DNA from: Myxococcota bacterium
GTDB lineage: Bacteria > Myxococcota_A > UBA9042 > PHBI01 > JACKFB01
Assembly (NCBI GenBank): GCA_041389525.1
Contig: JAWKRR010000022.1
Span: forward strand, 19,130-83,129
Length of the DNA stretch: 64,000 nucleotides
Direction of reading: 5' to 3'
In this document: positions 1 to 64,000 of the stretch, piece by piece
Layout of the letters: the number at the start of each line of letters is the position of its first letter
Numbering within the stretch: the first letter of the stretch is position 1
Notes under the pieces: model-generated
Seen by the model: the letters and a program-made list of their open reading frames with translations, nothing else
What the model was told of the DNA's origin: nothing
Databases searched by the model: none
Made by a program: the position numbers and the translations under genes

Positions 1-60
1 TGGCTCTCGCGCAGCCGATCTCGGGCGGGCCTGCTTCGCCGCGCCAGAGGCCGACCGCCA

Positions 61-672
61 TTGCGGAACGAGCTGCGCAGACTCGGACCAAGAAAGGAGA
101 GCCCCGTGGAAGAACTGAAGACCCGCTCAAAAGGGTGCTGCGAGCTGTGCGGGTCGTCCGCGGGCCTGGGCGTCTTGGCCGTGGACCCGGGTGTCGAGGG
201 CGACGCGGCGACCAGCGTGGTGGTCTGCAAAGTCTGCGGGCCAGGCGCCACCTCGGGCGAGCCGCTGGAGGGCGCGCACTGGTTCTGCCTGCAGCAGTCG
301 ATCTGGAGCGAGGTCCCGGCCGTGCAGGTCCTGAGCTTTCGCCTGCTCCACCGCATGGTCGGCCAGCCGTGGGCCGCCGATTTGCTAGGCCAGGTCTACC
401 TAGACGACGAGACCCGCGCCTGGGCCGAGCGCGACCTGGCGCCAGCGGGCGAGCCCACCACGGTCCCCGTAGACAGCCACGGCACGCCACTGGCAGAGGG
501 CGATTCAGTGACCCTCATCAAGGACCTGGCGGTCAAAGGCGCCAACTTCACCGCCAAGCGCGGGACGCTGGTGAAGAACATCCACCTAGGCGACGACCCG
601 ACCCACGTGGAGGGCCGCGTCGACAAGGTCGTCATCATGCTGAAGACCGAGTTCCTCAAGCGAGCCGGCTGA
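61..672 (+). CDS. phnA: PhnA-family protein (N-terminal zinc-ribbon CxxC...CxxC plus PhnA C-terminal domain)
   Basis: The C-terminal 'GDSVTLIKDLAVKGANFTAKRGTLVKNIHLGDDPTHVEGRVD' matches the conserved PhnA C-terminal domain (E. coli PhnA '[40 protein letters not shown]'). The N-terminus carries CELCG...CKVCG zinc-ribbon cysteines. The start may lie downstream of the listed TTG. Confidence 0.7.
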   Translation: MRNELRRLGPRKESPVEELKTRSKGCCELCGSSAGLGVLAVDPGVEGDAATSVVVCKVCGPGATSGEPLEGAHWFCLQQSIWSEVPAVQVLSFRLLHRMVGQPWAADLLGQVYLDDETRAWAERDLAPAGEPTTVPVDSHGTPLAEGDSVTLIKDLAVKGANFTAKRGTLVKNIHLGDDPTHVEGRVDKVVIMLKTEFLKRAG

Positions 673-860
673 CCGTCGCGCGCCGGGCATTGCCAGCTCT
701 GTCCCCGACCGCTATTTGGCGCGAGCGGCACTGGACGCGATGGCCGGAGAGACGAACCGATGACGACGGGGTCTTCTGGGTGGGGAGCGCTGAGCGAGGC
801 GCGGCCGGCGAAGGCTCATTCATCCCAGCGTGGCGATGCTCGCTGGACGGAAGGGCGGTG

Positions 861-1358
861 ATGCACGGTCCCGTGTACCGATTTCTCCAGGAGGATCACG
901 CGCGGCTCGATGCGTTGTTGAGGCGAGCGGATGCCCTCCCTGACCTCATCGACTTCGACGCGTTCGAGTCGTTCCGCGGCGGGCTCCTGCGCCACATCGC
1001 GATGGAACAGAAGGTGCTGCTCCCCGAGGCGCGGCGCCTCCGCGGCGGGCAACCGCTGGACGTCGCGAGACAGCTTCGTGCCGATCACGCGGCGCTGGCC
1101 GGGCTCCTCGTCCCGACCCCCACGCACGAGATCATCGCGACCATTCGGAGGGTGCTCGTGGAGCACAACCCGCTCGAGGAGGATCCCGGTGGCCTCTACG
1201 AGGATTGCGAGAGACTGGCAGGTGCGGAGGCCGACGCTCTCGTCGCGCGCATGCGGGCGATACCGCCGGTCCCCACGGCCCCGCACTTCGATGGACCGCG
1301 CGTCTTCACCGCCATAGAGAACCTACTGCACGCAAGGCTCAACGTCGGCGACGGATGA
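861..1358 (+). CDS. hemerythrin-like (HHE cation-binding) domain protein
   Basis: ATG at 861 is in frame with the C-terminal half of ORF 135..1358. The protein starts 'MHGPVYRFLQEDHARLDALL...HIAMEQKVLLPEAR...DHAALAGLL...EHNPLEE', with His/Glu residues spaced as in hemerythrin-like domains. The upstream part of the long ORF is Arg/Gly-rich and non-protein-like. Confidence 0.6.
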   Translation: MHGPVYRFLQEDHARLDALLRRADALPDLIDFDAFESFRGGLLRHIAMEQKVLLPEARRLRGGQPLDVARQLRADHAALAGLLVPTPTHEIIATIRRVLVEHNPLEEDPGGLYEDCERLAGAEADALVARMRAIPPVPTAPHFDGPRVFTAIENLLHARLNVGDG

Positions 1359-1555
1359 CGTGTCGAAGGACGGCCAGCGGAGGCACCGAGACGCAGCAAC
1401 CACGCAGCCCTCATCCCGCGTCGCAGCGAAGCGAACCCCAAGTCCGTCCCCGAACCTCAGCCTGCCGGGCTCACATTCGCCCCTTGGGCATCGGGCCGTC
1501 GTTGGGATAGAAGCGCACCGTCCCGGGGGCGCACGCCGCGCTCGCCCGGACCGAG

Positions 1556-1777
1556 GTGCCTATGGCCTGGCTGGACTCCATCCCCCTGACTTTGCTCATC
1601 GTGGCCGCGCTGCTGCTAGGCTTGGCGCCGCTAGTCCCAGAGCCACACCTGTTCGAGAAGGTGCGAATGCTGGCCCAGGGCACCCTGACGCGCCCCATCG
1701 ACATCTTCGACCTCATCTTCCACGCCAGCCTCCCGCTGCTGCTGGTGATGAAGCTGGTCCGGATGGCGACCAACTGA
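1556..1777 (+). CDS. small hydrophobic membrane protein (73 aa), function unknown
   Basis: Intact ORF with two predicted TM helices (LTLLIVAALLLGLAPLV; FHASLPLLLVMKLV) and protein-like composition. No family assigned. Confidence 0.45.
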   Translation: MPMAWLDSIPLTLLIVAALLLGLAPLVPEPHLFEKVRMLAQGTLTRPIDIFDLIFHASLPLLLVMKLVRMATN

Positions 1778-3159
1778 GCGCGGGCGGCGGGCACCATCGT
1801 CCTCCCGCGCCGCAAGGCTGCGCCAGAGCAAGCAGAAAGTCTGCCCCCGGCCCCCGACGTTCCGACCGTTTCGAGCCTGAAATTGCTGGCTCAAAATATG
1901 AGAAGCAACCGTATTCCGACCCCTAGTCTCCGCCTTCAGGGTCGTTGCGGAATGGTTGACGTCCGCGGTCGGCCCCTCGATCACACGGTTTAGAGGCGCG
2001 GCCTGTCGCGCGCGTCTGCCCATGATGATAACGAGCCAGCGGACCACTTCGCCCGCGCGCGGGGCGCCTCGCAGGCGCGGGATCCCTGATTGCCACCCAC
2101 GCTGTTCTCCACCTCCCTAACCTTGCTCGCTCGAACTCCTGGGGAGGAGGCACGAGCAGGTATCGTCGCGGACGGCCCAGCGATTCCAGATGATTGCGCG
2201 TGAATCGGACCATCTCGGTCGGATCTGGACGCCAACGGCTCCGCTCAACCATCAGCGCCAAGGCGAGCTTCCTTGAGTGCGTGAGCGACTTGTAGGAAAA
2301 TGCTCTCGTCCACTGAGTCCAGTATCACGCTCTCTCCTCAGGAAGCCGGCCCCAGCAACCCTTCGTCTCCGGACTCAGCCACAAGTAACCTTGTTCCGGA
2401 TCCGGTCGGGAGACGCCTCAGGTACTCGTCGCTGATTGTGCGCATGGCCTTGAACTCAGGAGCCGGAAAGAAGCGAGTAGCCGCTCCCCGCACAGCGGAA
2501 AGAAGGCATCCGCCTCCTTACCCACACCGACGTAGTCCGAAACCAACAAGGCGATTGCTGGATGCTTGGCCCGATCCAGCTGACCGCATCTGGTACCAGC
2601 CCCTGGCGGATTGACGATTTCCTCGCCTCCGGCTTCGACAGCAGTTCTTCGACAATCGCGGAAGCCGCCATGGCGTCGTCAATGTCAGAAATCGCGTGCT
2701 GCCGCACATTCTCAGGAGTTGCTCCTGAACGGTCGAGCGTACTCCACCGAGGAGGAATTCACGACGCGCTGCAGAGCGCCGGCTACGAATTCACCAGCCA
2801 TTGCCCCGAGAACCGAAGAGCCGGTGTTCGCTCGAACCAGCGCACCCGCTGCTGCTTGGCGCCTGCCGTTTGGCGCTCTCGACCGAGACTTCCTTCACTT
2901 TAATCGCGCCCCGACGTGTGCCAGCGGGAAGACTTGGCGGGGGGCGGATGAGAGGTTCGCGCTTGCCCCGCGCCGAAGGCGCTCGGACCGCCCCCGTTGA
3001 CAGCCTTTGCGGTGTTCGATGGCGCTTGAACTCGTCTCGCGGTGTTCATGGTGGGGAGCCTCGCTCGCACGCTACGGCAAGTCAATGGCGTGTCGTTCGG
3101 CCTGTCCGGGACTTGAAGTTCCGGGGCCGCTGGGCGGTCGATCGAACGCCAGCCCGAGA

Positions 3160-3873
3160 TCAGCTGTGGGTCCCGATCTGCGGTGCTGCTGCCGGCGCGG
3201 TTAGCTCGGGGTTGGCTTGCCAGACTATGGCCAGGTAGGTGAGGAGGGTGGCGTCGGTTAGTTCGATTATCTCCTCTATTAGGGTGGGGGCGCAGTGTTG
3301 GGTGAGGGCGGTTTGGGATTCTCCCCATTGGAAGATGGCTATGGTTAGGGCGGCTGATAGGGCTGGGAGGGCTAGGAGGGCTAGGTGGCGGAGTGTGGGG
3401 GCTTTGGATTGGTAGATTGCTAGGAGGGGGAGCCAGGTGGCTACTAGGAAGAGGAGGATTAGAGGGGGGAGCTCGCTTAGGAGGGCTGCGGCGGTGTTGA
3501 TGGGGCCGTAGTCGGTGGTTTGTAGCAGCGTGTGGATTGAGCGCTGGTCGGGGTCGAAGAAGAGGGGGCGGCCGGAGAGGACTTGGCCCCAGTTGGCCTC
3601 CTCTAGGAAGATGAGGGCGATGACTGCTAGGGCTGCCATGAGCGCGCGGCGGGGGCGGGCTTGGAGGGTTGGGAGGCGGAATGCCAGGAGGGTGAATGCC
3701 ATGGCATATTGCGCCAGGGTGGCCCACTCTGAGAATGACTGCTCGCCGCGTCGCATGCTGTAGAACCAGCAGCCGGCGGGTTTGGCGTAGACGAAGGCTG
3801 TCAGGACCACGGGGAGGGCGGCCCAGAGGAGGGCGGCGGCGGTCCAGGCTTGCTGGGATTTTGGGCGTGGCAT
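3160..3873 (-). CDS. polytopic membrane protein, unknown function (lower-GC, rare-codon gene)
   Basis: 237-aa ORF with 6 or more hydrophobic helices. The coding strand is CT-rich with frequent CTA/TTA Leu codons, atypical for the surrounding ~70% GC DNA. The overlapping ORF 2900..3727(-) is a Pro-rich low-complexity artefact in another frame. Confidence 0.5.
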   Translation of the reverse strand: MPRPKSQQAWTAAALLWAALPVVLTAFVYAKPAGCWFYSMRRGEQSFSEWATLAQYAMAFTLLAFRLPTLQARPRRALMAALAVIALIFLEEANWGQVLSGRPLFFDPDQRSIHTLLQTTDYGPINTAAALLSELPPLILLFLVATWLPLLAIYQSKAPTLRHLALLALPALSAALTIAIFQWGESQTALTQHCAPTLIEEIIELTDATLLTYLAIVWQANPELTAPAAAPQIGTHS

Positions 3874-3883
3874 GTGGCGGGTC

Positions 3884-4990
3884 TTAGACTTCTTGGCGGC
3901 GGACGGACCAGATGAAGCTGTCGAACCAGAAGTGGGCGAGCGAGGTCATCAGCCAGAAGGCGACGAGCCAGGAGACCTGCATGGTGTCTAGGCGCAGCCA
4001 GGCGAAGGCGGCCGCGGTGCCTAGGACGAGGACGAAGGCTAGGAGGGCTCCGAAGGGGCGGCGGTCGAGGCTTAGCGAGCTTGTGACGTTCTTGCGCTCG
4101 CTGAACCAGACCAGGGCGACGTACATGGTGGCGTGGTAGAGGTTTCCGATGATGGCGCCGTCGAGGATGGAGAAGTAGGTGAGTGCCAGGATGTTCGCGG
4201 CGCCGGTGGAGGCGTAGAGGGCGAGTTTGGCGGGCGCGATGCGGTAGCCGCGGGTGCTGAGGCGTAGGTAGGACGCGACGTAGAAGAGGGTGTAGGCGCC
4301 GGCGAAGGCGATGAGGGGCCAGCGGAGGTGCGCGGCGTAGTTGGCGGCGACGTGGAGCCAGGCGAGGTTGGGGTCGAAGCCGGTGGCGGGGATGAACTCG
4401 GCGGGGCGCACGAAGGTCAGGGCGATGAGGTAGGGCAGCCACTCGAAGGTGAAGCACATGCCCATGTCGAGGCGGCGGCCGACGTGGGGGTCGTTGCCGC
4501 GCTTGCTGTCGTAGATGCGGCCGAAGCCGAAGGTCTGCATCACCGAGTGCCACTCGTCCCAGAGCACTGCGATGGGGGCGATGACGAAGAGGACCTCGCT
4601 GGAGAGTGCCAGGGCGAGCAGCAGCAGGGCCGGGGCGACCATGAGGCGGCGGCGGTAGCGGGTGTAGACGGCGGGGTTGAGGTGGCTGCGGACCACCGTG
4701 AGGTTGACGTGGCCGAAGGTGAAGATGGCGGCGACGAGGATGAGCCAGGTCGGGGTGGCGCCGGTGTAGGCGATGGAGCCGCCGGGGGCGCGGGGGGCGC
4801 CGAGGAGGGCGACCACGGCGAAGGCGATCATCGGGCAGGCGAGGAAGACCACGGGGTCGATGGCGCGGCCGATGATGTACCAGGGGCGGGCTGGTGCTGC
4901 CGCGGGGGCGGGCTCGGCGCGGGCTGGTGTGGCGCGGGCGGCGGCGGCGGTGGACACGCGGGCTCCGTCTGGCGGGGACGGCGCGAGCAT
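3884..4990 (-). CDS. polytopic membrane protein (368 aa), unknown function
   Basis: Long ORF with about 9 hydrophobic segments (e.g. 'WLILVAAIFTFGHVNLTVV', 'LAFVLVLGTAAAFAWL'). It lies 10 bp upstream of the 3160..3873 gene on the same strand and shares its many CTA codons (frequent 'tag' on the plus strand), suggesting a two-gene membrane operon of foreign origin. Confidence 0.55.
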   Translation of the reverse strand: MLAPSPPDGARVSTAAAARATPARAEPAPAAAPARPWYIIGRAIDPVVFLACPMIAFAVVALLGAPRAPGGSIAYTGATPTWLILVAAIFTFGHVNLTVVRSHLNPAVYTRYRRRLMVAPALLLLALALSSEVLFVIAPIAVLWDEWHSVMQTFGFGRIYDSKRGNDPHVGRRLDMGMCFTFEWLPYLIALTFVRPAEFIPATGFDPNLAWLHVAANYAAHLRWPLIAFAGAYTLFYVASYLRLSTRGYRIAPAKLALYASTGAANILALTYFSILDGAIIGNLYHATMYVALVWFSERKNVTSSLSLDRRPFGALLAFVLVLGTAAAFAWLRLDTMQVSWLVAFWLMTSLAHFWFDSFIWSVRRQEV

Positions 4991-5065
4991 AATCGAAGGC
5001 GGGGGCGAAGTGGATGGAGGATTTTCGGGCGGCGCGGGCGCGGCGGGCGGCGCGGCGTGGGCGGC

Positions 5066-5767
5066 CTACGAAGACCCTTTCTGGCGGCGCATGGCCAGCA
5101 GGCGCTGGATGAACTGCGGGGTGACGCCCAGGCGGCGGGCGGCCTCCTCGATGTCGCCGTCCGCGTCCGCGATGGCCTGGTCGATGTCGCCGGCGGCCGC
5201 GTCGGTGGCCATGGCCGTCGGCTTGTGGGCCCCGGCGCCGCGCACGCGCTCGGCCGCGCCCGCGTCGGCGTCGTCGGTGGTCCGCGACTGCATCTCGTAG
5301 ACCCAGCTCGCGCTGCCAATGGTGATCCGGTCGCCGTAGGCCAGCACGGCGCGGCGCACGGGCTGCCCGTTGACCAGGGTGCCGTTGGCGCTGCCGAGAT
5401 CCTCCAGCAGCAGGCCCTGCCCCGTCGGCGTCAGGCGGCAGTGCTCGCGCGAGGCCAGCGCTTCGGTCGTCTGGATGCGGTTGGACGGCGCCCGCCCGAT
5501 CGTGACGCTGCCGCCTTTGACGTGGAACTCGCGGCCCGCCACGTCGCCGCCGACGCCGATGAGCCAGTCGAGCTTGGACTCCTGGGAGCCAGAGAAAACC
5601 TCGTCAAAATCGAGGCCGGTGCTGCCCAGGGGGCGTGAGGCGGGGGCGGCGACTTGGGCGCGGCGCGCGGCCGGCCGGGGCGCGCCAGATCGCCGCAACC
5701 CGAACCAAATGCCCGCGGCGGCTGCGGCGGCGACCGCGATGATCGCCGCGATGACCAGCAGGTTCAC
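5066..5767 (-). CDS. FHA-domain protein with N-terminal transmembrane anchor
   Basis: N-terminal TM helix (LLVIAAIIAVAAAAAAGIWFGL). FHA core 'VTIGRAPSNRIQTTEALASREHCRLTPTGQGLLLEDLGSANGTLVNGQPV...GDRITIGS' (GR...S..H...N..NGT signature). The C-terminal 'AARRLGVTPQFIQRLL' is HTH-like. Confidence 0.75.
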   Translation of the reverse strand: MNLLVIAAIIAVAAAAAAGIWFGLRRSGAPRPAARRAQVAAPASRPLGSTGLDFDEVFSGSQESKLDWLIGVGGDVAGREFHVKGGSVTIGRAPSNRIQTTEALASREHCRLTPTGQGLLLEDLGSANGTLVNGQPVRRAVLAYGDRITIGSASWVYEMQSRTTDDADAGAAERVRGAGAHKPTAMATDAAAGDIDQAIADADGDIEEAARRLGVTPQFIQRLLAMRRQKGSS

Positions 5768-5883
5768 GGTGCCTCCGTGCTGTCGTCTTCGGGGGGTGAG
5801 GCCTCAGAGCCGGGCTCGCAGAACCCGCGCCCCAGCTGTCAGCGTAGAGAGGCCACCGCAGGAGTTCAACCCGCCGCGGGGCG

Positions 5884-6939
5884 CTACGGGCAACGCACGG
5901 GCAGCGCGGCGCTGAGGCGGGCGGCGGCGTCTGTGGCCGCCCTCTGGTCGGCGGCGGCGAGGTGAACGGTGTCGGCGGCGACGGCGCTCTCCATGCGCGC
6001 CACGGTCTCCTGCGCCAGCGGGCAGCGGTCCAGTCGCAGCGCGTCGGCCGCGCGGCTGGCCCACTTGCAGGCGTCGGTGTCGGCGCCGACCGCCTCGCAG
6101 ACCGTCGCCGCGGCCGCGATGAGCGGGGCGCCGCCTGGCGATTCGGGGGCATCGGCGTCGCCCGATGGCCACGCGAGGACCACGAGGGTCGCCAGCCCGA
6201 CCACGATGAGCGCCCACACCCACGCGGGCCTCCCCAGCAGCTCCACGCGACCATACGCCCGCTGCGCGCGCGCAGCCGCCTGCTCGGCCAGCGGCGCCAG
6301 GTCGCGGTAGAGCCGCGGCGCGTCGCGCTCCATCTGGTGAAACGCGTACTCGGCCTGCTTCGGGTCCTTCGCGATGAGCTGCTCCATGGCCGCCAGCGCG
6401 CCCGAGGCCTGCCCCCGGATGATGTCGTGGCCGATCGCGTCCCGCAGGGCCGCCGGGAAGCTCGCGTCCAGCCGCGCCAGCTGGCCGCAGTACTGCAAAC
6501 GCTCGGTGAATCCCCGCCCCAGCGCCGCCCGGTTGCGCCCCTCCAGCGCCTTCACCCACGCCTCGAGGCTGCGCTGCAGGTCCTGCGCCGCCGCCACCCG
6601 CGTCGCGTCCACGTCGCCGCCCTCGTGCAGCTTCACCGTGAACGCGATGAGCCGCCGCGGGTCGAACCACAGCCGCTCTGCCGGGGACACCGCCGACAGG
6701 TCCAGCAGCGTCCGCAGCACCTCCGACGCGTTGACCAGCAGCCCGCTCGCCGCGACGCGGTCCACCTCCGCGTGCACCTGCCCCGGGTTCCCAGCGTCCA
6801 TCGCCGCCACCAGCGCCGGCACGTTGACCGCGCGCTGCCGAGCGGCCAGCAACCGCATGGTCTCGGCGACGTCGTACTGCTGCGACGGCGGCCTCGCGGC
6901 CCCCGGTCGGGTCGAAGGATTCGTCTCGCGGTCGACCAT
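5884..6939 (-). CDS. hypothetical protein with one internal TM helix, co-oriented immediately upstream of the FHA gene
   Basis: ORF 5884..6990 has protein-like composition; the likely start is MVDRETN (ATG about 6939). It has one TM helix 'AWVWALIVVGLATLVVLAW'. The overlapping Arg/Gly-rich ORFs 5804..7099(-) and 5962..6957(+) are artefacts. Confidence 0.5.
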   Translation of the reverse strand: MVDRETNPSTRPGAARPPSQQYDVAETMRLLAARQRAVNVPALVAAMDAGNPGQVHAEVDRVAASGLLVNASEVLRTLLDLSAVSPAERLWFDPRRLIAFTVKLHEGGDVDATRVAAAQDLQRSLEAWVKALEGRNRAALGRGFTERLQYCGQLARLDASFPAALRDAIGHDIIRGQASGALAAMEQLIAKDPKQAEYAFHQMERDAPRLYRDLAPLAEQAAARAQRAYGRVELLGRPAWVWALIVVGLATLVVLAWPSGDADAPESPGGAPLIAAAATVCEAVGADTDACKWASRAADALRLDRCPLAQETVARMESAVAADTVHLAAADQRAATDAAARLSAALPVRCP

Positions 6940-7236
6940 GGCGCCCCCCCGGTCTGAGCTCACGATCTGCCGGTTGACCCACCGGAGCAACGCCGACCGG
7001 GCACATTCGCACAGCGGAGTGTACCCGGACCCGGCAAGCGCATGAAATCACAGGCACTACACCGCGCCCTCCGGCACCACCCCGCGCCGCCGCTGGCACG
7101 CCTACGGCCCCAAGCCCCTCACCAATAATTCGCCAGAATTTTCAAGACGCACTTGCGCGCATCGGGGTGGCCGGGCGAGGGTGGGCGGACGCCCAAACAG
7201 GCCAGATTCCAAACAAAAACTTCCCCGGAGGGAAAT

Positions 7237-8073
7237 GTGAAAGCCGTTCGCCTACTCGTTCTAAGCGCCGCCGTCTTGTCTGTCGCGGTCGCTGGTTGCA
7301 AGAGCACCCCCGCCGCCCCATCCGAGCCCGACAAGGTCGTCACCGAGGGCATCGCCGCGATCAAGGCCAACAAGCCCGCGAACGTGTACGCGATGCTTCC
7401 GCCGTCCTACCAGGCGGACGTGCAGGGCGTCGTGACCGAGGGAACCTCGAAGATCGACAAGGAGATCTTCGAGCTCGGCGTGAAGGTCCTCGACAAGGCC
7501 GTCGCCGTCCTCGACAAGCACGGCGAGGAGATCGGCAAGAGCCCGATGGCCAAGGCCGTTCCTGGCGATTTCAAGGAAGTCGTCGCGCTGGTCAAGGAGT
7601 TCCACGGCCTGCTCAAGAGCTCGGGCCTGACCGACTACGACAAGGTCAAGGGCCTCAAGGTCGCGGACTTCCTCGGCGACAGCGGCGAGAAGTTCATGGC
7701 TTACGGCACCAAGGTCGGCAAGAAGTTCGGCGGCGAGGACTACGAGGGCGGCATGAAGAAGCTCGACGGAGTCACCGCGAAGACGCTCTCGTCGGAGGGT
7801 GATAAGGCCGAGGTCGAGATCACCGCCGACGGCAAGACCGAGAAGGCCGCGTTCGTGAAGATCGAGGGCGTCTGGGTCCCCGAGGACATGACGAAGGGCT
7901 GGAAGCCGATGATCGAGAACGCCAAGAAGAGCGTCGGCGAGGGCATGGCGGCCGCCGCGGCCAACAAGGAAGACACGAAGAAGATGCTCGAGTCGGTCCT
8001 CGCGGCCCTCGAGGCGGTCGAGAAGGACGGCAAGCTGGACCCGCTGATGCAGATGGGCGGAATGCTCAACTAG
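7237..8073 (+). CDS. Lys-rich lipoprotein, unknown function
   Basis: GTG at 7237 preceded by GGAG (7227-7230). Lipobox 'LSVAVAGC'. Lys/Glu/Gly-rich mature protein with lower GC than its neighbours. Followed by a canonical terminator. Confidence 0.6.
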   Translation: MKAVRLLVLSAAVLSVAVAGCKSTPAAPSEPDKVVTEGIAAIKANKPANVYAMLPPSYQADVQGVVTEGTSKIDKEIFELGVKVLDKAVAVLDKHGEEIGKSPMAKAVPGDFKEVVALVKEFHGLLKSSGLTDYDKVKGLKVADFLGDSGEKFMAYGTKVGKKFGGEDYEGGMKKLDGVTAKTLSSEGDKAEVEITADGKTEKAAFVKIEGVWVPEDMTKGWKPMIENAKKSVGEGMAAAAANKEDTKKMLESVLAALEAVEKDGKLDPLMQMGGMLN

Positions 8074-8126
8074 CACCTGCTAGGGCCCGCTCCGCCGCAG
8101 CTTCGTAGCTGCGTTGTAGCGAGTGT

Positions 8127-8170
8127 GACGGCGGCGTTCGGACCAGCTCCGACGCCGCCGTTTTCGTTTG
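8127..8170 (+). terminator. Rho-independent terminator (GC stem plus T-tract) after the lipoprotein gene
   Basis: gACGGCGGCGTtcggaccagctccgACGCCGCCGttttcgttt: a 10-bp perfect stem followed by TTTTCGTTT. A second GC hairpin CCAGCCCCCacttcGGGGGCTGG lies at 8183-8207. Confidence 0.6.
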
Positions 8171-8234
8171 GGGCGCCGCAGGTGCCAGCCCCCCACTTCG
8201 GGGGCTGGACCTCGCGGCGGCCAGCGTCGATAGT

Positions 8235-9941
8235 GTGGCGCATCCCGACACGACACACGCTTCGAGAGCCACCGTGAGCCTCCACGACCGCCACGTCGCC
8301 GTCCCGCGGCCCGCCACCCGCGCGCTGGGCGCCGCTGCGTCCGGCCTCGGCCTCCCCCCCGAGCTCGAGCGCGAGGCCGCCGACCGCCTCGGCCGCATCG
8401 CGTGGGTCCTCCTCGGCCTATCCCTGCTGGTGCTCCTGCTCAGCAACACCATCCCGCGCATCTTCGAGCTGCCGGCCTCCGTCGTCGACGCCCAGCTCGC
8501 CAGCAACCCCTCGCGCATCCTCGGCAGCCTCACCGCCCTCTGCCTCGCCCTCGTGATGCGCTACGGCCACATGCCGGTCCGCCGCAAGCTCGCGATCGGC
8601 CAAGGCCTCGTCCTGCTGCTCATCTTCGCCATCGCCCTCGAAGAGGCGACGATCCCCGTGGACTTCAAGCAGCACTACCGCGGCGTCGCCGCCCCCTGCA
8701 TCCTCATCCTCTTCGTGCCGCTGCTGGTCCCCGCGCGTCCCAAGGCCGCCCTGCTGGTCGCGCTCGCCGGCGCCACCGCCATCCCGCTGGCCTACGGCGT
8801 GATGGCGCTCGCCGGAAATCCCATGCCCGGCCTACCCCTCATGCTGCGCATCACCCTGCCCGGCTACGTCTGCGCGGGCATGGCCTGGTTCGGCGCCAGC
8901 GTCATCTACCGCCTCGGCACCGACGTCCAGCGCGCCCGCCAATTAGGCAGCTACGCACTGGAGAATCGCATCGGTCGCGGCGGCATGGGCGAGGTCTGGC
9001 GCGCCCGCCACGGCCTGCTCGCCCGCCCCGCCGCCATCAAGCTCATCCGCTCCGACGAGCTGGCCACCGACCCCGCCCGCGCCGAGCTGCTGATGCGCCA
9101 ATTCCGCCGCGAAGCCGAAGCCACGGCGGCCCTGCGCTCACCCCACACCGTCGAGCTCTACGACTTCGGCTTCACCGACGACGGCACCTTCTACTTCGCC
9201 ATGGAGCTGCTCGACGGGTGCGATCTCGAGCGGTTGGTCGAGCTGACCGGCCCGGTCCCGCCCGAGCGCGCGATCCACCTGCTGCTGGGGGCCTGCCACT
9301 CGCTCAGCGAGGCCCACGGCCGCGGCCTGACCCACCGCGACATCAAGCCGGCGAACCTGTTCGCGACGCGCCTGGGCGAGGACTTCGACGTCCTCAAGGT
9401 GCTGGACTTCGGGCTGGTCCGCGAGCGCGACGTGGCCGACCCGGAGCACCAGCTCGAGCTCGGCGGCGAAGGGCAGACCACCATCAAAGGCACGCCCTCC
9501 ACCATGGCGCCCGAGCAGGTCCTGGGCCGCGGGGATATCGACGGGCGGGCCGATATTTACGCGCTTGGCTGCGTCGCCTACTGGCTGCTGACGGGCGTGG
9601 ACGTGTTCGAGGGGCAGCTCGACGTGCAGCTGCTCTTCGCCCACGTGCACGCGGAGCCGGAGCGGCTGTCGGCGCGGGCCAAGCAGCCGATCCCGGAGGC
9701 CCTCGAGCAGGTGGTGCTCGACTGCCTGCGAAAGGACCGGGCCGAGCGCCCGCAGACCGCCCGCGAGCTGGCTCGGCGACTCGAGGCCGTGCCGCTGGCG
9801 GCCGAATGGACGCAGGCGCGAGCGGCCGCATGGTGGGCGCGCGAGGGGGCGCGGCTTGGGGGCGCGGCGGCGGCGCCCACGGCGACACACGCGGCCACGA
9901 CCGACGTCGACCCGATGGGAGCGACGGTTTACGGCGCTTGA
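8235..9941 (+). CDS. membrane-anchored Ser/Thr protein kinase (N-terminal ~6-TM domain plus Hanks-type kinase domain)
   Basis: Kinase motifs 'IGRGGMGEVWRARH...AIKLI', 'HRDIKPANLF', 'DFGLVRER', 'GTPSTMAPE'. Residues ~60-230 form multiple hydrophobic helices. The ORF 8402..10165(+) in another frame is Arg/Pro-rich and is an artefact. Confidence 0.8.
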   Translation: MAHPDTTHASRATVSLHDRHVAVPRPATRALGAAASGLGLPPELEREAADRLGRIAWVLLGLSLLVLLLSNTIPRIFELPASVVDAQLASNPSRILGSLTALCLALVMRYGHMPVRRKLAIGQGLVLLLIFAIALEEATIPVDFKQHYRGVAAPCILILFVPLLVPARPKAALLVALAGATAIPLAYGVMALAGNPMPGLPLMLRITLPGYVCAGMAWFGASVIYRLGTDVQRARQLGSYALENRIGRGGMGEVWRARHGLLARPAAIKLIRSDELATDPARAELLMRQFRREAEATAALRSPHTVELYDFGFTDDGTFYFAMELLDGCDLERLVELTGPVPPERAIHLLLGACHSLSEAHGRGLTHRDIKPANLFATRLGEDFDVLKVLDFGLVRERDVADPEHQLELGGEGQTTIKGTPSTMAPEQVLGRGDIDGRADIYALGCVAYWLLTGVDVFEGQLDVQLLFAHVHAEPERLSARAKQPIPEALEQVVLDCLRKDRAERPQTARELARRLEAVPLAAEWTQARAAAWWAREGARLGGAAAAPTATHAATTDVDPMGATVYGA

Positions 9942-10025
9942 GTTTCGCGGGGTTGCGTGCGTTGGCCGGGCAAACTACAGTGCCGCCAATTCGAAAGTCG
10001 CCCCCCGTACCGAGCGAGCCCCCGC

Positions 10026-10946
10026 ATGAGCGCCTCCATCTCCACGCATCCACGACGCCAACGCCCTGTTCTATCTCGCCTCGCCTCGGTGATCAGCCTC
10101 GGCGCGGCCCTGTCGCTCGGCCTCGCCGCGTGCGACGACGGCGGGAAGACCGTGCTGCTGAATGACATCTTGGACACCGCGCCGACGCCCGACAGCGTCA
10201 CACCAGACGCGGCTGGCGACACGACCGAGGTGACTCCGACTCCAGATGTGCAGCCTGACACGGCACCGGATGTGCCTGCGGCGGATGTGACGCCCGAGGT
10301 GACCCCGGACGTGCCCACACCTGACGCGACGCCGGATGCGGTCGCTGACGCTCCCATGCCGGACGCCACTCCCGACATCGAACCCGAGATCGTCATTCCC
10401 CCGCCCGTCGCGCCCACTGTGGTCAGCGTCACGCCCCCCGAGGGTGGCGTCGCCGAGAGCGCCACAAAGCCTGACATCCGCGTGCTCTTCGACCAGCCGA
10501 TGGATCTGACGGTGACGGATGGCGTGCAGGTCACGGTGAAGAAGGCCGCCGACGAGCCCGAGAGCTACGTCAAGATCGCGGAGGGGAGCTCGGCCAACGA
10601 GATCATCATCAAGCTGGACCTGCCGCCGTTTCTGAATCCCGGCGAGACGTACCGCGCGCGCGTGAGCGGGCTCACCTCGAAGGCGGGGTTAAAGATGGAG
10701 GGCGAGTACACCTGGACCTTCAGCATCAAGGGACCCGACTGCGGCAACGGGACCTGCGGCGCCGGCGAGTCGATGTGCAACTGCCCGAAAGACTGCGGCG
10801 TGTGCGCGGGCTGCTGCGAGTGGAAGGGTGGCAACAACTACTCATGCGAGTCCGGCAAGGAGAAGTCCAAGTGCGGGTCGGGCGGGAAGACGTGCGGCGT
10901 GTGCGAGGGCACGGATCAGTGCATTAACGGCAAGGGCTGCGGTTGA
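10026..10946 (+). CDS. secreted lipoprotein: PD/PT-rich linker, SbsA/Big_5-like Ig domain, and a Cys-rich C-terminal module
   Basis: ATG at 10026, lipobox 'LGLAAC'. Linker 'TPDSVTPDAAGDTTEVTPTPDVQPDTAPDVPAADVTPEVTPDVPTPDATPDAVADAPMPDATPD'. Ig-like 'VVSVTPPEGGVAE...YRARVSGLTSKAGLKMEGEYTWTFSI'. C-terminus 'CGNGTCGAGESMCNCPKDCGVCAGCCEWKGGNNYSCESGKEKSKCGSGGKTCGVCEGTDQC'. Confidence 0.65.
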   Translation: MSASISTHPRRQRPVLSRLASVISLGAALSLGLAACDDGGKTVLLNDILDTAPTPDSVTPDAAGDTTEVTPTPDVQPDTAPDVPAADVTPEVTPDVPTPDATPDAVADAPMPDATPDIEPEIVIPPPVAPTVVSVTPPEGGVAESATKPDIRVLFDQPMDLTVTDGVQVTVKKAADEPESYVKIAEGSSANEIIIKLDLPPFLNPGETYRARVSGLTSKAGLKMEGEYTWTFSIKGPDCGNGTCGAGESMCNCPKDCGVCAGCCEWKGGNNYSCESGKEKSKCGSGGKTCGVCEGTDQCINGKGCG

Positions 10947-11075
10947 GCCTGAACGGGCGCGGCAGCCCGGTTCTGACCGGGTAGCGACGGCCGCGAAGGG
11001 GCTGTGATAGCTTGGCCGGCAGGGACATCGCCGCGGCTCTGCGGCGGTGACCGCCACGTCCGCAGAGGGGTTGGG

Positions 11076-12743
11076 ATGCCCGGGGACTACACAGACCTCA
11101 GCGCGGGGCCGCGGCCGCATCGCCGTCGGCTCGCGTCGGTCGCGGTCGCGCTGGCGGCGGCGTGGGTCGCCGGTTGCGGCACCGGCGGCACGCTGACGGT
11201 GAACACGGACGAGCCCGGCGTGGCCGCGGGGCTGGCGACCGCGGACGCTGGAGGTGCCGGCGAGGTCGGCCCGGCCGGACCGCGCAGCCCCCTGCCCGCG
11301 CTGTCCTGGCGCGTCACGGACCAGGACAGCGGCGAGACGATCCCCGCCAAATTGCTGCTGGTCGGCGTCGATGGCACCGCGGATCCCGGCCTGAACCCGG
11401 GGATGCTGCGGCTGGCGGATTCGGCCGACGGCTACGCGGTGCACAACCGGATCTTCACGCTCAGCGGCGTGGGCGCGATCGAGCCGCCGCCCGGACGCTA
11501 CGACCTGTGGGTCAGCCGCGGCATGGAGTGGAGCCACTACGTCGAGCGCGTCGAGATCGGCGGGGCGCCGGTCGAGGTCGAGGCGCAGCTTGCCCACGTC
11601 ATCGAGACCGCGGGCTGGCTGTCGGCGGATCTGCACGTCCACGCCGAGCCGTCCCACGACTCGGTGGTGCCGCTGCCGGTGCGCGTGCTGCAGTTCATCT
11701 CCGAGGGCGTCGAGATGATCGTGGCGACCGACCACAACGTCATCACCGACTACAAGCCGACCATCGACGCCCTGGACGCCGCCGACCTGCTGGCCAGCGC
11801 CCCCGGCTGCGAGGTGACGACGCCGACCTTCGGCCACTTCGGCAGCTACCCGCTGATTCGCAGCCCGCTGCGACCCAACGGCGGCGCGCCCGAGGTCGAG
11901 GGCGTGCTGCCCCAGGCCCTCTTCGACAGCATCCACGCCTCGTCGCGCCACGCCACCATCGCCGTGAATCACCCGACCTGGGGCGGCCGCGACTACTTCA
12001 ACCGCGGCCAGTTGGACTCGAAGACCGGGACCGCCGGCTGGGCTGATTTCTCCTGGGATTTCGACGCCATCGAGGTGCTCAACGGCTTCCACGACCCCGA
12101 GCGCGGGCTGGTGGACCGGAACCTCGGCGACTTCTTCGCGCTCATCGACCACGGTTTTATCAAGACGGCGACTGGGAATTCGGACACCCACCTGCTGCGC
12201 GGCAACATCGGCGGCTACCCGCGAAACTACCTGCGCATCGCGCCCGACCTGCCCGCGGCGATGACGCCCGCGCTGCTTGGGGCGGCCATCCGTTCGCGCA
12301 GCACCTTCTTCACGACCGGCCCCTTCGTGCGCGTGACGGTCGAGGGCGGCACCATCGGCGACACCGTGCAGTCAAAGGACGGCTGGGTCTCCGTCGCCAT
12401 CGACGTGGCGGCGACCACCTGGGTCAGCGTCGGGACTGTGACCCTCTTCGTGGGCGGGCGGGTCGACCGCATCTGGCGCGCCCCAAACAGCCGCGTCCGC
12501 ACGCCGCACGGGTTCGCCGAGCCGTTGAATTGGACCGTGCGCCGCGTAGTGCCGGTCGACCAAGACACGCACATCACGGTGCTGGTCGAGGGTCGCGACG
12601 CCCTGTGGCCCATCGTGGGCGAGCGGGACGAGCAGGCGGTGACGTCGCTGGCGTTCACCAACCCGGTCTACGTGGACGTCGACGGCAACGGCATGTTCGA
12701 CCCGCCGCTGGCCAAGCCCGGGGCTCCGAACCCGCGGCGCTGA
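11076..12743 (+). CDS. PHP-domain (CehA/McbA-like) metallohydrolase, lipoprotein
   Basis: Signal/lipobox 'LAAAWVAGCGT'. PHP motifs 'LSADLHVHAEPSHDS', 'EMIVATDHNVI', 'NHPTWGG', 'GNSDTHLL'. The antisense ORF 10842..12191(-) is an artefact. Confidence 0.7.
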   Translation: MPGDYTDLSAGPRPHRRRLASVAVALAAAWVAGCGTGGTLTVNTDEPGVAAGLATADAGGAGEVGPAGPRSPLPALSWRVTDQDSGETIPAKLLLVGVDGTADPGLNPGMLRLADSADGYAVHNRIFTLSGVGAIEPPPGRYDLWVSRGMEWSHYVERVEIGGAPVEVEAQLAHVIETAGWLSADLHVHAEPSHDSVVPLPVRVLQFISEGVEMIVATDHNVITDYKPTIDALDAADLLASAPGCEVTTPTFGHFGSYPLIRSPLRPNGGAPEVEGVLPQALFDSIHASSRHATIAVNHPTWGGRDYFNRGQLDSKTGTAGWADFSWDFDAIEVLNGFHDPERGLVDRNLGDFFALIDHGFIKTATGNSDTHLLRGNIGGYPRNYLRIAPDLPAAMTPALLGAAIRSRSTFFTTGPFVRVTVEGGTIGDTVQSKDGWVSVAIDVAATTWVSVGTVTLFVGGRVDRIWRAPNSRVRTPHGFAEPLNWTVRRVVPVDQDTHITVLVEGRDALWPIVGERDEQAVTSLAFTNPVYVDVDGNGMFDPPLAKPGAPNPRR

Positions 12744-12859
12744 GGGGTCGCCGCGGCCTGGCCGACCGCCAGTCACGCGGCCCGAGTTGCGCGCCGATCG
12801 CCCGGTGATAGGCTGCCCCCCGACCGCCGCTTCAGGCCGTCCGCTTCGCCGTAGGTGCC

Positions 12860-14776
12860 ATGCCCGCTGACCAACTCGCGCTCTTCGGCTCCGGTGCGCC
12901 GGCGAAGAAGCGCCAGCCCGAGATCGCGTCGGACAGCGCGACAGCCGCGCGGGCGGTGCTGCGCGAGGTCTTCGGCTACGGGGACTTTCGCGCCGGGCAG
13001 AGCGAGGCGGTCGCGGCCTTCGACGCCGGCCGGGACGCGGTGGTCGTGCTGCCGACGGGCGGCGGGAAGTCCATGTGCTACCAGGTGCCGGCGATCCTGC
13101 GGCGAAAGCGCGGCGGCGGCCCGACCTTGGTGGTGAGCCCGCTCATCGCGCTGATGAACGATCAGGTGGCGGCGTTATCTCGGGCTGGCGTCCCTGCCGT
13201 CGCCATGCACTCGGGGCAGCCCAGCGAGCAGTGGCGCGAGCTTCGGGACGAGGCGGCGCGGGCGACGCTGATCTACGCGAGCCCGGAGCGGTTGCAGAAC
13301 GAGGGGTTTCGACGCTGGCTGGGCCATATCGGCGTGGCGGCGGCGGCGGTGGACGAGGCGCACTGCATCAGCGCGTGGGGGCACGATTTCCGGCCGGATT
13401 ATCGCTCGCTGGACGTGCTCAAGCGCGAGCTGAAGGTGCCGGTCATCGCGCTGACGGCGACGGCGACGCCGCAGGTGATGGAGGAGATTGGCCAGACGCT
13501 GGGGCTGGTCGAGCCGGCGGTGGTGGTGGGCGATTTCGCGAGGCCGAACCTGAGTTTTTCGGTGGAGTTGATCCAGAGCGACGGGGCGCGGACCGAGCGC
13601 ATCCTGGAGTTGATGCGCGAGTCGGGGCTGAAGCCGGGGCGGCCCGGGCGGGCCATCATCTACGCGGCGACGCGCAAGCGGGTGCAGGCGCTGCACGACG
13701 CGCTGCGGAAGGCGGGGCTGGCGAGCGGCTACTACCACGCGGGGCGCACGGACGGGGCGCGGCAGAGCGCGGCGGCGGCGTATGAATCGGGCAAGAAGCC
13801 GATCCTGGTGGCGACGACGGCGTTCGGGATGGGGGTGGACCACCCGGACGTGCGCTACGTGGTGCACGCGAACGCGGCGGGCAGCGTCGCCGGCTACTAC
13901 CAGGAGGCGGGGCGCGCGGGGCGGGACGGTGAGCCGGCGCGGTGTGTGCTGCTCTACTCGAGCGCTGACGCGGTCACGCACGCGCGGCTGCGGGGGAAGG
14001 TGCCGACCGCGGGGGCTCTCGCCGGCTGGAAGGCGATGCAGGACTACATCTACGGGGCCGGGTGCAGGCAGCAGGCGCTGGTGCGGTACTTCACGGACCG
14101 GGACGGGGCGCGGTGCGGGGGGTGCGACGCGTGCGTGACGCCGGAGGTGGTGCGGGAGGCGCTGGACGGGGCGCGGGCGGAGCACTCGGCGCGGATGGAG
14201 ACCAAGGCGGCGAAGCGGGCGCAGGACGCCGAATACGTAGTCACCGACTCGCAGAATGACGTGGTGCTGGCCTTCGTGGGGGCGCTGAAGAAGCCGCTCG
14301 GAAAGCAGCTCATCGCCAAGGGGCTGCGGGGGAGTCGGGCGAAGGACGTGAAGCGGAAGGGGCTGGCGAGCAATCCGTCCTTTGGGGCGCTGGCGGACCT
14401 GCCGGAGAGCGTGGTGCTGGACACCATCGAGGGATTGCTGAACGACGGGCTGCTGGGGCGCAAGGGGCGCAAGTACCCGACGGTGTGGCTGCCGGACAAG
14501 CCGGTGCGGCGGGCGGCGCCGGCGGGGGCTGCGCCTAAGCGCGAGAAGAAGGGGCTACAGGCGGCGCTCGAGAAGTACCGCTCGCGCGAGGCGCGCAAAC
14601 GGGGCTGGAAGCCGTACCAGGTCTTCGACAACAAGACGCTGAGCCGGATCTGTCGGGCGCAGCCGCAGGACGACGCGGACCTGCTGGCCATCGACGGCAT
14701 CGGGCCCAAGCGGGTCGAGGCGTTCGGGCCGACCATCCTCGAGTTGGTGGCCGAGCACGCGAAGCCGCGGGGGTGA
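12860..14776 (+). CDS. recQ: ATP-dependent DNA helicase RecQ (helicase core, RQC, C-terminal HRDC)
   Basis: 'LREVFGYGDFRAGQSEAVAAF', 'VLPTGGGKSMCYQVPA', 'DEAHCISAWGHDFRPDY', 'ALTATAT', 'IIYAATRKRV', 'VATTAFGMGVDHPDVRYV'. C-terminal HRDC 'YRSREARKRGWKPYQVFDNKTLSRI'. The true start may be downstream (GTG 12956), because a REP-like motif sits at 12911-12925. Confidence 0.85.
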   Translation: MPADQLALFGSGAPAKKRQPEIASDSATAARAVLREVFGYGDFRAGQSEAVAAFDAGRDAVVVLPTGGGKSMCYQVPAILRRKRGGGPTLVVSPLIALMNDQVAALSRAGVPAVAMHSGQPSEQWRELRDEAARATLIYASPERLQNEGFRRWLGHIGVAAAAVDEAHCISAWGHDFRPDYRSLDVLKRELKVPVIALTATATPQVMEEIGQTLGLVEPAVVVGDFARPNLSFSVELIQSDGARTERILELMRESGLKPGRPGRAIIYAATRKRVQALHDALRKAGLASGYYHAGRTDGARQSAAAAYESGKKPILVATTAFGMGVDHPDVRYVVHANAAGSVAGYYQEAGRAGRDGEPARCVLLYSSADAVTHARLRGKVPTAGALAGWKAMQDYIYGAGCRQQALVRYFTDRDGARCGGCDACVTPEVVREALDGARAEHSARMETKAAKRAQDAEYVVTDSQNDVVLAFVGALKKPLGKQLIAKGLRGSRAKDVKRKGLASNPSFGALADLPESVVLDTIEGLLNDGLLGRKGRKYPTVWLPDKPVRRAAPAGAAPKREKKGLQAALEKYRSREARKRGWKPYQVFDNKTLSRICRAQPQDDADLLAIDGIGPKRVEAFGPTILELVAEHAKPRG

Positions 14777-14914
14777 GCTCCGGGGGTTCGGAGCGCGGCC
14801 GGCGGAGGTGTGCGAAGTCGCACGGGTCACGGGTTTGGCTTGCGAGCCGCGCGGCGTTGCGATAGCTGGGCCACAGCCGCGTCGGTGCGCGCGGCGAGAG
14901 CACGGAGGATGACG

Positions 14915-16009
14915 ATGCGCAGCGCGAACGTGTGGTGGGTGGCTCTGGTGGCGGTGGCGACGGTCTCGGCGTGCGGCAAGGCGGCGCCTGAGGCGGCCGG
15001 CGGAGGCGCTGCGGTGGCGGTCGCCGAGGCGGCCAAGCCCGGCGAGATCGCGCCGGACCGACTGAAGGCCTTTGGGGCGTTGCCGGCCGTGATGGCGGCC
15101 GACCCGGCGACGCTGACCGACGAGCTGGTGTCGCTGGGGCGGATGCTCTACTTCGACACGCGGCTGTCGAAGAACCACGACGTGTCGTGCAACTCGTGCC
15201 ACGGGCTGCAGACCTACGGCGTCGACGGGCAGGCCACGTCCGAGGGGCACAAGAAGCAGCGCGGCGGGCGCAACTCGCCGACGGTCTACAACGCGGCCGG
15301 GCACTTCGCGCAGTTCTGGGACGGGCGCGCGGCGGACGTCGAGGCGCAGGCGCTGGGGCCGATGACGAACCCGGTCGAGATGGCGATGGCGTCGGGCGAG
15401 CAGGTGACGGCTGTGCTGCGGTCGATCCCCGGGTACGCGGACCTGTTCGCCAAGGCGTTTCCTGGGGTCTCGGAGCCCGTGACCTACGAGAACGCGGGCA
15501 AGGCCATCGCGGCCTTCGAGCGCAAGCTGGTCACCCCGTCGCGCTGGGACGCGTTCCTGGGCGGGAAGGCCGACGCGCTGACCGCGGCCGAGAAAGACGG
15601 CTTCAACGCGTTCATCGACGCCGGCTGCATGGCCTGCCACACGGGCACGTATGTGGGCGGCTCGATGTACCAGAAGCTGGGCTTGGTGAAGCCGTGGCCG
15701 GGGCTCGAGGACACGGGCCGCATGGAGGTCACGAAGAACGAGGCGGACAAGCACTTCTTCAAGGTGCCGTCGCTGCGGAACATCGCGCGGACCGGGCCCT
15801 ACTTCCACGACGGGAAGGTGGCCGACCTGAACGAGGCGGTCACGTTGATGGCGCGGCACCAGCTGGCGAAAGAGCTGAGCAAGGAGCAGGTCGCCAGCAT
15901 CGTGACGTGGCTGAACGCCCTGACCGGCGAGCTGCCGCCGGCGGAGCTGATCACCGCGCCGGAGCTCCCCCCGAGCGGCCCCGAGACCCCCGCGCCCGAC
16001 CCGGGCTGA
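14915..16009 (+). CDS. di-haem cytochrome c peroxidase (CCP/MauG family)
   Basis: Two haem-binding CxxCH motifs (CNSCH, CMACH). Signature '[20 protein letters not shown]'. Signal peptide '[16 protein letters not shown]'. GGAGG lies 6 nt before ATG 14915. Confidence 0.8.
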
Positions 16010-16146
16010 GGGCGGCGGCAGCCCGTCGCGAGTAGTTTGACCGCGCGCGGTGAGGCCCTCCCGGCTGGCCTCTGTTGCGGGGCCGTGCCACAATCTCGAT
16101 ACGCCACACAGTCGAGACCTCCCTCCAAAATCCAAAGGAGAGCACG

Positions 16147-16605
16147 ATGCGATGTGGGCGAATCATCGGGGCGATCGGCCTCGCTACCCTGCTGTTCATG
16201 GGCTGCAGCGACGACTCGGCGTCCGCGGACGCTGGCGTTGACGCGGTGGCGGATGTCGCGTCGGACGCGGTCGCCGACGCGGTGCCGGACGCGGTCGCCG
16301 ACGCCACGGGCGACACCGACGTGCCAGTCGGCCCCACCGGGTGCGTTCCGCCGAGCTGCGACGACGGCAACCAGTGCACCGTCGACGAGTGCGACACCGC
16401 GCTGCTGACCTGCAAGCACACGCCGAAGACCGACGGCGCGGCGTGCGGCTGCCTCGACGCCGGGCAGTGCTTCGCCAGCACCTGCGTCGGCGGGAACGGG
16501 GTCTGCGACTCCAACGCGCAGTGCGACGACGGGTTCGGCTGCACGGCCGATCGCTGCGACGGCTGCAAGTGCGTGACCGAGGTCATCCCCGACTGCGTCG
16601 AGTAG
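16147..16605 (+). CDS. Cys-rich secreted lipoprotein with (D/A)AVAD linker repeats
   Basis: ATG 16147, lipobox 'LLFMGC'. Linker 'DAGVDAVADVASDAVADAVPDAVADATGDTD'. Mature part has about 18 Cys ('CDDGNQCTVDECDTALLTCKHTPKTDGAACGC...CDDGFGCTADRCDGCKC'). Confidence 0.6.
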   Translation: MRCGRIIGAIGLATLLFMGCSDDSASADAGVDAVADVASDAVADAVPDAVADATGDTDVPVGPTGCVPPSCDDGNQCTVDECDTALLTCKHTPKTDGAACGCLDAGQCFASTCVGGNGVCDSNAQCDDGFGCTADRCDGCKCVTEVIPDCVE

Positions 16606-16614
16606 CGCGCGACG

Positions 16615-17301
16615 CTACGGGCGGCGGCGGGCCATCCACAGGAAGTGGTCGCCGCTGTCGTCGGGGGTCGGGCGGCCGGGTTCGGTGTGGGTGATGGCCT
16701 CGACCTCAAAGCCAGCGCGGGTCAGCGCGCCGGTGAACGCGTCGTCGGGGGCGGCTGACCAGACGCCGAGGACGCCGCCGTCGATGAGCGCGGCGTGGGC
16801 GGTCTGTAGGCCGTGGTCGGTGTAGAGCCAGGCGTTGTAGCTGCGCGTCAGGGCGCGCGGGCCGTTGTCGACGTCCAGCAGGATGGCGCTCCACGGGGCC
16901 GGCGGCGTGGCGATGAGGTCGACGACGTCGCCGACGTGGACCGACACGCGGGGGTCGCGCAGGGGGTGGCGCGAGGCGCGGCCGAGGAGATCGCGGTTCC
17001 AGCGCACGATGGCGGGGATGAGCTCGGCGACCGTGGTGGCCGCCTCGGGCCCGATGCGCCGAAGCACCGCGGCCAGGGTGAAGCCCATGCCCAGCCCGCC
17101 GACCAGCACCCGCGCGTCGTCGAGCCGCGCCAGCCGGTCGCACGCCAGGTCGGCCAGCGCGTCCTCGGAGCCGTGCGCGCGATTGCCCATCAGCTCGCGC
17201 CCGTTCATGTGGATGGCGTACTCGCGCCCGCGGTTCATCAGGAACATGGTCCCCTCCCCGTCCGGGACCTCCTCCTTGTCGATGAACTCCCACGCTCGCA
17301 T
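16615..17301 (-). CDS. spermidine-synthase-like / class I SAM-dependent methyltransferase-fold protein
   Basis: Start MRAWEF (ATG 17301). 'VLVGGLGMGFTLAAVL' is a Rossmann G-x-G-x-G element; 'ILLDVDNGP' resembles the aminopropyltransferase acidic loop. The Arg-rich ORF 16706..17641(-) is rejected. Confidence 0.55.
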   Translation of the reverse strand: MRAWEFIDKEEVPDGEGTMFLMNRGREYAIHMNGRELMGNRAHGSEDALADLACDRLARLDDARVLVGGLGMGFTLAAVLRRIGPEAATTVAELIPAIVRWNRDLLGRASRHPLRDPRVSVHVGDVVDLIATPPAPWSAILLDVDNGPRALTRSYNAWLYTDHGLQTAHAALIDGGVLGVWSAAPDDAFTGALTRAGFEVEAITHTEPGRPTPDDSGDHFLWMARRRP

Positions 17302-17432
17302 CGCGCCTCCCCGGCTCGGGTTCGCGTTCATGTAGCACAGGGGCGGGCCGGCTTGCAGATTCCCTCGGGTCGCGCAGAATCGCAGCTGTGGGCGTGGTAT
17401 TTCGGGGACGTTCACTCCAGAAGGAGCGCGCG

Positions 17433-18791
17433 ATGAGAGCTGCCGCCTCAACGGCCGTCCTGGCCCTTTGCATCGCGGCGACGGGCCTGGGTCTCGCCCC
17501 GGCGGCCCACGCCGGCAACGACGACTCGGTGCTGATCGGCGACGAGGCTGTCCTCAGCGGCGGCGCGGTCACGGCGACGGTCAAGACGGGTGCGGCGCTC
17601 TGGTACAACCCGGCCGGGCTGAGCCGCGTGTCCCGCGACACGGTGGACGTCAGCGGGACGGCCTACGCCCTGCGGCTGTACCGCGTGCCGCGCCTGGTCG
17701 AGCTCTACGGCGGCGAGAAGGCGGACGGGCGCATGAACGAGGTGCTGGTCATCCCGACCGCCCTCACCTATGTGCGCGCCTTCGGTAAGGCGAGGGTGGG
17801 GCTTGGCGTGTTCGTCGTGGACAGCGAGAACATGAAGCTGCGCTCGCACCTGGTGGCCTTCAAGCCGCAGCTCGGCCTGACCAACGAGTGGCTGCTGGCC
17901 ATCGAGGCCAAGTCCCAGCAGTACCGCGCGGTGCTTGGCGCGGCGTGGCGCCCGTCGGCGCGGCTCAGCGTCGGCTTCAGCTTCCAGGGTGTGTATCAAG
18001 CCAGCTCAGGGTCAGCGGTCTTCGCCGGCGGCTTCAACGACGGCACCGTCAACTCCACCTCGCCGGGCTTCGTGTCCTTCGCGACGCAGCTCTCCGAGAC
18101 GGGCATTGGGCTGGCGCTCTCCCTGGGCGTGCAGTGGGAGCCCGTCGACGACCTCTTCATCGGCGCCAGCGTGCAGTCGCCGGTGCTGCTCATCTACTCG
18201 TCGGCCAGCGAGTCCAGCAGCCTCGGAAACGCGTTCGTAAACCAGGGCATCGGCGTCTTCGACACCAGCGACACCACCAACTCCGACGCGACCCTGGACA
18301 TCGTGGTCCCGACGCGACTTCGCCTCGGCGTCGCCTACGAATACAAGGCGGTCAGCTTCTCCGTGGAGGCCGACATCCAGCACAAGCTGCGCAACGAGGC
18401 CTTCCAAGTGGACAGGAGATTCCTGTGGAATCTGCGCGCCGGCCTGCAGGGGCGCGTCAGCTCCACGATGACCCTGGGCGGCGGGTTTTTCACCGACCGC
18501 AGCCCCGAGCAGCCCGCGCGCACCCTGGGGGCGGCGGACGTGGACTTCTACGGGTTCTCGCTGGGCCTGTCCTACCTGAAAGACCGGCGCCTGGACTCGA
18601 CGACCGAGAAGCGGGACCGGCTGACCTTCGGGTCGACCTTCGGGCTGCGCTACGCCTACGGCAAGGGCGATTTCGGCGGGGCCGCGCTGAGCGACACCTT
18701 CGCCGACTTCAACGACCTCATCCGCGAGGGCCCGCGCCGGGCGACGATTCACGAGATCGCCCTCTACCTGGGGACGAGCTTCCTGTTCTGA
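17433..18791 (+). CDS. putative outer-membrane beta-barrel protein
   Basis: Signal peptide 'MRAAASTAVLALCIAATGLGLAPAAHA'. Alternating hydrophobic beta-strand pattern and a C-terminal '...YLGTSFLF' aromatic end typical of OMPs. Confidence 0.55.
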   Translation: MRAAASTAVLALCIAATGLGLAPAAHAGNDDSVLIGDEAVLSGGAVTATVKTGAALWYNPAGLSRVSRDTVDVSGTAYALRLYRVPRLVELYGGEKADGRMNEVLVIPTALTYVRAFGKARVGLGVFVVDSENMKLRSHLVAFKPQLGLTNEWLLAIEAKSQQYRAVLGAAWRPSARLSVGFSFQGVYQASSGSAVFAGGFNDGTVNSTSPGFVSFATQLSETGIGLALSLGVQWEPVDDLFIGASVQSPVLLIYSSASESSSLGNAFVNQGIGVFDTSDTTNSDATLDIVVPTRLRLGVAYEYKAVSFSVEADIQHKLRNEAFQVDRRFLWNLRAGLQGRVSSTMTLGGGFFTDRSPEQPARTLGAADVDFYGFSLGLSYLKDRRLDSTTEKRDRLTFGSTFGLRYAYGKGDFGGAALSDTFADFNDLIREGPRRATIHEIALYLGTSFLF

Positions 18792-18822
18792 GCGCGGGGC
18801 GGGCGGGCGCAGGGGGCTGCGC

Positions 18823-19953
18823 TCAGTCGTCGCCGGAGCCGCCCAGCTTCCCGCTCATCGCCTCGGCCTCAGCCTGCAAGCGCGCGGCCGCCTCGACCTT
18901 GGCTGCGTCGCCGCTGCGCGCCGCCTCGCCCAGCATCTTCCACGCCTGCCGACGAAGCTCGAGGTAGCGCAGCAGGTCCGCCTGGAGCGCGCGCTGCCGG
19001 TCCTGCGCCCGGCTGAGGTCCAGCGCCCGAAAGCGCGCCTCGGCGGCCGTCCAGGGCGAGATGACTTGGGCCTCCAGCGCGTCAGCGAACTCCGCGTCGG
19101 TGATGCGCCCAGCTTGAGCGTCCTCGATGAGCTCGCCGTAAGCCGCCACCACCGTCTTTTCGACAGACGCGAGCTGGTCTATCTCGCCCTGCAGGTCGGG
19201 GAGCTTGGGCAGGTTCAGGGTGGCGCCGTAGATCGCCGCGGCCGACGCGAGACCGACGCCCAGCGCCCGCAGCAGCCGCCGGTCCGGGCCGCCCGCGCGC
19301 AGGGTCGGCGCCAGCCCGAGGCCACACAGAAAGCCCGCCGCCAGCCCGCCCAGATGCGCGGCCATGTCGATGCCGGGCACGGCCATGCCGAAGGCGACGT
19401 TGTAGACCACGAAGAGCCCGGCGTTCTTGGCGATGCCGCTCACCGCCGCGCGCGGGATGATGCCGCGGCGCATGACCACGACGCCGAGCAGGCAGCCGAA
19501 GACGCCGAAGACCGCGCCCGACGCCCCAGCGCTTACGACGTAGGGGTTCCACCACGTGCTGGCCAGGCTCCCCGCGAGCCCGCTGGCCACGTACATCACC
19601 ACGAAGCTCGCGTTGCCGACGATGCGCTCGACCATGCGGCCCGCGTCCCACAGCACGTACATATTGAACGCGATGTGCACGACGCCGATGTGGATGAACA
19701 TCGCCGCCGCGAGGCGCCACCACTCGCCCGACGTCGTCAGCGGCGCGTAGTTGGCGCCCCACTGCAGCAGGTCGGGCACGGTCGGCGAGAAGAAGTGCAC
19801 GCCGCTGACCACCATGGTGACCCAGACCGCGAGGTTGGCCAGCACCAGCAGGGGCGTGACCCAAATCCGCGGAGTCATCCGGTGCAGCAGGAGCGCAAAC
19901 TCCATCTGGTCCCGCTCTTCCAGTAGCGCCGTCACTGCGTCGTCGTCAGCCAT
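18823..19953 (-). CDS. rhomboid-family intramembrane serine protease with a long C-terminal soluble extension
   Basis: Rhomboid motifs 'GASGAVFGVFG' (catalytic Ser) and 'AHLGGLAAG' (catalytic His) within 6 TM helices. About 150 aa of Ala/Glu/Arg-rich coiled-coil-like tail follows. Confidence 0.75.
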   Translation of the reverse strand: MADDDAVTALLEERDQMEFALLLHRMTPRIWVTPLLVLANLAVWVTMVVSGVHFFSPTVPDLLQWGANYAPLTTSGEWWRLAAAMFIHIGVVHIAFNMYVLWDAGRMVERIVGNASFVVMYVASGLAGSLASTWWNPYVVSAGASGAVFGVFGCLLGVVVMRRGIIPRAAVSGIAKNAGLFVVYNVAFGMAVPGIDMAAHLGGLAAGFLCGLGLAPTLRAGGPDRRLLRALGVGLASAAAIYGATLNLPKLPDLQGEIDQLASVEKTVVAAYGELIEDAQAGRITDAEFADALEAQVISPWTAAEARFRALDLSRAQDRQRALQADLLRYLELRRQAWKMLGEAARSGDAAKVEAAARLQAEAEAMSGKLGGSGDD

Positions 19954-20271
19954 GGCCGCATCATATCGGCGGGGGCGCGGTCGTCCACTGGGTTGGGCGT
20001 GTGCGACCGGATGTTGCGCCCTCTCCAGAGCCGTCCCCGGACGATCGGCTCGGGGTCTTCAGCGCGGTCCGATTGTTTCCGGCAGGTAACAAAACGGTTT
20101 ATTTTCGCGCCCTTTGTGACCGCGTCCGGCCCCCCATCGCGGCCTGGGAAAGGGCCAGTCATTCCGGGGGGAAATCGGGGGTGGCGCGGCGCCCGAGATC
20201 GCGTGTCAAGCGCCCCGACGAGCCCGTGATGCCCTTGCAAGACGGCGGCTCGAGGCGCAACGTAGCGGTCG

Positions 20272-23200
20272 ATGAGACTACTGATACAGCACCGTACTTC
20301 CTACATCTACCCGCGCCCCGCCAACCTCGGACCCCACGTAGTCCGCCTCCGCCCCGCGACCCACGCCCGCGCCCACATCGAGAGCTACAGCCTCACGGTT
20401 CCGGACGAAGCGCTGGTCCACTGGCAGCAGGACCCCCAGGCAAATCACGTCGCTCGGCTCACGTTCCGCGACGGAGTCCGCTTCGAGCGTTTCGACGTCG
20501 TGGTCGAGATTACGGCGGACATTCGGCCGGTGAACCCGTTTGACTTCTTTGTCGACGAGTACGCGACCGATCTGCCATTCGCCTACCCGGAAGAGCTGGC
20601 GCGCAGTCTGGCGGCATACCTCGAGACCACGAGCCCCGCTTACGAGGCGGGCCCGCTCTTCGAGGCGTTTGTGGCGGCACACCCGGGCCACGGCGGCACG
20701 GTGGCCTACGTGGTCGAGCTGGCCGGGAAAGTGGCGGCGAGCGTGCGCTATGTCATCCGCGAGGAGTCCGGCGTCTGGACCCCCGAGGAGACGCTGGCCC
20801 AGGGGCGCGGCTCGTGCCGTGACTCGGCCGTGTTGCTGGTCGCCGCCCTCCGACGCGCCGGCCTGGCGGCCCGATTCGCCAGTGGATACCTGGTACAATT
20901 GGCCGACGAGGGCATGATCCCCGACCAGCCGCGCGGCGTGGACCGCGACGTCGTCGACTTGCACGCCTGGGCCGAGGTGTATCTGCCGGGCGCCGGCTGG
21001 GTCGGCATCGACGGCACCAGCGGGCTGCTCTGCGGTGAAGGGCACATTCCGCTGGCCTGCACGCCCTCGCCGGGCCTCGCCGCCCCGCTGGAGGGCACCA
21101 GCGACGTGTTCGCCAGCGCGCTCGACTTCGCGATGATCGTCGGTCGGGTCGGCCACGAGGCCAGCCCGACCACCCCCTACACCGAGGCGACGTGGCAGCA
21201 GCTGCTTGCCCAAGCCGCGGCCGCCGACGAGCGCCTGGTCGAGGAGGGCCTGCACCTGACCCTGGGCGGCGAGCCGACCTTCAACAGCCGCGAGCACCCC
21301 GACGAGCCCGAGTGGGGCCCCGAGGCGCTGGGCGACACCAAGTGGGCGCTGGGGCTGACCCTGGCGGATTCGCTCAGGCGGCGCTTGGCTCCGGGCGGGC
21401 TTGTCTTTCAACGCCAAGGCAAGCACTACCCCGGCGAGTCCTTGCCGCGCTGGGCCCTGGACATCATCGCGCGCCGCAGCGGCGAGCCGATCTGGCGCGA
21501 GATGCCCGCGCCCGCCGCGCCGCCGAAGGCCGACAAGCACGCCGCCGCCAAAGCGGCCCCGGACGCCGCGCTGGCCAAGGACGCCGAGGCCTTCGCCCGA
21601 GACCTGGCCACCCGCCTTGGCTTCGCCGACTTCCTGCAGCCCGCCTACGAGGACCCCTGGCCCTTCTTGATGGCCGAGCAGAGCTTGCCGCCCGACGAGG
21701 ACGCCCTCGCGACCAACCTCCACGACCCCGAAGACCGCCGCCGCCTCGCCCGAATCCTCAATCGCGGCCTGGGTGAACCGGCCGGTTGGGTGCTGCCCTT
21801 CATCCGCATCAAAGACCGCTGGCACAGCTCGAAGTGGGCCTTCCGCCGCGGCCACATCTTCCTGCTGCAAGGCGACAGCCCCGTGGGCCTGCGCCTGCCG
21901 CTGGGCTCGCTGCCCGAGTGCCTGCCGGTGCCCTCGCCCGTCGAGCCCGCCATCGTGAAGAAGGACCCGCGCCTCGTCGACGAGCCGGAGCCCGATGAAA
22001 CGGACGCGGGCGACGAGGCCGATGACCCGCGCGAGGTCCGCACCGCGCTCTGCGTCGAGCCCCGCGACGGCGCCGTCCACGTCTTCATGCCGCCGCTCGC
22101 CAGCGCCGAAGAGTTCTTCACCGTGGTCGAGCTCATCCAGCAATCCCGCGACGCCACCGGCGTGGACCTCCGCCTCGGCGGCTACTCCCCGCCGTCGGGC
22201 CCCGACCTCTTCCGCTTCGCCGTAACTCCCGACCCCGGCGTGCTCGAGGTCAACCTCCCGCCGGTCGCGTCCATCGCCGAATACGACCCGCTGATCCACG
22301 CCGTCTTCGACTGCGCGCTCGCCTCGGGCCTGCACTCCGAAAAATACATGCTCGACGGCCGGCAGCAGGGCAGCGGCGGCGGCAACCACCTGACCATGGG
22401 CGGCCCGAAGCTCCTCGAGAGCCCGTTCTTGCTGCGCCCCGACCTGCTCGCCAGCCTCATCACGTTCACGCAGCACCACCCGTCGCTGTCCTACCTGTTC
22501 ACCGGCCTCTTCGTGGGCCCGACCTCTCAGGCCCCGCGCGTCGACGAGGCCCGCCACGACTCGCTCTACGAGCTCGAGCTCGCGCTGGAGCGCGCCCACG
22601 ACACCCTGGAAGACGACGAGCCGCCCGTCCCGTGGCTTGGCGACATGCTCTTCCGGAACCTGCTCATCGACGTCGCCGGCAACACGCACCGCGCCGAGAT
22701 CTCCATCGACAAGCTCTTCGATCCCGGCGGCGCCCACGGCCGCCAGGGCCTCGTCGAGCTCCGCGCCTACGAGATGCCGCCCCACCCGCGCATGGCGACG
22801 GCCCAAGCCGCCCTCGCCCGCACCCTCATCGCCGCCTTCTCGCGCACCCCCTACCGCGCGCCGCTGGTCCGCTGGGGCCAAGCCCTGCACGACCGCTTCC
22901 TGCTGCCCTACTACCTGTGGCGCGACTTCCAGGACGTCCTGGACTGGCTCGAAGCCGAGGGCGTGCCCCTGCCCGCCGACGCCTACCTGCCCTTCGTCGA
23001 CCTCCGCTGCCCCCTGGTCGGGCGGCTCCACGCCGGCGACGTCACCGTCGAGGTCCGCAACGCCCTGGAGCCCTGGCCCGTCCTGGGCGAGCAGACCACG
23101 GGCGCCGCCACCTCGCGCTACGTCGACAGCTCCATGGAGCGCGTCGAGCTGCGCGTCCAAGGCCTCACCCCCGAGCGCCACGCCATCGTCGTCGCCGGCC

Positions 23201-23595
23201 TCGAGGTCCCACTGCGCCCCACCGAGACCGCCGGCGAGCTGGTCGGCGGCGTGCGTTTCCGCGCCTGGGCCCCGCCCTACTCCCTCCAGCCCCACCTGGG
23301 CATCCATCACCCCCTCCGGATCGACGTCGTCGACCGCTGGGCCGACCGCAGCCTGGGCGGCGCCGCCTACCACGTCTGGCACCCCGAGGGCCGCGCCTTC
23401 GACGGCCAGCCCCTGACCCGCTTCGAGGCCGCCGCCCGCCGCGCCCAGCGCTTCACCCAAGAGGGCCCCCTGCCCTGGCCCGTCCGCCCGACCCCGGTCG
23501 CGCCTCACCCGGACACCCCCTACACCCTCGATCTCCGCCGCTTCCAAGTCGACCACCCCATGCCCACCGCGCCGCCCGCCGACGAAGCGGAGTAG
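20272..23595 (+). CDS. large transglutaminase-family protein (Bact_transglu_N, transglutaminase-like core, DUF2126-type C-terminal region), 1107 aa
   Basis: N-terminus '[28 protein letters not shown]' is the Bact_transglu_N signature. Transglutaminase core '[30 protein letters not shown]...[23 protein letters not shown]' (Cys, His, Asp). The long antisense ORF 20278..23652(-) is an artefact. Confidence 0.85.
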
Positions 23596-23654
23596 CCCGT
23601 GGCCATGTCCGCGCCCTGCCGCCCCCGCCCCCGCCTTTGCCCACGGAGCCACCC

Positions 23655-25106
23655 GTGACCCCCACGCTCTTCGAGAACTACACGCCCGAACCCGACGCCT
23701 TCGACGAACTCTTCGGTCGCGTCGGGATGCCCCGAGACCCCTTCGCGCCGCTGCTCACCGAGGTCGAGCGCGCCATCGACAACGACTTCGAGCGCCTCCA
23801 ACGCCTCGCAGACCGCGTGCTGCTGCAGTCCGGCGTGACCTTCTCCGTCTACGCGGACCAAGCCGGCACCGAGAAGATCTTCCCCTTCGATCTGCTGCCC
23901 CGCGTCATCAACGCCACCGAGTGGGGCCACCTCGACCGCGGCCTGCGCCAGCGCGTCCAAGCGCTGCAGCTCTTCCTCGACGACGTCTACGGCGACCAGC
24001 GCATCCTGGCCGAGGGCATCATCCCCAAAGAGCTGGTCCTCGGCGCCAGCCAGTACACGCCGCTGGTCTGCGGTATCAAGCCCGCCCGCGGCGTGCGCAT
24101 CCACATCGGCGGCATCGACATGGTGCGCGACGGCGCCGGGACCTGGCTGGTCCTCGAAGACAACGTCCGCACGCCCTCCGGCGTCTCCTACGTGATGGAG
24201 AATCGCCTCGTCACCAAGCGCGTCTTCGCCGCCGCGTTCCGCGAGGCCCAGGTCCAGCGCGTCGACTTCTACCCGTCGAAGCTGGCCGAGAGCCTGCGCT
24301 CCGTCGCGCCCTGCGACCCCTCCGAGGCCACCGTCGTCGTCCTGACGCCGGGCATGCACAACTCCGCCTACTTCGAGCACAGCTTCCTGGCCCGCACCAT
24401 GGGCCTGCCGCTGACCGAGCCGGGCGACCTCTACGTCGAAAACGACCACGTCTGGCTCAAGATGACCCAGGGCCCAAGGCGCGTGGACGTCATCTACCGG
24501 CGCATCGACGACGCCTTCATCGACCCGGCCGCCTTCCGCCCCGACACGCTGCTCGGCGTGCGCGGCCTCATCGGCGCCTGGGCGAAGGGCAACGTCGCCC
24601 TGGCCAACGCGCCCGGCAACGGCGTCGCCGACGACAAGGCGATCTACCCGTACGTGCCCGATATGGTCAGGTTTTACCTGTCTGAAGAGCCGATCCTCGA
24701 GCAGGTGCCGACCTGGCTCTGCGACCGCGAGGACGAGCGCAAGTACGTGCTCGAACACCTCGACGAGATGGTGGTCAAGTCGGTGGACGAGGCCGGTGGC
24801 TACGGCATGTTGATGGGCCCCAGCGCGTCGAAGGCCGAGCGCGACGCCTTCGCCGAGCGCATCAAGGCGACGCCGCGCAAGTACATCGCCCAGCATCGCC
24901 TGGAGCTGTCGACCTGCCCGACGTGGATCCCCGAGACCAAGCGCTTCGAGCCGCGCCGCGTCGACCTGCGGCCCTACATCCTGACGGGCGCCGACGGCCC
25001 CTGGGTGCTGCCGGGCGGGCTGACGCGCGTGGCGCTGCCGAAGGGCTCCTACGTGGTGAACTCGAGCCAGGGCGGCGGCTCCAAGGACACATGGGTGCTG
25101 CGGTGA
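23655..25106 (+). CDS. circularly permuted ATP-grasp protein (DUF404/DUF407 type)
   Basis: GTG 23655. '[17 protein letters not shown]...QSGVTFSVY...[11 protein letters not shown]...[21 protein letters not shown]' is characteristic of the CP ATP-grasp family encoded next to alpha-E proteins. The frame is shared with the Arg-rich upstream part of ORF 22632..25106, which is not coding. Confidence 0.85.
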
Positions 25107-25127
25107 TGGGGGCCGACACACATGACC

Positions 25128-25142
25128 GATCTCGGGCTGGCG
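25128..25142 (-). repeat. REP-like motif copy (GATCTCGGGCTGGCG, inverted orientation) between the ATP-grasp and alpha-E genes
   Basis: Exact reverse complement of CGCCAGCCCGAGATC. Other copies: 3147-3161(+), 12911-12925(+), 39093-39106(+, coding), 41088-41101(-, variant), 45348-45361(-), 45972-45986(+), 59542-59555(+), 57417-57430(-, variant, coding), 20190-20200 (variant). Confidence 0.6.
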
Positions 25143-25167
25143 TTCTCGGCCTCACGGAGGTGACCAA

Positions 25168-26145
25168 GTGATTTCACGCGTCGCAGACCACTGCTTCTGG
25201 CTCGGGCGCTATCTCGAGCGAACGGAGAGCACCTCGCGGATGCTCTTCGTGACCGCAAACCTGGCCCTGGACACGGAGATCGCGTCCAGCGACGTGTGGC
25301 GGCCTGTCATCATCGTGTCGGGCGAAGAGGAGCGCTTCCTCGAGCGCTTCGACGAAGAGCGCGCGGGCGACGCCGAGACCGTGCAGGACTACCTGACCTG
25401 GGACCCGCAATGCGGCGTCTCGCTGCTGGCGTCCATCGACGCGGCGCGCTGGAACGCCCGGGCGATGCGCGAGGTCATCAGCCTGGAGGTGTGGGAGACC
25501 GTCAACGAGCTGCACCTGTGGCTGCGTACCGACGCCGCGCGCGGCCTCTGGACCGACGGGCGCTACGATTTCTACCGGCACATCAACCGCCAGGTGCAGC
25601 TCGTGCTGGGGCAGATCCACGGGACCATGCTGCACAACCACGCCATGGACTTCATCTGGATGGGCGTGCTGCTGGAGCGCACCGGGCAGACCGCGCGCAC
25701 CCTGGACGTCCACCACCACGTGCTGACCCAGCTCGAGGCGCGCGCCGCCGACCCGGGCGTGGGCATGGTGCTGTGGCCGTCGCTGCTGCGGGCGTGCTCG
25801 GCACTCGAGCCCTTCATGAAGAGCAGCGGCGGGGTCATCAGCGGGCGCCGCGTGGCCGATTTCCTGCTGCTGGAGCGGGAGTTTCCGCGTTCGGTTCGCT
25901 TCTGCGTGCGCCGCTCGTGGGAGTGCTTGAGCCGCATCCGGCCGCCGACCGCCGCGAACCTGCCCGGGGGCGAAACCCTCGAGCGGGTGCGGGCTCTGGA
26001 CGCTTGGATGCAGGGGATTTCGACGGAAGGGCTTTCCCACGACCGATTCCACGATATCCTCACGCACGTCGTCGACGAGACCGCCTCCATCTGCGCGGGC
26101 CTCGGAAACGAGGTCCTGGGTCACGGCGACGCGCCCCAGGCCTAG
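25168..26145 (+). CDS. alpha-E domain protein (DUF403)
   Basis: 'MISRVADHCFWLGRYLERTESTSRML' is the canonical alpha-E N-terminus. 62-bp gap from the ATP-grasp gene. Confidence 0.85.
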   Translation: MISRVADHCFWLGRYLERTESTSRMLFVTANLALDTEIASSDVWRPVIIVSGEEERFLERFDEERAGDAETVQDYLTWDPQCGVSLLASIDAARWNARAMREVISLEVWETVNELHLWLRTDAARGLWTDGRYDFYRHINRQVQLVLGQIHGTMLHNHAMDFIWMGVLLERTGQTARTLDVHHHVLTQLEARAADPGVGMVLWPSLLRACSALEPFMKSSGGVISGRRVADFLLLEREFPRSVRFCVRRSWECLSRIRPPTAANLPGGETLERVRALDAWMQGISTEGLSHDRFHDILTHVVDETASICAGLGNEVLGHGDAPQA

Positions 26146-26155
26146 CGCCCGGGCC

Positions 26156-27913
26156 TTGCCGCCTACCGCCGTCGCGCCCCGTCCGGAGACCGTCTTGCCC
26201 AATATGCTCGCGATGTCCTTCGAGGGCGTGCTCGCCCCGTCTTTTGAACTGCGCGGGCTGCGCACCGGCCCCCTCCCGGACGGCTGGGGCGTCGGCTTCT
26301 ACGGTGGAAAAGAGCCAGCCGCCACCGTGCTAAAAGAGCACGCGCCGAGCCCCGGAGGCATGCGCTCGGAGCTCATCAAGTCCTGGGATCACCTGTCGTC
26401 ATCGACCTTCCTGATGCACATCCGGCGCGCGCGCTGGGGAAGCATCAGCGACGCCAACACGCAGCCCTTCGTGCGGACCTGGGGCGGGCGCGACTGGATG
26501 TTCGCCCACGCGGGCTCGCTGGACACGGTGCCGGCCATCAGCGGCCCGTCGCTCTTCGAGCCGGTCGGCAGCACCGACAGCGAGCTGGTCTTCTGCATCC
26601 TGATGAACCGCATCGCCGAGCGCGGCTGGCGGTCTTTGGGCGAGGTCGACATCGACGAGACGCTGGCGCTGCTGCGGAACATGGACGACTACGGCAGCTT
26701 CTCGGTGGTGCTCTGCGACGGCACGGACCTGCTGGCGTACACCGACTGCCAGGGGCAGGCGCCGCTGTATCTGTGGGAGCGCCGGCCGCCCTACAACAGC
26801 CTGACCTTCGGCGACGTGGACCTGAAGGTGGACCTCTTTAGCCGAGGTATCACCAGCCGAAACGGCATCGTGCTGAGCTCCGAGCTGCTCGAGCAGGACG
26901 GCCCGCCGGCGAAGTGGCAGCAGATCCCGTCCGGCGAGCTGCTCATCGCGCGCCAGGGCACGGTGCGGCTGCGCACGGGCAGCCAGCACATCGCGCCGCG
27001 GCTGCACGTCTACTCCGCACCCGCACCGCCGGGTGGCGTCGAGCCCAAGACCTTCCGCGTCCGCCACAGCAGCGTCTACACCTACGAGAAGGCGGTGGAG
27101 CGCAGCGACCACCTGCTGCGGCTGACCCCCATCGAGGACGCGCTGCAGCGTGTGAACTCGCACAGCATCCAGGTCTCGGTCGACGGTCGGGCCCGCGACT
27201 TCGAGGACGTCTTCGGAAATCGCTGCCGCCGCCTGCTCATCGAGACGCCCTTCACCGAGATGAGCATCGTCGCCGAGAGCATCGTCGAGGTGCGCGACAC
27301 CGACCCCTTCCACTACCGGCCGCTGCGCGCGCGGACCCGCATCCCGCTGGTCTGGATGCCGTGGCAGCGCCACATGCTGGCGCCCTACATGCTGCCGCCG
27401 GAGCTGCCCGAGTCGCAGCTAGGCACCCTGACCGACTACGCGATGAACTTCGTCGAGCGAAACGACTACGACCTGGTCCAGACCCTGCTCGACATGAACC
27501 TGACCATCTTCAACGAGTACAAGTACGAGCAGGGCTCGACGACCCTGGCGACGACGGCCTTCGAGACCTACGTCGACCGCCAGGGCGTGTGCCAGGACTT
27601 CGCCAACCTGCTCATCGCGATGTCGCGGCTGCTGGGCGTGCCGGCCCGCTACGCCGCCGGCTACATCTACACGGGGCCCAAGGCGGTGAACCAGGTGCAG
27701 TCGGAGGCCTCGCACGCGTGGGTGCAGTGCTACCTGCCCGAGCTTGGCTGGAAGGGGCTGGACCCGACGAACGGCCTGGTCACCCAGACCGACCACATCC
27801 GCGTGGCGGTCGGCCGCAACTACGTCGACGCCACGCCGACGGGCGGCACCATCTACGTCGGTGGGCTGGGCGAGACCCTGGTGGTCGACGTCCAGGTCGA
27901 GCCCATCGCGTAG
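26156..27913 (+). CDS. fusion protein: YafJ-type class II glutamine-amidotransferase-like (Ntn) domain plus C-terminal transglutaminase-like cysteine-protease domain
   Basis: The N-terminal domain aligns with E. coli YafJ ('DGWGVGFY' vs DGWGITFY; 'NTQPF' vs NTHPF; 'GRDWMFAHAGSL' vs GRNWTYAHNGQL; 'PVGSTDSELVFCIL' vs PVGETDSEKAFCWL). The C-terminus 'GVCQDFANLLIAMSRLLGVPARYAAGYIY...SHAWVQCYLPELGWKGLDPTNG' is a Bact_transglu/TGase core. The start is ATG 26156 or 26204; 11-bp gap from the alpha-E gene. Confidence 0.8.
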   Translation: MPPTAVAPRPETVLPNMLAMSFEGVLAPSFELRGLRTGPLPDGWGVGFYGGKEPAATVLKEHAPSPGGMRSELIKSWDHLSSSTFLMHIRRARWGSISDANTQPFVRTWGGRDWMFAHAGSLDTVPAISGPSLFEPVGSTDSELVFCILMNRIAERGWRSLGEVDIDETLALLRNMDDYGSFSVVLCDGTDLLAYTDCQGQAPLYLWERRPPYNSLTFGDVDLKVDLFSRGITSRNGIVLSSELLEQDGPPAKWQQIPSGELLIARQGTVRLRTGSQHIAPRLHVYSAPAPPGGVEPKTFRVRHSSVYTYEKAVERSDHLLRLTPIEDALQRVNSHSIQVSVDGRARDFEDVFGNRCRRLLIETPFTEMSIVAESIVEVRDTDPFHYRPLRARTRIPLVWMPWQRHMLAPYMLPPELPESQLGTLTDYAMNFVERNDYDLVQTLLDMNLTIFNEYKYEQGSTTLATTAFETYVDRQGVCQDFANLLIAMSRLLGVPARYAAGYIYTGPKAVNQVQSEASHAWVQCYLPELGWKGLDPTNGLVTQTDHIRVAVGRNYVDATPTGGTIYVGGLGETLVVDVQVEPIA

Positions 27914-27951
27914 CCCCCGCCGCCCCAACCCCTGCGCCCCGCGAGGCCCCC

Positions 27952-28317
27952 ATGCTGCAGAAAGTCGCCTTCACCCTGGTCCCGATCAAGGACGCCGCCC
28001 GCGCCCGGGCCTTCTACGAGGACACCCTCGGCCTGACCCGCGGCAGCCACCACGAAGACGGCACGTGGACCGAGTACGACCTGCCCGGAGGCGGCTGTCT
28101 GGCGCTCTTCCGCTCCGACGACCTGCAGCCGAGCAACACCGCCGGCAGCACCGTCGCCTTCGAGGTCGACGACCTCGACGCGCTCAACGCGACACTCAAA
28201 TCCCAAGGCGTCACCTACGCCCAAGACATGATCCACTCCCCGGTGTGCCGGATGTCGGTCATCGTCGACTCCGAGGGCAACGGCCTGCTCCTCCACGAGC
28301 TCAAGGCGAAGCCCTAG
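27952..28317 (+). CDS. VOC (glyoxalase/bleomycin-resistance fold) family protein
   Basis: 121 aa. 'VAFTLVPIKDAARARAFYEDTLGL' and 'TVAFEVDDLDALNATLKSQGV' form beta-alpha-beta-beta-beta VOC modules. It is the in-frame tail of ORF 26914..28317, whose upstream part is Arg/Ala noise. Confidence 0.65.
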   Translation: MLQKVAFTLVPIKDAARARAFYEDTLGLTRGSHHEDGTWTEYDLPGGGCLALFRSDDLQPSNTAGSTVAFEVDDLDALNATLKSQGVTYAQDMIHSPVCRMSVIVDSEGNGLLLHELKAKP

Positions 28318-28383
28318 CCCGCCCTGCGCGCCGGCCGCGCGGCGGCGCCTCGGCGCGCGGCGGCGCAGGGGCGGCCGGGCGGG

Positions 28384-29223
28384 TTACTTGCCGTCGAGGG
28401 CGGCGAGGAGTCGCTTGGCGTAGGCGTCGCGGTCGACCGCAAAATTGTCTTTGCGGTCGGGGTTTTCGACGACGTAGATGGCCTTGTCGACCAGCTTCTT
28501 CTGCTTGGCCTGCAGGGCCTTCATGTCCTTGAGGGAGAAGAGCTGGTCCTTGCTGCCCACGATGAGGGTGATGCCGGTGAGCTGCTTGCCGGGGGCGCCG
28601 TCGAGGGCCGTCTGGGGCTCGTAACGCTTCTCGTAGCCGGCGAAGGGGACCTCCATGGGCGTGTCCCAGCTCGAGAAGCGCCGCTCGAGATCCTCCATGG
28701 AGAGAAATGGCGTGTCGGCGATGATGCGCGTCAGCTCGGGGCGGCCGTAGCCTATGCCGAGGGCGAGGCCGGCGCCGATTCCCCAGCCGTAGACCGCGAA
28801 GGACTTGCCGTGGGTCTTGCGGCAGTAGTCGAGCATCGTCGCGTAGTCGTCCTGGAAGTGCGGGTAGATGAACATGTTGTTGTCGATCTCGAACTCGCTG
28901 CTCTCGCCGAAGCCGCGGTAGTCGAAGGCCACCACGTTGAACTGCCCGGTGAGGGCGTCGACGCGGCGCAGGTAGTCGCCCATGTTGCCCTCGCCGTTGT
29001 GGCTGATGAGCACGAGCTTCGTGGTCTTCGTCTTGGCCGGGAAGGTCCAGACGTTGAGCGTGGCGGTGCCGTCGTTCGTGGGGACCTTGGCCTCGGTGAA
29101 GGCCATGTTGAACTTGTCCGGGCGCTGCTTGTAGGTGCGGCTTGGGTTCAGGGCCATCGCGTCGGCGGCGACGAGGGTGGCGAGGGCCGCGAGGGCGGCG
29201 GTCAGGGCGGTTTTGCGCAGCAT
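28384..29223 (-). CDS. secreted alpha/beta-hydrolase-fold-like protein (nucleophile motif atypical)
   Basis: Signal peptide 'MLRKTALTAALAALATLVAADAMA'. 'LVLISHNGEGNMGDY', 'VVAFDYRGFGES' and 'FAVYGWGIGAGLALG' resemble the oxyanion/nucleophile-elbow region of prolyl-oligopeptidase/DLH-like hydrolases, but Gly sits where the catalytic Ser is expected. AT-poorer, Lys-rich composition. Confidence 0.45.
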   Translation of the reverse strand: MLRKTALTAALAALATLVAADAMALNPSRTYKQRPDKFNMAFTEAKVPTNDGTATLNVWTFPAKTKTTKLVLISHNGEGNMGDYLRRVDALTGQFNVVAFDYRGFGESSEFEIDNNMFIYPHFQDDYATMLDYCRKTHGKSFAVYGWGIGAGLALGIGYGRPELTRIIADTPFLSMEDLERRFSSWDTPMEVPFAGYEKRYEPQTALDGAPGKQLTGITLIVGSKDQLFSLKDMKALQAKQKKLVDKAIYVVENPDRKDNFAVDRDAYAKRLLAALDGK

Positions 29224-29510
29224 GGGCGGGGCTCCTGGAGGGTAGGGCGCCGCCCCAGCCCCGAGGCCGCGGCGAGGATGACGCCGAGTGTGTATAATGG
29301 GGGGAGTTTACTGGCTGGGCGGTCGGTGTCGAGCACACGGGACGCGCAGCGCCGGCGGCGTAGATTCAGCAATCGCGCGTTTGGTGCGTTGTTTCGGTTG
29401 CCGGGACTGGGTTGTGCCCGTAGATGGATGGAGTTCTGGGGATCGCAGCCCAGCTCGACGCCGCCCGGTCATCCGCTCCCGACCTGTGTTTAGACGATGA
29501 GGACCTCTCG

Positions 29511-30116
29511 ATGGCGCGACCCAAATCATTCGATGTCGACGAGGTGCTGGAGCAGGCCGCGACGCTGTTCTGGAACCAGGGCTACGAGGCGACCTCGATG
29601 CGCGACCTCGAGAACGAGCTCGGCGTGGGGCGGCAGAGCCTCTACGACACGTTCGGCGACAAGCGCTCGCTCTTTCTCAAGGCGCTGGAGCGCTACGCGA
29701 AGGATGGCGAGAGCTTCTGGGCTGGCATGGAGGGCCCCGACGCCGGCTTGGCGGAGCTGCGGACCTGGTTTGACGCGCTGGTGGACCACGCGGGCCGCGA
29801 CGGGAGGCGGGCGGGCTGCTTTGTCGTCAACACGGTGGCGGAGCTTGGCGACCAAGACGAGGGCGCGAACGCCATCTGCCGCAGGAGCCGCGAGACCCTG
29901 GCGAAGCGATTCCGGAACGTGCTGGAGAACGCCGTGCGCCGCGACGAGCTGCCCAGCCCGGCCGACCTGGGCGCGGCCGCCGATTTCCTGGTCGCCCAGA
30001 CCTACGGCGTGCTGCTGATGGGCAAGAACGGCGCCGCCAGAGACCGCCTCCGCGCGGCCACCGCCCAGGCGCTGCGAGCCGTAGGGGTCGGGTCCGGACT
30101 TAAGACTTGCTCTTGA
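29511..30116 (+). CDS. TetR-family transcriptional regulator
   Basis: N-terminal HTH 'VLEQAATLFWNQGYEATSMRDLENELGVGRQSLYDTFGDKRSLF' is the TetR_N signature. ATG 29511. Confidence 0.8.
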   Translation: MARPKSFDVDEVLEQAATLFWNQGYEATSMRDLENELGVGRQSLYDTFGDKRSLFLKALERYAKDGESFWAGMEGPDAGLAELRTWFDALVDHAGRDGRRAGCFVVNTVAELGDQDEGANAICRRSRETLAKRFRNVLENAVRRDELPSPADLGAAADFLVAQTYGVLLMGKNGAARDRLRAATAQALRAVGVGSGLKTCS

Positions 30117-30149
30117 CGAGGGCGGGGTTGGGGGCGAGGCTCCGCGGCC

Positions 30150-31142
30150 ATGGCACGTACAGCACGCATTCAGGCTCCTGGGCTTTGGCATCACGTGATG
30201 AACCGCGGGGTTGGGCGCGGGGATGTGTTCGTCGACGACGACGACCGGCACGGGTTCTTCGAGCTGCTTGAGGACGTCGCCGAGCGGTGGGGGCTGCGGA
30301 CGCACGCGTTCTGCCTGATGGGCAACCACTTCCACCTGCTCGTCGAGGACACGGAGGGAAACCTCGCGCGGGGGATGCGGCACGTGCTCGGCGTCTACAC
30401 GCAGCGCTTCAACCGGCGACACGGGCGCGACGGGTCGCTCTTTCGCGGGCGGTTTCGGTCGCGGCTGGTGCAGCACGAGGAGTACCTCGCGGAGCTTGTG
30501 CGCTACATCCATATGAACCCGGTGCAGGCGGGGCTCGCCGAGCACGCGGGCGACTACCCGTGGTCCAGCCACGGGCACTACATGCGCGGCACGGGCCCCG
30601 CGTGGCTCGCGACGGGGGAGGTCATGGGCCGGTTCGGTGGCGACCCCGAGCGGCTCGACACCTTCGTGCACGCGCGGGTGCCCGACGAGGTCAAGGCGGC
30701 GCTGGACCCGGCGGTCAACCCGAAGCTGCTGGGCGACGACGCGTTCGAGGCGGCTTGGGCCGACCGGCTGCGCGGGCGGCCAGGCTCGGGCCCGGCGGCG
30801 GCTGACGCGCCGGGCCGCCTTCGTAGCGCCGCGCGCGAGGTGATCGCCGCGGTCGCCGCGCACTTCCACGTCAAGCCGGCCGCCATCAAGCGGGCGGTCC
30901 GCGGGCAGCCCAACCCCGCCCGCCACGTCGCGCTGCTGGTCTGCTTGGACTACACGCAGATGTCGAGTCGCGACGTCGCCCGGGCCCTGGCGATGCACCC
31001 CACCAGCGTCGCCTCGCTGGCGCATCGCTACCGCAAGACGATGGCTCAGGACCCCGAGTTCCGGGCGGACGTGCAGGCCGTGCTCGCCGCGCTGCGCGCC
31101 GCCCCCCAGCCTGCGTCGACTCGCGGCGCAGCCAAGAGCTGA
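30150..31142 (+). mobile_element. IS200/IS605-like Y1 HUH transposase of the RAYT type (COG1943) with a C-terminal DnaA-C-like HTH domain
   Basis: 'HHVMNRGVGRGDVF...LRTHAFCLMGNHFHLLVE' carries the HuH motif. 'ELVRYIHMNPVQAGL' and 'YPWSSHGHY' (catalytic Tyr region) are typical of RAYT/IS200-like TnpA. The C-terminal 'HVALLVCLDYTQMSSRDVARALAMHPTSVASLAHR' resembles DnaA domain IV. REP-like copies are scattered in the window (see repeats). Confidence 0.7.
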
Positions 31143-31452
31143 GCGGGCGCGCGGCGAACAAGCCCGCCCGGGTCCGAGGCGAATCTAGAGACGGCGACAG
31201 GCCGATCGGAGATCCTCGGGCCCGAACTCGCCCGCGGTGACGGGTCTTTTTCGCGCCGACCGACCGTCGGGGTTCGCCGTTCGGCAGCGGCGCGCTGGCC
31301 CCGGGGTTGCTCGCCCATAGGGCCGGACCTAGTGCCGCGAGGGTTTCGTCTCGGCGAGCCAGTTACATCGACGGCGCGAATGCGCGTGGCGCACCGGCCG
31401 CGGGTCCGCATTCTAAATGCCTCACACACAATGACTTGGAAGAGGCTCCACG

Positions 31453-34400
31453 ATGCGTAAGCAGACGTTCCGGATTGGCCTGCTCGTGGCCGTTGCTTTA
31501 TTGGCGGGTTGTCCAGACGGCACGACCTCGTCGAACGACGCCACGGCCGATGCGCTCCCCGAGGTCGACGGCTCGACATTCCTCGACAGTGCGGGCGGCG
31601 ACGCGACCGTGGACACCGCGCCCGACGCCACGCCGGACACCGTCCCTGACACAACGGACACGGGCCCCGACGCCACGCCGGACGCGGTCCCCGACGCCAC
31701 GCCGGACGCGGTCCCCGACGCCACGCCGGACGCGGCCCCCGACGCCACGCCGGACGCGGCCCCCGACGCCACGCCGGACGCGGTCCCCGACATCCGCGCC
31801 GGACGCGGTCCCCGACGCCACGCCGGACGCGGCCCCCGACGCCACGCCGGACGCGGCCCCCGACACCACGCCGGACGCGGCCCCCGACGCCACGCCGGAC
31901 GCGGTCCCCGACACCGCGCCGGACGCGGTCCCCGACACCGCGCCGGACACGGCCCCCGACACCACGCCGGACACAGCCCCTGACACCACGCCGGACACGG
32001 TCCCCGACACCACGCCGGACGCTGGCACCGCCTGCGAGTGCGGCCCGACTGCACCGGAAGGTCTGCGGGACGACGCCTGCGGCGGCACCTGCGGTGAGTG
32101 CGCCTCCGGCCAGCTGTGCAGCGCGGACGGCACCGCCTGCGAGTGCGTGCCCGACTGCACCGGAAAGGTCTGCGGCGACGACGCCTGCGGCGGCACCTGC
32201 GGTGAGTGCGCCTCCGGCCAAGCGTGCAGCGCGGACGGCACCGCCTGCGAGTGCGTGCCCGACTGCACCGGAAAGGTCTGCGGCGACGACGCCTGCGGCG
32301 GCACCTGCGGTGAGTGCGCCTCCGGCCAAGCGTGCAGCGCGGACGGCACCGCCTGCGAGTGCGCGCCCGACTGCACCGGAAAGATCTGCGGCGACGACGC
32401 CTGCGGCGGCACCTGCGGTGAGTGCGCCTCCGGCCAAGCGTGCAGCGCGGACGGCACCGCCTGCGAGTGCGTGCCCGACTGCAACGGCGCGGTGTGCGGT
32501 GACGACGGCTGTGGCGGCAGCTGCAGCGCGGACACCCCGACCATCGCGTGCGCCGACGTCTTCACCGGCGTGACCAACGAAGGCGGCGCGACCGCCCTGA
32601 ACAACGCCACCTGGGGCGGGTGCGCGGTGAACGAAGAGTACGACGGTCCCGAGATCGGCTGGGTGTTCACCCCGACCCAGGACTCCGTCGCCACGTTTGA
32701 GCAGACCAACGACCCGGCGTTCGGAGGCATCGGGGGCGTCGGCGACGACGTAGACCTCTTCGTGATCGAGGCGGACGACGCCAACATGTGCTCGCCCAGC
32801 CCGACCGCGTGCCTCAACGCCACCGCATTCCACACCGCCGTGTTCAACGCGGTCGCCGGCAAGACCTACTACCTCATCATGGACGGTTGGACCTCGGGTG
32901 GCGGCTCCGGCATCGTCAACCCCATCGACGTCAGCCTGACCTGCTGCACGCCCGACTGCGCGGGCAAGCTGTGCGGCGACGACGGCTGCGGCGGCACCTG
33001 CGGCGAGTGCGCCGATGGGGACGCGTGCAACGAAGGGGCCTGCTGCACGCCCGACTGCGCCGGCAAGGTGTGCGGCGACGACGGCTGCGGCGGCACCTGC
33101 GGCGAATGCGCCGCCGGGGACACGTGCACCGTGGGGACCTGCTGCACGCCCGACTGCACGGGCAAACTGTGCGGCGGCGACGGCTGTGGCGGCAGCTGCG
33201 GCGGGGACGCCCCGACCATCGCGTGCGCTGACGTCTTCACCGGCCTGACCAACGACGGGGGTCCTGCCACCCTGAACACAGCCACCTGGAACGGGTGCGC
33301 GAGCTCGGAGGCGTACGACGGTCCCGAGATCGGCTGGGTGTTCACACCGACCCAGGACTCCGTCGCCACGTTCGAGCAGACCAACGACCCGGCGTTCGGA
33401 GGCATCGGGGGCATAGGCGACGACGTAGACCTCTTCGTGGTCGAGGCAGACGACGCCAACATGTGCTCGCCGAGCCCGGACACGTGCCTCGCCGCCACCC
33501 GATTCTACGATGCCGAGTTCAAAGCGGTCGCCGGGAAGAGCTACTACCTCATCCTGGACGGCTGGACCTCCGGTGGCGGCACCGGCATCGTCAACCCCAT
33601 CGACGTCAGCCTGACCTGCTGCTTCCCGGCCTGCGACAACCTCAGCTGCGACATCACCGACGGGTGCGGCGGGACCTGCGGTTGCGCCGCGGGAGACACG
33701 TGCAACGCCGGCTCCTGCTGCACGCCCGATTGCGCGGGCAAGCTGTGCGGCGACGACGGCTGCGGCGGCAGCTGCGGTGCCTGCAACGCCGGGGACACGT
33801 GCAACCAAGGGGCCTGCTGCACGCCCGATTGCACGGGCAAGCTGTGCGGCGACGACGGCTGCGGCGGTGGTTGCGGCGAGGACGTCCCGACCATCGCATG
33901 CGCTGACGTCTTCACCGGCCTGACCAATGACGGAGGCTTGACCACCCTGAACAACGCCACGTGGAACGGGTGCGCGGGCGCGGAGGACTACGAGGGTCCC
34001 GAGATCGGCTGGGTGTTCACCCCGACCGAGGACGTCGCCGCCAGCTTCGTGCAGACCAACGACCCGCTGCTCACCGGGGCCGCAGCCGTCGCCGACGACT
34101 TGGACCTCTTCGTGGTCGAGGCCGACGCGGTGGATATGTGCTTGCCGAGCCCAGCCGCGTGCCTCACCGCCACCACGTTGCACACCGCCGACTTCAACGC
34201 GTTCGCCGGCAAGAGCTACTACCTCATCCTTGACGGCTGGACCGGGGGTGGCGGCACCGGAATCGTCAATCCCATCGACGTCAGCCTGACCTGCTGTGTC
34301 CGCTCCTGCGACAAAGTCAGCTGCGGCGGCGCGGACGGGTGCGGAGGGACCTGCGGTTGCGCCGACGGGGACACGTGCAACGCAGGTTCCTGCTGCACGC

Positions 34401-34915
34401 CAGCGTGCGCCCCGGGGGTCTGCGGAGCCGGCTCCGACGGATGTGGCGGCCAGTGCGCCTGCGACGCGGGCTTGGTCTGCGGCGTCGACAACCAGTGCGC
34501 GCCACCCGGGCAGGGCAATGACTGCAGCGACCCCCTGGTCGCCACGGGCGCGCTCCCCATCACCTTGACCGGAGACACCGATCTCTTTTTCGACTCGTTC
34601 ACGGGCGGGGACACCTGCGCGACGAACTTCGGGAATGGCAGCGGTGTTGCCGACGCCGTCTACGAGTGGACTCCCGACGAGACCGGGGCCTACACGTTCA
34701 CCCTGGACGTGGGTGGCAGCGGCGCCGCGCCGAGCTTCTTGCACTACCGCACGGCGTGCGACGGGGCCTGTGACGGGGCAAGCGGAGACCTCTACCAGGG
34801 CGGCGCCGTGACGTGGACCCTGACCGGCGGCACGACCTACCACATCATCGTGGATGGACAGTTCTCCGAGGAGGCCGGTCCCTACACCCTGACCATCTCG
34901 GGGCCGGCTCCCTGA
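31453..34915 (+). CDS. giant Cys-rich secreted lipoprotein built from nested tandem repeats; +1 frameshift near 31793 (pseudogene or repeat-tract sequencing error)
   Basis: ATG 31453, lipobox 'LLAGC'. About 16 copies of an 8-aa (24-bp) TPDA(V/A)PDA repeat. Frame breaks after '...PDATPDAVPD', where 'gacatccgcgccggac' replaces the consensus 'gacgccacgccggac' (1-nt insertion); reading continues in the frame of ORF 31307..34915. Then 4 copies of a 36-aa unit 'DACGGTCGECASGQACSADGTACECVPDCTGKVCGD', three ~225-aa domains ('IACADVFTG...GWTSGGG(S/T)GIVNPIDVSLTCC') and a distinct C-terminal domain. The antisense 1333-aa ORF 31046..35047(-) is an artefact. Confidence 0.6.
31620..32020 (+). repeat. 24-bp in-frame tandem repeat (about 16 copies) encoding (T/A)PDA(V/A/T)PDA
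   Basis: Direct reading: cccgacgccacgccggacgcggtc reiterated with a few substitutions. One unit carries the extra nucleotide that causes the frameshift. Confidence 0.8.
32075..32510 (+). repeat. 108-bp near-identical tandem repeat (4 copies) encoding a 36-aa Cys-rich unit
   Basis: 'gcctgcggcggcacctgcggtgagtgcgcctccggcca' recurs at 32075, 32183, 32291 and 32399 (period 108). Confidence 0.8.
32540..34560 (+). repeat. three ~675-bp tandem copies encoding a ~225-aa domain
   Basis: Units begin 'ccgaccatcgc(g/a)tgcgc(c/t)gacgtcttcaccggc' at about 32540, 33226 and 33890. Each encodes 'EIGWVFTPTQDSVATFEQTNDPAFGGIGG.GDDVDLFV.EADDANMCSPSP..CL'. Confidence 0.75.
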
Positions 34916-35065
34916 TCGGCGTGGCGCGGCGGCGGCGGGCTGGTCCGTCGCCGCCTGCCCACAGCGCGGCGGCTGCTGCCCGATGTGGTCGCCGCCCCGC
35001 CACGGCTGGCTGGCGGTCGGCCGCGAGCGCCGGTATCGTCGTGCCATCGAAACACGGAGGCGGCG

Positions 35066-36229
35066 ATGGTCTGCTCACGGCTCGGCGACGGGCTGCTGGC
35101 TTTGTCGTGCGCGGTGCTCTTGGCGTGCGGTGGCGGGACCGGAACCGACGACCCGGGGGAGCCGGGCGTCGTCACTGAGTGGGACGGGCAGACCTGTCCA
35201 GGCGGCGGCACGCTGGCGACGGACCCGGTGGACGTCCACGCGCGCTGGTGCGAGTCCGGGGGGAAGCGCTCGGGGCCCTTTGGGCGCTGGTATCCGCCCG
35301 GGCCTGAGGCCGGCGGGGCGCGCGAGGTGCTCGGCCAGTACTCGGGCGGGCTGGCGAGCGGCACCTGGGCGACCTACTACGAGTCGGGCGGGATCGCTGA
35401 GACGGGCGCCTATCGGGACGGGGAGCGAGATGGGGGCTGGCGATTCTTGAGGGCCGACGGCTCGCTGGAGAGCGACGGGACCTACGCGGCCGGGGTCCTC
35501 AGCGGCGCGTGGAAGACCTACGCGCGCGACGGCGGCGTCGCGGAAGCCGGCGCGTACGTCGCGGGCGAGCGGGGCGGCGTCTGGACGCGCTACGGGGCCG
35601 CGGGCCAGGTCGTCGAGACCACCACCTGGGCGGCCGGGCTGCGCGACGGGCTCTACGAGCGCTTCTACGCCGACGGCGGCGCGGCGGAGACCGGGACCTA
35701 CGCGGCCGACCGGCGCCAGGGCACCTGGACCCTGTGGCACCCCGGCGGCGAGAAACAGACCGAGGGCGCCTACGACCGCGGGACGAAGACCGGCCTGTGG
35801 CGTGGCTGGATGCCCGACGGCCGACCCGACTTCGAGGGGCCCTACGTCGCGAGCCTCGCCCACGGGACCTGGACCTTCTGGGAGTACGCGCTGCCCTCGC
35901 CGATACGCCGTCGCACCGGCGAGTTCCGGTCCGGCGCCGCGGTCGGCGCGTGGAAGGTCATCTGGGAGACCGGCGGCGCGGGCACCGTGCAAGAGGAATA
36001 TGCCTACGTCGGCGGCCTGCCCCACGGCCCGACCCGCGGCTTCTGGCAGGACGGCACGCCCTGGTGGGTCGGCTTCTACAGCGCCGGACAGCGAGACGGC
36101 GCCTGGATGATTTGGCACTCCAACGGGCAGTTGGCGGCACAAGGCGAGTACGCGGACGGCGAGCGCACCGGCGACTGGACCTGCTTCGACGCGTCTGGCC
36201 AGCCCACCGACTGCGAGGGGCTCCTATGA
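35066..36229 (+). CDS. MORN-repeat-variant (YwqK-like) lipoprotein
   Basis: ATG 35066, lipobox 'LLACGG'. About 10 repeats of the G(T/A)W..(Y/W)...G....G.Y..G...G.W type ('GTWATYYESGGIAETGAYRDGERDGGWRF', 'GAWKTYARDGGVAEAGAYVAGERGGVWTRY', etc.). Confidence 0.7.
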   Translation: MVCSRLGDGLLALSCAVLLACGGGTGTDDPGEPGVVTEWDGQTCPGGGTLATDPVDVHARWCESGGKRSGPFGRWYPPGPEAGGAREVLGQYSGGLASGTWATYYESGGIAETGAYRDGERDGGWRFLRADGSLESDGTYAAGVLSGAWKTYARDGGVAEAGAYVAGERGGVWTRYGAAGQVVETTTWAAGLRDGLYERFYADGGAAETGTYAADRRQGTWTLWHPGGEKQTEGAYDRGTKTGLWRGWMPDGRPDFEGPYVASLAHGTWTFWEYALPSPIRRRTGEFRSGAAVGAWKVIWETGGAGTVQEEYAYVGGLPHGPTRGFWQDGTPWWVGFYSAGQRDGAWMIWHSNGQLAAQGEYADGERTGDWTCFDASGQPTDCEGLL

Positions 36230-39200
36230 GGCGCAGGACCCACACGGGGCCGGCCCTCGGCGCGACCCTGGCGCTGCTCTCGCTGCTCGGCCCGGCCCAC
36301 GCTCACGGCGGCCTCTTCGCCCCTCCGAGCGACCCCGATCTCGGGCTGGTGGACGTCGTCCCGCTGGCTGGCTCCCTGGTGACCGTCGACGCGAAAGGCT
36401 GGGCCTGGCTCGCCGATGTGTCCGACGAATACTGGCTCTCCGCGGTCCCCATGGGCGCGCCCTTCGCCGCGGCCACGTCGATTCGCTTCCCCAGCGTCCA
36501 GCTTGGCGGCCCGCCCTCCGCCAGCATCACCCACGGCCGCCGCGCCTGCCCGGCCCGAGACGGCGACGGCGTGTGGGTGCTGGACATCAAAAACGGCGAC
36601 ACCGCCTCACTGTTTCGCCTCCGCGCGGCCGACTACTCACCCCCCACGGGCTTTCCCGTGCAGGCGGTCGTCGAGATCCCGATGCTGCCACCGCTTCGCG
36701 AGGCCCTGGGGCTGAGCCTTAGCTGGGAGGCGACCCTGCAGACCTACTTCAAGACGAACGTCGCCCACCCGCGCTTCGGCCTGGTCGAGCGGCCCGACGG
36801 CGCGGTCTGCGCGATGTTCGCCGGCGCCTCGTTCTGCCTCGTCCCGGGCGCCACGGCCGCCGAGGGGACGCTTGAGCTGCTGACCCGGCCGGAGGACTTC
36901 GCGACAGGCCTGCCCGTGGACCCACAGGTCGGCGGCGGCGGCTACGGCATCGTGCGCGACATGCTGTGGACCCGCGCCGAGGGGCGCCACATCCTGCTCA
37001 TCGAGCGAAAGCGCGACCCCATCCCCTTCAACACCTCGTGGAATCCGACCGGAGCGAGCGAGCACACCGCTCATCTGGTGGTCGAGCGGCACCCCGACGG
37101 CACCTTCGACGTGCTCGACGGCCCCTACCACGTCAAATACGACGACAATCGCTCGACCCTGAGCAGCCACCCGCTCACCGACGCCGTTCAGCTAATGGAG
37201 TGGCCAGGGCGGCAGGCCGTGGTCGCGTGGCCCGTCCGCGGGCAAGCGTGGAACTGGGTCGACGCGAACGCTGGCGACGCGCAGGGAGGCGACCTGGCCA
37301 ACCCGAACTTCACCCCGGTCGGCTGGGTCGGCGACGGGATGCGCGTCGTGTCGCTGGGCGCTGGAGGCGGCGCGGGGGACCTGCCCCTGGGCGACGCCCT
37401 AGACCGGCGGCTCACCTGCGAGCGCGCGTTCTTCGGCCACTGCGCCACCGCCGCGACGACGCGACTCGTCGCCGAGCCAGGGACCGGGACCCCACTCCTC
37501 GCCCTGGAGACCGAGCGCGAGGGCGCGGGCCTGCCCATCTACCGCGTGGTGCTCGACGACGCGAAGCTGGACCTCGACGGCGACCACCTGACCGCCGCCG
37601 AGGAGGCCGCGGCGGGCACCAGCGACCTGTGGGCCGACAGCGACGGCGGCGGCAACAGCGACCGCGAAGAGCTGCTCGCGGGCACCGACCCGAACGACCC
37701 CCAAGACGATCCGGTGGGGGCGCTGCGGGACGGCGGCGAGGTCATCTACTCGACCAGCGCGCTGATTCGTCGTCGCCTCGGCCGCCTCTGGAGCGGCGGA
37801 GCCCCGCCCCCGCTGGGCATCAGCTACGCGCCGGCGGGCCCGGTCTGTGTCGCCACCGGCTGCTACAACGCCCGCGGCGAGCAGGTGCTGCGTTGGGACG
37901 GCCAGGACCCAGCGACGGCCTGGGTCCCGACCAAATCCGTCGACGGGCGCTGGGTGGTCATCTGGACGGCGGACGACGTGGTGCGCATCCGCGTGGCCGA
38001 CGGCCTGCGCGAGACCATCGTCGCGCGCGACGCCCTGGCGAGCCTGTTCGAGCTCGTGGACACGGGACCGGCGCTCTGGGGCGTGCGCGTCATCCCCGTC
38101 GACGCAGATGAAACCTGGTTCATCTCGCAGTGGCCCCGGGCCATGGCGGTGGTCGTCGACTCAAGCGGCGCGCGGGTGGCCTTCGACCCGATGAAAGCGC
38201 GCTGCGACGCGGGATTGGGGCCCTGCGACCCGGGCCCGCTGCCCGAGGCCGCCAACGCCCACAAGAGCTGCGGCGGCGGCCTGCCCGGCGCGGTGTGCGG
38301 CGACCCGCTGCCGGCCCACGACCTGGACGACCGCGACCTGCACCTCGTGGGCTGGGACGAGGCCCTGGGCCGCTTGATCGTGGTCGTTCATGGCGTCTGG
38401 GACACCTACGAGCTGGCCCTTCACCACACGGACGCCCCCATGCTGCGCCGCAGCAACGTCGACCTCCGCGTCGAGCCCGTCGACCCGCGCGACCCGTGGG
38501 CGCTCTTACGCCCGACGATTCATACCGAGGCCATGTGGCACGGCACCGGCTACGGCGACGTCCTGACCGACGTGCGCACGCGCGGCCCCTTCGGCGCGCC
38601 GATCGCCGGCCGCTTGGAGGCCTTCGCCATGTACGGCCCCGGGGTCTTCGGCGGCTGGGGCGACACGCTGCTCTACTGGCTCTACACCGGCAGCGGCCAG
38701 GACGGCCTCTTCGAGCTCGTCCGCATGCCGGGCGGCCTCGAACCGGGCGACGTGCTGGTCCTGGGGACACGCAGCGACCCCACCTGGGCCGGCTCGGTCG
38801 CCGGCGACGACCCGGAGCCACAGCTCTGGCGGAGCAGCGCGCGCGGAGGCTTGGCCCAAGTGTGGGCGGGCCCCCAGGGCCTGCTCGACGCGCCCACTGA
38901 CATGGACGTCACCGCCGACGGCGACCTCTGCATCGTCGACGGCGGCACGGTCTTCCGCTTCGCCGCGCTCTCTTTTGACCAGCGTTTGCCTAGCGTTTTC
39001 GTCGACGGCTGGACCGGACACGACGCGGCGCGCTGCCGCTTCGCCCCCGACGGCACGCTGTGGCTCCAGACCGCCGGGGGCGTGCTGATGAGCCAGCCCG
39101 AGATCACCTCCGACTTCGCCCCCGCCGAGGGCGGCCCCCCCTTCGAGGACCGCGCGCTGGTCCGCCCCGACGGGCTCGTCGTCAGCCTCAGCCCACCGCC

Positions 39201-39561
39201 GGCGAACACCCCCCACTACGGCGTCATCGCGACCGACCCCGCGACGAACGAGAGCTGGGAGCTAGCCCCCGTGACCTTCCGCGACGACGTCGCCCCGAGC
39301 GGCACGCCAGCGCCGCCCATCCTCGCGATGGTGCCCGGCGGCGAGCCCCGCGACCCGTGGACCGGCGAGCTCATCGTCGAGGCGGCGACCCGCACGGCCG
39401 CGGCGCGAGGCGAGTCCGCGCAGCCGGCCAGCCCCGCAGCGTCGGGCTGCGGCGCGGCGCGGCCGGGGGCCCCGTCAGGGCAGGCGCTGTGGCTGCTGCT
39501 CGGGCTCGCGGCGCTCGGCGTCAGCCGTCGTCGCCGGGCAAGCGACAGCCCAGGCATCTGA
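36226..39561 (+). CDS. large secreted protein (1111 aa) with thrombospondin-type-3-like Ca-binding repeat and C-terminal MYXO-CTERM-type sorting tail
   Basis: ATG 36226 overlaps the stop of the upstream gene (ATGA). Signal 'LALLSLLGPAHAHG'. 'DLDGDHLTAAEEAAAGTSDLWADSDGGGNSDREELLAGTDPNDPQDDP' is TSP3-like. C-terminus 'SGCGAARPGAPSGQALWLLLGLAALGVSRRRRASDSPGI' has a GC motif, a hydrophobic helix and an Arg cluster. The ORF 35509..39561 shares this frame but its upstream part is Arg-rich noise. Confidence 0.7.
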   Translation: MRRRTHTGPALGATLALLSLLGPAHAHGGLFAPPSDPDLGLVDVVPLAGSLVTVDAKGWAWLADVSDEYWLSAVPMGAPFAAATSIRFPSVQLGGPPSASITHGRRACPARDGDGVWVLDIKNGDTASLFRLRAADYSPPTGFPVQAVVEIPMLPPLREALGLSLSWEATLQTYFKTNVAHPRFGLVERPDGAVCAMFAGASFCLVPGATAAEGTLELLTRPEDFATGLPVDPQVGGGGYGIVRDMLWTRAEGRHILLIERKRDPIPFNTSWNPTGASEHTAHLVVERHPDGTFDVLDGPYHVKYDDNRSTLSSHPLTDAVQLMEWPGRQAVVAWPVRGQAWNWVDANAGDAQGGDLANPNFTPVGWVGDGMRVVSLGAGGGAGDLPLGDALDRRLTCERAFFGHCATAATTRLVAEPGTGTPLLALETEREGAGLPIYRVVLDDAKLDLDGDHLTAAEEAAAGTSDLWADSDGGGNSDREELLAGTDPNDPQDDPVGALRDGGEVIYSTSALIRRRLGRLWSGGAPPPLGISYAPAGPVCVATGCYNARGEQVLRWDGQDPATAWVPTKSVDGRWVVIWTADDVVRIRVADGLRETIVARDALASLFELVDTGPALWGVRVIPVDADETWFISQWPRAMAVVVDSSGARVAFDPMKARCDAGLGPCDPGPLPEAANAHKSCGGGLPGAVCGDPLPAHDLDDRDLHLVGWDEALGRLIVVVHGVWDTYELALHHTDAPMLRRSNVDLRVEPVDPRDPWALLRPTIHTEAMWHGTGYGDVLTDVRTRGPFGAPIAGRLEAFAMYGPGVFGGWGDTLLYWLYTGSGQDGLFELVRMPGGLEPGDVLVLGTRSDPTWAGSVAGDDPEPQLWRSSARGGLAQVWAGPQGLLDAPTDMDVTADGDLCIVDGGTVFRFAALSFDQRLPSVFVDGWTGHDAARCRFAPDGTLWLQTAGGVLMSQPEITSDFAPAEGGPPFEDRALVRPDGLVVSLSPPPANTPHYGVIATDPATNESWELAPVTFRDDVAPSGTPAPPILAMVPGGEPRDPWTGELIVEAATRTAAARGESAQPASPAASGCGAARPGAPSGQALWLLLGLAALGVSRRRRASDSPGI

Positions 39562-40911
39562 CGGCTCACCGAGCCGCAGCAGTTCTCTGCGAACCAGCCC
39601 GCGCCTCGCGATGTTGGCCGCCCGGTGACGCGGGCGAGCCAGCGCCGCGAGGACAAGCAGCGCGAGGATCAGCAGCGCGCTGCGGTCGGGCGCGCCGGTC
39701 GCGCTGCAGCCGGCGTTGGACTTGGCGGGCTCGGCGGCGGCGGTGTCTGCGAGGAGTTCCGCGACGGCGGCGTCCATAAGCGGCTCGGCGACGGCGGCGT
39801 CAACGGCTGGCTCGGCGATCGCCGCGTCGGCCGCCGGCTCCGGGGGCGACTCGGCGTCGATGATGTCCTCGGGCGGCGGCTCCCAACCGACCTCCGCACA
39901 CACGCCAGCATCACAGACCAGCCCGGGGTCTTCCTGGACGATCATCTCGCTCGGCGTGGTGCAGTGCTGTCCCTGCGTCACCAGCTCGCCGCTCGACAGC
40001 CGGTACAGCTCCACCTTGACGCACCAGGGCGCTACCGGGATTTGGCCAAACTCCTCCTCCACAAAGAACTCGAGTCGGTCCGTCGTGGTCTGGCCGTCGA
40101 GGACCGGCAGCACGGGCAGCCGCTCGACGTATCCCCACGGTGGCGCGTGCGTGTACTCGATCCAGATGAGGTAGTCCGAGCCGACGGCCGTGCCGAGCCC
40201 CGAGACCGCGTACTCCACGAAGTACTCAACCAACGTCCCACGCCAGCAGCACACGCCGGGCTGGTTCTCGCAGTACGTCACCTCCGCTTGCTGTTCGCAC
40301 TCCTCGGTCTTCGCGTAGGCCGTGCTATCGCCCGGTCGCTTCAGCAGGTAGCTGTGTAGTTCGAGCTGCGGCAGGAGCGGCGGTTCGCTGACGACGAAGA
40401 AGGGGACGGTCCGGGCGAACGACTCGAAGGCGCACCCGGGTTTGACGCCGGTTGGCGGTTGCTGCGTGAACATGCTGACGCGGTATTCGCCGGGGCTCAA
40501 CGGCGCCAGCGGCTGCCACCACAGCTCCTTCTTCAGCACCGCGGGTCCGGGGTGGTCGGGCGGCTGCGCTCCCGGGACGCCAAAGCCGACCCCGAGCACA
40601 CCGGCGACCACTGCACCCGCGGTGTCGCGCACGATGACGCTGAGCGTGGGATCCGCGGCGAGGTCAGCCGGCGGCGGATCTTGAGCCGCGCTGGATTGCC
40701 AGTAGGCCGGCAGCGGGACCTTGGCCGTGGGGCCGTGGCCGTGCAGATTCTCGGCGAACGGGACGATGGCGAACCACGCGCCGGTCGTGCACGGGACGAT
40801 GGTGCCGCCGTCGTGACCCTCCTGCGGGAGACTCTCCGCCCGCGCAGAGGCCGCCGCGAAGCTGCTCGCGATGGCGAAGAACCCGAGAATTAGCGAGCGA
40901 TTCGACTTCAC
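39475..40911 (-). CDS. secreted Cys-containing protein with MYXO-CTERM-like motif followed by an unusual 48-aa tail
   Basis: Signal peptide 'MKSNRSLILGFFAIASSFAAASARA'. Motif 'AKSNAGCSATGAPDRSALLILALLVLAALARPRHRA' matches the MYXO-CTERM architecture. The ORF continues about 48 aa (antisense to the neighbouring gene's MYXO-CTERM codons) before the first stop, overlapping gene 36226..39561 by 87 bp. Confidence 0.6.
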   Translation of the reverse strand: MKSNRSLILGFFAIASSFAAASARAESLPQEGHDGGTIVPCTTGAWFAIVPFAENLHGHGPTAKVPLPAYWQSSAAQDPPPADLAADPTLSVIVRDTAGAVVAGVLGVGFGVPGAQPPDHPGPAVLKKELWWQPLAPLSPGEYRVSMFTQQPPTGVKPGCAFESFARTVPFFVVSEPPLLPQLELHSYLLKRPGDSTAYAKTEECEQQAEVTYCENQPGVCCWRGTLVEYFVEYAVSGLGTAVGSDYLIWIEYTHAPPWGYVERLPVLPVLDGQTTTDRLEFFVEEEFGQIPVAPWCVKVELYRLSSGELVTQGQHCTTPSEMIVQEDPGLVCDAGVCAEVGWEPPPEDIIDAESPPEPAADAAIAEPAVDAAVAEPLMDAAVAELLADTAAAEPAKSNAGCSATGAPDRSALLILALLVLAALARPRHRAANIARRGLVRRELLRLGEPSDAWAVACPATTADAERREPEQQPQRLP

Positions 40912-41337
40912 AGCGGCTCCCGGTGGCGCCGCGTGACACGCGGACCTTACGAAGGTAGCACCGCGTCGACTTCGGGCATAGGGCGAGGCGCGCGCCGAGC
41001 TCGGGATGCACGGGCGCTTGCGGAGCGCGGCGGGCGGCCATGAGCAACACAGTGTGGAGAAATGGGGAGGACGGCCCGATCTCGGGCTGAGAAGTGCGGT
41101 ATTTCTCTACACACCGTTTGCGATGCGATACGGCTTGGCGCCCTGGAGCCGGGCGGCTCGCGGGGATGGCACGCTTGTTGCGTTTCGGCTACCAGAGCGG
41201 AGGCGCGGTGGGCGTCACTCGGCGTGGCCGGTGCTTTCGCAGACGCCTCTCGGCGCCGCTGACGTTTGCGCGCTGCAATGCACAACGATCAGGACGGGCG
41301 CCCGGGGCCAGGCCACGAGAATTGGAGGGAGCGCGAT

Positions 41338-42349
41338 GCAGGCGACACAACGAATGGCGTGGGGACTCGTGGCGGCCGTGGCGGCTTTGGGAGCGTGCGC
41401 CTCGTCGGAGAGCGGGGCCGAAGCGGTCGCCGACTCGAGCCAAGCGCTCGGGAGCGAGCTACCGAACGGCGCGGACACCGCCGACAGCGCGGGCGGCGCC
41501 GATGCCGCAGACGGGACGGGCTGGATAGACACCGTCGACGCCGCGGACGGCGCCGGCCTCGAGCTCTCGGCGGAAGGCTGCCCGGCGCAGATCCCCTGGG
41601 TGCGAAACGAGGCGCCGATCGCCTGTGACACCGCCGTCTCCGCCACCGACTGCGCGTACCCCGCGCCTGGGTGTGCCGCGGGCGAGCGTCCCGACAACGC
41701 CTGCCGCTGCGTGCCAGACTTGGTCGGGACAAAAGCCACTTGGCGCTGCGACAGCCCGTTTCACACCTGCCTGCCGCTGCCAGGCGACGCCGCACCCGGC
41801 GAGCCGACCCGCGCGGTGCCCACCGAGCGCGTCCCGGCCGCGTGCGCCGACCCCGCTGCCCGTCCAGCGGCCCCAGCGTGCGTCCCCTCGCGAAACCCCG
41901 GGAACTCGCCCGGCTTCTGCGAGACGGCCGCCGACTGCGGCGCCGGAGAGGTCTGCCTCGACACCTACGGGATCGCCCCGACCTCCTTCGGCGAGACCCT
42001 GTGCGGCTGTCACCCGGTGAGCTGCCTCGACGACAGCGGCTGCGACGCCGACGAGGCCTGCGCCTGCGGCAAAGTGGGCGGCACCGGACCCTGCGGTGGC
42101 TTCTTCCCCGCCCAATGCAGCCACAAGTGCCTCCCGGCGGAGTGCCGAAGCTCGGCAGACTGCGACCCCGGCGGCATCTGCAGCCCATCGAAGGATCAGT
42201 GCGATCGGGGCGTCGAGCGCTACGCCTGCCACTATCCCGACCGCGACGAGTGCCTCAGCGACGCCGAGTGCTTCGGTAGCTCCGGCGCCTGTCGCTACGA
42301 CGCGACCTCGGCGAGCTGGGCCTGCCACACGCCGCTGATCTGCGACTGA
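41338..42349 (+). CDS. Cys-rich secreted lipoprotein
   Basis: ATG 41338, lipobox 'LGACAS'. Acidic Ala/Asp/Gly linker. About 30 Cys in motifs such as 'CADPAARPAAPACVPS...CETAADCGAGEVC...CGCHPVSCLDDSGCDADEACAC'. Confidence 0.6.
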
Positions 42350-42458
42350 ACCAGTCGCGGCGCGCGCCCCGGGCATCACGCTGCGGGGCTCGCGCCGCGC
42401 TTACCGTGCCTCCATCGCCCTGATATGCTGCGGGCATTCAGCACATTGGAGGCACATC

Positions 42459-43901
42459 ATGCGAGCTGCCGCCGCAGGGATATTCCTGGCGAGCCTCTGC
42501 CTCGTCGCCGGCCCGGTTTGGGCCCAGGGCGCGCCGCCGTCCGAAGACGAGTCGGGGGTCGCCGAAGACGAAGGCGACGACGAGGACGAGGACAATGACA
42601 CACCCGAGCCGCTGCCCGCCCTGACGGCTCGCGGGCGCATCGTCGTGCAGGCCGATCCGCTCTTTCAGGGCGCATCACCCGAGCTGAGCGAGCGGGGCTA
42701 CGAGCTGGTCCGCTCCATCCGGGCGGCCATGGCGGGCTTCACCGGCAAGGTCACCGTGACGGTGCACTGGAGCACCGGGGGCACCCGCGAGTGGACCCTC
42801 GGCGCGACCAAGCGGCGCGCGGAGGCGCTGGCGAATTACATCGTTGGCATCGGGATCCCCGCGTCGCGCGTCGTCGCCGTGGGCCGCGGCTTCGACCTCC
42901 CCGTCGCGTCGAACGACAGCCCCGAGGGGCAGGCGGCCAACCGCCGCGTCGAGATCGTGTCGGACTCCAGGGCCAAGCTGGTCGCCCCCGCCCCTGCCGC
43001 GAAGCCGGCACCCGAGGCCGAGCCTGCGCCGACGCCCGCACCAAAGCCCGCCGCGGCCGAGCAAGATAAGCCCGCCCGCACTCAGGCCCCCGCCCCACGG
43101 ACGCCCGCGCCCAACGGCAGCGCCACCGCCCGCGTCGAGGCCAAGCTGCAGCAAGCCGTCGGCCTCGCCGAGAGACTCCGCGACTCGGTCAAACGCGGCG
43201 CCGCCGACTGCGCAGCCGTGAGCGGCGCCGTCATCAAGTGGAGCGCCGACGACGACAAGCCCCTGGAGGCGCTGGGCGACGAGATCACCGACATCTTCGA
43301 CCACGAGCTGAACTACCAATACACCCCAGCCCACCGGCAGCTACTCACGCGCTATTCCCAGGCGATGGCGGCGGCGATCGCGTCGCTCGAGGCCTGCGGC
43401 GAGGCGGGTGGGCTGACGCCGGCCGCCCTCGCGGCGATCGACGCCATGGACGCCGTGAACGACCTGCTCTACGAGCCGCGCGGGGTCAACGCGGACCCGC
43501 TGTGCCGGCGGCTCAGCGAGCTCGAGCGCGACGTGCGCGAAGACCCCGCTAGGCTCAAGGGCGCGCCCATCGACGGCGGCTTCGCCAGCAAGCGCGGGCT
43601 CCCCGACACCACCTGCGAATACAGCGGCGGCGGCGTCATGTGCGAGGTGGGGCGCTACCCCACGGTGGTCGAGGCGGCCGAGACCTACGTAGCGATGGAG
43701 ACGCGAATCAGCGCCTGCCACTTCTCCCGCGAGGAGAGCGAGATGGACCGCCTGCACCACCGCCCCGGAGCACGCAATCAGCGGGTCTGGCTGCACACCG
43801 GGATGCCCGGCCGCTCGGCCGTGACCTGCCTGCTGCGGCTGGTGCCGACGATGGACGGCGGAGTCCGGACGGTCCTGGTCGTCGACCGCGCCCGGTTCTA
43901 G
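42459..43901 (+). CDS. OmpA-family (peptidoglycan-binding OmpA_C-like) secreted protein with a C-terminal domain of unknown function
   Basis: Signal 'LASLCLVAGPVWAQG'. Acidic tract. OmpA_C-like 'RGRIVVQADPLFQGASPELSERGYELVRSIRAAMAGFTGKVTVTVHWST...TKRRAEALANYIVGIGIPASRVVAVGRGFDLPVASNDSPEGQAANRRVEI'. Confidence 0.7.
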   Translation: MRAAAAGIFLASLCLVAGPVWAQGAPPSEDESGVAEDEGDDEDEDNDTPEPLPALTARGRIVVQADPLFQGASPELSERGYELVRSIRAAMAGFTGKVTVTVHWSTGGTREWTLGATKRRAEALANYIVGIGIPASRVVAVGRGFDLPVASNDSPEGQAANRRVEIVSDSRAKLVAPAPAAKPAPEAEPAPTPAPKPAAAEQDKPARTQAPAPRTPAPNGSATARVEAKLQQAVGLAERLRDSVKRGAADCAAVSGAVIKWSADDDKPLEALGDEITDIFDHELNYQYTPAHRQLLTRYSQAMAAAIASLEACGEAGGLTPAALAAIDAMDAVNDLLYEPRGVNADPLCRRLSELERDVREDPARLKGAPIDGGFASKRGLPDTTCEYSGGGVMCEVGRYPTVVEAAETYVAMETRISACHFSREESEMDRLHHRPGARNQRVWLHTGMPGRSAVTCLLRLVPTMDGGVRTVLVVDRARF

Positions 43902-44142
43902 TCGCGAGCCCCGCGCGCGTCCGTCGTCGCCCGCCCCCCGCGCGCTGAAATCGTCCGCGTCGCCGCCACAGCGGGCTGTCACGGCGCGCGCGGTGCCTAC
44001 TCCTGAAGCGATCCTCGGGCGTCGTCGAGGGCGAATCACCCATCTGACGAGTCCTTGACGGGGTCGGAGCGGTCGGTTCGCCAACCCGTGGGAAGAACGC
44101 GGCTCGCGTTCGCCGCCCACGCACGCCTCTGGAGGCTCCCGC

Positions 44143-45339
44143 ATGCACCCTGTGCAACTCCCCTCAGCACCCACGCGCCACCTGTGGATTTCCACCCTCG
44201 CCCTCAGCTGCGTCGTCGCGACCAGCGCGCTCGCCTGCGGGGACGGGGGCGACTCGGGGCCCGCGCCGAAGTCGGTCTACGGCCCGACCACCCGCGAGAC
44301 GGTCAACGAGTACAAGCGAAACCGCGACGACGGCACGCTGCTGACCATCACCTCAGAGGTCGTCGGCGAGATCGCGCTGCCCACCGGCACCTTCCAGCGC
44401 ACGCGGCTCGGCGAGTTCACGCCCACCGCGCCAAGCGGCATCGAGGCGTGGGTCTCGTTTCCCACCCCCGAGACCCTGACCATCGCGGGCGGCGAGGCGT
44501 GGTCGCAGCAGCTGCTCCCGAGCCCCAACCCCGCCGATTCCTCAGCGCGCGTCGAGCTCGCCACCCCCATCACCGTGGACCTCACGCCCACCCTCGGCGA
44601 GGCTCAGCCGCTCGACGGCGAGGTCAGCGTGGACATCCTCGGCACCCGGGTCGACCTGAGCGTCACCGGCAGCTTCACCCTGGTCGGCGACGACGTGACG
44701 GTGATGACCGGCGCCGGAGCGCTGCACGGGTGCCGCCACTACACGGGCAGCGGCAAGGCCGAGGGCAACGAGCTGCTGACCCTGCTGGGCGCCGACTCCG
44801 CCAGCGGCGAGCTGTGGCAACACCCCAACCTGGGCTTCGTGCGCGCCGTCGCCTCCGTGCCGGGCAAACCCGACTACGTCTTCGACTTCACCGGCACCAG
44901 CGAGTACGGCCGCGCGACCTCGGGCACCAACCGCATCCAGGGCATGCGGGTGCTCCGCACGCTCGACGAGTTCGAGCTGAACACCTACGACGTCCACGGC
45001 GCGCTGGACGCCGACAAGGACACCCACGCCAAGATGATGATCGAGGCCCGCTACCTGGACGAAGACCTCGCGCGCTCGTCGAACCGGCCGCCCATCGCGA
45101 CCGAGATCGGCACGCTGTTCGGCACCTTCCCGCACTTCCTCGTCGAGTCGCCCCTGAGCTTCTTTCACCCCGAGGAGAACGGCCAGGGCTTCACCTACTG
45201 GATCGCCTACGTCGACCAAGCGGCGAAGAACGAGCCGTCCAACGGCATCACGTACCACGTCACCGCCTGGGTCCCCGACTACGGGACCAACCCGGTGCGG
45301 GTGACCAGCCGCATCGTCTATCAGCTCTACACGCCCTGA
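44143..45339 (+). CDS. lipoprotein, unknown function
   Basis: Lipobox 'SALACG'. 398-aa protein-like ORF. Followed immediately by an inverted REP-like motif at 45348-45361. Confidence 0.55.
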   Translation: MHPVQLPSAPTRHLWISTLALSCVVATSALACGDGGDSGPAPKSVYGPTTRETVNEYKRNRDDGTLLTITSEVVGEIALPTGTFQRTRLGEFTPTAPSGIEAWVSFPTPETLTIAGGEAWSQQLLPSPNPADSSARVELATPITVDLTPTLGEAQPLDGEVSVDILGTRVDLSVTGSFTLVGDDVTVMTGAGALHGCRHYTGSGKAEGNELLTLLGADSASGELWQHPNLGFVRAVASVPGKPDYVFDFTGTSEYGRATSGTNRIQGMRVLRTLDEFELNTYDVHGALDADKDTHAKMMIEARYLDEDLARSSNRPPIATEIGTLFGTFPHFLVESPLSFFHPEENGQGFTYWIAYVDQAAKNEPSNGITYHVTAWVPDYGTNPVRVTSRIVYQLYTP

Positions 45340-45428
45340 TCTCGGGCTGGCTTGTCCGGGTGGCCCTCGGCGACGGGGGCCCTCGGACCGGCCGCGGTCG
45401 GCTGCTCGCGCCGGCCCGCGCGCGCGGG

Positions 45429-45809
45429 TCAGTCAGCGTCCAGCGAGGTCGCCAGCGCGAGGTCGTGCTCGACCTGGGCGAGGACGTCCTTGCAGATCAG
45501 GTCGCAGAGCTGACGCGGCGTGTCGTTGGCCAGGGTGTAGATGACCGAGGTGCCCTGCTTGGTGCGGTCGATGAAGCCGGCGGACCGCAAAAGAGCCAGG
45601 TGTTTGCTGGTGTTTGCGACGCTCAGCTCGGCGGCGTCGGCGAGCTCGGTGACCGCCCAGTCGCGGTCGAGCAGGAGCTGCAGCAGCCGGAGGCGGTTGG
45701 GGTCCGACAGGGCTTGGAAGCGGCTGGCCACCTTCACGACGAGGCCGGGCGGCATCAGCTGGGTCTCAGGCGCCGTCTCGCGGCGCGTCTCGGCGGTGTT
45801 CTGGCTCAT
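45429..45809 (-). CDS. ArsR/SmtB-family transcriptional regulator (BigR/SqrR-like candidate)
   Basis: ATG 45809. Winged-HTH 'LSDPNRLRLLQLLLDRDWAVTELADAAELSVANTSKHLALLRSAGFIDRTKQGTSVIY'. Two Cys in 'RQLCDLICKD'. Last gene of the sulfur operon on the minus strand. Confidence 0.75.
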   Translation of the reverse strand: MSQNTAETRRETAPETQLMPPGLVVKVASRFQALSDPNRLRLLQLLLDRDWAVTELADAAELSVANTSKHLALLRSAGFIDRTKQGTSVIYTLANDTPRQLCDLICKDVLAQVEHDLALATSLDAD

Positions 45810-45971
45810 GGCTGGCCCTCGGCGGCCCGGGGATCGGGGCAATTCGGCAGGGGTTTTCGGAGAGAGTGTGCGCTCCGCCCTGGTCCGGATTTATCACGAC
45901 GGGCGGCATTCAGGTACACAGGCGCGCGGGTGCGTCGACCTAAGGTCCGGCGGCGCGGGCGGTGACGAGAG

Positions 45972-45986
45972 CGCCAGCCCGAGATC
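45972..45986 (+). repeat. REP-like motif copy (CGCCAGCCCGAGATC) in the ArsR/rhodanese intergenic region
   Basis: Exact 15-mer shared with 3147-3161 and 12911-12925. An inverted copy, 45348-45361, lies 600 bp away. Confidence 0.6.
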
Positions 45987-46015
45987 TTGGCGCGGCAGGG
46001 GTCGGCCTCTCGAGC

Positions 46016-46633
46016 TTAGGGGCTCATCGCGGTGCGGACCGGGGTGCTGGCGGCGCGGGAGCCGCTGTCGGGGCCTCGGAAGAACGCCATCGCGGCCTCG
46101 TACTGGGGTCGCTCGGCGGCCGCGCGCGCCTCGGAGATGGGGCCGCGGAGCGACGGCGGGGTCAGCACCTCGCGCTTGAACTCGGTCAGCCCGCCCTCGA
46201 GCACGCGCACGTTGGCGTGCCCGCGGCGCGCGAGCTCGGCCCAGGCCTGGCCGGGGTGCACCATGCCGTTGGAGGTCAGGACCACCAGCTTGCCCTCGGC
46301 CTCGGCGAGCAGGGCCGCGCCGTCATCGCCGAGCAGGACCGGCACCGTCATATTGACCGCTCCCGGCAAATGCCACGCGGCATATTCTTCGACCGGGCGC
46401 ACGTCGACCACCACGGTGTCGCCTTGCTGCGCGAGCATTCGGTCGGCCAGGGCGCGCGGGGTGATGTGGTCGCCCTCGAGCTCGATCTGGGCGGCCCAGT
46501 CCGCACTCTCGCCGGCCTCTTGCCGTCCGGCGCCGTCGGCCAGCGCGATGATGAGGGCGACCGCGACCGCGGTGACCGCCATGGCAAAAACGATTCGCTT
46601 GCTGTCCATGAGCTTATCTGTCCTTGTGTTCAT
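46016..46633 (-). CDS. membrane-anchored single-domain rhodanese (sulfurtransferase)
   Basis: Start MNTRTDK (ATG 46633). TM 'IVFAMAVTAVAVALIIAL'. Rhodanese fold 'VVVDVRPVEEYAAWHLPGAVNM...VVLTSNGMVHPGQAWAEL'. The listed upstream ORF extension is Arg-rich noise. Confidence 0.7.
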   Translation of the reverse strand: MNTRTDKLMDSKRIVFAMAVTAVAVALIIALADGAGRQEAGESADWAAQIELEGDHITPRALADRMLAQQGDTVVVDVRPVEEYAAWHLPGAVNMTVPVLLGDDGAALLAEAEGKLVVLTSNGMVHPGQAWAELARRGHANVRVLEGGLTEFKREVLTPPSLRGPISEARAAAERPQYEAAMAFFRGPDSGSRAASTPVRTAMSP

Positions 46634-47241
46634 GCGGTTTGGCGGGCTTTCCACGCGACGAGCTTGTTGGAGCCGACGAAGGCTCCGATGGCGAGCACGA
46701 CCACGAGCAGCGCGGTCAGGCCCGGGGAGAGGCCGAAGGTGCCCGAGAGCGTCGAGACGCCCTGGGCGCCGGAGACGCTGAAGTCCTCGAGCGCGGGGAA
46801 GGCCAGGGCGTAGATGAGGCTGCCCAGCCCTGCGCCGCCCAGGAAAACCAAGGAGTCGCCGCGACCGCTCGCCGCGCCGACCAGGGCCGTGCCGGGGCAC
46901 CAGCCGCCCATCACGAAGCCGACGCCGAAGATGAGGCCGCCGGCGATCTGCGGCCAGAGGAAGGTCTCAAGCTGATACCACTGGGTCAGGTCGACCAGGC
47001 CGGCCGTCGACAGGGCCCGCGCGCCGAGCATCGCGACGACGATGGCGCTGAACATGACCTTGAAGACCGCGAAATCCTTGAGGTAGAAGATGGAGACCAG
47101 CTTGCGGCTGCTGCCGAAGCCGCTGCGCTCGAGGAAGAAGCCGAAGGCGACGCCGACCGCGGCCGCGACCAGCAGCGCGCGGCTCGTGTCCAGGGTGCCT
47201 TCGCTATAGAAAGTGCCGAGAAAGGCATCCATTAGGTCCAC
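46630..47241 (-). CDS. YeeE/YedE (DUF395) family sulfur-compound transporter half-protein
   Basis: 'GFVMGGWCPGTALVGAASG' is the conserved Cys-Pro motif of YeeE/YedE. Four or more TM helices. Stop/start overlaps the rhodanese gene. Confidence 0.75.
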   Translation of the reverse strand: MDLMDAFLGTFYSEGTLDTSRALLVAAAVGVAFGFFLERSGFGSSRKLVSIFYLKDFAVFKVMFSAIVVAMLGARALSTAGLVDLTQWYQLETFLWPQIAGGLIFGVGFVMGGWCPGTALVGAASGRGDSLVFLGGAGLGSLIYALAFPALEDFSVSGAQGVSTLSGTFGLSPGLTALLVVVLAIGAFVGSNKLVAWKARQTA

Positions 47242-47783
47242 TCCTTCCGGACAAAGTGCGCGGCGCCGAACGCTCCGGCGAAGATGGCGATCATGAAGGC
47301 CCAGCTGCCCGTGAACATCATGGCGCCACCGCTGAGCGCTTGGCCCGACGTGCAGCCCGCGGCGAGGCGGCTGGCGAACCCGACGAGGCCGCCGCCGACG
47401 GCCGCGAGGGTCAGGCGGAGGGCGACGGAGGCGCTAGGGCCGCGCTCGATGACCAGCTTGGTGCGGCGGGCGGCGAAGGCGGAGAGGAAGCCGCCGAGGA
47501 TGACGCCGAGGCTCATGAAGACGAGGTAGTTGGCGAGCGGGCTGCCGCCGTCGAACCAGCCGCCGGCGTAGGCGTTGGCCTCCATGGCGGCGGGGGCGAC
47601 GACGTGGGCGGCGACGACCGACAGGCGCGCGGGGGTGGCCGCGGCGCCGCGGCCGGTGCCCAGCATCATGTAGGAGGCCAGCAGGGTCAGGCCGAGGCCG
47701 GCGCCGCCGATGTACGGGTTCCAGTAGCGCTGCGCGCCCGGGGTGTCCGGCTGAACGGGCGCGGGGATGGTGGCTGTGGTCAT
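47232..47783 (-). CDS. YeeE/YedE (DUF395) family sulfur-compound transporter half-protein (second copy)
   Basis: ATG 47783 preceded by AGGAG. 'GFASRLAAGCTSGQALSGGAM' (CTSG motif). Overlaps the start of the downstream YeeE gene by 10 bp. Confidence 0.75.
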   Translation of the reverse strand: MTTATIPAPVQPDTPGAQRYWNPYIGGAGLGLTLLASYMMLGTGRGAAATPARLSVVAAHVVAPAAMEANAYAGGWFDGGSPLANYLVFMSLGVILGGFLSAFAARRTKLVIERGPSASVALRLTLAAVGGGLVGFASRLAAGCTSGQALSGGAMMFTGSWAFMIAIFAGAFGAAHFVRKEWT

Positions 47784-47794
47784 CGTGGGGCTCC

Positions 47795-49843
47795 TCAGCA
47801 ACCTGCGTTGCGCTTCTTGGTGGCGGGTTTGGGGGCGGGGGCGGCGGGGGCGGCGCGCGGGGCGGTCGTCGGGGGCGCGTAGGTCGCGGGCGTCGCGGTG
47901 ATGCCGGCGGGTGCTGCGCCGTCGCCGAGCTCGACCTGGTGGTAGTAGGCCGCGGTGCCGCCGGACAGCACGCGCAGCGACGGGGCCGCCGCGCCAAGCT
48001 GGTTCAGGACCGCGCCTGCCACCGAGAAGGCGACTGAGCCGTCGCGGTCGACGATGACGATGCGGCTACCCGCGGGGAGCGTCGCGAGGTGCCCGGCGAC
48101 GGCGCCCGGCTCGAGATTGACGGCGCCCGGGACGTGGTACTCGGCGAACTGCCACGGCGCGCGGACGTCGATGACCGCGTAGAGGCGCGGGGCGTCCATC
48201 AGCGCGGTCGCCAGGGCGTGGGCGTCGATGACCTCGGGCAGCAGCAGCAGGGGCGCCGCCGAGCCGCTGGCGGCCTGGGCTGGCGCGGCGACGGTGCCCT
48301 CGCCGGAGATCACGGGGCGCCCGGCGTCGACCCACGCGTGCAGTCCGCCCTCGAGGCTGCCGATATCGGTGAAGCCCTCGCGCTCGGCGAGGCCCACCGC
48401 CATGCTGCTGCGGTACGCCGAGTTGCACATCAGGACGACCGGCTTGGACTTGTCGAGGGTCTTGCCGAGGCGGTGGTACTGGTCGACCGGGATGTTCGCG
48501 TAGTTGCCCACGCGCTGCTCGGCGAACTCGCCGGCCGTGCGCACGTCGACGATCATCGGCTCGGCGCCGCGGGCCATGGCCTGCGCGAGGTCGGCGCCGT
48601 CGACCAACTTGCTGGTCCGCACCTCTTGCCCGGCGGCGCGCCACGCGTCGATGCCGCCCTCGACGAACCCGGTGATGCGGTCGTAGCCGACGCGGCGCAG
48701 GCGGAAGGTCGCCTCCTTGACCTCGTCCAGCGTTCCCAGCAGGTACAGGTCCTCGTCGAAGGGCACGACGATGCCGGTCCAGGTGTCGAGGCGGCCCCGC
48801 ACGGCGACGTTGATGGAGCCTTTGACGTGGCCGGCGGCGTAGCTGGCTTGGTCGCGCAGGTCCAGCAACCACGCGCCCTGCTTGAGCGCGGCGGCCACGC
48901 GGGCCGGAGTGCGGGCGGGCGGCGTCTGCTGGTCCCAATCCACCACGGGCGGCCCCTCGCGGTTCATCGCGACGTTGTACTTGAAGTACTGCGGCGCGAC
49001 GGGAAGGCCGCTGACCACCTTGGCCACGAAGGGGGCGCGGGCCGTCAACAGCAGGTAAGGATTGGTCTTCTTCTCGGCACCGATGGTCGAGCTGGTGTCG
49101 TCCGACAGGTGCGCGCCGCACAGCGAGCCGGCGCCGTGGCCGGGCAGGACCTTGGTGGCGTCGGGGAGGGTCTTCAGGCGCTGAATCGAGTCGAAGGCCA
49201 TGCTGGCGAGGACCGACGGGGTGATCTCGCCGCCGACCAGGTCGGGGCGGCCGATTCCGCCGATGAAGAGCGTGTCGCCGGTCAGGGCGTAGGCGGGCGA
49301 CGGGGTGGCGCCGGGCGCGCTGACCAGCACCGTCATGCTGTCGAGGGTGTGCCCGGGCGTGTCCCAGAAGGTGAGCTGCGCGTCGCCGATGGCCAGCCCG
49401 TCGCCGTCTCTCAGGGCGACGTAGGGGAAGGCCGAGTCACTCTTCGCGCTGATGTAGACCTTGGCGCCGAGGCGCTTGGCCAGCTCGGTGTGCCCGGCCA
49501 CGAAGTCGGCGTTCGTGTGGGTCAGGATGACCGCGGTGATTCGCACGCCGTGGGCTTCGGCGTCGCGAATGTAGTGGTCCACGTCGCGCTGCGGGTCGAC
49601 CACCGCCGCCTCGCCGCCCGACGCGATCAGGTAGCTGAGCTGCGACAGGCAGCCGAGCTCGTACTGGCGCATGAGGAAGTCGCCGTGGGCCTCCTCGAAG
49701 GCGACCTGCGGCGTGGCGGCCTTGTCGCCGTGAGTTGCCGCCTCCGCGTCCGAAGCCGCGAGGGCCGCGGGCGCTGTCAGCAGGGCTCCCAACAGCCCGA
49801 GGGCTGAGGCGAGAGCGGGGAGAGCTCGTGTGTTCGATTTCAT
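47795..49843 (-). CDS. persulfide dioxygenase (ETHE1-like MBL fold) fused to three rhodanese domains (Blh/CstB-like), secreted
   Basis: ATG 49843. Signal 'ALASALGLLGALLTAPAALA'. MBL 'VILTHTNADFVAGH...DTPGHTLDS...LPGHGAGSLCG'. Rhodanese modules 'LLDLRDQASYAAGHVKGSINV', 'IVDVRTAGEFAEQRVGNYANI...VLMCNSAYRSSMA', 'VIDVRAPWQFAEYHVPGAVNL'. The Arg-rich ORFs 48066..49121(-) and 48089..49807(+) are rejected. Confidence 0.8.
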   Translation of the reverse strand: MKSNTRALPALASALGLLGALLTAPAALAASDAEAATHGDKAATPQVAFEEAHGDFLMRQYELGCLSQLSYLIASGGEAAVVDPQRDVDHYIRDAEAHGVRITAVILTHTNADFVAGHTELAKRLGAKVYISAKSDSAFPYVALRDGDGLAIGDAQLTFWDTPGHTLDSMTVLVSAPGATPSPAYALTGDTLFIGGIGRPDLVGGEITPSVLASMAFDSIQRLKTLPDATKVLPGHGAGSLCGAHLSDDTSSTIGAEKKTNPYLLLTARAPFVAKVVSGLPVAPQYFKYNVAMNREGPPVVDWDQQTPPARTPARVAAALKQGAWLLDLRDQASYAAGHVKGSINVAVRGRLDTWTGIVVPFDEDLYLLGTLDEVKEATFRLRRVGYDRITGFVEGGIDAWRAAGQEVRTSKLVDGADLAQAMARGAEPMIVDVRTAGEFAEQRVGNYANIPVDQYHRLGKTLDKSKPVVLMCNSAYRSSMAVGLAEREGFTDIGSLEGGLHAWVDAGRPVISGEGTVAAPAQAASGSAAPLLLLPEVIDAHALATALMDAPRLYAVIDVRAPWQFAEYHVPGAVNLEPGAVAGHLATLPAGSRIVIVDRDGSVAFSVAGAVLNQLGAAAPSLRVLSGGTAAYYHQVELGDGAAPAGITATPATYAPPTTAPRAAPAAPAPKPATKKRNAGC

Positions 49844-49943
49844 GCGTACCTCGTGGCGTCCCGGTGCGCAGGGGCGTCGCTCGCCCGCTGAGCAGTTGCT
49901 CGGACCCGGCCGCCGGCGAGAGCCGTCGACCCGGTTCGGGCAA

Positions 49944-49979
49944 GATATACTCCTCAGTTGATTAGTCAAGGAGTGTATC
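49944..49979 (-). promoter_or_regulatory. AT-rich inverted repeat, candidate operator/promoter element upstream of the sulfide-detoxification operon
   Basis: GATATACTCCT-cagttgattagtca-AGGAGTGTATC: 10/11 matching inverted arms, a 14-bp spacer, and a strongly AT-rich sequence in ~70% GC DNA. It lies 100-135 bp upstream of the persulfide dioxygenase start codon. Confidence 0.35.
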
Positions 49980-50069
49980 AAGCGAACTCGGCCGACGCGG
50001 CACGCACGCACGCTTTTCCTAGCTGGCAGCAGGGGGAACGGCCGCGACCGCCCCCCTGCCCCGCGCCTG

Positions 50070-50537
50070 TTATGGGACAGGCGGTGTCGTGCTCAGCTCA
50101 GGATCGGGATCGTGGCGCACGCTCATCACCCGCACGCGGCGCGGCCCTTTCGGCGTCGGCCACGTGATGCTCTTCCCCTTAGGCATGCCCAGCAGCGCCG
50201 CCCCGATGGGCGCGAGCACCGACACGCGGCCCTTCTCCAGGTCCGACTCGACGGGATAGACCAGCGTGACCTCCCGCTCCTCGCGGGTGTCCTCGAAGCG
50301 GAACACACAGGTCGAGTGCATCCGCACGATGTCCGGCGGGACGGACTCCGCGTCGACGACCGTGGCTCGCGACAGCTCGTCGTCCAGCGCCTCCGCCAGC
50401 GCCGCCTGCGGACCTGACGCGTGTCGCTCGATGAGCCGCAGCAGGCGCTCGTAGTCCACCGTACTGACGGTAATCGCTGGGCTGTTCGCGGAGCGGCCGT
50501 CCTCGCGGGCGGTGGTGGTGGGTCGGGTCTGAGGCAT
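50070..50537 (-). CDS. GreA/GreB-family regulator (Rnk-like, regulator of nucleoside diphosphate kinase)
   Basis: 'VDYERLLRLIE...DIVRMHSTCVFRFEDTREEREVTLVYPVESDLEKGRVSVLAPIGAALLGMPKGKSITWPTPKGPRRVRV' matches the GreA/B C-terminal FKBP-like domain of Rnk. Confidence 0.7.
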   Translation of the reverse strand: MPQTRPTTTAREDGRSANSPAITVSTVDYERLLRLIERHASGPQAALAEALDDELSRATVVDAESVPPDIVRMHSTCVFRFEDTREEREVTLVYPVESDLEKGRVSVLAPIGAALLGMPKGKSITWPTPKGPRRVRVMSVRHDPDPELSTTPPVP

Positions 50538-51037
50538 GGTGGGGCTCCCTCACGCGCAGTGCGTGCGTTGAATCGATTCGACTCCTCCTCCGCCGGGGCG
50601 CCCGTCCAGGGCCGCACACGGTGAGAGGAACCGCCCCGCGCGGAGTGCGCGGGAACCTTCAAGCTAGCTCCCCGCGCGGGCGAGTCAAGCTCGGGGCAGC
50701 CCACCACGACCCGGTCCGCGGCCCCCCCGGCCCCACGCCGAATCTACCGGCACATCCCCGCCCACCGGCGGCAATTCCCCTCGGTTGACTCTCCGTCGCC
50801 GCGCGATAGCCTACGCCCTCAGTCCCGATATCCCTCGAGTGCTCCGTGACGAGGCGAGCCCGCGTGGCCGCAGCCGACGCGCGTTTGCGCGCCACCTCGC
50901 TCGTGTCGAACGCGAGAATCTCGAGAAAATCCGCCGGGAGGTGTCGATCCGCCCACCCGTCATTCGTCGTCCTCTTGAAGCGGCAGACCGCCCTTCGATC
51001 ACTAGCCCCCATTCGCTTGGGACAGGGAGAGTTCTCA

Positions 51038-51798
51038 TGAGCTACACGCCCGGCACCTTCTGCTGGTACGAGATCACCACCGGCGACCCCGCCAAGGCCC
51101 GCGCCTTCTACACGCGCGTCCTGGGCTGGGCCATCAACGACGTCGACATGGGGCCCATCGGCTCCTACCCGATGATCCTCAATGGCGAGACCCCCATCGG
51201 CGGGGTCGCGCCCTCCCCCGAAAACACCCCGAGCTTCTGGAACTGCTACATCGCGGTCGCCGACGTGGACGCCTCAGCGGCCGCGGTGCGCGAGCTCGGC
51301 GGCACCATCCACATGGGCCCCGAGGACATCCCGGGCGTGGGCCGCTTCGCCGTCGCCGCCGACCCCCAGGGTGCGGTGCTGACGCTCTTCAAGTCCGCGA
51401 ACGCCGAGCCCGAGGACACCGACCGCAGCGAGGGCGGCTTTCACTGGACCGAGCTGTGGGCCAAGGACGTCGACGCCGTCCTCCCCTTCTACAAGAAGGT
51501 GTTCGGCTTCGTCAGCAAGCCCATGGACATGCCGATGGGCACCTACCACGTGCTCGAGAAAGACGGCGTGCCCCGCGGCGGCGCGATGACCTCGACCCAC
51601 GCCGACGCCCCGCCCATGTGGCTGCCCTGGGTGAGCGTCGCCGACTGCGACGCCACCGCCGCCAAGGCCACCGCCGCCGGAGGCAAGCTGGTCGCCGAGC
51701 CCTTCGACGTGCCCGGCATCGGCCGCATGGCCATCGTCATCGACGCGACCGGCGCGGCCATCGGCGTCATCAAGCCCGCCCCCGAGTCGATGTCCTGA
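51038..51798 (+). CDS. two-module VOC-family (glyoxalase-like) protein
   Basis: ATG 51038. Repeated 'F(C/H)W.E(I/L)...D...A..FY..V(L/F)G' modules ('TFCWYEITTGDPAKARAFYTRVLGW', 'GFHWTELWAKDVDAVLPFYKKVFGF'). Confidence 0.7.
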
Positions 51799-51877
51799 CC
51801 CTCTCGATTCCCTAGGCAGAATCTCGCGAATTTCGCGTTCGCCACCCCAGACACGACCCGCTCAAGGAACCCAAATC

Positions 51878-52231
51878 ATGCAGTACATGTGCCTCATCTA
51901 CGCCGACCCCACCATCGCCAAGTCCATGACCCCCGCCGAGATGGGCGCCTACATGGGCGGCTATCGCGACTTCACCGAGTCCATCAAGACCTCCGGCGCC
52001 ATGATCGCCGGCGACGCGCTCCAGGGCGTGGAGACGGCGACCTCGGTCCGCGTCCGCGACGGCAAGACCGTGGTCACCGACGGCCCCTTCGCCGTCACCA
52101 AGGAGCACCTCGGCGGCTACTACCTCATCGAGGCGCCCGACCTGGACGCGGCCACGGCCATCGCGGCCCGCATCCCCTCGGCCAAGCACGGCACCATCGA
52201 GGTGCGGCCCGTCATGGTGTGGGATAAGTAG
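51878..52231 (+). CDS. YciI-like (YCII-related / DGPF) domain protein
   Basis: 'MQYMCLIYADP...DGPFAVTKEHLGGYYLIEAPDLDAATAIAARIP' is the hallmark DGPF/YCII motif. Confidence 0.75.
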   Translation: MQYMCLIYADPTIAKSMTPAEMGAYMGGYRDFTESIKTSGAMIAGDALQGVETATSVRVRDGKTVVTDGPFAVTKEHLGGYYLIEAPDLDAATAIAARIPSAKHGTIEVRPVMVWDK

Positions 52232-52239
52232 CCGCGCAT

Positions 52240-52274
52240 CGCCCGCCCGCGCGCCGTCAGGCCGCGGGCGGGCG
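52240..52274 (+). terminator. GC-rich hairpin between the yciI-like and ECF sigma genes (attenuator/terminator candidate, no T-tract)
   Basis: CGCCCGCCCGCG-cgccgtcagg-CCGCGGGCGGGCG: a 12-bp perfect stem. Confidence 0.3.
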
Positions 52275-52315
52275 AGCTCGCCGCCGAAAACGCCCCGCCA
52301 CTCCCGAGCTCAACC

Positions 52316-53596
52316 ATGCGCGCCGCCGCCGAGGTCGCTGTCGCGGTCGACCGCCTGTACCGCGCCGAATCGGGCCGCATCCTGGCCTCCCTCATCGCCT
52401 CCATCGGCGACTTCCAGCTCGCCCAAGACGTGCTGCAAGAGGCGCTGACCCTCGCCCTGACCCGCTGGGCCGCCGACGGCCTCCCCGCCAACCCGGCCGC
52501 CTGGGTCCACACCGCGGCCCGAAACCGCGCCATCGACCAGCTACGCCGCGGCGCCCGCTTCGCCGAGAAGTCCGCCGCCGTGGCCACCCTCGAGCGGCTG
52601 CGCGACGAGGAACGCCGGGAGGCCGAGGCCGTGGCCCGCGACGAGGTCCAGACCTTCCCCGATGAGCGCCTGCGCCTCATCTTCACCTGCTGCCACCCCG
52701 CCCTCAGCGGCCCGGCCCAGGTGGCGCTGACCCTGCGCGCCCTGTGCGGCCTGCAGACCGAGGAGATCGCCCGCGCCTTCCTGGTCCCCGCGACCACCAT
52801 GGCCCAGCGCCTGGTGCGCGCCAAGGCCAAGATCCGCCAAGCCGGCATCCCCTACCGCGTGCCCGACGCCGACCAGCTCGCCGAGCGCCTCGACGGCGTC
52901 CTGGGCGTCATCTACCTGGTCTTCAACGAGGGCTACCAAGCCTCCGCCGGCGCGCGATTGGTGAGGCGCGACCTGTGTGAAGAGGCCATTCGCCTGGGCC
53001 GGATGCTCCACCACTTGATGGAATCAACGCCCGAGATCGGCGGCTTGCTGGCCCTGATGCTGCTGCACGACGCGCGGCGCGAGGGGCGGGCCGACGCGCG
53101 CGGGCGCCTGATTTTGCTGGAGCAGCAGGACCGCGCGACCTGGGACCACGCGCAGATCGCCGAGGGGAAGGCCCTGGTCGAGGCGGCGCTGCGGCGGGGG
53201 CGGGTCGGCCCTTACCAGATTCAGGCGGCCATCGCGGCGCTCCACGCGGGGGCGGCGCGGGCGGAGGACACGGACTGGCCACAGATCGCCGCGCTCTACG
53301 GGTTGCTGGGGCGGGTGCAGCCCTCGCCGGTCATCGAGCTGAACCGGGCGGCGGCGGTGGCGATGGCGGAGGGGCCCGATCGCGGGCTGGCTTTACTCGA
53401 TGCGCTGCAGCGCGGGGGCGAGCTGGCGGACTACCCGTGGCTGCCGGCGGCGCAGGCGGATTTGCTGCGGCGCGCGGGTCGAACCGACGAGGCGCTGGCT
53501 GCCTATCGGCGGGCGCTGGCGCTGACGCAGAGCGAGCCGGAGCGGGAGTATTATCGCGAACGCATATGCGAGCTGGGGGGCGGGGCGTCGGGCTGA
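52316..53596 (+). CDS. ECF-type RNA polymerase sigma factor with C-terminal TPR-like extension (ECF42-like)
   Basis: Sigma2 'LYRAESGRILASLIASIGDFQLAQDVLQEALTLALTRW'. Sigma4 'RLIFTCCHPALSGPAQVALTLRALCGLQTEEIARAFLVPATTMAQRLVRAKAKIR'. About 230-aa C-terminal extension ending in TPR-like 'RTDEALAAYRRALALTQSEPEREYY'. The YCII/DGPF gene immediately upstream is the conserved ECF42 neighbour. Confidence 0.75.
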   Translation: MRAAAEVAVAVDRLYRAESGRILASLIASIGDFQLAQDVLQEALTLALTRWAADGLPANPAAWVHTAARNRAIDQLRRGARFAEKSAAVATLERLRDEERREAEAVARDEVQTFPDERLRLIFTCCHPALSGPAQVALTLRALCGLQTEEIARAFLVPATTMAQRLVRAKAKIRQAGIPYRVPDADQLAERLDGVLGVIYLVFNEGYQASAGARLVRRDLCEEAIRLGRMLHHLMESTPEIGGLLALMLLHDARREGRADARGRLILLEQQDRATWDHAQIAEGKALVEAALRRGRVGPYQIQAAIAALHAGAARAEDTDWPQIAALYGLLGRVQPSPVIELNRAAAVAMAEGPDRGLALLDALQRGGELADYPWLPAAQADLLRRAGRTDEALAAYRRALALTQSEPEREYYRERICELGGGASG

Positions 53597-53708
53597 GCGC
53601 GGCGCGGAAAAATCGGCGAGAAAGTTCAACGACGCTGTGCTAGGTCGCGAACAGAACCAGAGAGCCCCAATCCATCGACCGAACTTATTCCGCGCGCGGG
53701 AGAACACC

Positions 53709-55745
53709 ATGAGCTGGCGAATCACTTGTTGTCTGGGTTTGCTGTTGGCGATGGCCCTCGTGGCCCCGAGCTGCGCGGACGAGAGCACGGCCGGGCCCGA
53801 GCTGGGCGCGGTCGAGGCGGCGCTGACCGTGGAGCAAGCGAAGGCGCTTGGCGCGCAGCTCTGCGGCGGCCCGGAGGGGTTGACCTGTGGCGCGGGTGAG
53901 TTCTGCCGCGAGCGCATGGGGAGCTGCGGCAAGGCGGGCTGGGGCGTGTGCCGCAAGGCTCCGAAGGCGTGTCCGCGGCACGTGAAGCCGGTGTGCGGGT
54001 GTAACGGCAAGAGCTACCGCAACGCGTGTGAGGCCGCGCAGGCCGGCGCGTCGGTGGCCCACTCGGGTCGGTGCGAGCCGGTCGAGCCGCCGATTGCGTG
54101 CGGCAAGCACGGGAGCTGCCCCGACGGGATGATCTGCAACGCCAAGGGTTGCGGGGAGATCGTCACCGGGATCTGCGTGGCAAAGCCGGAGATCTGCCCG
54201 GACGTCTACGCGCCGGTCTGCGGTTGCGATGGCGAGACCTACGGCAACGCGTGCGAGTCGCTGGCGGCTGGCGTGCGGGTGGGTTCGGACGGGCAGTGCG
54301 CGCCGCCCTTCTGCGGCGGAAAGGCTGGGTACGAGTGCCCGAAGGGGCAGGTCTGCATCAACCCGGCCGGGACCTGCGACGTCGTGGACAACGCGGGGCA
54401 GTGCGTGACGCCGCCGCGGGGCTGCACCAAGGAGTACGCGCCGGTCTGCGGCTGCGACGGCGTGACTTACGGAAACGGCTGCATGGCGACGGCCGCGGGC
54501 GTGAGCATCGACCGCAAGGGCGCCTGCTGCGAGCCCGTGCTCTGCGAGCTCTTCTGCGAGAACGGGTTCGCCACCGACGAAAACGGCTGCGAGATCTGCA
54601 AGTGCAACCCCGTGTCGAAGTGCTGTGACGAGGCGGCGTTCCCGCTCTGCCTCATCGGCAACGCGGAGTGCTGCGGCGATGGGAGCTGGGCGTGCCCGAA
54701 CGGGGCGACCGGCGAGAGCCAGTGCAAGGCGGGGCCCGGCAAGGTGTGCGAGGGCGGCTGCTGCGACCCGGCGAAGGCGCCGGTCTTCACGGGGACCTCG
54801 GGCTGCAAAGAGGGCTACGCCTGCTGCCCCGACGGGACGTGGGCCTGCAGCATCGGCGACGCCAAGACCTTCCCGTGCGGTGGCGAGCTGACCCAGGGGC
54901 CCTTTGGCGAGGTCTGCCCGGCCGAGCCTGGCTGCTGCGACGGCAAGACCGAGCCGGGCGCCTTCGGGAACCCCTTCTGCTTCGAGGGCCACGCCTGCTG
55001 CCCCGATGGGACGTGGGCCTGCAGCATCGGCGACGGCAAGACGTTCTCGTGCGGGGGCGAGCTGACCACCGGTCCCTTCGGCGGCATCTGCGAGGTCGAG
55101 GACACGTGCTGCGACAAGGCGGAGTTCCCGCTCTGCCTCATCGGAAACGCCGAGTGCTGCGGTGACGGGACCTGGGCCTGCCCGGACGGGAAGACCGGCG
55201 CGAGCCAGTGCAAGGTCAAGGGCGGCGAGGTCTGCCCGGTCGAGGGCGCCTGCTGCGACAAGGCGAAGGCGCCGGGCGTCAACGGCGCCTCGGGCTGCAA
55301 AGAGAACTACGCCTGCTGCCCCGACGGGACGTGGGCCTGCAGCATCGGCGACGGCAAGACCTTCCCGTGCGGGGGCGAGCTGACGCAGGGGCCCTTCGGC
55401 GAGGTCTGCCCGGTCGAGCCGGGCTGCTGCGACGCCAAGACCGAGCCGGGCGCGTTCGGCAATCCGATCTGCTTCGAGGGCCACGCCTGCTGCCCGGACG
55501 GGTCGTGGTCGTGCAGCATCGGCGACGGCAAGACCTTCTCCTGCGGGGGCGAGCTGAGCACCGGTCCCTTCGGTGAGGCCTGCCCCGTGGAGGCGCCGTG
55601 CTGCGACAAGGCGGAGTTCCCGCTCTGCCTCATCGGCAACGCGGAGTGCTGCGGCGACGGAAGCTGGGCGTGCCCGAACGGCGCGACCGGTGCCAGCCAG
55701 TGCAAGGTCAAGGGCGGCGCGGTCTGCCCGGCGACGACGAAGTGA
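53709..55745 (+). CDS. secreted lipoprotein with three or four Kazal-type domains followed by tandem Cys-rich repeats
   Basis: ATG 53709, lipobox 'LVAPSCAD'. Kazal cores 'CPRHVKPVCGCNGKSYRNACEAAQAGASV', 'CPDVYAPVCGCDGETYGNACESLAAGVRV', 'CTKEYAPVCGCDGVTYGNGCMATAAGVSI'. Then alternating 'CCDKAEFPLCLIGNAECCGDGSWACPNGATGASQCK' and 'CKEGYACCPDGTWACSIGDGKTFPCGGELTQGPFGEVCP' units. The antisense ORF 53685..55484(-) is rejected. Confidence 0.7.
   Translation: MSWRITCCLGLLLAMALVAPSCADESTAGPELGAVEAALTVEQAKALGAQLCGGPEGLTCGAGEFCRERMGSCGKAGWGVCRKAPKACPRHVKPVCGCNGKSYRNACEAAQAGASVAHSGRCEPVEPPIACGKHGSCPDGMICNAKGCGEIVTGICVAKPEICPDVYAPVCGCDGETYGNACESLAAGVRVGSDGQCAPPFCGGKAGYECPKGQVCINPAGTCDVVDNAGQCVTPPRGCTKEYAPVCGCDGVTYGNGCMATAAGVSIDRKGACCEPVLCELFCENGFATDENGCEICKCNPVSKCCDEAAFPLCLIGNAECCGDGSWACPNGATGESQCKAGPGKVCEGGCCDPAKAPVFTGTSGCKEGYACCPDGTWACSIGDAKTFPCGGELTQGPFGEVCPAEPGCCDGKTEPGAFGNPFCFEGHACCPDGTWACSIGDGKTFSCGGELTTGPFGGICEVEDTCCDKAEFPLCLIGNAECCGDGTWACPDGKTGASQCKVKGGEVCPVEGACCDKAKAPGVNGASGCKENYACCPDGTWACSIGDGKTFPCGGELTQGPFGEVCPVEPGCCDAKTEPGAFGNPICFEGHACCPDGSWSCSIGDGKTFSCGGELSTGPFGEACPVEAPCCDKAEFPLCLIGNAECCGDGSWACPNGATGASQCKVKGGAVCPATTK
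54626..55745 (+). repeat. ~485-bp tandem DNA repeat (about 2.3 copies) inside the Kazal/Cys-rich gene
   Basis: 'tgctg(c/t)gac(a/g)aggcgg(a/c)gttcccgctctgcctcatcgg(c/a)aacgc(g/c)gagtgctgcgg' recurs at 54626, 55108 and 55598. Confidence 0.75.
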
Positions 55746-55904
55746 TCCGGGGCCTCCGCGCCGCGCTTGTACGGCGCGGCGCGGGGGCGCTCACCGGCCG
55801 TCTGGGCTCGCTTTGAGCCGGGTGAACGAGGTAGTGCCGGTGTCAGGCCCCGGCGACGCCGAGCCGGCGAGCACCCCACCCCGCAGCCCCCCGCGAGGCC
55901 CCCG

Positions 55905-56696
55905 ATGGCGACGCCGCGACTGGTGACGATCCCGTTCAGCCACTTCTGCGAGAAGGCGCGCTGGGCGCTGGACCGCGCCGGGGTGGCCTACCGCGAGCAG
56001 GGGCACGTGCCGCTGGTGCACCGGCCCTTCAGCATGGCGGCGGGAGGCACGGGCTCGGTCCCCGTGCTCGTGGCGGGGAAGCAGACGCTGGCGGAGAGCG
56101 CCGACATCGTGCGCTGGGCCGACGAAGGCCTCGCGGAGCCCGACCGCCTCTACCCCGCGGCGCCGGAGCTACGCGCTGAGGTGGACGCGCTGGTCACCGA
56201 CTTCGACGGCGTGCTGGGGCCCAAGGCGCGGCTGTGGTGCTACTACCACTTGGGTCGTGGGCCAGAGGGTCGCGGCCGCCGCGCAGACCTCGTGGTGCCC
56301 TACGCGGGCAAGGGCGCGCCGGCGGTCGAGCGCGCGCTGCTGCGCGTGGGCTGGAGCCCCGCGCTCAGCCTCATCGTGCGCGCCTACGGCTGCACACCCG
56401 AGCGCGCCGCGAAAGCCGTGACCCGCATCGACGCGAGCTTCGACGCGGTCAATGCGCGCCTGAAGACCGGCGGCCCCTGGCTGTGCGGCGCGCGATTCAC
56501 CGCCGCCGACCTGGTCTTCGCGTCGCTGGCCGCCCCGCTGCTCAGCCCGCCCGAGCACCCCTTCCCCGCACCAGACCCGGCGGCCCTGGGCGGCGAGGCG
56601 GCGGCGTGCGTCGCGCGCTGGAAGAGCCAGCCCGCGGGCCAGCTTGCGCTGCGAGCCTACCGCGAGCAGCGGCGACGCGTGGTCGGCCGCGGCTAG
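55905..56696 (+). CDS. glutathione S-transferase-family protein (thioredoxin-fold N-terminus)
   Basis: ATG 55905. 'LVTIPFSHFCEKARWALDRAGVAYREQ...VPVLVAGKQTLAESADIVRW' is the GST_N-like beta-alpha-beta/CPxC-substitute region. C-terminal helical domain. Confidence 0.6.
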   Translation: MATPRLVTIPFSHFCEKARWALDRAGVAYREQGHVPLVHRPFSMAAGGTGSVPVLVAGKQTLAESADIVRWADEGLAEPDRLYPAAPELRAEVDALVTDFDGVLGPKARLWCYYHLGRGPEGRGRRADLVVPYAGKGAPAVERALLRVGWSPALSLIVRAYGCTPERAAKAVTRIDASFDAVNARLKTGGPWLCGARFTAADLVFASLAAPLLSPPEHPFPAPDPAALGGEAAACVARWKSQPAGQLALRAYREQRRRVVGRG

Positions 56697-56735
56697 GAGC
56701 AGGTCGAGAGCAAGTCTCAAGTCTTGACACGACCC

Positions 56736-57833
56736 CTAACGGATTGTCGCGCTGAGGACGTCGAACTCGGCGTAGACGAACTCACCCTCGGGCGCGTGCC
56801 AGCGGGCTTCGGCGTGCTTGACGCGCAGGGGCGGGCCGTCGTCGAAGTAGGCGGTGACGGGCGTCGAGAAGCGGGTGAGCGTGAAGTCGCCGGGGGCGCT
56901 GGTCGCGCGGGAGCGGTCGTCGGAGACGAAGTTCACGACGCGCCCGGCGGCGTCGAAGTGCAGCGTGGCCGAGACCTGCTGCGCGCCCTGGCTGAGGCGG
57001 GCCCGGGCGGTCACGTCGTCGATGGGCTCCCAGGTGATGGCCGGATCCAGCAGCGTCCGCGGCGCCAGCAACGTCATGTCGTTGAGCAGCGTCACCGACT
57101 CCGAGCGGTCCATCACCTCACCGCTCGCGTCCTGGACGGGGATCACGCCCAGCACGCGCACCTGCATGGTCGCGTGGCCGCCGACGAGGCGATGGTAGGC
57201 CTCCACAGGCAGGCCGTGGGTGCTCGCGCGCATCAGGAAGAAGCGGGCCGCCGGCGCGGTCGCGCTCTGCTGCTCGGCCTCAAAGGGCATCCAGGCCTCG
57301 TCCGGGCCGCTGCGGATGCGCCCGCGTAGCCTCAACGCGTAGCTGCTCGCGCGCGGGGAGCCAGCGACGACCCCGCTGAGGCTCAGGTAGCGGCGGACCG
57401 GCGCGGGGAGCGCGTCGATCTCGGGCTGTGTCACCTGCCCCGGGTCTGCGGGGGTCTCGACGAGCGCGGCCGTGTCTCGGGCGAAGCGGGCCTCGAAGCT
57501 CTGCGGGCCGTGGACCAGGTAGCCCTGCAGGACGCCGAGCAGGAGCAGCACGTTCACCACGGTGCCGAAGCGCGCGTCCTGCCACGACGCGACGATCGCG
57601 ATCTGCGAGACCACCACAGCGGCCGCGCCCAGCATCCACCAGCCCCGCGGCCACAAGAAGAGGGCGCCGGCGGCGGCGAGGCAGAGCAGCGCCGCCGCCA
57701 GCCAGACCGCTCCCATGGGGCGCGAGATGGGGAGGTTGAGCTGCGGTAGCTCCGCCCAGCCGAAGGCCTTAGCCACCCCGAGAAGGTGGATCAGACCATG
57801 CAGCGCGACGATTGCAGCGAACACCCAGCGCAT
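56736..57833 (-). CDS. hypothetical membrane protein (N-terminal 4-TM region plus soluble C-terminal domain)
   Basis: Start MRWVF (ATG 57833). TM helices 'WVFAAIVALHGLIHLLGV', 'AVWLAAALLCLAAAGALFLW', 'WWMLGAAAVVVSQIAIVASW', 'VVNVLLLLGVLQGYLV'. No family assigned. Confidence 0.5.
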   Translation of the reverse strand: MRWVFAAIVALHGLIHLLGVAKAFGWAELPQLNLPISRPMGAVWLAAALLCLAAAGALFLWPRGWWMLGAAAVVVSQIAIVASWQDARFGTVVNVLLLLGVLQGYLVHGPQSFEARFARDTAALVETPADPGQVTQPEIDALPAPVRRYLSLSGVVAGSPRASSYALRLRGRIRSGPDEAWMPFEAEQQSATAPAARFFLMRASTHGLPVEAYHRLVGGHATMQVRVLGVIPVQDASGEVMDRSESVTLLNDMTLLAPRTLLDPAITWEPIDDVTARARLSQGAQQVSATLHFDAAGRVVNFVSDDRSRATSAPGDFTLTRFSTPVTAYFDDGPPLRVKHAEARWHAPEGEFVYAEFDVLSATIR

Positions 57834-58136
57834 GTCGACCTCCCAGAGGCTCCCCGCGGCGCGTCCGGCGAGGGACGCCCGACCGACGCGGCGGCGCGGG
57901 TCAGCGCGCTGAAAACTCAGCAAATTCCGTGCCGCCCGTGGCGCGCGGCGCCCGGCGGAGGAGCGCCCCGCCGCACGGCCCTGCGCCCGGCCATCGCGGG
58001 TGTGCGAAAAGGCCCAGCGCGGGGTGACGGGATGGTGCCAATCGCCCGCGCGCCAGCGACACCAGGGACCAGCCGCTCGAGAGCAGCGCCGCGCGTGGTC
58101 AGGCCGGCCGGCGCCTGACCGCGGAGGCCCTACAAC

Positions 58137-58904
58137 CTACTTGGAAGCCTGGGTCTCGCCGGCCGGGAGGATGGCGCGGAGGGCGTCGCCCCGGAAAACC
58201 AGCGATGGACTGGCGCCGTCGAGGCCCAGCGCGCGGCAGAGGTCGGCGGTCTGGCCGGAGCCGGTGAGGTCGAGGCGGCTGCTGGACCCGCTGCTCCAGC
58301 GCACCGGGTGACTGGTCTCGATGACCGTGCGGATGAGCACGCCGTCTTTTCGGGTGAACGTCACGAATGGGACGCCCTGCGTGGTGAGGCCGCGGGTGCT
58401 GGGCTGGACGTAGCGCAGCTCTCCGGGGATCTCGATGGCGGCTGTGTTTTCCCCAAAGTCCGTGGTGATCTCGGTGACGTACTTGGGGTAGCCCCAGATC
58501 TCCTTGCCTGCCGCGCAGGCCTCGGGCGTCGTCACCGGCAGGCTGGCCACCCACAGCGCTTGCTCGGGCTGGGCGCGCAGGTCCAAGGCGAGGCGCATCA
58601 GCGAGGGCCGGCTCCCCGCGCGCTTGGCCAGCACGGCGAGGCCCAGCTCGTTGTAAACGCCCACCGTGGTGTCGCGGTACTCGAACGCGCAGAGGAAGAC
58701 CGTCGCCTTGCCAAGCGCCACCAACGGCTCCAGGTCGCCGGCGGGCAGGCACGCGCCGGCCAGCGCAGGGTCCACGCGGAAGAAGGCGCCGATGAGGCTG
58801 GCGTCGCGGTAGAGAATCGGCAGCGCGCAGGGACCCGCGCTGGTCGGGACCTCGACCTGCCGCACCGTGGCGAAGAACTCAGCAGCCGTCGATGCACGCG
58901 CCAT
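58137..58904 (-). CDS. acetoacetate decarboxylase (ADC)-family protein
   Basis: Start MARASTAAEFF (ATG 58904). 'LPILYRDASLIGAFFRVDPALAGACLP...EPLVALGKATVFLCAFEYRDTTVGVYNELGLAVLA' fits the ADC-like beta-cone family. The upstream ORF extension is Arg-rich noise. Confidence 0.55.
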   Translation of the reverse strand: MARASTAAEFFATVRQVEVPTSAGPCALPILYRDASLIGAFFRVDPALAGACLPAGDLEPLVALGKATVFLCAFEYRDTTVGVYNELGLAVLAKRAGSRPSLMRLALDLRAQPEQALWVASLPVTTPEACAAGKEIWGYPKYVTEITTDFGENTAAIEIPGELRYVQPSTRGLTTQGVPFVTFTRKDGVLIRTVIETSHPVRWSSGSSSRLDLTGSGQTADLCRALGLDGASPSLVFRGDALRAILPAGETQASK

Positions 58905-59144
58905 CTCTTGCCCCCGCCGCGAGGTGCGGGCCCAGGGACGCCCGCGGGTGTGAGTGTGCTGTGGTGTGGACCGATAGTGCGCCCGGCCAAACGCGGGCGC
59001 AACGGCCGCGCGGCGTCCTCTGGGCGTCCGCCAGCCCCGCCCCGAGGACGCCGCGCGGCCCAAGCGAGTGCCCGCCGCCGACGGATGCTGTAGCCTCTCG
59101 CGAACCCGCCACGCGCTCGCGCGCTCCGCCCCCAAGAGGTCACC

Positions 59145-59486
59145 GTGCTGACGCTCATCTGCAAATCCACCTGTAGCACCTGCGGTAAGGCCGTCGCCCT
59201 GCTCCGAGAGCGCGAGATTCCCTACGTCTACCGCGAGTACACCAAGCAGCCGCTGAGCGCGGACGAGCTACGCGCGATCCTCGCCACGCTGGCGGTCGGC
59301 CCCCGCGACGTGCTCCGCAGCCGCGACGCGAACGCCCTGGGACTGCGCGGCGACGAAGACGGCGACGAGCTGATCGCCCTGATGGCGCAGCACCCGACGC
59401 TGGTCCAGCGCCCCATCGGCCTGCTCGACGGCCGCGCGGTCGTCGGTCGCCCTCCGGAGCGCCTGCTCGAGCTCTTCGACCGATAG
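59145..59486 (+). CDS. ArsC/Spx-family thioredoxin-fold protein (YffB-like)
   Basis: 'MLTLICKSTCSTCGKAVALLREREIPYVYREYTKQPLSADELRAIL...HPTLVQRPIGLLDGRAVVGRP' aligns along its length with Spx/ArsC-family proteins (CxxC near the N-terminus). Confidence 0.75.
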   Translation: MLTLICKSTCSTCGKAVALLREREIPYVYREYTKQPLSADELRAILATLAVGPRDVLRSRDANALGLRGDEDGDELIALMAQHPTLVQRPIGLLDGRAVVGRPPERLLELFDR

Positions 59487-59558
59487 CGGTCACCGCGATG
59501 ACCCGCGCGCTCGGCCGCCACCGACCGCCCGCGCGAGGTAAGCCAGCCCGAGATCCCC

Positions 59559-62318
59559 TCAGCCGGCCTCCAGCACCGCCCGCACCTTCCGCAGCAGCTC
59601 GCTCGGCATGAACGGCTTCTGCAGGAAGTGCGTGCCCGGCTCGAGCACCCCGTGCCGCACCACCGCGTTGTCGGTCCACCCCGACATGAACAGGACCTTG
59701 GTCCCCGGCCGCGCCTCCGACACCCGCTCGACCACCTGCCGCCCGCTCATCATCGGCATCACGACGTCGGTCAGCAGCAGGTGAATCGGCCCCTCGTGCG
59801 CCGCGCAGATCGAGAGCGCCGCCTCGCCGGAGTCCGCCACCAGCACCTCGTACCCGCGGTCCTGCAAGCTGCGCGTCGCCAGCGCGCGCACCGCCGGCTC
59901 GTCCTCGACCAGCAAGATCGTCTCCGAGCCGTCCAAGCTCCCGTCCGCCATCGCGTCGACCACCGGATCCGCCGTCGCCGACTCGCTCGGGAAGTAGATC
60001 TTGAACGCCGTCCCGTGCCCCAGCTCGCTGTAAACCCAGATGTGCCCACCGAGCTGCCGCACGATCCCGTAGCACATCGCCAGCCCGAGCCCGATGCCCT
60101 TGCCCTGCTCTTTGGTCGTGAAGAAGGGCTCGAAGATCCGCTCGGCGACCTCGGGCGGAATCCCCGTCCCCGTGTCACTCACGTCGAGTTTGACGTATGT
60201 GCCGGGTGACACCTCCGGATGAGTGGCGGCATATTCGGCGCCCAGCTCGACCCGGCTCAGCTCGATGGACAGCCGCCCGCCCGTCGGCATCGCGTCGCGC
60301 GCGTTCGTGGCCAGATTGACGAGGATCTGCTCGAAGCTCGTCGCGTCGGTCCGCACCACCAGCGGCTCCGGCGACGGCAGCGTCACCAGCTCCACGTCCT
60401 CGCCCAGCACCCGCCGCAGCAGCCGGTCCATCGACACGACCAGCTCGTTGAGGTCCAGCAGCCGCGGGTTGATGACCTGCCGCCGCGAGAACGCCAGCAG
60501 CTGCGCCGTCAGCCCGCTCGCCCGCTCCGCCGCCTCGATAATCTGGTCGAGGTCGTCGGCGGCGCGCGCGGGCGACTCCAGCAGGTCCTGCTTGGCAAAG
60601 GTCGAGAAGCTCATGATGACGGTGATGAGGTTGTTGAAGTCGTGCGCGATGCCGCCCGCCAGCCGCCCGATGGCGTCCATCCGCTGCGCGTGCCGAAGCT
60701 GCTCCTCGAGCTTCCGCCGCGCCGTCACGTCCCGAACCGAGGTCAGCACCCAGCTCGCGCCGTCGAACTCCGCCGTGCTCAGCGAGATGTCCGCGGGGAA
60801 CTCGGTGCCGTCCCGCGTGACCGCGACGAACTCGCGGCCCGCCCACAGCGACGCGTCCTGCCGCGCCCGCGCCGCATCGCTGTGCGCGCCACTCCCCGGC
60901 AGCAGCGTCTCGACCGTCGCCCCGACCAGCTCGCCCCGCGCGTAGCCGAACTTCGCCTCCGCCTGCGTATTCGTCGCCTCGATCTCGCCAGCCGCGTTGC
61001 TTATGAGCATCGCGTCCGGCGTCGCCTCCAGCAGAATCCGGAAGCGCTCGCGCTCGCGCCGAATCGTCCGCTCGGCCTCGTGCTCCTTGCTGATATCGCG
61101 GAACATCAGGATCGCGCCCGAGCTCGCCCCGTCGAGGCCGCGGATGGGGGCGCAGCTATCGGCGATGGGGATCTCGCGGCCGTCTCGCGCCACCAGCAGC
61201 GTGTCGCTCGGCAGGCTGGCCGCGACCCCGGTCCGCAGCACGCGCTCGATGGGGCTGACCACCGGCGCGCGCGTGTCTTCGTCAATAAGGCTGAGGATTT
61301 CGCTCGCTCTCCGCCCGATCGCCTCGCGCTCAGTCCACCCGGTCAACGCCTCGGCCACGGGGTTGAAGCGGGTCACGCACCCGTCCGCGTCGGTGGCGAC
61401 CATGGCGTCGCCCACGCTGCGCAAGGTCGCCCGCAGGCTGGCTTCGCTGGTGCGCAGGACCTGCTCGGCGTTGCCGACGAGCTGCACCGCGCGCACCGCC
61501 AGGACCAGCCCCAGGACCGCGCTCAGCGTGGCGACCAGCGCCGCCGCAAACGCCGGACCGTGCGCCAGCAGCTCGTCGTCGTGAACGATGAGGCCGCCGA
61601 GCAGCAGCGGCGCGAAGAGCGCGACGGGGAGATAGCGCTTGCACAGCACGGCCGCCCCGCCGGAGCCCATGGTCGCCTCGGCCAGCCCTTTGCCGTGGTT
61701 GACGAGCAGCAAGGCCAGCGCCAGCAGCGCGAACGCCACCGCGGTGTGCAGGGCGAGGGTCCTGTAGAGCGCCACGCTGTAGAGGTCGGCGACCCCGTAC
61801 CCGTAGGTGGCGATGGCGACCAGCACGAGCACGCCGGTCAGCACCGTGAGGGTCAGCGCGAGGCGTCGGCGCCAGGTGCCGCGGGCCTGCACGACCAGCG
61901 TGGTCCCGATGAAGACGCAGCACAGCGCGGTGCCCTGGGACATCCGCCCGGGCGCCAGCCCCGCCGCGCGCGAGGCCTCGTCGCGAAAGAGCAGCTCGTC
62001 GAGGCCCAGGTCCAGCGCCGTGAACTCGGCCGCCAGCGCCGCCGCGCCCAACACCGCGGCCAGCCCACCGGCGACCCGCGACAGGTTCGCGAGCCAGGCG
62101 CGGGAATCCCGGGCGTAGAAGATCTGCAACAGAATGCCCGAGGCCCCGAAGACGATAGCCAGGGCGGTGTTGGCCTTCATCGTGCTGAGGCCGGGGAGGA
62201 TGCTCTTGGCCCAATCCAGGTCGAAGCACCACCCCAGCAAGCCCAGGCTGCCCAGCGCGAACGCCACGGCCGCAAGCCCCGCGGGGACCGTGAGTTTGGC
62301 CTTTTGCTCGTCAACCAA
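59559..62318 (-). CDS. hybrid sensor histidine kinase/response regulator (N-terminal ~8-TM sensor, two PAS domains, HisKA, HATPase_c, REC)
   Basis: HisKA '[20 protein letters not shown]' (H-box). HATPase '[20 protein letters not shown]...[34 protein letters not shown]'. REC '[35 protein letters not shown]...[15 protein letters not shown]'. PAS '[30 protein letters not shown]'. Confidence 0.85.
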
Positions 62319-62492
62319 CGCGGACTCCGATGCGCGCGAGAGAGGCGACGCAGCACCCGACCACGCTACAGCCCGGAGCGATTTCGCGAAAGGGCTTTGG
62401 GCCGGCTGCGAGTCGCGCCCATCACCGGTTCGGGGCGCTGGCGGCGGCGCGCGAACGCCCAGCGCTCGACCAGGACGCGCCCCACCCGCGCC

Positions 62493-63656
62493 TCAGCCCG
62501 CGCTGCCGCCCCGCGTCACCGTGTGGTCGTCGGAGCGCACCAGCCCGTCGGCGTCGGTCACGGTGACCTCGATGCGGTTGATCTCCTTGCGAAGATCCAG
62601 GCGGATCCTGGTCGAAAGCGAGGTCGGACTCAGCGGCGTCCCGTCTCCGAACCACGCGACGGCCAAGGGCGGGCGCATGTCCACCGTCTCGATGTGAAAC
62701 GACGGAGGCCGCGGGCCGATGGCCTTCGTGGGGCCGGCGATCGCCACCTCGGCGGTGTCGGCGCGATTGCGCAGGGCACCGAAGCGCGCCCCCGCCACCA
62801 CGCGGTCGCCGACGACGACGAAGCGGTGGTAGTCCAGCGGCAGCGTCGGGAAGAGCGCCGCGCCCGAGTCGAGGGTCATCTTCTCCACCGCGATCTCGGT
62901 CGGCAGCCGCTCGGCCAGCGCCGCGCCGATGACGCCCTCGCTCGCGGTCTCGTCGCCCGCGCGATTGAACAGCTTCGCCAGCCCCCGCAAGATCCGGCTC
63001 GACGGCGCGCCCACCTGCGTCGACTGCACGCTCAGCGCGCCGCCCTGCGCCCGCAGAATCTCGGTGACCAGGATCTCCAACCGCGGGTCGCCGCGCCCGA
63101 TGTGCCCCTTCCGGCCCACGTTCAGCCGCCCGAAGATCTCGGTGATGATCGCCGAGTGCTCGCCCCCGACGGTGCCGCCCCGCACGTCCGAGATCCCCTG
63201 AATCACGATCTTGCCGTTCGGGTCCGGCTCGCCGTCCGTGGTGAAGCGCGTGGCCACCTCGCCCGACGCGATGGTCCGCTGCGCCTCACCGCGCAGAAAG
63301 CGCAGCGAGATGGCGAACGCGACCTGCTCGGCCCCCTCCAGCACAGGCGCGGGCCCCGTCCCGTCGAGGGCCGCGTCGCGCAGCGCCTCAATCCCCTCGC
63401 CCGCCGCGGTCTGCCGCCACATCCCGACCGAGGTCATCCCCGGCCCCGCCCCGGACGCGCCGACCGCCCGCGCCCGCACCTGCAAGTTCGGATGACTCGC
63501 CCGAAACCCCGCCGCGACCGCCTCGCACGCGGCGACCTCCTGCTCCGCGTCCAGCGGCCCGCCGGTCAGCGGGTGCCGAAGCTGCACGATGAGGTCGGGC
63601 ACCGGGTCCAGGGCGGCAAGCTGGGAGAAGACCGCAACAGGCGTAGACGCAGCCAT
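62493..63656 (-). CDS. hypothetical protein, possibly FIST-domain-like sensory protein (tentative)
   Basis: 387-aa protein-like ORF with no TM. Its size and position immediately downstream of a hybrid histidine kinase fit FIST N+C architecture, but no diagnostic motif could be confirmed by eye. Confidence 0.45.
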   Translation of the reverse strand: MAASTPVAVFSQLAALDPVPDLIVQLRHPLTGGPLDAEQEVAACEAVAAGFRASHPNLQVRARAVGASGAGPGMTSVGMWRQTAAGEGIEALRDAALDGTGPAPVLEGAEQVAFAISLRFLRGEAQRTIASGEVATRFTTDGEPDPNGKIVIQGISDVRGGTVGGEHSAIITEIFGRLNVGRKGHIGRGDPRLEILVTEILRAQGGALSVQSTQVGAPSSRILRGLAKLFNRAGDETASEGVIGAALAERLPTEIAVEKMTLDSGAALFPTLPLDYHRFVVVGDRVVAGARFGALRNRADTAEVAIAGPTKAIGPRPPSFHIETVDMRPPLAVAWFGDGTPLSPTSLSTRIRLDLRKEINRIEVTVTDADGLVRSDDHTVTRGGSAG

Positions 63657-64000
63657 GACATGACTCCGTGGGTGGCACCGAAGCGCCGGCCGCCGACCGC
63701 ACCGCGACCGACCAGCGCCTGTGGGGGGTATGTGCCGATTCTGCTACAAATCGCCCCCGCCGCGCATCAAGATCGCGCCGCCATCGCGACGAATTTTCAC
63801 AGCCGCGTGCGCCCCAACAACAGCGCGGGCGGCGCCGCATCTTGGCGGCCACCACCCACCCACTCGTGGTACGCCCATCGCGCCACCCGACCCCGCGGAG
63901 CCCCCCATGCCCTCCCCCGCCACCCCCGCCCAACGCAAGCTCACCGCCCGCACCCGCGCCAGCCGCTGGCTCTACGGCCACATGCTCATCGGCAACATCG

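Follow-up and report, generated by a model that had tools for sequence, protein, structure and literature searches.

The segment 20272-27913 of the window, by which we mean the whole 64,000-nucleotide stretch of Myxococcota bacterium contig JAWKRR010000022.1 analysed here, is occupied by four open reading frames on the same strand, G1 to G4. An HMM search recovered in all four the domains that an earlier sequence-only reading had named for these co-directional genes, with Pfam matches far over the gathering cut-offs. The features, including the ORF that follows, are:

20272..23595, + strand: G1, transglutaminase-like/DUF2126 large protein, 1107 aa (Pfam)
23655..25106, + strand: G2, circularly permuted (CP) ATP-grasp ligase, 483 aa (Pfam, PDB 3N6X match)
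25168..26145, + strand: G3, Alpha-E protein, 325 aa (Pfam)
26195..27913, + strand: G4, fusion of a degenerate GATase_4 domain (Ntn fold), Bact_transglu_N and Transglut_core, 572 aa (Pfam, homologue N-termini, AF2, Foldseek)
26198..26995, + strand: GATase_4-like domain within G4 (column statistics, codons verified)
27053..27766, + strand: transglutaminase-like module of G4, Bact_transglu_N plus core (triad conservation)
27952-28317, + strand: VOC/glyoxalase-fold ORF (E 7.9e-9)

We placed the corrected start of G2 at GTG 23655, which is preceded by GGAG, because homologues align from residue 1. G4 most likely begins at TTG 26195 rather than at 26156, where its maximal ORF (26156-27913) opens, because the homologue N-termini (M-P-N-L-L-A-M-S-F) begin there; GGAG lies 6 nt upstream of the TTG, M-P-N or M-P-S opens the G4-type proteins in 72/76 loci, and ATG 26204 may be an alternative start. 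With these starts the intergenic gaps measure 59, 61 and 49 bp (G1-G2, G2-G3 and G3-G4, respectively; the last is 10 bp with the maximal G4 ORF), against the 11-62 bp given earlier. Short gaps, conserved gene order and the absence of convincing terminators inside the operon support co-transcription of G1-G4, albeit only indirectly. No TM segments were found in G1-G4. The region has a GC content of ~71%, with GC3 of the chosen frames at ~0.90-0.92, and the long antisense ORFs that run across it are the usual artefact of such high GC.

G1 combines Bact_transglu_N (E 9.5e-18, aa 5-80), Transglut_core (E 4.3e-18, aa 146-247) and DUF2126, a 'putative amidoligase' in Pfam (E 5.9e-301, aa 282-1089), and its triad of Cys182 (20815-20817), His231 (20962-20964) and Asp247 (21010-21012) is invariant among 28 homologues. 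The DUF2126 part, for which neither sequence nor profile search returned a PDB relative, is a predicted ligase; the assignment rests on Pfam and on Iyer et al. 2009, a source on the Anbu operon (see below) that reportedly proposed a protein-tagging system, as did the Anbu papers. G2 matches CP_ATPgrasp_2 (E 2.2e-161), CP_ATPgrasp_1 (E 4.2e-139) and, over its full length, the CP-ATP-grasp structure 3N6X (E 4.1e-153). G3 belongs to the Alpha-E family (E 6.7e-73), with its ER motif at Glu17-Arg18 (25216-25221), and no PDB relative of it was found.

A gene-neighbourhood survey of the fusion seen in G4 revealed that the arrangement recurs: G2-G3-G4 are adjacent in 32 of the 54 loci with sufficient upstream sequence, and G1 lies within 10 kb in 29 of those 32. 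Recurring in dozens of genomes, the four-gene arrangement is not due to chance. The additional GATase domain is present, as the sequence-only reading had recognized (GATase_4, E 6.3e-64), yet it is no peculiarity of this copy: judging from the loci compared, the GATase_4-transglutaminase fusion is the standard form in Myxococcota rather than a one-off. More distant fusions, with Ser or Thr at the first position of the domain, are flanked by the same four-gene content, and Alpha-E always accompanies the CP-ATP-grasp ligase in the surveyed loci, including Ralstonia and the distant clades. No conserved gene downstream of the operon, and neither a transporter nor a small precursor-peptide gene conserved beside it, was found among 63 loci.

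The domain calls bear out the earlier assignment of these genes to a system of CP-ATP-grasp, Alpha-E and transglutaminase-like proteins delineated by comparative genomics, and by sequence G1-G4 are a copy of a widespread bacterial set in which two proteins are predicted to ligate amide bonds and the other two are cysteine enzymes of the transglutaminase-like type. The system itself is already known, although biochemically unsolved, and corresponds to the core of the "Anbu operon" without Anbu. Mycobacterium tuberculosis Rv2411c and Rv2567, which we take to be G2 homologues of the CP-ATP-grasp family, presumably lie in the Rv2409c-Rv2411c and Rv2566-Rv2569c clusters, for which we know of no GATase_4 fusion; no assigned activity for either protein was found in the literature searched. 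A 2026 preprint, which chose the two only as ATP-binding-domain candidates and does not call them ATP-grasp or uncharacterised, reports that GABA-trehalose was not made by lysates of E. coli expressing Rv2411c or Rv2567 (10.64898/2026.04.15.718621). The Anbu papers call their own functional hypotheses unconfirmed (PMC5666114, PMC6376114), in keeping with the earlier statement that the system has no established substrate; the ATP-grasp protein of the Yersinia operon releases Pi from ATP, co-purification of the proteins encoded by the operon was not observed, and Anbu showed no activity in vitro (PMC6376114).

[quoted passage not shown] The Ralstonia version runs CP-ATP-grasp, Alpha-E, transglutaminase and then a proteasome-family Ntn protein, so that the three core families and their order are those of G2-G4, and its stand-alone transglutaminase aligns over the full length with the transglutaminase half of G4 (29.6% identity over 291 aa). 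Both operons pair the transglutaminase with an Ntn-fold partner. However, neither the window nor any of 80 related loci contains an Anbu homologue; the Ntn partner in the window is instead a class-II GATase-type domain fused N-terminally to the transglutaminase and devoid of the nucleophile, and the window operon is led by the large transglutaminase-DUF2126 gene. All four families of G1-G4, including the large transglutaminase protein, are found in the Burkholderia cenocepacia H111 cluster I35_5080-5083/BCAM1233-1236 (DUF404/407, DUF403, transglutaminase and large transglutaminase protein), where the gene order is different and no GATase fusion of the small transglutaminase, as present in the window, is described (PMC5491218). 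In B. cenocepacia and P. putida, homologous clusters either depend on NtrC/sigma54 or are switched on when nitrogen runs out (PMC5491218, PMC5666114). The H111 cluster depends on sigma54/NtrC when nitrogen is limiting, whereas upstream of G1 we found no site of the sigma54 type, and the link to nitrogen limitation may therefore fail to hold in this organism.

G4 matches GATase_4, Bact_transglu_N (E 1.2e-19) and Transglut_core (E 4.8e-19), and its AF2 model (pLDDT 85.4, pTM 0.84) resembles YafJ-like 1TE5 (Foldseek TM 0.80) and EgtC (0.67) in the N-terminal half and 3ISR in the C-terminal half, where the triad Cys466 (27590-27592), His507 (27713-27715) and Asp523 (27761-27763) is invariant in 121 sequences. 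YafJ (PA1307, PDB 1TE5) and EgtC (PDB 4ZFJ/4ZFK/4ZFL) are stand-alone class-II GATase-type Ntn amidohydrolases of the Pfam family GATase_4, and domains of this type do not form amides. The G4 domain shares their fold and family (Pfam E 6e-64, phmmer E 1.3e-26) and retains their motifs R, N-x-x-P-F and G-x-T-D-x-E, but differs in being fused to a transglutaminase and in two key residues. With PurF Cys1, Arg73, Asn101-Gly102 and Asp127 as the reference for the nucleophile, oxyanion and glutamine-binding roles, Pro2 (26198-26200) sits where the Cys nucleophile is expected and Ala106 (26510-26512) stands where the H-N-G motif has its oxyanion Asn, whereas the glutamine-binding Arg77 (26423-26425) and Asp128 (26576-26578) are kept. 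Column statistics for the clade of G4 gave Pro at the Cys1 position in 125/125 sequences and Asn at the oxyanion position in 0/125, with Ser, Ala or Gly instead; Arg77, Asn88, His105, Gly107 and Asp128 are each kept in 125/125. Across 121 G4-type sequences (mean identity 58%), conservation of Pro2 and Asn3 reaches 90% or more. In the distant fused clade, which is embedded in the same gene cluster, position 1 is Ser or Thr, together with the oxyanion Asn in 9/12, and Cys at position 1 occurs only in relatives without the transglutaminase fusion (58/58 aligned), 55 of which also carry the oxyanion Asn. Because both the nucleophile and the oxyanion Asn are missing throughout the clade, an active amidotransferase step is not supported, nor is the amide formation coupled to amide cleavage suggested by the sequence-only reading; lacking the residues that amidotransferases need, the domain is more likely to bind a group resembling glutamine than to cleave one.

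On balance, we consider it probable that the locus encodes a Myxococcota-type CP-ATP-grasp/Alpha-E/transglutaminase system with a transglutaminase-DUF2126 partner, in which the Ntn domain would be a non-hydrolytic recognition module, because nucleophile (Cys to Pro) and oxyanion Asn are lost and Arg and Asp are kept. The system would be cytosolic. Following the chemistry of the families, G2 would spend ATP to turn a carboxylate into an acyl-phosphate and then an amide bond, with G3 serving as its obligatory partner, either acceptor or scaffold, and the DUF2126 part of G1 performing a predicted ligation of the same kind. The Cys-His-Asp transglutaminase-like domains of G1 and G4 would cleave or transfer the resulting amide/isopeptide bond, so that bonds on a peptide or protein side chain containing glutamyl or glutamine would be made and broken in a cycle. 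The kept Arg and Asp of the degenerate Ntn domain would hold glutamine by its alpha-carboxylate and alpha-amino group, and the domain would recognize or sense free Gln or a gamma-glutamyl moiety and either present it to the neighbouring transglutaminase active site or gate that site; it would take the place that Anbu, also of Ntn fold, has in proteobacterial operons of this kind. Two AsnB homologues, beta-lactam synthetase and carbapenam synthetase, have an N-terminal class-II GATase domain that is without Cys1 and does not catalyse, and they offer a precedent for such a domain as a non-hydrolytic structural or substrate-binding module, and entries of this type (1JGT/1M1Z) are among the Foldseek matches of the G4 model. 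They differ from G4 in that their partner is an adenylating synthetase rather than a transglutaminase-like cysteine enzyme, their pathway is unrelated and the sequence similarity is only distant.

A smaller but appreciable chance goes to protein tagging, whereby target proteins, or Alpha-E itself, would receive an amino acid or peptide tag from the ligases and lose it again through the transglutaminase-like domains, much as with deubiquitinases or the Dop/PafA pair. This proposal concerns the substrate class (versus a small-molecule or peptide-metabolite pathway) and is compatible with a recognition role of the Ntn domain. It is voiced in the Anbu literature (PMC5666114, PMC6376114), but stable complexes among the operon proteins did not form (PMC6376114). 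The two ligase-type and two peptidase-type modules, the constant presence of Alpha-E beside the ligase and the lack of a conserved transporter or precursor-peptide gene fit tagging; against it, neither a tag gene nor a target is known, and the kept residues for a free alpha-amino and alpha-carboxylate group suggest a glutamyl that is free or gamma-linked. Small molecules carry such a group more typically, but proteins tagged with gamma-glutamyl would fit these residues as well. More doubtful is the idea that the near-invariant Pro-Asn N-terminus could have a non-canonical catalytic role instead of none, with the secondary amine of a Met-processed Pro1 serving in the Ntn site as a nucleophile or base, much as in the tautomerase superfamily or Fpg/Nei, which would be new chemistry for an Ntn scaffold. 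Methionine aminopeptidase normally trims N-termini that begin Met-Pro, the opening of these proteins is conserved, and the invariant pocket residues argue for selection on the site, but inactivation accounts better for the oxyanion Asn being lost at the same time, and we know of no Pro1 Ntn enzyme. That the domain works as a glutamine amidotransferase or amidohydrolase, releasing ammonia from glutamine or cleaving gamma-glutamyl amides like EgtC as an extra catalytic step, is improbable: the strong GATase_4 match, the structural likeness to 1TE5 and EgtC, the kept Arg77 and Asp128 and, in the distant clade, Ser/Thr (legitimate Ntn nucleophiles) with Asn in most members would speak for it, but both catalytic positions are replaced in the whole G4 clade, the NCBIfam EgtC equivalog model stays at 52 bits, far below its cut-off of 219, G4 carries neither a synthase nor an acceptor domain, and the N-terminus would lack Cys even with the ATG 26204 start. 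Least credible is that the four genes are mere neighbours and that the VOC gene, which indeed follows G4 directly (38 bp, same strand), belongs with it, since the adjacency of G2-G3-G4 and the linkage of G1 recur, the gene content is common to distant clades and other phyla, and the VOC gene is beside the operon in 0/80 loci, including two relatives at 85-89% identity.

The new point is that, in the sequences aligned here, the class-II amidotransferase (Ntn) domain fused to a transglutaminase never carries the catalytic Cys. Most likely, the N-terminal domain of G4 recognizes Gln or gamma-glutamyl on behalf of the transglutaminase domain, whose Cys-His-Asp triad is intact.

The window has a GC content of ~71%, and the operon at 20272-27913 consists of four ORFs in one direction with a GC3 of ~0.90-0.92; the long antisense ORFs that run across it are the usual artefact of high-GC DNA. 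The four genes and their downstream neighbour are as follows.

20272-23595, forward strand: G1, the large transglutaminase-like protein, 1107 aa, with Bact_transglu_N, Transglut_core and DUF2126 domains (Pfam; DUF2126 E-value 5.9e-301)
From the GTG at 23655, forward strand: G2, the circularly permuted (CP) ATP-grasp protein, with CP_ATPgrasp_2 (E-value 2.2e-161) and CP_ATPgrasp_1 (E-value 4.2e-139) (Pfam; PF14403/PF04174)
25168-26145, forward strand: G3, the Alpha-E protein (PF04168, E-value 6.7e-73; Pfam), with the ER motif E17-R18
From the TTG at 26195 to 27913, forward strand: G4, the fusion protein, with GATase_4 (E-value 6.3e-64), Bact_transglu_N and Transglut_core domains (Pfam)
27952-28317, forward strand: VOC/glyoxalase-fold gene, 121 aa, 38 bp past G4 on the same strand

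All the domains that the sequence-only reading had named in the four proteins were recovered by profile search, every one far above its curated Pfam cut-off, with the DUF2126 (PF09899) match in G1 covering profile positions 5-826 of 826. The GTG start of G2 sits behind a GGAG, and the alignments with its homologues begin at residue 1. The maximal ORF of G4 begins at 26156, but its homologues all open with M-P-N-L-L-A-M-S-F, and the start was therefore placed at TTG 26195, which has a GGAG 6 nt upstream and gives a protein of 572 aa, as long as the two nearest proteins in the databases; the ATG at 26204 may serve as an alternative start. With the adjusted starts, the intergenic gaps are 59 bp (G1-G2), 61 bp (G2-G3, the distance at which the Alpha-E gene begins 3' of the ATP-grasp gene) and 49 bp (G3-G4). 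No TM-like segment was found in G1-G4.

Stand-alone GATase_4 proteins open with M-C-E-L-L-G-M-S, and the window protein and its close homologues with M-P-N-(M/L)-L-A-M-S, an ungapped match that places Pro at the position of the Cys nucleophile. The codon of Pro2 is CCC (26198-26200), so that the N-terminal Cys typical of class-II GATases is absent. Across 76 genomic loci, the initial Met is followed by P-N in 67 cases, by P-S in 5 and by Cys in none. A domain-only search of 1.84 billion representative proteins, with the matches subsequently classified by residues and fusion, gave the same picture: every transglutaminase-fused member carries Pro, Ser or Thr at the Cys position (a single match was scored as His, its N-terminus probably being misaligned), and all 58 aligned Cys-bearing members are free of a transglutaminase fusion. 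In the clade of the window protein, Pro occupies the nucleophile position in 125 of 125 members.

The second catalytic element is lost as well. The oxyanion motif of the window protein reads H105-A106-G107 instead of H-N-G, and position 106, which we take from the motif alignment to be the equivalent of PurF N101 in the oxyanion hole, is Ser in 81, Ala in 41, Gly in 3 and Asn in none of the 125 Pro-clade members; Asn is kept in 55 of 58 Cys-type and 9 of 12 Ser/Thr-type proteins. By contrast, Arg77, Asn88, His105, Gly107 and Asp128 are present in all 125 members of the Pro clade. By the same alignment, Arg77 and Asp128 presumably correspond to PurF R73 and D127, which bind the alpha-carboxylate and alpha-amino group of glutamine.

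An AF2 model of G4 built from 121 sequences reached a pLDDT of 85.4 and a pTM of 0.84 (an earlier run with 16 sequences and a 13-residue N-terminal extension gave a pLDDT of 54 and was discarded). In Foldseek searches, the N-terminal half of the model superposes on the YafJ-like protein PA1307 (1TE5; E-value 2.8e-17, TM 0.80), followed by EgtC, PurF and GlmS, and the C-terminal half on the transglutaminase-like 3ISR. G4 thus has both the family assignment (Pfam) and the alpha-beta-beta-alpha Ntn fold (Foldseek) of a class-II GATase. An EgtC identity was rejected, as the TIGR03442 score was 51.7 bits against an equivalog cut-off of 218.65. Collectively, the fold matches, the missing Cys and Asn and the retained pocket residues indicate that the N-terminal domain of G4 is a genuine class-II GATase/Ntn fold which, as judged from the alignments and the model, is unable to use the canonical mechanism and has a strongly conserved ligand pocket. 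Public records name the proteins of this clade 'class II glutamine amidotransferase', which is probably misleading here.

From the chemistry of their families, G2 and G3 would make an amide bond by way of an acyl-phosphate intermediate, the DUF2126 module of G1 would probably do likewise, and the transglutaminase-like domains of G1 and G4 would hydrolyse or transfer this bond; the substrate may be either a protein tag or a small molecule. The conservation pattern suggests that the Pro-type Ntn domain might bind free Gln or a gamma-glutamyl group, and either present the bound group to the fused transglutaminase domain or regulate that domain. We therefore lean, by a modest degree, towards a putative recognition module for Gln or a gamma-glutamyl group. 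Beta-lactam synthetase provides a precedent for a class-II GATase domain that lacks the Cys and is non-catalytic, and it appears among the Foldseek matches of the G4 model. A reading to which we give a rather low probability is that the Pro-type domain is not simply dead, acting either as a Gln/gamma-glutamyl sensor that allosterically switches the transglutaminase according to nitrogen status or through a catalytic N-terminal Pro; non-canonical catalysis by Pro1, taken by itself, is less probable again. The sequence-only reading had proposed an active amidotransferase, with an amide-forming step coupled to amide cleavage; the loss of both the catalytic Cys and the oxyanion Asn contradicts this, and we consider it very improbable.

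The proteins closest to G4 (85-87% identity) come from MAGs of uncultured Myxococcota/'Deltaproteobacteria', and the same three-domain architecture is found at 57-59% identity in Sorangium, Chondromyces, Minicystis, Kofleriaceae, Nannocystaceae and Anaeromyxobacteraceae. A genome scan yielded 80 loci, nearly all from Myxococcota, in addition to two Planctomycetota MAGs and one Spirochaetales MAG. The four genes had been described from the sequence as a conserved operon, and the neighbourhood survey of the fusion agrees: among the 54 loci whose upstream sequence extends for at least 6 kb, G2, G3 and G4 are adjacent and co-directional in 32, and in 29 of these 32 G1 lies no more than 10 kb away, either directly upstream, divergent, or behind an extra 1.7-4 kb. 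The extra stretch, between G1 and G2, encodes a stand-alone DUF2126-like ORF. In many Myxococcota loci, this ORF of ~560-630 aa (for example, L026 3744-5438 and L018 4452-6233; also L008, L019, L010 and L071) opens like the DUF2126 region of G1 (…GGEPTF…) and is devoid of the transglutaminase part; the operon in the window has no second DUF2126 paralogue.

In 12 of the 54 loci, including L014, L017, L023, L031 and L069, the G4 homologue has none of G1-G3 within 10 kb, and some other loci show a G1-G4 order with G2-G3 downstream or on the opposite strand; such lone fusions and reordered clusters may be paralogues or rearranged clusters. The Ser/Thr-type fusions, which share 29-35% identity in the domain, also sit in clusters of DUF2126-transglutaminase, CP-ATP-grasp and Alpha-E genes. 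The linkage thus recurs across genomes, with the same content in L083/L084, Ralstonia and Sinorhizobium, and because it is conserved, a chance neighbourhood of the four genes is excluded. In a plasmid/chromid collection, 158 records contain a G2 homologue, and the 51 GATase_4 matches are of the stand-alone YafJ type (~31% identity); the one record present in both lists carries the two genes ~2.4 Mb apart.

No gene is conserved downstream of G4, as any given one is shared by at most 5 of 63 loci. None of the 80 loci, relatives at 85-89% identity included, has the VOC gene, which therefore lies outside the system as a lineage-specific neighbour. The VOC, rhomboid and alpha/beta-hydrolase neighbours were all rejected as system members for lack of conservation, with the rhomboid alone recurring, in L001 only. 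The hydrolase gene (28384-29223, reverse strand) encodes a signal-like N-terminus and is convergent to the operon. An alpha/beta hydrolase gene also follows the Anbu-type operon of Ralstonia (L081, 11235-12056), to which the window hydrolase looks unrelated; as the gene is unconserved in the 80 loci, this co-occurrence is probably a coincidence.

With a CP-ATP-grasp, an Alpha-E gene right after this ligase and Cys-His-Asp transglutaminases within the cluster (G1 and G4), the locus very probably belongs to the known CP-ATP-grasp/Alpha-E/transglutaminase-like system, first noticed as the operon of the proteasome-family Ntn protein Anbu (PMC3235984, PMC5666114, PMC6376114). As relayed in the Anbu papers and Pfam descriptions, Iyer et al. 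2009 read it as a peptide-ligase or tagging system. A Ralstonia chromid has the canonical order CP-ATP-grasp, Alpha-E, 278-aa transglutaminase and proteasome-family Ntn protein, and S. meliloti pSymB carries only the three-gene core. The window differs from an Anbu operon sensu stricto in lacking Anbu, an Ntn protein with Thr1: a tblastn search with the Ralstonia Anbu-like query found no match in the window or the 80 loci. Hence, in Myxococcota, the Ntn-fold partner of the transglutaminase is the fused nucleophile-less GATase-type domain and not Anbu.

The four-family version with a large transglutaminase is present in B. cenocepacia, where it depends on sigma54/NtrC under nitrogen limitation (PMC5491218), and Anbu of P. 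putida is induced by nitrogen limitation (PMC5666114). In the window, a scan for sigma54 promoters (TGGCAC-N5-TTGCW, up to 2 mismatches) found none at 19953-20272, upstream of G1, so that the NtrC link could not be extended to this organism; the whole window contains 17 matches to the pattern versus 21 expected by chance. Sigma54-like matches at 33026-34391 lie in tandem repeats and are probably mere repeat sequence. Terminator-like sites, scanned over 19800-28500, were absent from every intergenic gap, and their count did not exceed the shuffled expectation.

The transglutaminase triads are invariant in G1 (C182/H231/D247; 28 sequences) and in G4 (C466/H507/D523; 121 sequences), with codons verified in both. 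Along its whole length, G2 aligns with 3N6X, a CP-ATP-grasp structure from structural genomics (E-value 4.1e-153). PDB sequence searches returned no solved relative for G3 and, with the G1 sequence and a 28-sequence profile, none outside the transglutaminase region; the putative 'amidoligase' label of the DUF2126 region is thus taken from Pfam and Iyer et al. 2009. A permissive scan found no second Pfam family in the DUF2126 part or Alpha-E even at an E-value of 10, NCBIfam has no model for G1-G3, and none of the four proteins matched a PADLOC anti-phage defence system. We found no functional study of DUF2126 or the other operon families in the literature. The sole documented activity of the system is that the ATP-grasp protein of Yersinia hydrolyses ATP; Anbu showed no activity, and the operon proteins gave no detectable complexes (PMC6376114). 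Rv2569c has been called a 'serine protease', without mention of transglutaminase (PMC11081392), and the mycobacterial Rv2411c and Rv2567 were chosen only as ATP-binding-domain candidates in a study in which lysates with either protein expressed produced no GABA-trehalose (2026 preprint 10.64898/2026.04.15.718621).

Elsewhere in the window, a TetR-family regulator gene (29424-30116) adjoins a gene for a 330-aa protein with an IS200-like Y1 transposase domain and a DnaA C-terminal helix-turn-helix (30150-31142, forward strand). Tandem repeats at 31621-33867, comprising 16.8 copies of a 24-nt unit and then 99-108-nt units that encode Cys-rich modules (...CxPDCxGKxCGDDxCGGxCGxC...), lie inside a forward-strand ORF (31307-34915), which suggests a large, repeat-containing Cys-rich protein; the antisense ORF 31046-35047 (1333 aa, reverse strand) has no Pfam match. 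A small protein with a sub-threshold match to the Dicty_CTDC Cys-rich repeat (16054-16605, forward strand) and a 610-aa Ser/Thr protein kinase (8109-9941, forward strand) are typical myxobacterial gene content. The remaining neighbours (rhomboid, FadL-like OMP, RecQ, cytochrome c peroxidase, Ser/Thr kinase, TetR) are unrelated to the operon. At 2001-4000, GC drops to 0.634, compared to ~0.70-0.73 elsewhere, with neither an Rfam family nor an obvious high-GC3 ORF noted in this stretch; Rfam gave no match in the whole window.

The operon type is already known, and the fusion is already auto-annotated in databases. Two aspects appear to be undescribed, as far as Iyer et al. 2009, known to us second-hand, is represented by later sources: that every GATase_4 domain fused to a transglutaminase has systematically lost its nucleophile (to Pro in Myxococcota, to Ser/Thr in a distant clade), and the parallel between the nucleophile-less fused domain and Anbu. 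The Anbu-type gene set occurs in many bacterial phyla, is responsive to nitrogen limitation in some proteobacteria and has been without a substrate since its description in 2008-2009. The Myxococcota variant swaps Anbu for a domain whose ligand preference in its relatives, free glutamine or a gamma-glutamyl group, is understood. As this domain retains exactly the binding residues and drops the catalytic ones, it offers a testable clue to the substrate of the system and may add to the known cases of enzyme domains reused for recognition. Were the domain instead a sensor, the whole ligase-hydrolase cycle would be switched with the fused transglutaminase; were its exposed N-terminal Pro catalytic, the Ntn-hydrolase scaffold would have gained a type of catalytic residue that is new to it. 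Under both readings, the change from Cys in stand-alone proteins through Ser/Thr in the distant fused clade to Pro in Myxococcota would trace how an Ntn enzyme was repurposed within this orphan system, and would implicate a Gln or gamma-Glu moiety as the long-sought substrate determinant of Anbu-type operons.

Follow-up and report, generated by a model that had tools for sequence, protein, structure and literature searches.

A YafJ-like class II amidotransferase domain with proline at the nucleophile position, fused to a transglutaminase-like module in a Myxococcota operon

The first-pass annotation of a 64,000-nucleotide stretch of Myxococcota DNA (hereafter the window) read, at the start of one gene, a YafJ-type amidotransferase domain in which the N-terminal Cys nucleophile of the family seems to be missing. 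A domain of this kind could be an inactive binding module, could recover a nucleophile from another start, or could be a non-canonical Ntn enzyme, and the question raised by the locus is which of these fits the gene, its relatives and its neighbors. The features on which the answer depends are collected in Table 1.

Table 1. Positions in the window of the fusion gene, its motifs and the other genes of the operon
Feature	Position	Strand	Evidence or remark
Bact_transglu_N + Transglut_core + DUF2126 (putative amidoligase), first operon gene	20266..23595 (open frame)	+	Pfam DUF2126, E 6e-301
Circularly permuted ATP-grasp amidoligase	23700..25106 (start approximate)	+	Pfam CP_ATPgrasp_2, E 2e-161
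Alpha-E, immediately 5' of fusion gene	25168..26145	+	Pfam PF04168, E 7e-73
Shine-Dalgarno-like GGAGA	26185..26189	+	About 5-6 nt before TTG 26195; read directly from the sequence
Whole fusion gene	26195..27913	+	572 aa; GATase_4-like domain (Pro form) + Bact_transglu_N + Transglut_core
Start codon TTG, read as fMet (most likely start)	26195..26197	+	Homologue N-termini, GGAGA spacing
YafJ-like class II amidotransferase (Ntn-fold) domain without nucleophile	26195..26995 (end approximate)	+	Pfam, AF2, Foldseek
Pro2 codon CCC, at the Ntn nucleophile Cys position of YafJ/PA1307	26198..26200	+	Profile, Pfam and MAFFT alignments
Arg77 codon in 'HIRRA'	26423..26425	+	Invariant 58/58; motif alignment
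Ala106 codon in 'HAG', at the oxyanion Asn position of 'HNG'	26510..26512	+	Aligned to FAHNGQL of 1TE5 and SHNG of EgtC
Asp128 codon in 'GSTDSE'	26576..26578	+	Invariant 58/58; alignment
Bact_transglu_N	27053..27289	+	Pfam PF08379, E 1e-19
Transglut_core	27479..27766	+	Pfam PF01841, E 5e-19; triad Cys466-His507-Asp523 intact
Triad codons Cys466 / His507 / Asp523	27590-27592 / 27713-27715 / 27761-27763	+	

The start of the fusion gene and the residue at the nucleophile position

The longest open reading frame of the gene runs from 26156 to 27913 and comprises 585 aa, and two candidate starts, 26156 and 26204, had been proposed for it. Neither of them appears to be real; the gene most likely begins with the TTG at 26195, which we chose because of the GGAGA stretch that precedes it and because of the N-termini of its homologues. 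In fact, a start codon occupies this same position in 79/79 related loci (73 ATG, 3 TTG and 3 GTG), and the three closest loci (L001-L003) place a GGAG 4-7 nt upstream of their own TTG start. Many of the related loci have in-frame stops 0-7 codons 5' of the start, and conservation at the protein level sets in sharply at it and vanishes immediately 5'. The starts at 26156, 26204 and 26213 were rejected because the N-termini of the homologues, the abrupt onset of conservation and the location of the Shine-Dalgarno-like stretch speak against them. Translation from the TTG gives fMet-Pro-Asn-Met-Leu-Ala-Met-Ser; Met-Pro is a good substrate of methionine aminopeptidase, and the mature N-terminus after removal of the Met is expected to be Pro1. 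Another start does exist, such that this option of the first-pass annotation holds in part, but it exposes a proline and restores no nucleophile.

The proposed register, with 'MCELLGMS' set against '(L)PNMLAMS', was right. A profile of the clade aligns end to end with PDB 1TE5 (E 1e-52) and lays 'mpnllams' over 'MCELLGMS', while the MAFFT alignments and the Pfam profile coordinates agree in matching Cys2 of PA1307 (PDB 1TE5) with Pro2 of the window protein. The single-sequence phmmer comparison with the PDB places 'LAMSFEGVL' on 'IVFSFTGLM' of 1TE5, a register that would imply a missing first strand, and it was overruled by the end-to-end profile, MAFFT and Pfam. The proline is present without exception in the 79 loci and in the 58 non-redundant orthologues and is written with four synonymous codons (CCG, CCC, CCT and CCA), so its presence at the nucleophile position is not a matter of chance.

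No in-frame Cys codon lies between 26081 and 26281, and the only in-frame Cys found upstream of the gene falls within the Alpha-E coding region; the first Cys of the fusion protein is residue 134, numbered from 26195. No alternative start and no residue upstream puts Ser, Thr or Cys at the head of the mature chain. Profile alignment and the search for an upstream start thus turned up no Cys, Ser or Thr where the nucleophile should be, and the absence of the N-terminal Cys nucleophile stands. Three internal residues were considered as substitutes and rejected: Ser8, which is equally conserved in the Cys-bearing enzymes ('MCELLGMS'); Cys21, which is conserved in 54/58 clade members yet is Gly in the window protein and its closest relatives, like in canonical YafJ; and Cys134, which is not peculiar to the clade, its 'FC' motif being conserved in the Cys-bearing relatives too.

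Fold, ligand pocket and the fused module

The assignment to the YafJ-type amidotransferases was borne out by sequence and by predicted fold. Pfam GATase_4 (PF13230) matches residues 15-280 of the 585-aa frame with an E of 6e-64 and a score of 216 bits (cut-off 23), covering positions 2-263 of the 272 in the profile, and the window protein alone retrieves 1TE5, a Pseudomonas YafJ-like protein, with an E of 3e-27. The AF2 model of the domain (pLDDT 87, pTM 0.86) and the Foldseek matches obtained with it, 1TE5 first (E 5e-21, TM 0.75/0.83) and then EgtC, GFAT and PurF, give the four-layer alpha-beta-beta-alpha Ntn fold. The domain reaches about 26995, beyond the end at 26900 that had been drawn for it.

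With YafJ/PA1307 (1TE5) the domain shares the fold, the order of the motifs and 30% identity, such that HxRxA, NT[HQ]PF, H-x-G and G-x-TDSE can all be placed; the window protein differs in having Pro2 for Cys2 and 'HAG' for 'HNG', in its fusion to a transglutaminase-like module and in its ATP-grasp/Alpha-E operon. EgtC (PDB 4ZFJ/4ZFK/4ZFL) also has the Ntn fold (Foldseek E about 1e-12), and its R-x-A-T-x-G and H-x-G motifs align; unlike the window domain, to which it is just 20-22% identical, it has Cys2 and HNG. The NCBIfam EgtC model TIGR03442 scores 52.9 bits, below its cut-off of 218.65, which rules the window protein out as an EgtC. EgtC is the gamma-glutamyl amidohydrolase of the ergothioneine pathway, and the titles of its PDB entries name structures with glutamine and with the natural substrate. 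Among the small stand-alone members it is the one best characterised, and its substrate is a gamma-glutamyl amide.

Conservation was counted in the 58 non-redundant orthologues, which are about 50% identical. Arg77 is the equivalent of Arg73 of PurF/GlmS, which binds the alpha-carboxylate of glutamine; Asp128 corresponds to Asp127 of PurF or Asp123 of GlmS, which binds the alpha-amino group; and Ala106 falls on the oxyanion-hole Asn (Asn101 in PurF, Asn98 in GlmS). This last position holds Ser in 29 orthologues, Ala in 27, Gly in 2 and Asn in none. H75, R77, A79, G82, ANTQPF, H105, G107, D128 and E130 are invariant in the clade that carries the proline (the Pro clade), and the first 260 residues contain 45 invariant columns. 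Conservation within the domain is highest in the pocket motifs and over its first 11 residues (top-residue frequency 94% vs 70%), and the pocket is therefore under selection. As far as an alignment can decide it, canonical Ntn catalysis by a thiol or hydroxyl is excluded in the Pro clade, because proline occupies the Cys position and the oxyanion Asn is lost. The label 'class II glutamine amidotransferase', which the public annotation gives to these proteins, probably misstates their activity.

The C-terminal half of the protein can be placed, on both its profile match and its intact triad, in the transglutaminase-like cysteine peptidase superfamily. The GVCQDF, SHAW and DPTN motifs of its core are invariant in 58/58 orthologues, and the GATase_4-like domain is fused to the transglutaminase-like one in 80/80 related loci.

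The operon and the relatives of the domain

The fusion gene closes an operon that begins with the TGase-DUF2126 gene and continues with the circularly permuted ATP-grasp and Alpha-E genes. The ATP-grasp, Alpha-E and transglutaminase-like genes are co-directional in the window, and most of the 80 loci share this arrangement: Alpha-E is present in 66/80, mostly directly 5' of the fusion gene, and the ATP-grasp in 64/80. The DUF2126 protein finds a tblastn match in 67/80 loci, but in many of these nothing matches except its TGase-like N-terminus, which picks up the fusion gene, and the full-length gene is present in fewer than 67/80, some loci ending prematurely. A literature search on DUF2126 returned nothing relevant. 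Downstream in the window lie open reading frames for a glyoxalase-like protein, an alpha/beta hydrolase and a TetR regulator; they were rejected as members of the system, not being conserved beside the fusion in the related loci.

Iyer et al. reportedly defined the ATP-grasp / Alpha-E / transglutaminase peptide-ligase operon in 2009. The Anbu operon of Proteobacteria and Cyanobacteria likewise combines ATP-grasp, Alpha-E and transglutaminase-like genes with an Ntn-fold protein (PMC6376114, PMC5666114), and both are linked to nitrogen limitation, to which homologous operons respond (PMC5491218; PMC6376114). In the Anbu operon the Ntn partner is a protein of its own, of the proteasome-beta type with Thr1, and its gene follows that of the transglutaminase, whereas in the window the partner is of the GATase type, has Pro1 and forms the N-terminal part of a fusion with the transglutaminase-like module. 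The transglutaminase gene of the window has no Anbu gene (proteasome-beta-like, Thr1) beside it. When assayed in vitro, Anbu was inactive (PMC6376114).

The first-pass annotation had suggested a comparison with orthologues that retain the Cys. None of the fusion proteins examined has a Cys at the nucleophile position, and what came up in its place was unexpected: a sister clade (for example P0132, P0138 and P0160) with a three-domain architecture identical to that of the window protein, whose N-termini are Met-Ser or Met-Thr and which mostly keeps 'HNG'. Its members are 29-38% identical to the window domain and differ from it in having Ser/Thr instead of Pro at the nucleophile position. Some of them may use a propeptide. 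Sites are eroded in a few sister-clade proteins, with HAG in P0175, HSG in P0189 and no Arg in P0205. The Pro clade and the sister clade group together against the Cys forms with 77% NJ bootstrap. The single sister-clade neighborhood that could be read, that of P0138 (L083), contains the DUF2126 / ATP-grasp / Alpha-E operon. The stand-alone relatives start with Met-Cys; the neighborhood of one Cys-bearing relative was examined, and there the gene stands alone among genes unrelated to the operon. In one stand-alone protein, P0256, a Met-Pro start goes with a lost Asn ('HSG'), apparently as an independent case.

From their residues, the sister-clade proteins look like working Ser/Thr-Ntn hydrolases. 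As they combine Ser/Thr and HNG with the same operon, the ancestral partner was probably an active Ntn hydrolase, from which the Pro clade would have lost two catalytic elements together.

Proposed role of the domain and its rivals

The reading that we favor, with a confidence only somewhat above even, is that the Pro-clade domain is a catalytically dead pocket which still binds a glutamyl- or glutamine-type ligand in the service of the fused peptidase. Among the options first listed, the inactive binding module gains most from the data, since the oxyanion Asn has been lost as well while the glutamine-backbone Arg and Asp are retained. The domain would have survived as a pocket for Gln, Glu or a gamma-glutamyl-type ligand, lined by the amine of Pro1 at the mature N-terminus. 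It could recognize the product of the two amidoligases of the operon and present it to the fused Cys-His-Asp peptidase/isopeptidase; alternatively, it could gate the peptidase domain according to the level of Gln or Glu. The identity of the ligand is extrapolated from distant relatives, at 20-30% identity. Class II GATase domains that lack Cys1 and survive as non-glutaminase modules are known at the N-termini of beta-lactam synthetase and carbapenam synthetase; they differ from the window domain in belonging to the AsnB-like subfamily, in having another partner domain and in the absence of a conserved N-terminal Pro. A search of the literature on beta-lactam synthetase and its Cys loss gave nothing relevant. 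One observation runs counter to a role in binding only: such a role might let small residues replace one another at position 2, which happens in none of the 58 non-redundant sequences.

This constancy is what keeps the non-canonical Ntn enzyme under consideration, given that the Pro and the exact N-terminus are absolutely conserved. The secondary amine of Pro1 would then be the catalytic group, with a substrate coming from the ligases of the operon, and could serve as a general base for water, as a nucleophile or as a Schiff-base former, in analogy to the tautomerase superfamily and Fpg/Nei. We regard this as unlikely, although a case can be made for it. Pro2 is preserved through four synonymous codons, the start lies exactly one codon 5' of it in all 79 loci, such that the free N-terminus is kept just as genuine Ntn enzymes keep it, no segment is better conserved than the N-terminal strand, Met-Pro suits methionine aminopeptidase, and P0256 likewise pairs Met-Pro with 'HSG'. 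However, a literature search on N-terminal proline in Ntn hydrolases gave no precedent, the variation among Ser, Ala and Gly at the oxyanion position suggests a relaxed constraint and not a redirected one, an N-terminus buried in the Ntn sandwich may be conserved for structure alone, and the change from Ser/Thr to Pro takes a single base and is a typical inactivating hit. Catalysis by an N-terminal Pro is established in the tautomerase superfamily (4-OT/MIF) and in the Fpg/Nei glycosylases. These enzymes share with the window protein only the Met-Pro start and a Pro1 expected to be exposed in a conserved pocket, which is no more than an analogy, and the folds of the tautomerases (beta-alpha-beta) and of the Fpg N-terminal domain are unrelated to the GATase-type Ntn fold that Foldseek assigns to the window domain. 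The more specific proposal that the Myxococcota clade represents a new catalytic type of the Ntn fold, in which the Pro1 amine would act on a gamma-glutamyl-type product of the ligases, we hold to be slightly more doubtful still.

The domain may also be a decaying relic whose ligand pocket is out of use and which only supports the transglutaminase-like domain, as a structural scaffold or by oligomerisation. The loss of two catalytic residues and the erosion in P0175, P0189 and P0205 would agree with such a fate, but the 45 invariant columns include every substrate-binding motif of the family, and selective preservation of the pocket is not expected of a pure scaffold; we consider the idea improbable. 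Hardly credible is the last explanation, by which another start or processing (the ATG at 26213, giving Met-Ser-Phe-Glu-Gly, an upstream start, or autoproteolysis) supplies Cys, Ser or Thr: some gene callers do begin homologues at 'MSFEG', Ser8 is nearly invariant and a propeptide is possible in some sister-clade members, but the Pro-Asn-Leu-Leu-Ala before that Met is conserved as protein while its codons vary synonymously, a beginning at Met7 deletes half of strand 1 of the AF2 model, Ser8 is no nucleophile in the Cys-bearing enzymes that conserve it just as well, the sole upstream in-frame Cys is inside Alpha-E, and stops stand 0-7 codons upstream in many loci.

The ATP-grasp / Alpha-E / transglutaminase operon is widespread, is induced by nitrogen limitation and is known as the partner of the 'ancestral proteasome' Anbu, and in Myxococcota and the sister lineage a domain of the glutamine/gamma-glutamyl type appears in the role of the Ntn partner instead of Anbu. 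A GATase-type partner suggests that the chemistry of the system revolves around a gamma-glutamyl or glutamine-like moiety and offers concrete candidate ligands. One orthologous slot holds Ser/Thr in the sister clade and an invariant Pro in the other, the stand-alone relatives have Cys, and these forms are a natural experiment on Ntn enzymes that change or lose their catalytic residue; if catalysis by Pro1 were true, a single family would preserve, in its Cys, Ser/Thr and Pro forms, a record of its nucleophile being switched.

Start codon and N-terminus of the fusion protein

The longest open reading frame covering the feature encodes a GATase_4 domain followed by a transglutaminase-like module (see the table). 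Homology and fold assign the first domain to Pfam GATase_4, YafJ type; the sole NCBIfam match of the protein, to EgtC, was sub-threshold (52.9 bits vs a cut-off of 218.65). The nearest relatives of the protein come from uncultured Myxococcales genomes (84-89% identity), and the G+C of the window is 71%.

Features of the fusion gene, its operon and the flanking DNA (nucleotide positions in the window; residues of the 585-aa ORF)
Feature	Position	Strand	Remark
FadL/TodX-like outer-membrane protein and rhomboid protease genes	17286-20058		5' of operon
Bact_transglu_N + Transglut_core + DUF2126 ('putative amidoligase')	20266-23595	+	1109-aa open frame, upstream
Circularly permuted ATP-grasp gene	about 23700-25106	+	upstream of fusion gene
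Alpha-E gene	25168-26145	+	upstream of fusion gene
Longest ORF of fusion	26156-27913	+	585 aa, opens at TTG
GATase_4	residues 15-280	+	Pfam E 6e-64
Bact_transglu_N	residues 300-378	+	Pfam
Transglut_core	residues 442-537	+	Pfam
Glyoxalase/VOC-like ORF	27964-28317	+	51 nt 3' of fusion gene
Alpha/beta-hydrolase ORF	28384-29223	-	convergent with glyoxalase/VOC-like ORF
TetR-family gene	29424-30116		adjoins next ORF
IS200-like Y1 transposase domain + DnaA C-terminal helix-turn-helix domain	30117-31142	+	one ORF

Nearly all homologues in the protein collection begin with MPNLLAMSFEG. Of 80 related genomic loci, 79 yielded this motif, each with a start codon (73 ATG, 3 TTG, 3 GTG) that stands directly 5' of an invariant Pro and opens a fusion of 570-700 aa, one locus ending before the stop codon. 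The Pro2 codons vary (CCG in 39 loci, CCC in 38, CCT and CCA in 1 each), as do those of Asn3 (AAC or AAT), and codon counts at the six positions 5' of the start are essentially random, which marks an abrupt edge of conservation; many loci also have an in-frame stop 0-7 codons 5' of the start. TTG 26195 is the equivalent start in the window; GGAGA lies ahead of it at 26185-26189, and the three closest loci (L001-L003) also use TTG after GGAG. From the homologue starts, the codon boundary and this GGAGA and TTG, we therefore infer a 572-aa protein with the N-terminus fMet-Pro-Asn-Met-Leu-Ala-Met-Ser-Phe-Glu-Gly. The first-pass annotation had placed a YafJ-like domain at 26156-26900 and proposed starts at 26156 and 26204; the domain stands, but its start and end had to be corrected, and the conserved start makes both proposals unlikely. 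Its claim that no Cys nucleophile lies near the N-terminus was borne out, there being no in-frame Cys codon between 26081 and 26281 and the first Cys being residue 134.

Proline at the nucleophile position

MAFFT alignment with Cys-bearing relatives set M-P-N-L-L-A-M-S on M-C-E-L-L-G-L-S, and a profile of the orthologous fusions starting Met-Pro (the Pro clade), aligned end to end with PDB 1TE5 (PA1307, a Pseudomonas YafJ-like protein), placed 'mpnllams' on 'MCELLGMS' and 'faHaGsl' on 'FAHNGQL'. Another register, from single-sequence phmmer, was rejected on this end-to-end alignment. Pfam coordinates agree, with Met-Cys and Met-Ser starters matching from profile position 1 and the window Pro at position 2. 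In an AF2 model of the domain (pLDDT 87, pTM 0.86, 31-sequence alignment), residues 1-2 lie just ahead of strand 1 (residues 3-13), as in Ntn enzymes, and Foldseek with this model returned 1TE5 first (E 5e-21, TM 0.75/0.83), then EgtC, GFAT, PurF and GlmS. Alignment, profile, Pfam coordinates and structure search thus indicate that Pro2 replaces the catalytic Cys; we found neither a Cys, Ser or Thr at the site nor an upstream start supplying one.

Conservation was counted over a non-redundant set of 58 full-length orthologues, which share about 50-60% identity. Invariant are Pro2, His75, Arg77, Ala79, Gly82, Ala87-Asn-Thr-Gln-Pro-Phe92, His105, Gly107, Asp128 and Glu130, together with the transglutaminase-like triad Cys466/His507/Asp523, whereas position 106, the site of the 'HNG' Asn, holds Ser (29), Ala (27) or Gly (2) and never Asn. 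We take Arg77 to correspond to Arg73 of the PurF/GlmS motif, which contacts the glutamine alpha-carboxylate, Asp128 to Asp127 (PurF) or Asp123 (GlmS), which contacts the alpha-amino group, and positions 106-107 to the oxyanion-hole Asn-Gly. The top residue reaches a frequency of 94% in the first 11 residues vs 70% over the remaining domain. Residue 21 (26255-26257) is Cys, in 'DLRCL', in 54 of the 58 proteins and Gly in the window and L001-L003, likewise in canonical YafJ proteins.

Judged from these alignments, both catalytic elements are lost, the predicted contacts to the amino-acid end of a Gln or gamma-glutamyl ligand remain, and the pocket is under strong purifying selection; Ntn catalysis through a Cys, Ser or Thr nucleophile would be impossible. 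Public sources name the fusion homologues 'class II glutamine amidotransferase', a label that as an active enzyme is unwarranted, because two defining features of functional class II amidotransferases and Ntn hydrolases, an N-terminal Cys, Ser or Thr and an oxyanion Asn, are absent. Beta-lactam synthetase and carbapenam synthetase offer a precedent for a class II domain devoid of Cys1.

The operon and its relatives

By tblastn of the window proteins, the fusion was found in 80/80 loci, the ATP-grasp gene in 64 and the Alpha-E gene in 66, several remaining loci being cut short, and the order of the latter two is mostly that of the window. The DUF2126 query matched 67 loci, but the full-length gene is present in fewer because many matches are its transglutaminase-like N-terminus cross-matching the fusion gene. 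Among these best 80 loci are one Thermoanaerobaculia MAG (L033) and several MAGs that carry no phylum-level name (e.g. L004, L064). Window genes 3' of the fusion are unconserved in related loci; as the glyoxalase/VOC-like and alpha/beta-hydrolase ORFs are absent beside the fusion from every one, including the 84%-identical L001, we set the operon end at 27913. The FadL/TodX-like and rhomboid genes are syntenic with L001:1-1968 (73-85% identity). Anaeromyxobacter-type loci (L006, L007, L010, L013 and others) carry at about 4200-5500, between the DUF2126 and ATP-grasp genes, an additional gene whose product is similar (37-41% identity) to roughly the last 450 aa of DUF2126; the window has no such gene.

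The ATP-grasp/Alpha-E/transglutaminase peptide-ligase operon type was reportedly described by Iyer et al. in 2009. Elsewhere it goes by the name of Anbu operon (PMC6376114, PMC5666114); the window operon shares these genes but lacks Anbu, and has another Ntn-fold domain fused ahead of the transglutaminase-like module.

A scan of 1.84 billion representative proteins (E <= 1e-3) found 1378 relatives in three groups: stand-alone proteins starting M-C-E-L-L with HNG, the Pro-clade fusions, and long proteins with 29-38% identity that open with M-[S/T]-x-L-L-x-x-S-F-D and in most cases retain HNG. All 10 long Ser/Thr-type proteins tested have the GATase_4 + Bact_transglu_N + Transglut_core architecture, and one, P0138, starts Met-Thr from an ATG overlapping the Alpha-E stop codon, in a DUF2126/ATP-grasp/Alpha-E operon like that of the window. 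The comparison with Cys-retaining orthologues proposed in the first-pass annotation yielded no fusion with Cys among those in the scan, sister-clade fusions carrying Ser/Thr; the closest Cys-bearing relative examined is encoded by a solitary gene in an unrelated context. A neighbour-joining tree (100 bootstraps) supported the Pro clade at 99%, the Ser/Thr clade at 98% and their union vs the Cys forms at 77%. In Myxococcota the operon slot is taken by the Pro form, in another lineage by an apparent Ser/Thr-Ntn hydrolase; a single base separates the codons of Ser (TCN) or Thr (ACN) from those of Pro (CCN).

Four Ser/Thr-clade proteins, P0143 (L085:136-2070), P0148, P0156 and P0194, have 20-27 additional N-terminal residues and a conserved junction between '..E-H-x-x' and 'T-R-[LM]..'; in L085 the Thr codon follows CTC, which is no start codon. 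This suggests an autoprocessed propeptide exposing Thr1, like classical Ntn hydrolases. P0256 (L086:5001-5885, L087:1459-2343) is a stand-alone GATase_4 protein whose neighbourhood looks archaeal (TrmB, HypA, PadR). It has 'M-P-A-I-F...' at the aligned N-terminus and 'HSG' replacing 'HNG'; here Pro and the loss of the oxyanion Asn seem to coincide a second time, apparently independently.

Possible role of the Pro form

With somewhat better than even probability, the domain has lost catalysis and serves the fused peptidase as a binding pocket for a Gln, Glu or gamma-glutamyl-type ligand. The pocket would recognise what the operon's amidoligases make and pass it to the intact Cys-His-Asp peptidase/isopeptidase domain; alternatively, it would couple that domain to the Gln/Glu level. 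We favour this because two catalytic elements were lost together while binding residues were retained, because fusion to the transglutaminase-like module is obligatory, because characterised small relatives act on a gamma-glutamyl amide (EgtC has structures with glutamine and with its natural substrate, by PDB entry titles), and because homologous operons are part of the response to nitrogen limitation: cluster I35_5080-83 of B. cenocepacia is NtrC- and sigma-54-dependent (PMC5491218), and Anbu expression is high during nitrogen starvation (PMC6376114).

Of the three options raised in the first-pass annotation, an inactive binding module and a non-canonical enzyme still stand. The latter, with Pro1 itself catalytic, is the main rival and would accord with the absolute invariance of the Pro and of the exact N-terminus and with P0256, but the oxyanion position is free to vary and our literature search found no precedent in a GATase-type Ntn fold; we consider it unlikely. 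A pure scaffold is more doubtful still, as such selective conservation of the pocket would hardly be expected of it. That another start or processing supplies a hidden nucleophile is highly improbable given the start codon before Pro in every locus with the motif, the codon-level boundary and the lack of in-frame Cys. Most probably the domain is a pseudo-enzyme and does not represent new chemistry. The searchable literature yielded no case of an invariant N-terminal Pro in a GATase-type Ntn fold with a Ser/Thr clade as sister, although Iyer et al. 2009 might mention the fusion. In a functionally uncharacterised operon, the Pro form stands out as a clear and well-conserved oddity that is open to direct experimental tests.

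Follow-up and report, generated by a model that had tools for sequence, protein, structure and literature searches.

A TIRYT gene with a GGGGTC-type upstream repeat and an unlinked 14-mer word in an uncultured clade of Myxococcota

Results

The TIRYT gene and its neighborhood

The window, which is the whole 64-kb stretch of DNA analyzed here, contains a gene whose product consists of a Y1 HUH endonuclease domain of the IS200-like type (residues ~5-140) and a helix-turn-helix (HTH) domain similar to domain IV of DnaA (residues ~230-312) (Table 1). In the source MAG as annotated by NCBI, the start is placed at M17, which gives a protein of 314 aa (MEZ4266866.1). The open reading frame matches the Pfam family Y1_Tnp with 33.7 bits (cut-off 23) and Bac_DnaA_C with 24.7 bits (E = 2.4e-5), the latter being under the Pfam cut-off of 31.5. 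A profile of the family (32 members) matched structures of DnaA domain IV with an E-value of about 1e-11 (1.3e-11). The score against the NCBIfam model REP_Tyr_transpos was 77.4 bits, slightly below the cut-off of 80, which leaves the protein just outside this equivalog. In the 32-sequence family alignment, both histidines of the HUH motif, H60-F61-H62, are invariant, and the tyrosine, Y119 within the motif RYIHxNP, is nearly invariant. The architecture is common to more than 2000 homologs. The Pfam matches and the family alignment thus bear out the original prediction that this reading frame combines the hallmarks of a Y1 HUH transposase (HFH and a tyrosine) with a DnaA-C-like HTH.

The gene has a TetR regulator and a hydrolase as neighbors, and a lipoprotein gene was also named as a neighbor. 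No TnpB gene was found among the neighboring genes that were inspected, which agrees with the earlier description of the gene as RAYT-like and not part of a complete insertion sequence with a second gene. A complete IS200/IS605 insertion sequence was rejected since the gene is single-copy within the 64-kb window, has no TnpB and lacks significant hairpins in its flanks.

Proteins with a Y1 and a DnaA_C-like domain and with GGGGWSAS repeats in the flanks have been described previously (Quentin et al. 2018, PMC6006769; Di Nocera et al. 2013, PMC3733652). They constitute the TIRYT, or "TIRtron", class (Di Nocera et al. 2013), which is equivalent to subclass 2.1.2 of the TnpA_REP-like proteins (Quentin et al. 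2018). The gene in the window is an ordinary member of this subclass of RAYT relatives, with which it shares the Y1 HUH domain with its catalytic tyrosine, the C-terminal Bac_DnaA_C-like HTH, the single copy and the missing TnpB. It also resembles the classical RAYTs, such as the TnpA_REP of E. coli (PDB 4ER8) and those of the Pseudomonas REPINs, in that the Y1 HUH domain is related and in that a single-copy gene is accompanied by short repeats of which further copies exist elsewhere, and the TIRYT family profile gave a weak match to 4ER8 (E = 0.22). However, the TIRYT is longer than the classical RAYTs because of its additional DnaA-like HTH, and there is no GTAG-tagged palindrome of 20-40 nt at the gene.

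Table 1. Positions of the TIRYT gene, the element B copies and the 14-mer sites in the window
Feature	Position	Strand	Description
TIRYT-type gene	30150..31142	+	330 aa; Y1 HUH (IS200-like) endonuclease and DnaA-domain-IV-like HTH
Element B, GTAGGGGTCGGGTCCGGACTTAAGACTTGCTCTTGAC	30081..30117	+	36-nt GGGGWSAS-type repeat; inverted-repeat search, nhmmer E = 1.5e-8
Element B, second copy	56703..56738	-	86% identity to the first copy, in inverted orientation; nhmmer E = 4.5e-6
Weak terminator-like hairpin and T-run	31228..31255	+	3' of the TIRYT gene
14-mer, 1 mismatch	17..30	-	In ORF at left edge of window; rare codons CGA, TCT
14-mer, exact	3148..3161	+	Non-coding; overlaps TGA stop of minus-strand ORF 3160-3873
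14-mer, exact	12912..12925	+	In RecQ, codons 18-22 (R-Q-P-E-I)
14-mer, 1 mismatch	13176..13189	-	In RecQ helicase domain; forces rare TTA, TCT, GCT
14-mer, exact	25128..25141	-	Non-coding; 21 nt past CP_ATPgrasp stop, 26 nt before Alpha-E gene start
14-mer, 1 mismatch (12-mer core exact)	36337..36350	-	In 1386-aa ORF (D-L-G-L)
14-mer, exact	39092..39105	+	In 1386-aa ORF (S-Q-P-E-I)
12-mer core exact, CTCAGCCCGAGATC	41078..41091	-	Non-coding; ~37 nt before likely ATG of minus-strand gene 39475-41020
14-mer, exact	45338..45351	-	Overlaps TGA stop of gene 44059-45339; between convergent genes
14-mer, exact	45973..45986	+	Non-coding; 83 nt upstream of start of ArsR-family gene (45429-45890, -)
14-mer, 1 mismatch	53378..53391	-	In gene 52232-53596; rare GCT, TTA adjacent
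12-mer core exact, CACAGCCCGAGATC	57417..57430	-	In DUF6544 gene (T-Q-P-E-I)
14-mer, exact	59542..59555	+	Non-coding; 3 nt past stop of hybrid histidine kinase gene (59559-62492, -)

A GGGGTC-type repeat upstream of the TIRYT gene

No terminal inverted repeats had been evident around the gene in the original prediction, which had missed an inverted-repeat element that adjoins it, here called element B. The element ends 33 nt before the ATG of the TIRYT gene, contains a TTGAC hexamer, and, as coding sequence, supplies the final 11 codons together with the stop codon of the TetR gene upstream. The sequence GGGGTCGG, located at 30084-30091 and 66 nt before the ATG, agrees with GGGGWSAS at seven of the eight positions. 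The second copy is placed in a 39-nt spacer between a convergent GST-like gene (55746-56696, plus strand) and the DUF6544 gene (56736-58136, minus strand), and these are the two significant copies that nhmmer identified in the 64-kb window. Searches with two nhmmer profiles recovered no downstream inverted partner near the 3' end of the gene, not even a degenerate one, the other copy being 25.6 kb away. The folding test gave no significant hairpin for element B. A possible REP tag, the GTAG that precedes the element, was dismissed, as it reads TTAG in the second copy and is absent in the homologs.

The GGGGTC element is found at an equivalent place in front of homologs sharing 61% and 76% identity with the TIRYT, and either GGGGTCGG or GGGGTCAG is located at positions -48 to -69 of the homologs. 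Five copies surround the homolog in the loci L001-L003, where the number varies between strains, and in L001-L004 the stop codon of the homolog is followed by an inverted copy. A scan of metagenomes with the TIRYT protein gave distant relatives (30-55% identity), and among the resulting 52 family loci, 37 contain the GGGGTC box upstream of the gene, 24 of which also have a downstream inverted partner. The box thus occurs upstream of TIRYT homologs over many lineages. The window resembles the published members of the class in that a GGGG[AT][CG]A[CG] repeat is placed closely upstream of the gene (here GGGGTCGG, and GGGGTCAG in the homolog with 76% identity), and in that a further copy is present elsewhere in the genome (56703-56738). 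It differs in the missing downstream partner in the window and in the single mismatch to the published 8-mer consensus.

The placement of the repeat in the window and in the homologs indicates that the cognate DNA of the TIRYT is the GGGGTC-type element directly upstream, and not the 14-mer described below. By analogy with the RAYT/REP and IS200/IS605 systems, the protein would recognize element B and nick and rejoin single-stranded DNA at this site, and we propose that this activity explains why the element has been copied and rearranged around the gene in the relatives. Element B is probably also the promoter or operator of the TIRYT gene, since it is located at a fixed distance from the start codon and beside a TTGAC(A) hexamer. 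The gene is a tamed transposase with a flanking repeat of its own that is different from the 14-mer, and the locus in the window, where this repeat is present as a single flanking copy, looks domesticated or decaying.

An over-represented 14-mer in genes and spacers

The window contains four copies of an exact 15-mer (3147, 12911, 25128, and 45972), which was not seen in any of 100 shuffles. The exact 14-mer, GCCAGCCCGAGATC, is present at another three sites (39092, 45338, and 59542), and the 12-mer core, GATCTCGGGCTG, at 36337, 41078, and 57417. With ten exact copies, five on each strand, this core of the word GATCTCGGGCTGGC is the commonest 12-mer of the window. Most of the sites in the original prediction are real, except that two of the positions (45348 and 41088) were off by 10 nt and should be 45338 and 41078. 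The sites at 13176, 36337, 53378, and 17 had been overlooked. In contrast, the proposed variant at 20190 has five mismatches and is not credible, and the supposed degenerate copy at 31206-31219 also has five mismatches and is part of a neighboring local inverted repeat.

Seven of the thirteen sites are located inside reading frames, where they are in frame and in both orientations (four versus three). The other six are non-coding, so that the copies are not mostly intergenic, as had been stated, but they are enriched in the spacers, which make up 11.7% of the window (p = 0.002). When read as GATCTCGGGCTGGC, five of the six non-coding copies lie 0-32 nt after a stop codon on the same strand, and the same holds for the copies in the related loci L207 and L332. 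Two copies are placed in divergent promoter regions, one at 41078 in the window and the other in a relative (L336:2143). The sequence 3' of the 14-mer tends to be rich in T or pyrimidines. The window has ~0.17 copies of the 14-mer per kb, and the close relatives, of which ~49 kb were examined, have 0.08 per kb.

The statistical excess, which the original prediction had called far beyond chance, is confirmed. The codon model expects 0.02 copies in genes, where four exact and three near copies are observed, and dinucleotide shuffles contain none. As a background control, we scanned genome collections and viral contigs with the 14-mer, which gave scattered single matches in unrelated high-GC genomes among the matches listed. 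A second copy of the 12-mer was present in two stretches among the matches listed, which together cover 2.0 Mb of unrelated loci that each contain one seeding 14-mer match; this corresponds to ~1 extra copy per Mb.

These numbers bear on whether the excess could be an artefact of the composition or codon usage of a genome with 71% GC, or of the assembly or adaptors. The sense frame, CAG-CCC-GAG-ATC, is indeed composed of preferred codons only, and the 14-mer loosely resembles, without matching exactly, part of a Nextera adaptor. However, the codon model falls far short of the 4-7 copies in genes, the dinucleotide shuffles contain no copy, about half of the copies are non-coding, and the other frames force the use of rare codons (relative usage 0.00 for TTA, 0.03 for TCT, and 0.05 for GCT). 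Moreover, the word recurs in independent assemblies of three related lineages, partly at orthologous sites, and unrelated high-GC DNA has ~1 extra copy per Mb among the matches listed. An artefact is refuted by these observations, and we assign it virtually no probability.

The 14-mer is not linked to the TIRYT gene

The original prediction considered the 14-15-mers as REP-like sequences that are mobilized by this RAYT and dispersed as miniature non-autonomous elements similar to REPs or REPINs. This was based on the co-occurrence of a RAYT-like gene with an over-represented short repeat in one window, and it agrees with the enrichment of the copies in non-coding DNA, often directly 3' of genes as seen for REPs, and with an inverted pair of copies, 45338 (minus strand) and 45973 (plus strand). 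The pair is inverted with a distance of 635 bp, but its members are not hairpin partners. Neither DNA nor RNA folds revealed a hairpin shared by the sites in the window (z-scores of -1.0 to +0.3, with the exception of one hairpin that lies outside the motif). The 14-mer is not palindromic, and a longer element concealed around it was rejected, since the alignment of the flanks and a position matrix showed that they are not conserved. None of the features of a REP or REPIN, that is, a palindrome of 20-40 nt with a GTAG/CGTC tag, an extragenic location, and a position flanking the RAYT gene, was observed for the 14-mer.

The distribution of the copies also speaks against mobilization by the TIRYT. 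The copies in genes, which constitute more than half, are in frame and show no indels relative to their orthologs. No copy flanks the TIRYT gene, the nearest being 5.0 kb and 5.2 kb away, and the gene is located inside a motif-free gap of 11.2 kb that is among the largest in the window. Furthermore, the TIRYT homologs carry the GGGGTC-type repeats and not the 14-mer, which was absent around seven homolog loci, apart from a match with one mismatch at chance level 8 kb from the gene. The 14-mer is therefore unrelated to the TIRYT and does not represent a REP sequence. Given the missing palindrome, the copies in genes, the origin by substitution (see below), and the lack of association in homologs, the REP model is largely refuted for the 14-mer, and we regard it as very improbable.

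Origin and turnover of the 14-mer sites

The 14-mer copies arise by clustered point substitutions, without insertions or indels. This is illustrated by the recQ gene, which contains two sites and can be aligned without gaps to its ortholog at 87.6% nucleotide identity; yet 9/14 and 5/14 positions differ at the two motif sites, as compared to a mean of 1.5 differing positions in the gene body. At the 12912 site, nine of the 14 positions differ from the ortholog in L207, with no indel. The orthologous positions of the 13176 site form a graded series in which the motif is absent in L207, intermediate in L336, and present in the window.

The sites turn over between the three lineages, with ~88% nucleotide identity, that carry the 14-mer. 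For example, the word at 25128 is absent from the orthologous spacer of L332, while the site at 45338 is kept with one substitution (GAGCTC) in L332, L337, and L338. No copies were found in 61 kb from relatives with 61-77% amino acid identity (p = 3e-5), and the 14-mer is thus restricted to a narrow clade. A more distant relative, L333, contains a different word, TTGGGGGTGGA. The literature on the 14-mer word itself returned unrelated eukaryotic primers alone.

Discussion

The two features that drew attention to this window are best explained separately. We consider it fairly probable that they are independent of each other, one being the single-copy TIRYT with its GGGGTC element and the other the clade-specific word GATCTCGGGCTGGC, which would be selected or driven at the DNA level. 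Its copies in genes and spacers originate through point substitutions and disappear again through mutation or small deletions.

Several candidate functions for the 14-mer were rejected. A regulon was dismissed because the neighboring genes have no function in common, and a sigma-54 or ECF promoter because the flanks, checked by eye against the consensus spacing, lack a conserved second element of the kind that these promoters require. A word of the Chi or KOPS type was rejected as there is no strand skew, and an effect of restriction or methylation on sub-words because GATC and CYCGRG are not enriched. Scans of the window against Rfam and for tRNAs and tmRNAs identified nothing, and the terminator test of the 14-mer sites revealed no shared structure.

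One alternative is that GATCTCGGGCTGGC is a cis-acting site under ordinary selection, either a binding site for an abundant DNA-binding protein or a signal at the 3' ends of mRNAs that reads GAUCUCGGGCUGGC. Such a protein could be a nucleoid, segregation, or global regulatory protein, and a 3' signal could serve RNA processing, stability, or protein binding. The enrichment in spacers, the position of most non-coding copies in the window, and of those in L207 and L332, shortly after a stop codon and in one orientation, the conservation of the 45338 site in a relative, and the T/pyrimidine-rich tendency 3' of the word are all consistent with this explanation. However, near-exact conservation over 12-14 nt is uncommon for operator sites, and the genes beside the copies are functionally unrelated. 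The copies inside genes occur in both orientations and force rare codons, and two copies are located in divergent promoter regions. Moreover, the sites turn over fast among close relatives, and there is neither a common RNA structure nor an Rfam match. A cis-acting role under ordinary selection therefore seems doubtful to us.

The word could also be a by-product of biased repair or methylation, in which a site-specific methyltransferase or a nicking repair enzyme converts near-cognate to cognate sequences. Biased conversion of this kind has been proposed for HIP1 in the cyanobacteria and for the words of very-short-patch (VSP) repair. It would account for the clustered substitutions without indels, the intermediate forms, and the equal use of both strands, and the word includes GATC and CYCGRG, which are typical methylation targets. 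On the other hand, the word is non-palindromic and, with 12-14 nt, far longer than the known targets of methylation or VSP repair. GATC is mildly depleted in the window (200 observed versus 291 expected), CTCGGG and other sub-words are not enriched, and no candidate enzyme was identified. We judge this origin to be unlikely. HIP1 (the highly iterated palindrome, GCGATCGC) is likewise written by substitutions into coding and non-coding DNA, lineage-specific, and built around a GATC core, but is a palindrome of 8 nt that occurs ~1 per kb, whereas GATCTCGGGCTGGC is a non-palindrome of 12-14 nt.

The closest analogue of GATCTCGGGCTGGC is a word of the DNA-uptake type, such as the DUS of Neisseriaceae (10-12 nt) and the USS of Pasteurellaceae (9-nt core), or another word that is recognized at the DNA level. 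Like the uptake sequences, GATCTCGGGCTGGC is short, non-palindromic, and nearly exact, and it is used equally on both strands of the window, with an excess of at least two orders of magnitude over the codon model and over unrelated high-GC DNA. It is present both in genes, in any frame that tolerates it, and, at increased frequency, in spacers, often directly after genes. It is born by substitution via intermediates, it is spread clade-wide with turnover of sites, and two of its copies are located in the genome-maintenance gene recQ. It differs from the uptake sequences in its density, ~0.17 per kb instead of ~1 per kb, which is 5-10 times lower, in its confinement to a narrow clade, with no copies at ≤77% amino acid identity, and in that no terminators formed by inverted pairs of the word were seen.

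The mechanism that we favor as the most likely of those considered, although it falls short of probable, is that a sequence-specific DNA-handling machinery recognizes GATCTCGGGCTGGC. A bias of this machinery would then cause the word to accumulate, as for uptake sequences, where preferential uptake is followed by recombination. More tentatively still, GATCTCGGGCTGGC might be the self-recognition word of this uncultured Myxococcota clade and function like a DNA-uptake sequence or like some other sequence-specific drive that writes by substitution. We know of no uptake sequence in the Myxococcota. To our knowledge, a good understanding of short and nearly exact non-palindromes that substitutions write into genes as well as spacers exists only for the uptake sequences of two bacterial families.

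The TIRYT gene itself is routine and represents one further TIRYT. The 52 metagenomic loci confirm the association of the class with a GGGGTCAG-type box, which precedes the start codon at a constant spacing and often has tandem partial copies. This points to a combined role as substrate and operator. The interesting part is the 14-mer, for which orthologous sites have been caught in the absent, intermediate, and complete state within an uncultured clade of Myxococcota. If GATCTCGGGCTGGC is an uptake-type word or a similar drive, it would, as far as is known, represent the first case beyond the Neisseriaceae and Pasteurellaceae. Related Myxococcota may have other words, such as TTGGGGGTGGA in L333, and if different lineages have different words, lineage-specific signature words would be a general trait of the group. 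GATCTCGGGCTGGC provides a new system for learning how such words arise, whether by uptake bias, biased repair, or selection on binding sites. It would also be of practical use as a marker in binning and in following gene flow through the clade.

The dispersed word is a DNA-level signal and not a REP

In an unbiased census, no other 12-mer of the window was as frequent as CAGCCCGAGATC, the core of the dispersed 14-base motif (here called the word): it has 10 exact copies, five per strand, and outnumbers simple GC-rich words. The exact 15-mer CGCCAGCCCGAGATC occurs four times, and with up to two mismatches there are 14 matches compared to 0.6 in shuffled sequences, which upholds the original prediction that the word is far beyond chance. 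The accompanying list of copies needs revision: two coordinates are off by 10 nt (45338 rather than 45348, 41078 rather than 41088), four copies were missed, and the variant at 20190 and the degenerate copy at 31206, just 3' of the transposase gene, have five mismatches each and are not copies.

The word is a real signal at the DNA level. Under a codon-frequency model, the genes of the window should contain the 12-mer about 0.02 times, as compared to four exact and three near copies observed. The sense copies are all in the frame CAG-CCC-GAG-ATC, and the antisense copies force the very rare codons TTA, TCT and GCT. While most copies had been described as intergenic, seven of the 13 are located inside ORFs. 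The other six are still an enrichment, since non-coding DNA makes up 11.7% of the window (p = 0.002). The genes flanking the copies have unrelated functions, and parts of the word, GATC and CTCGGG among them, show no enrichment in the window. The control was 2.0 Mb of unrelated loci, every one of them chosen for a single chance match to the 14-mer; among the matches listed, only two loci contained the 12-mer a second time.

The copies had been interpreted as REP-like repeats of the RAYT-type gene at 30150-31142. However, the aligned window copies have no conserved flanks, the word contains no palindrome, no DNA or RNA structure is shared across the copies, and many copies are in ORFs. Rfam and tRNA scans of the window gave no match. 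Furthermore, the gene is placed within an 11.2-kb gap free of the word, its nearest copies are not adjacent, and none flanks the homologs of the gene in the loci searched. A REP family of this gene is therefore very improbable, and we conclude that the word is not a REP and is independent of the gene.

The transposase gene belongs to the TIRYT class

The ORF at 30150-31142 (+) was confirmed, and its product is 100% identical to MEZ4266866.1, encoded on a 103-kb contig of a Myxococcota MAG. The predicted Y1 transposase hallmarks were recovered, with a Pfam Y1_Tnp match of 33.7 bits (curated cut-off 23), invariant HUH residues H60 and H62, and a nearly invariant Y119 in RYIHxNP in an alignment of 32 family sequences. 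The DnaA-C-like part scored under the Bac_DnaA_C cut-off (24.7 versus 31.5 bits), and the profile of the alignment matched the structure of DnaA domain IV at E = 1e-11 and that of E. coli TnpA_REP (4ER8) weakly. The NCBIfam RAYT equivalog score was just below the cut-off (77.4 versus 80 bits). The Y1 and DnaA_C architecture is common to more than 2000 homologs and already known as subclass 2.1.2 of Quentin et al. 2018 (PMC6006769), who equate it with the "TIRYT" class of Di Nocera et al. 2013 (PMC6006769; PMC3733652). The repeats on either side of such genes are terminal inverted repeats with a common GGGGWSAS, not REPs (PMC3733652; PMC6006769). We conclude that the ORF is a TIRYT gene and that its cognate DNA is a GGGGTC-type element, which the protein would bind and nick by analogy with RAYT and IS200 enzymes.

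No terminal inverted repeats had been evident in the original prediction, but a GGGGTC-type repeat, element B, is located upstream of the gene and has an inverted copy with 86% identity (see table). Profile searches of the window found neither further copies nor an inverted partner near the 3' end of the gene, and a folding test gave no significant hairpin. The TetR-family gene upstream ends within element B, which at 30084-30116 supplies its stop codon and its 11 C-terminal residues, VGVGSGLKTCS. Since this tail is not covered by the Pfam TetR_C matches, which stop ahead of it, element B seems to have replaced the original 3' end of the TetR-family gene. The two copies face each other like terminal inverted repeats, 26.6 kb apart, with the TIRYT gene and some 20 further genes between them, an arrangement that may be a coincidence or a composite unit.

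Repeat features of the window and of loci with TIRYT homologs
Feature	Location	Strand	Remark
Element B, copy 1	30082-30117	+	Directly upstream of the TIRYT ATG; repeat finder
Element B, copy 2	56703-56738	-	Inverted; repeat finder
Variable ~0.9-kb units	L001:11000-11900; L002:9100-14000; L003:8600-13500		
Tandem partial boxes upstream of TIRYT homologs	L156, L157, L163, L164, L176, L177, L181, L184		

An equivalent of element B is present at the same upstream position in homologs with 61% (loci L001-L004) and 76% (L005-L007) identity, and the L001-L004 loci have an inverted copy past the stop codon as well. In this group, the module GGGGTCGNGTCCGGAC occurs five times around the gene and borders repeat units of about 0.9 kb, the number of which varies across three strain variants (L001-L003, which differ by one to three copies 3' of the 61%-identical homolog). 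The units have GGGGTCGGGTCCGGACATAGGATTCGTGAGAATTAACCCC at one end and a 179-nt repeat, also found after the TIRYT gene, at the other, and contain small ORFs of 46 and about 150 aa with no Pfam match. Beside them in L001 (11192-11512) is a 106-aa ORF with DnaA_C only, probably a TIRYT remnant. Across metagenomic loci of 38-70% GC, a GGGGTCAG(T/G)YC box is mostly located about 50-70 nt ahead of the start codon, often with partial copies in tandem before it and a TTGACA-like hexamer after it. The box is present in 37 of 52 testable loci, and 24 of these 37 carry an inverted partner too, in most cases no more than about 40 nt past the stop codon. Many members have two or three partial copies just 5' of the full box, such as AAAGGGGTCAT AAAGGGGTCAGTCCC, an iteron-like layout that hints at a protein binding cooperatively.

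The TIRYT gene has a TetR regulator gene and an alpha/beta hydrolase gene as neighbours, with no TnpB. The segment at about 28000-44000, with genes for the hydrolase, TetR, TIRYT, a Cys-rich repeat lipoprotein, a 1386-aa ORF and an OmpA-like protein, is missing at the syntenic position in close relatives (L332:5900-10000, L337), and the TIRYT gene is thus in a variable region. In these relatives, a histone-deacetylase-family gene and a Na/Pi cotransporter gene instead separate the transglutaminase cluster from the ortholog of 44059-45339. The lipoprotein-like gene (31453-34915; signal peptide MRKQTFRIGLLVAVALLAGC) shifts frame within 24-nt tandem repeats (about 31580-32080, PDA/PDT), either by a real frameshift or by assembly collapse in the repeats; Cys-rich modules follow with periods of 99, 108 and 675 nt, and this part has no Pfam match. 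Another large ORF encodes a repeat-domain protein, given its internal direct repeats at 53526-55745 (137-300 nt, 82-90% identical, periods of 174, 318 and 486-492 nt), and is unrelated to the TIRYT gene and the word.

Evolution and possible nature of the word

The word is present in all groups of close relatives (L207; L336; L332, L337 and L338), with four copies in 49 kb. They are about 88% identical to the window in RecQ nucleotides; the last three, about 89% identical in amino acids in a neighbouring gene, are possibly not separate from L207. In relatives at 61-77% amino acid identity, no copy was found in 61 kb (p = 3e-5). RecQ aligns with a relative at 87.6% identity without gaps, and its two motif sites differ at nine and five of 14 positions versus a gene-body mean of 1.5. 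The second site forms a graded series over three lineages: CTCGCGCGGGTCGGC, CTATCTCGGGCCGGT and TTATCTCGGGCTGGC. In the Toluene_X/rhomboid spacer, the word is exact in L207 and has one mismatch in L336, and the window has a 13-nt gap. The copy at 45338, which overlaps a stop codon, recurs in L332 with one substitution, and the site at 25128 lacks the word in L332. The graded series, the gapless RecQ sites, the spacer gap and the absence from distant relatives thus show that the word is restricted to a narrow clade, in which substitutions create copies and mutations or small deletions remove them; it does not spread by insertion as transposable elements do. A by-product of biased repair, similar to HIP1, is an improbable source of such sites.

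In the GATCTCGGGCTGGC orientation, five of the six non-coding window copies, and likewise copies in L207 and L332, are placed 0-32 nt past a same-strand stop codon, two of them overlapping a TGA stop. This holds as a tendency with exceptions, as the copies at 41078 and L336:2143 are in divergent promoter regions and in-gene copies occur in both orientations. A selected protein-binding or 3'-end RNA site is somewhat less improbable than biased repair, yet unlikely.

Tentatively, the most likely single explanation is a recognition-plus-drive mechanism of the DNA-uptake type, by analogy with DNA-uptake sequences, which are also short, non-palindromic, near-exact and strand-symmetric, occur in both genes and spacers, arise by point substitution, and are common to a clade while their sites turn over. 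However, the word is sparser in the window and close relatives than classical uptake sequences are in their genomes. Uptake sequences have a reported bias toward genome-maintenance genes, and the RecQ helicase gene (12860-14776) with its two copies resembles this, as an anecdote from a single gene.

A more distant member of the Myxococcota (L333, Logan SRR29092737 contig), with a homolog of the gene at 44059-45339 at 61% amino acid identity, has a dispersed word of its own, TTGGGGGTGGA, with four exact copies and two with one mismatch in 21 kb, whereas 0.29 copies are expected and 100 shuffles never gave six. These copies (L333:430-18985) have unconserved flanks and are about half non-coding. 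It may be common in the group for each lineage to have a short word of its own.
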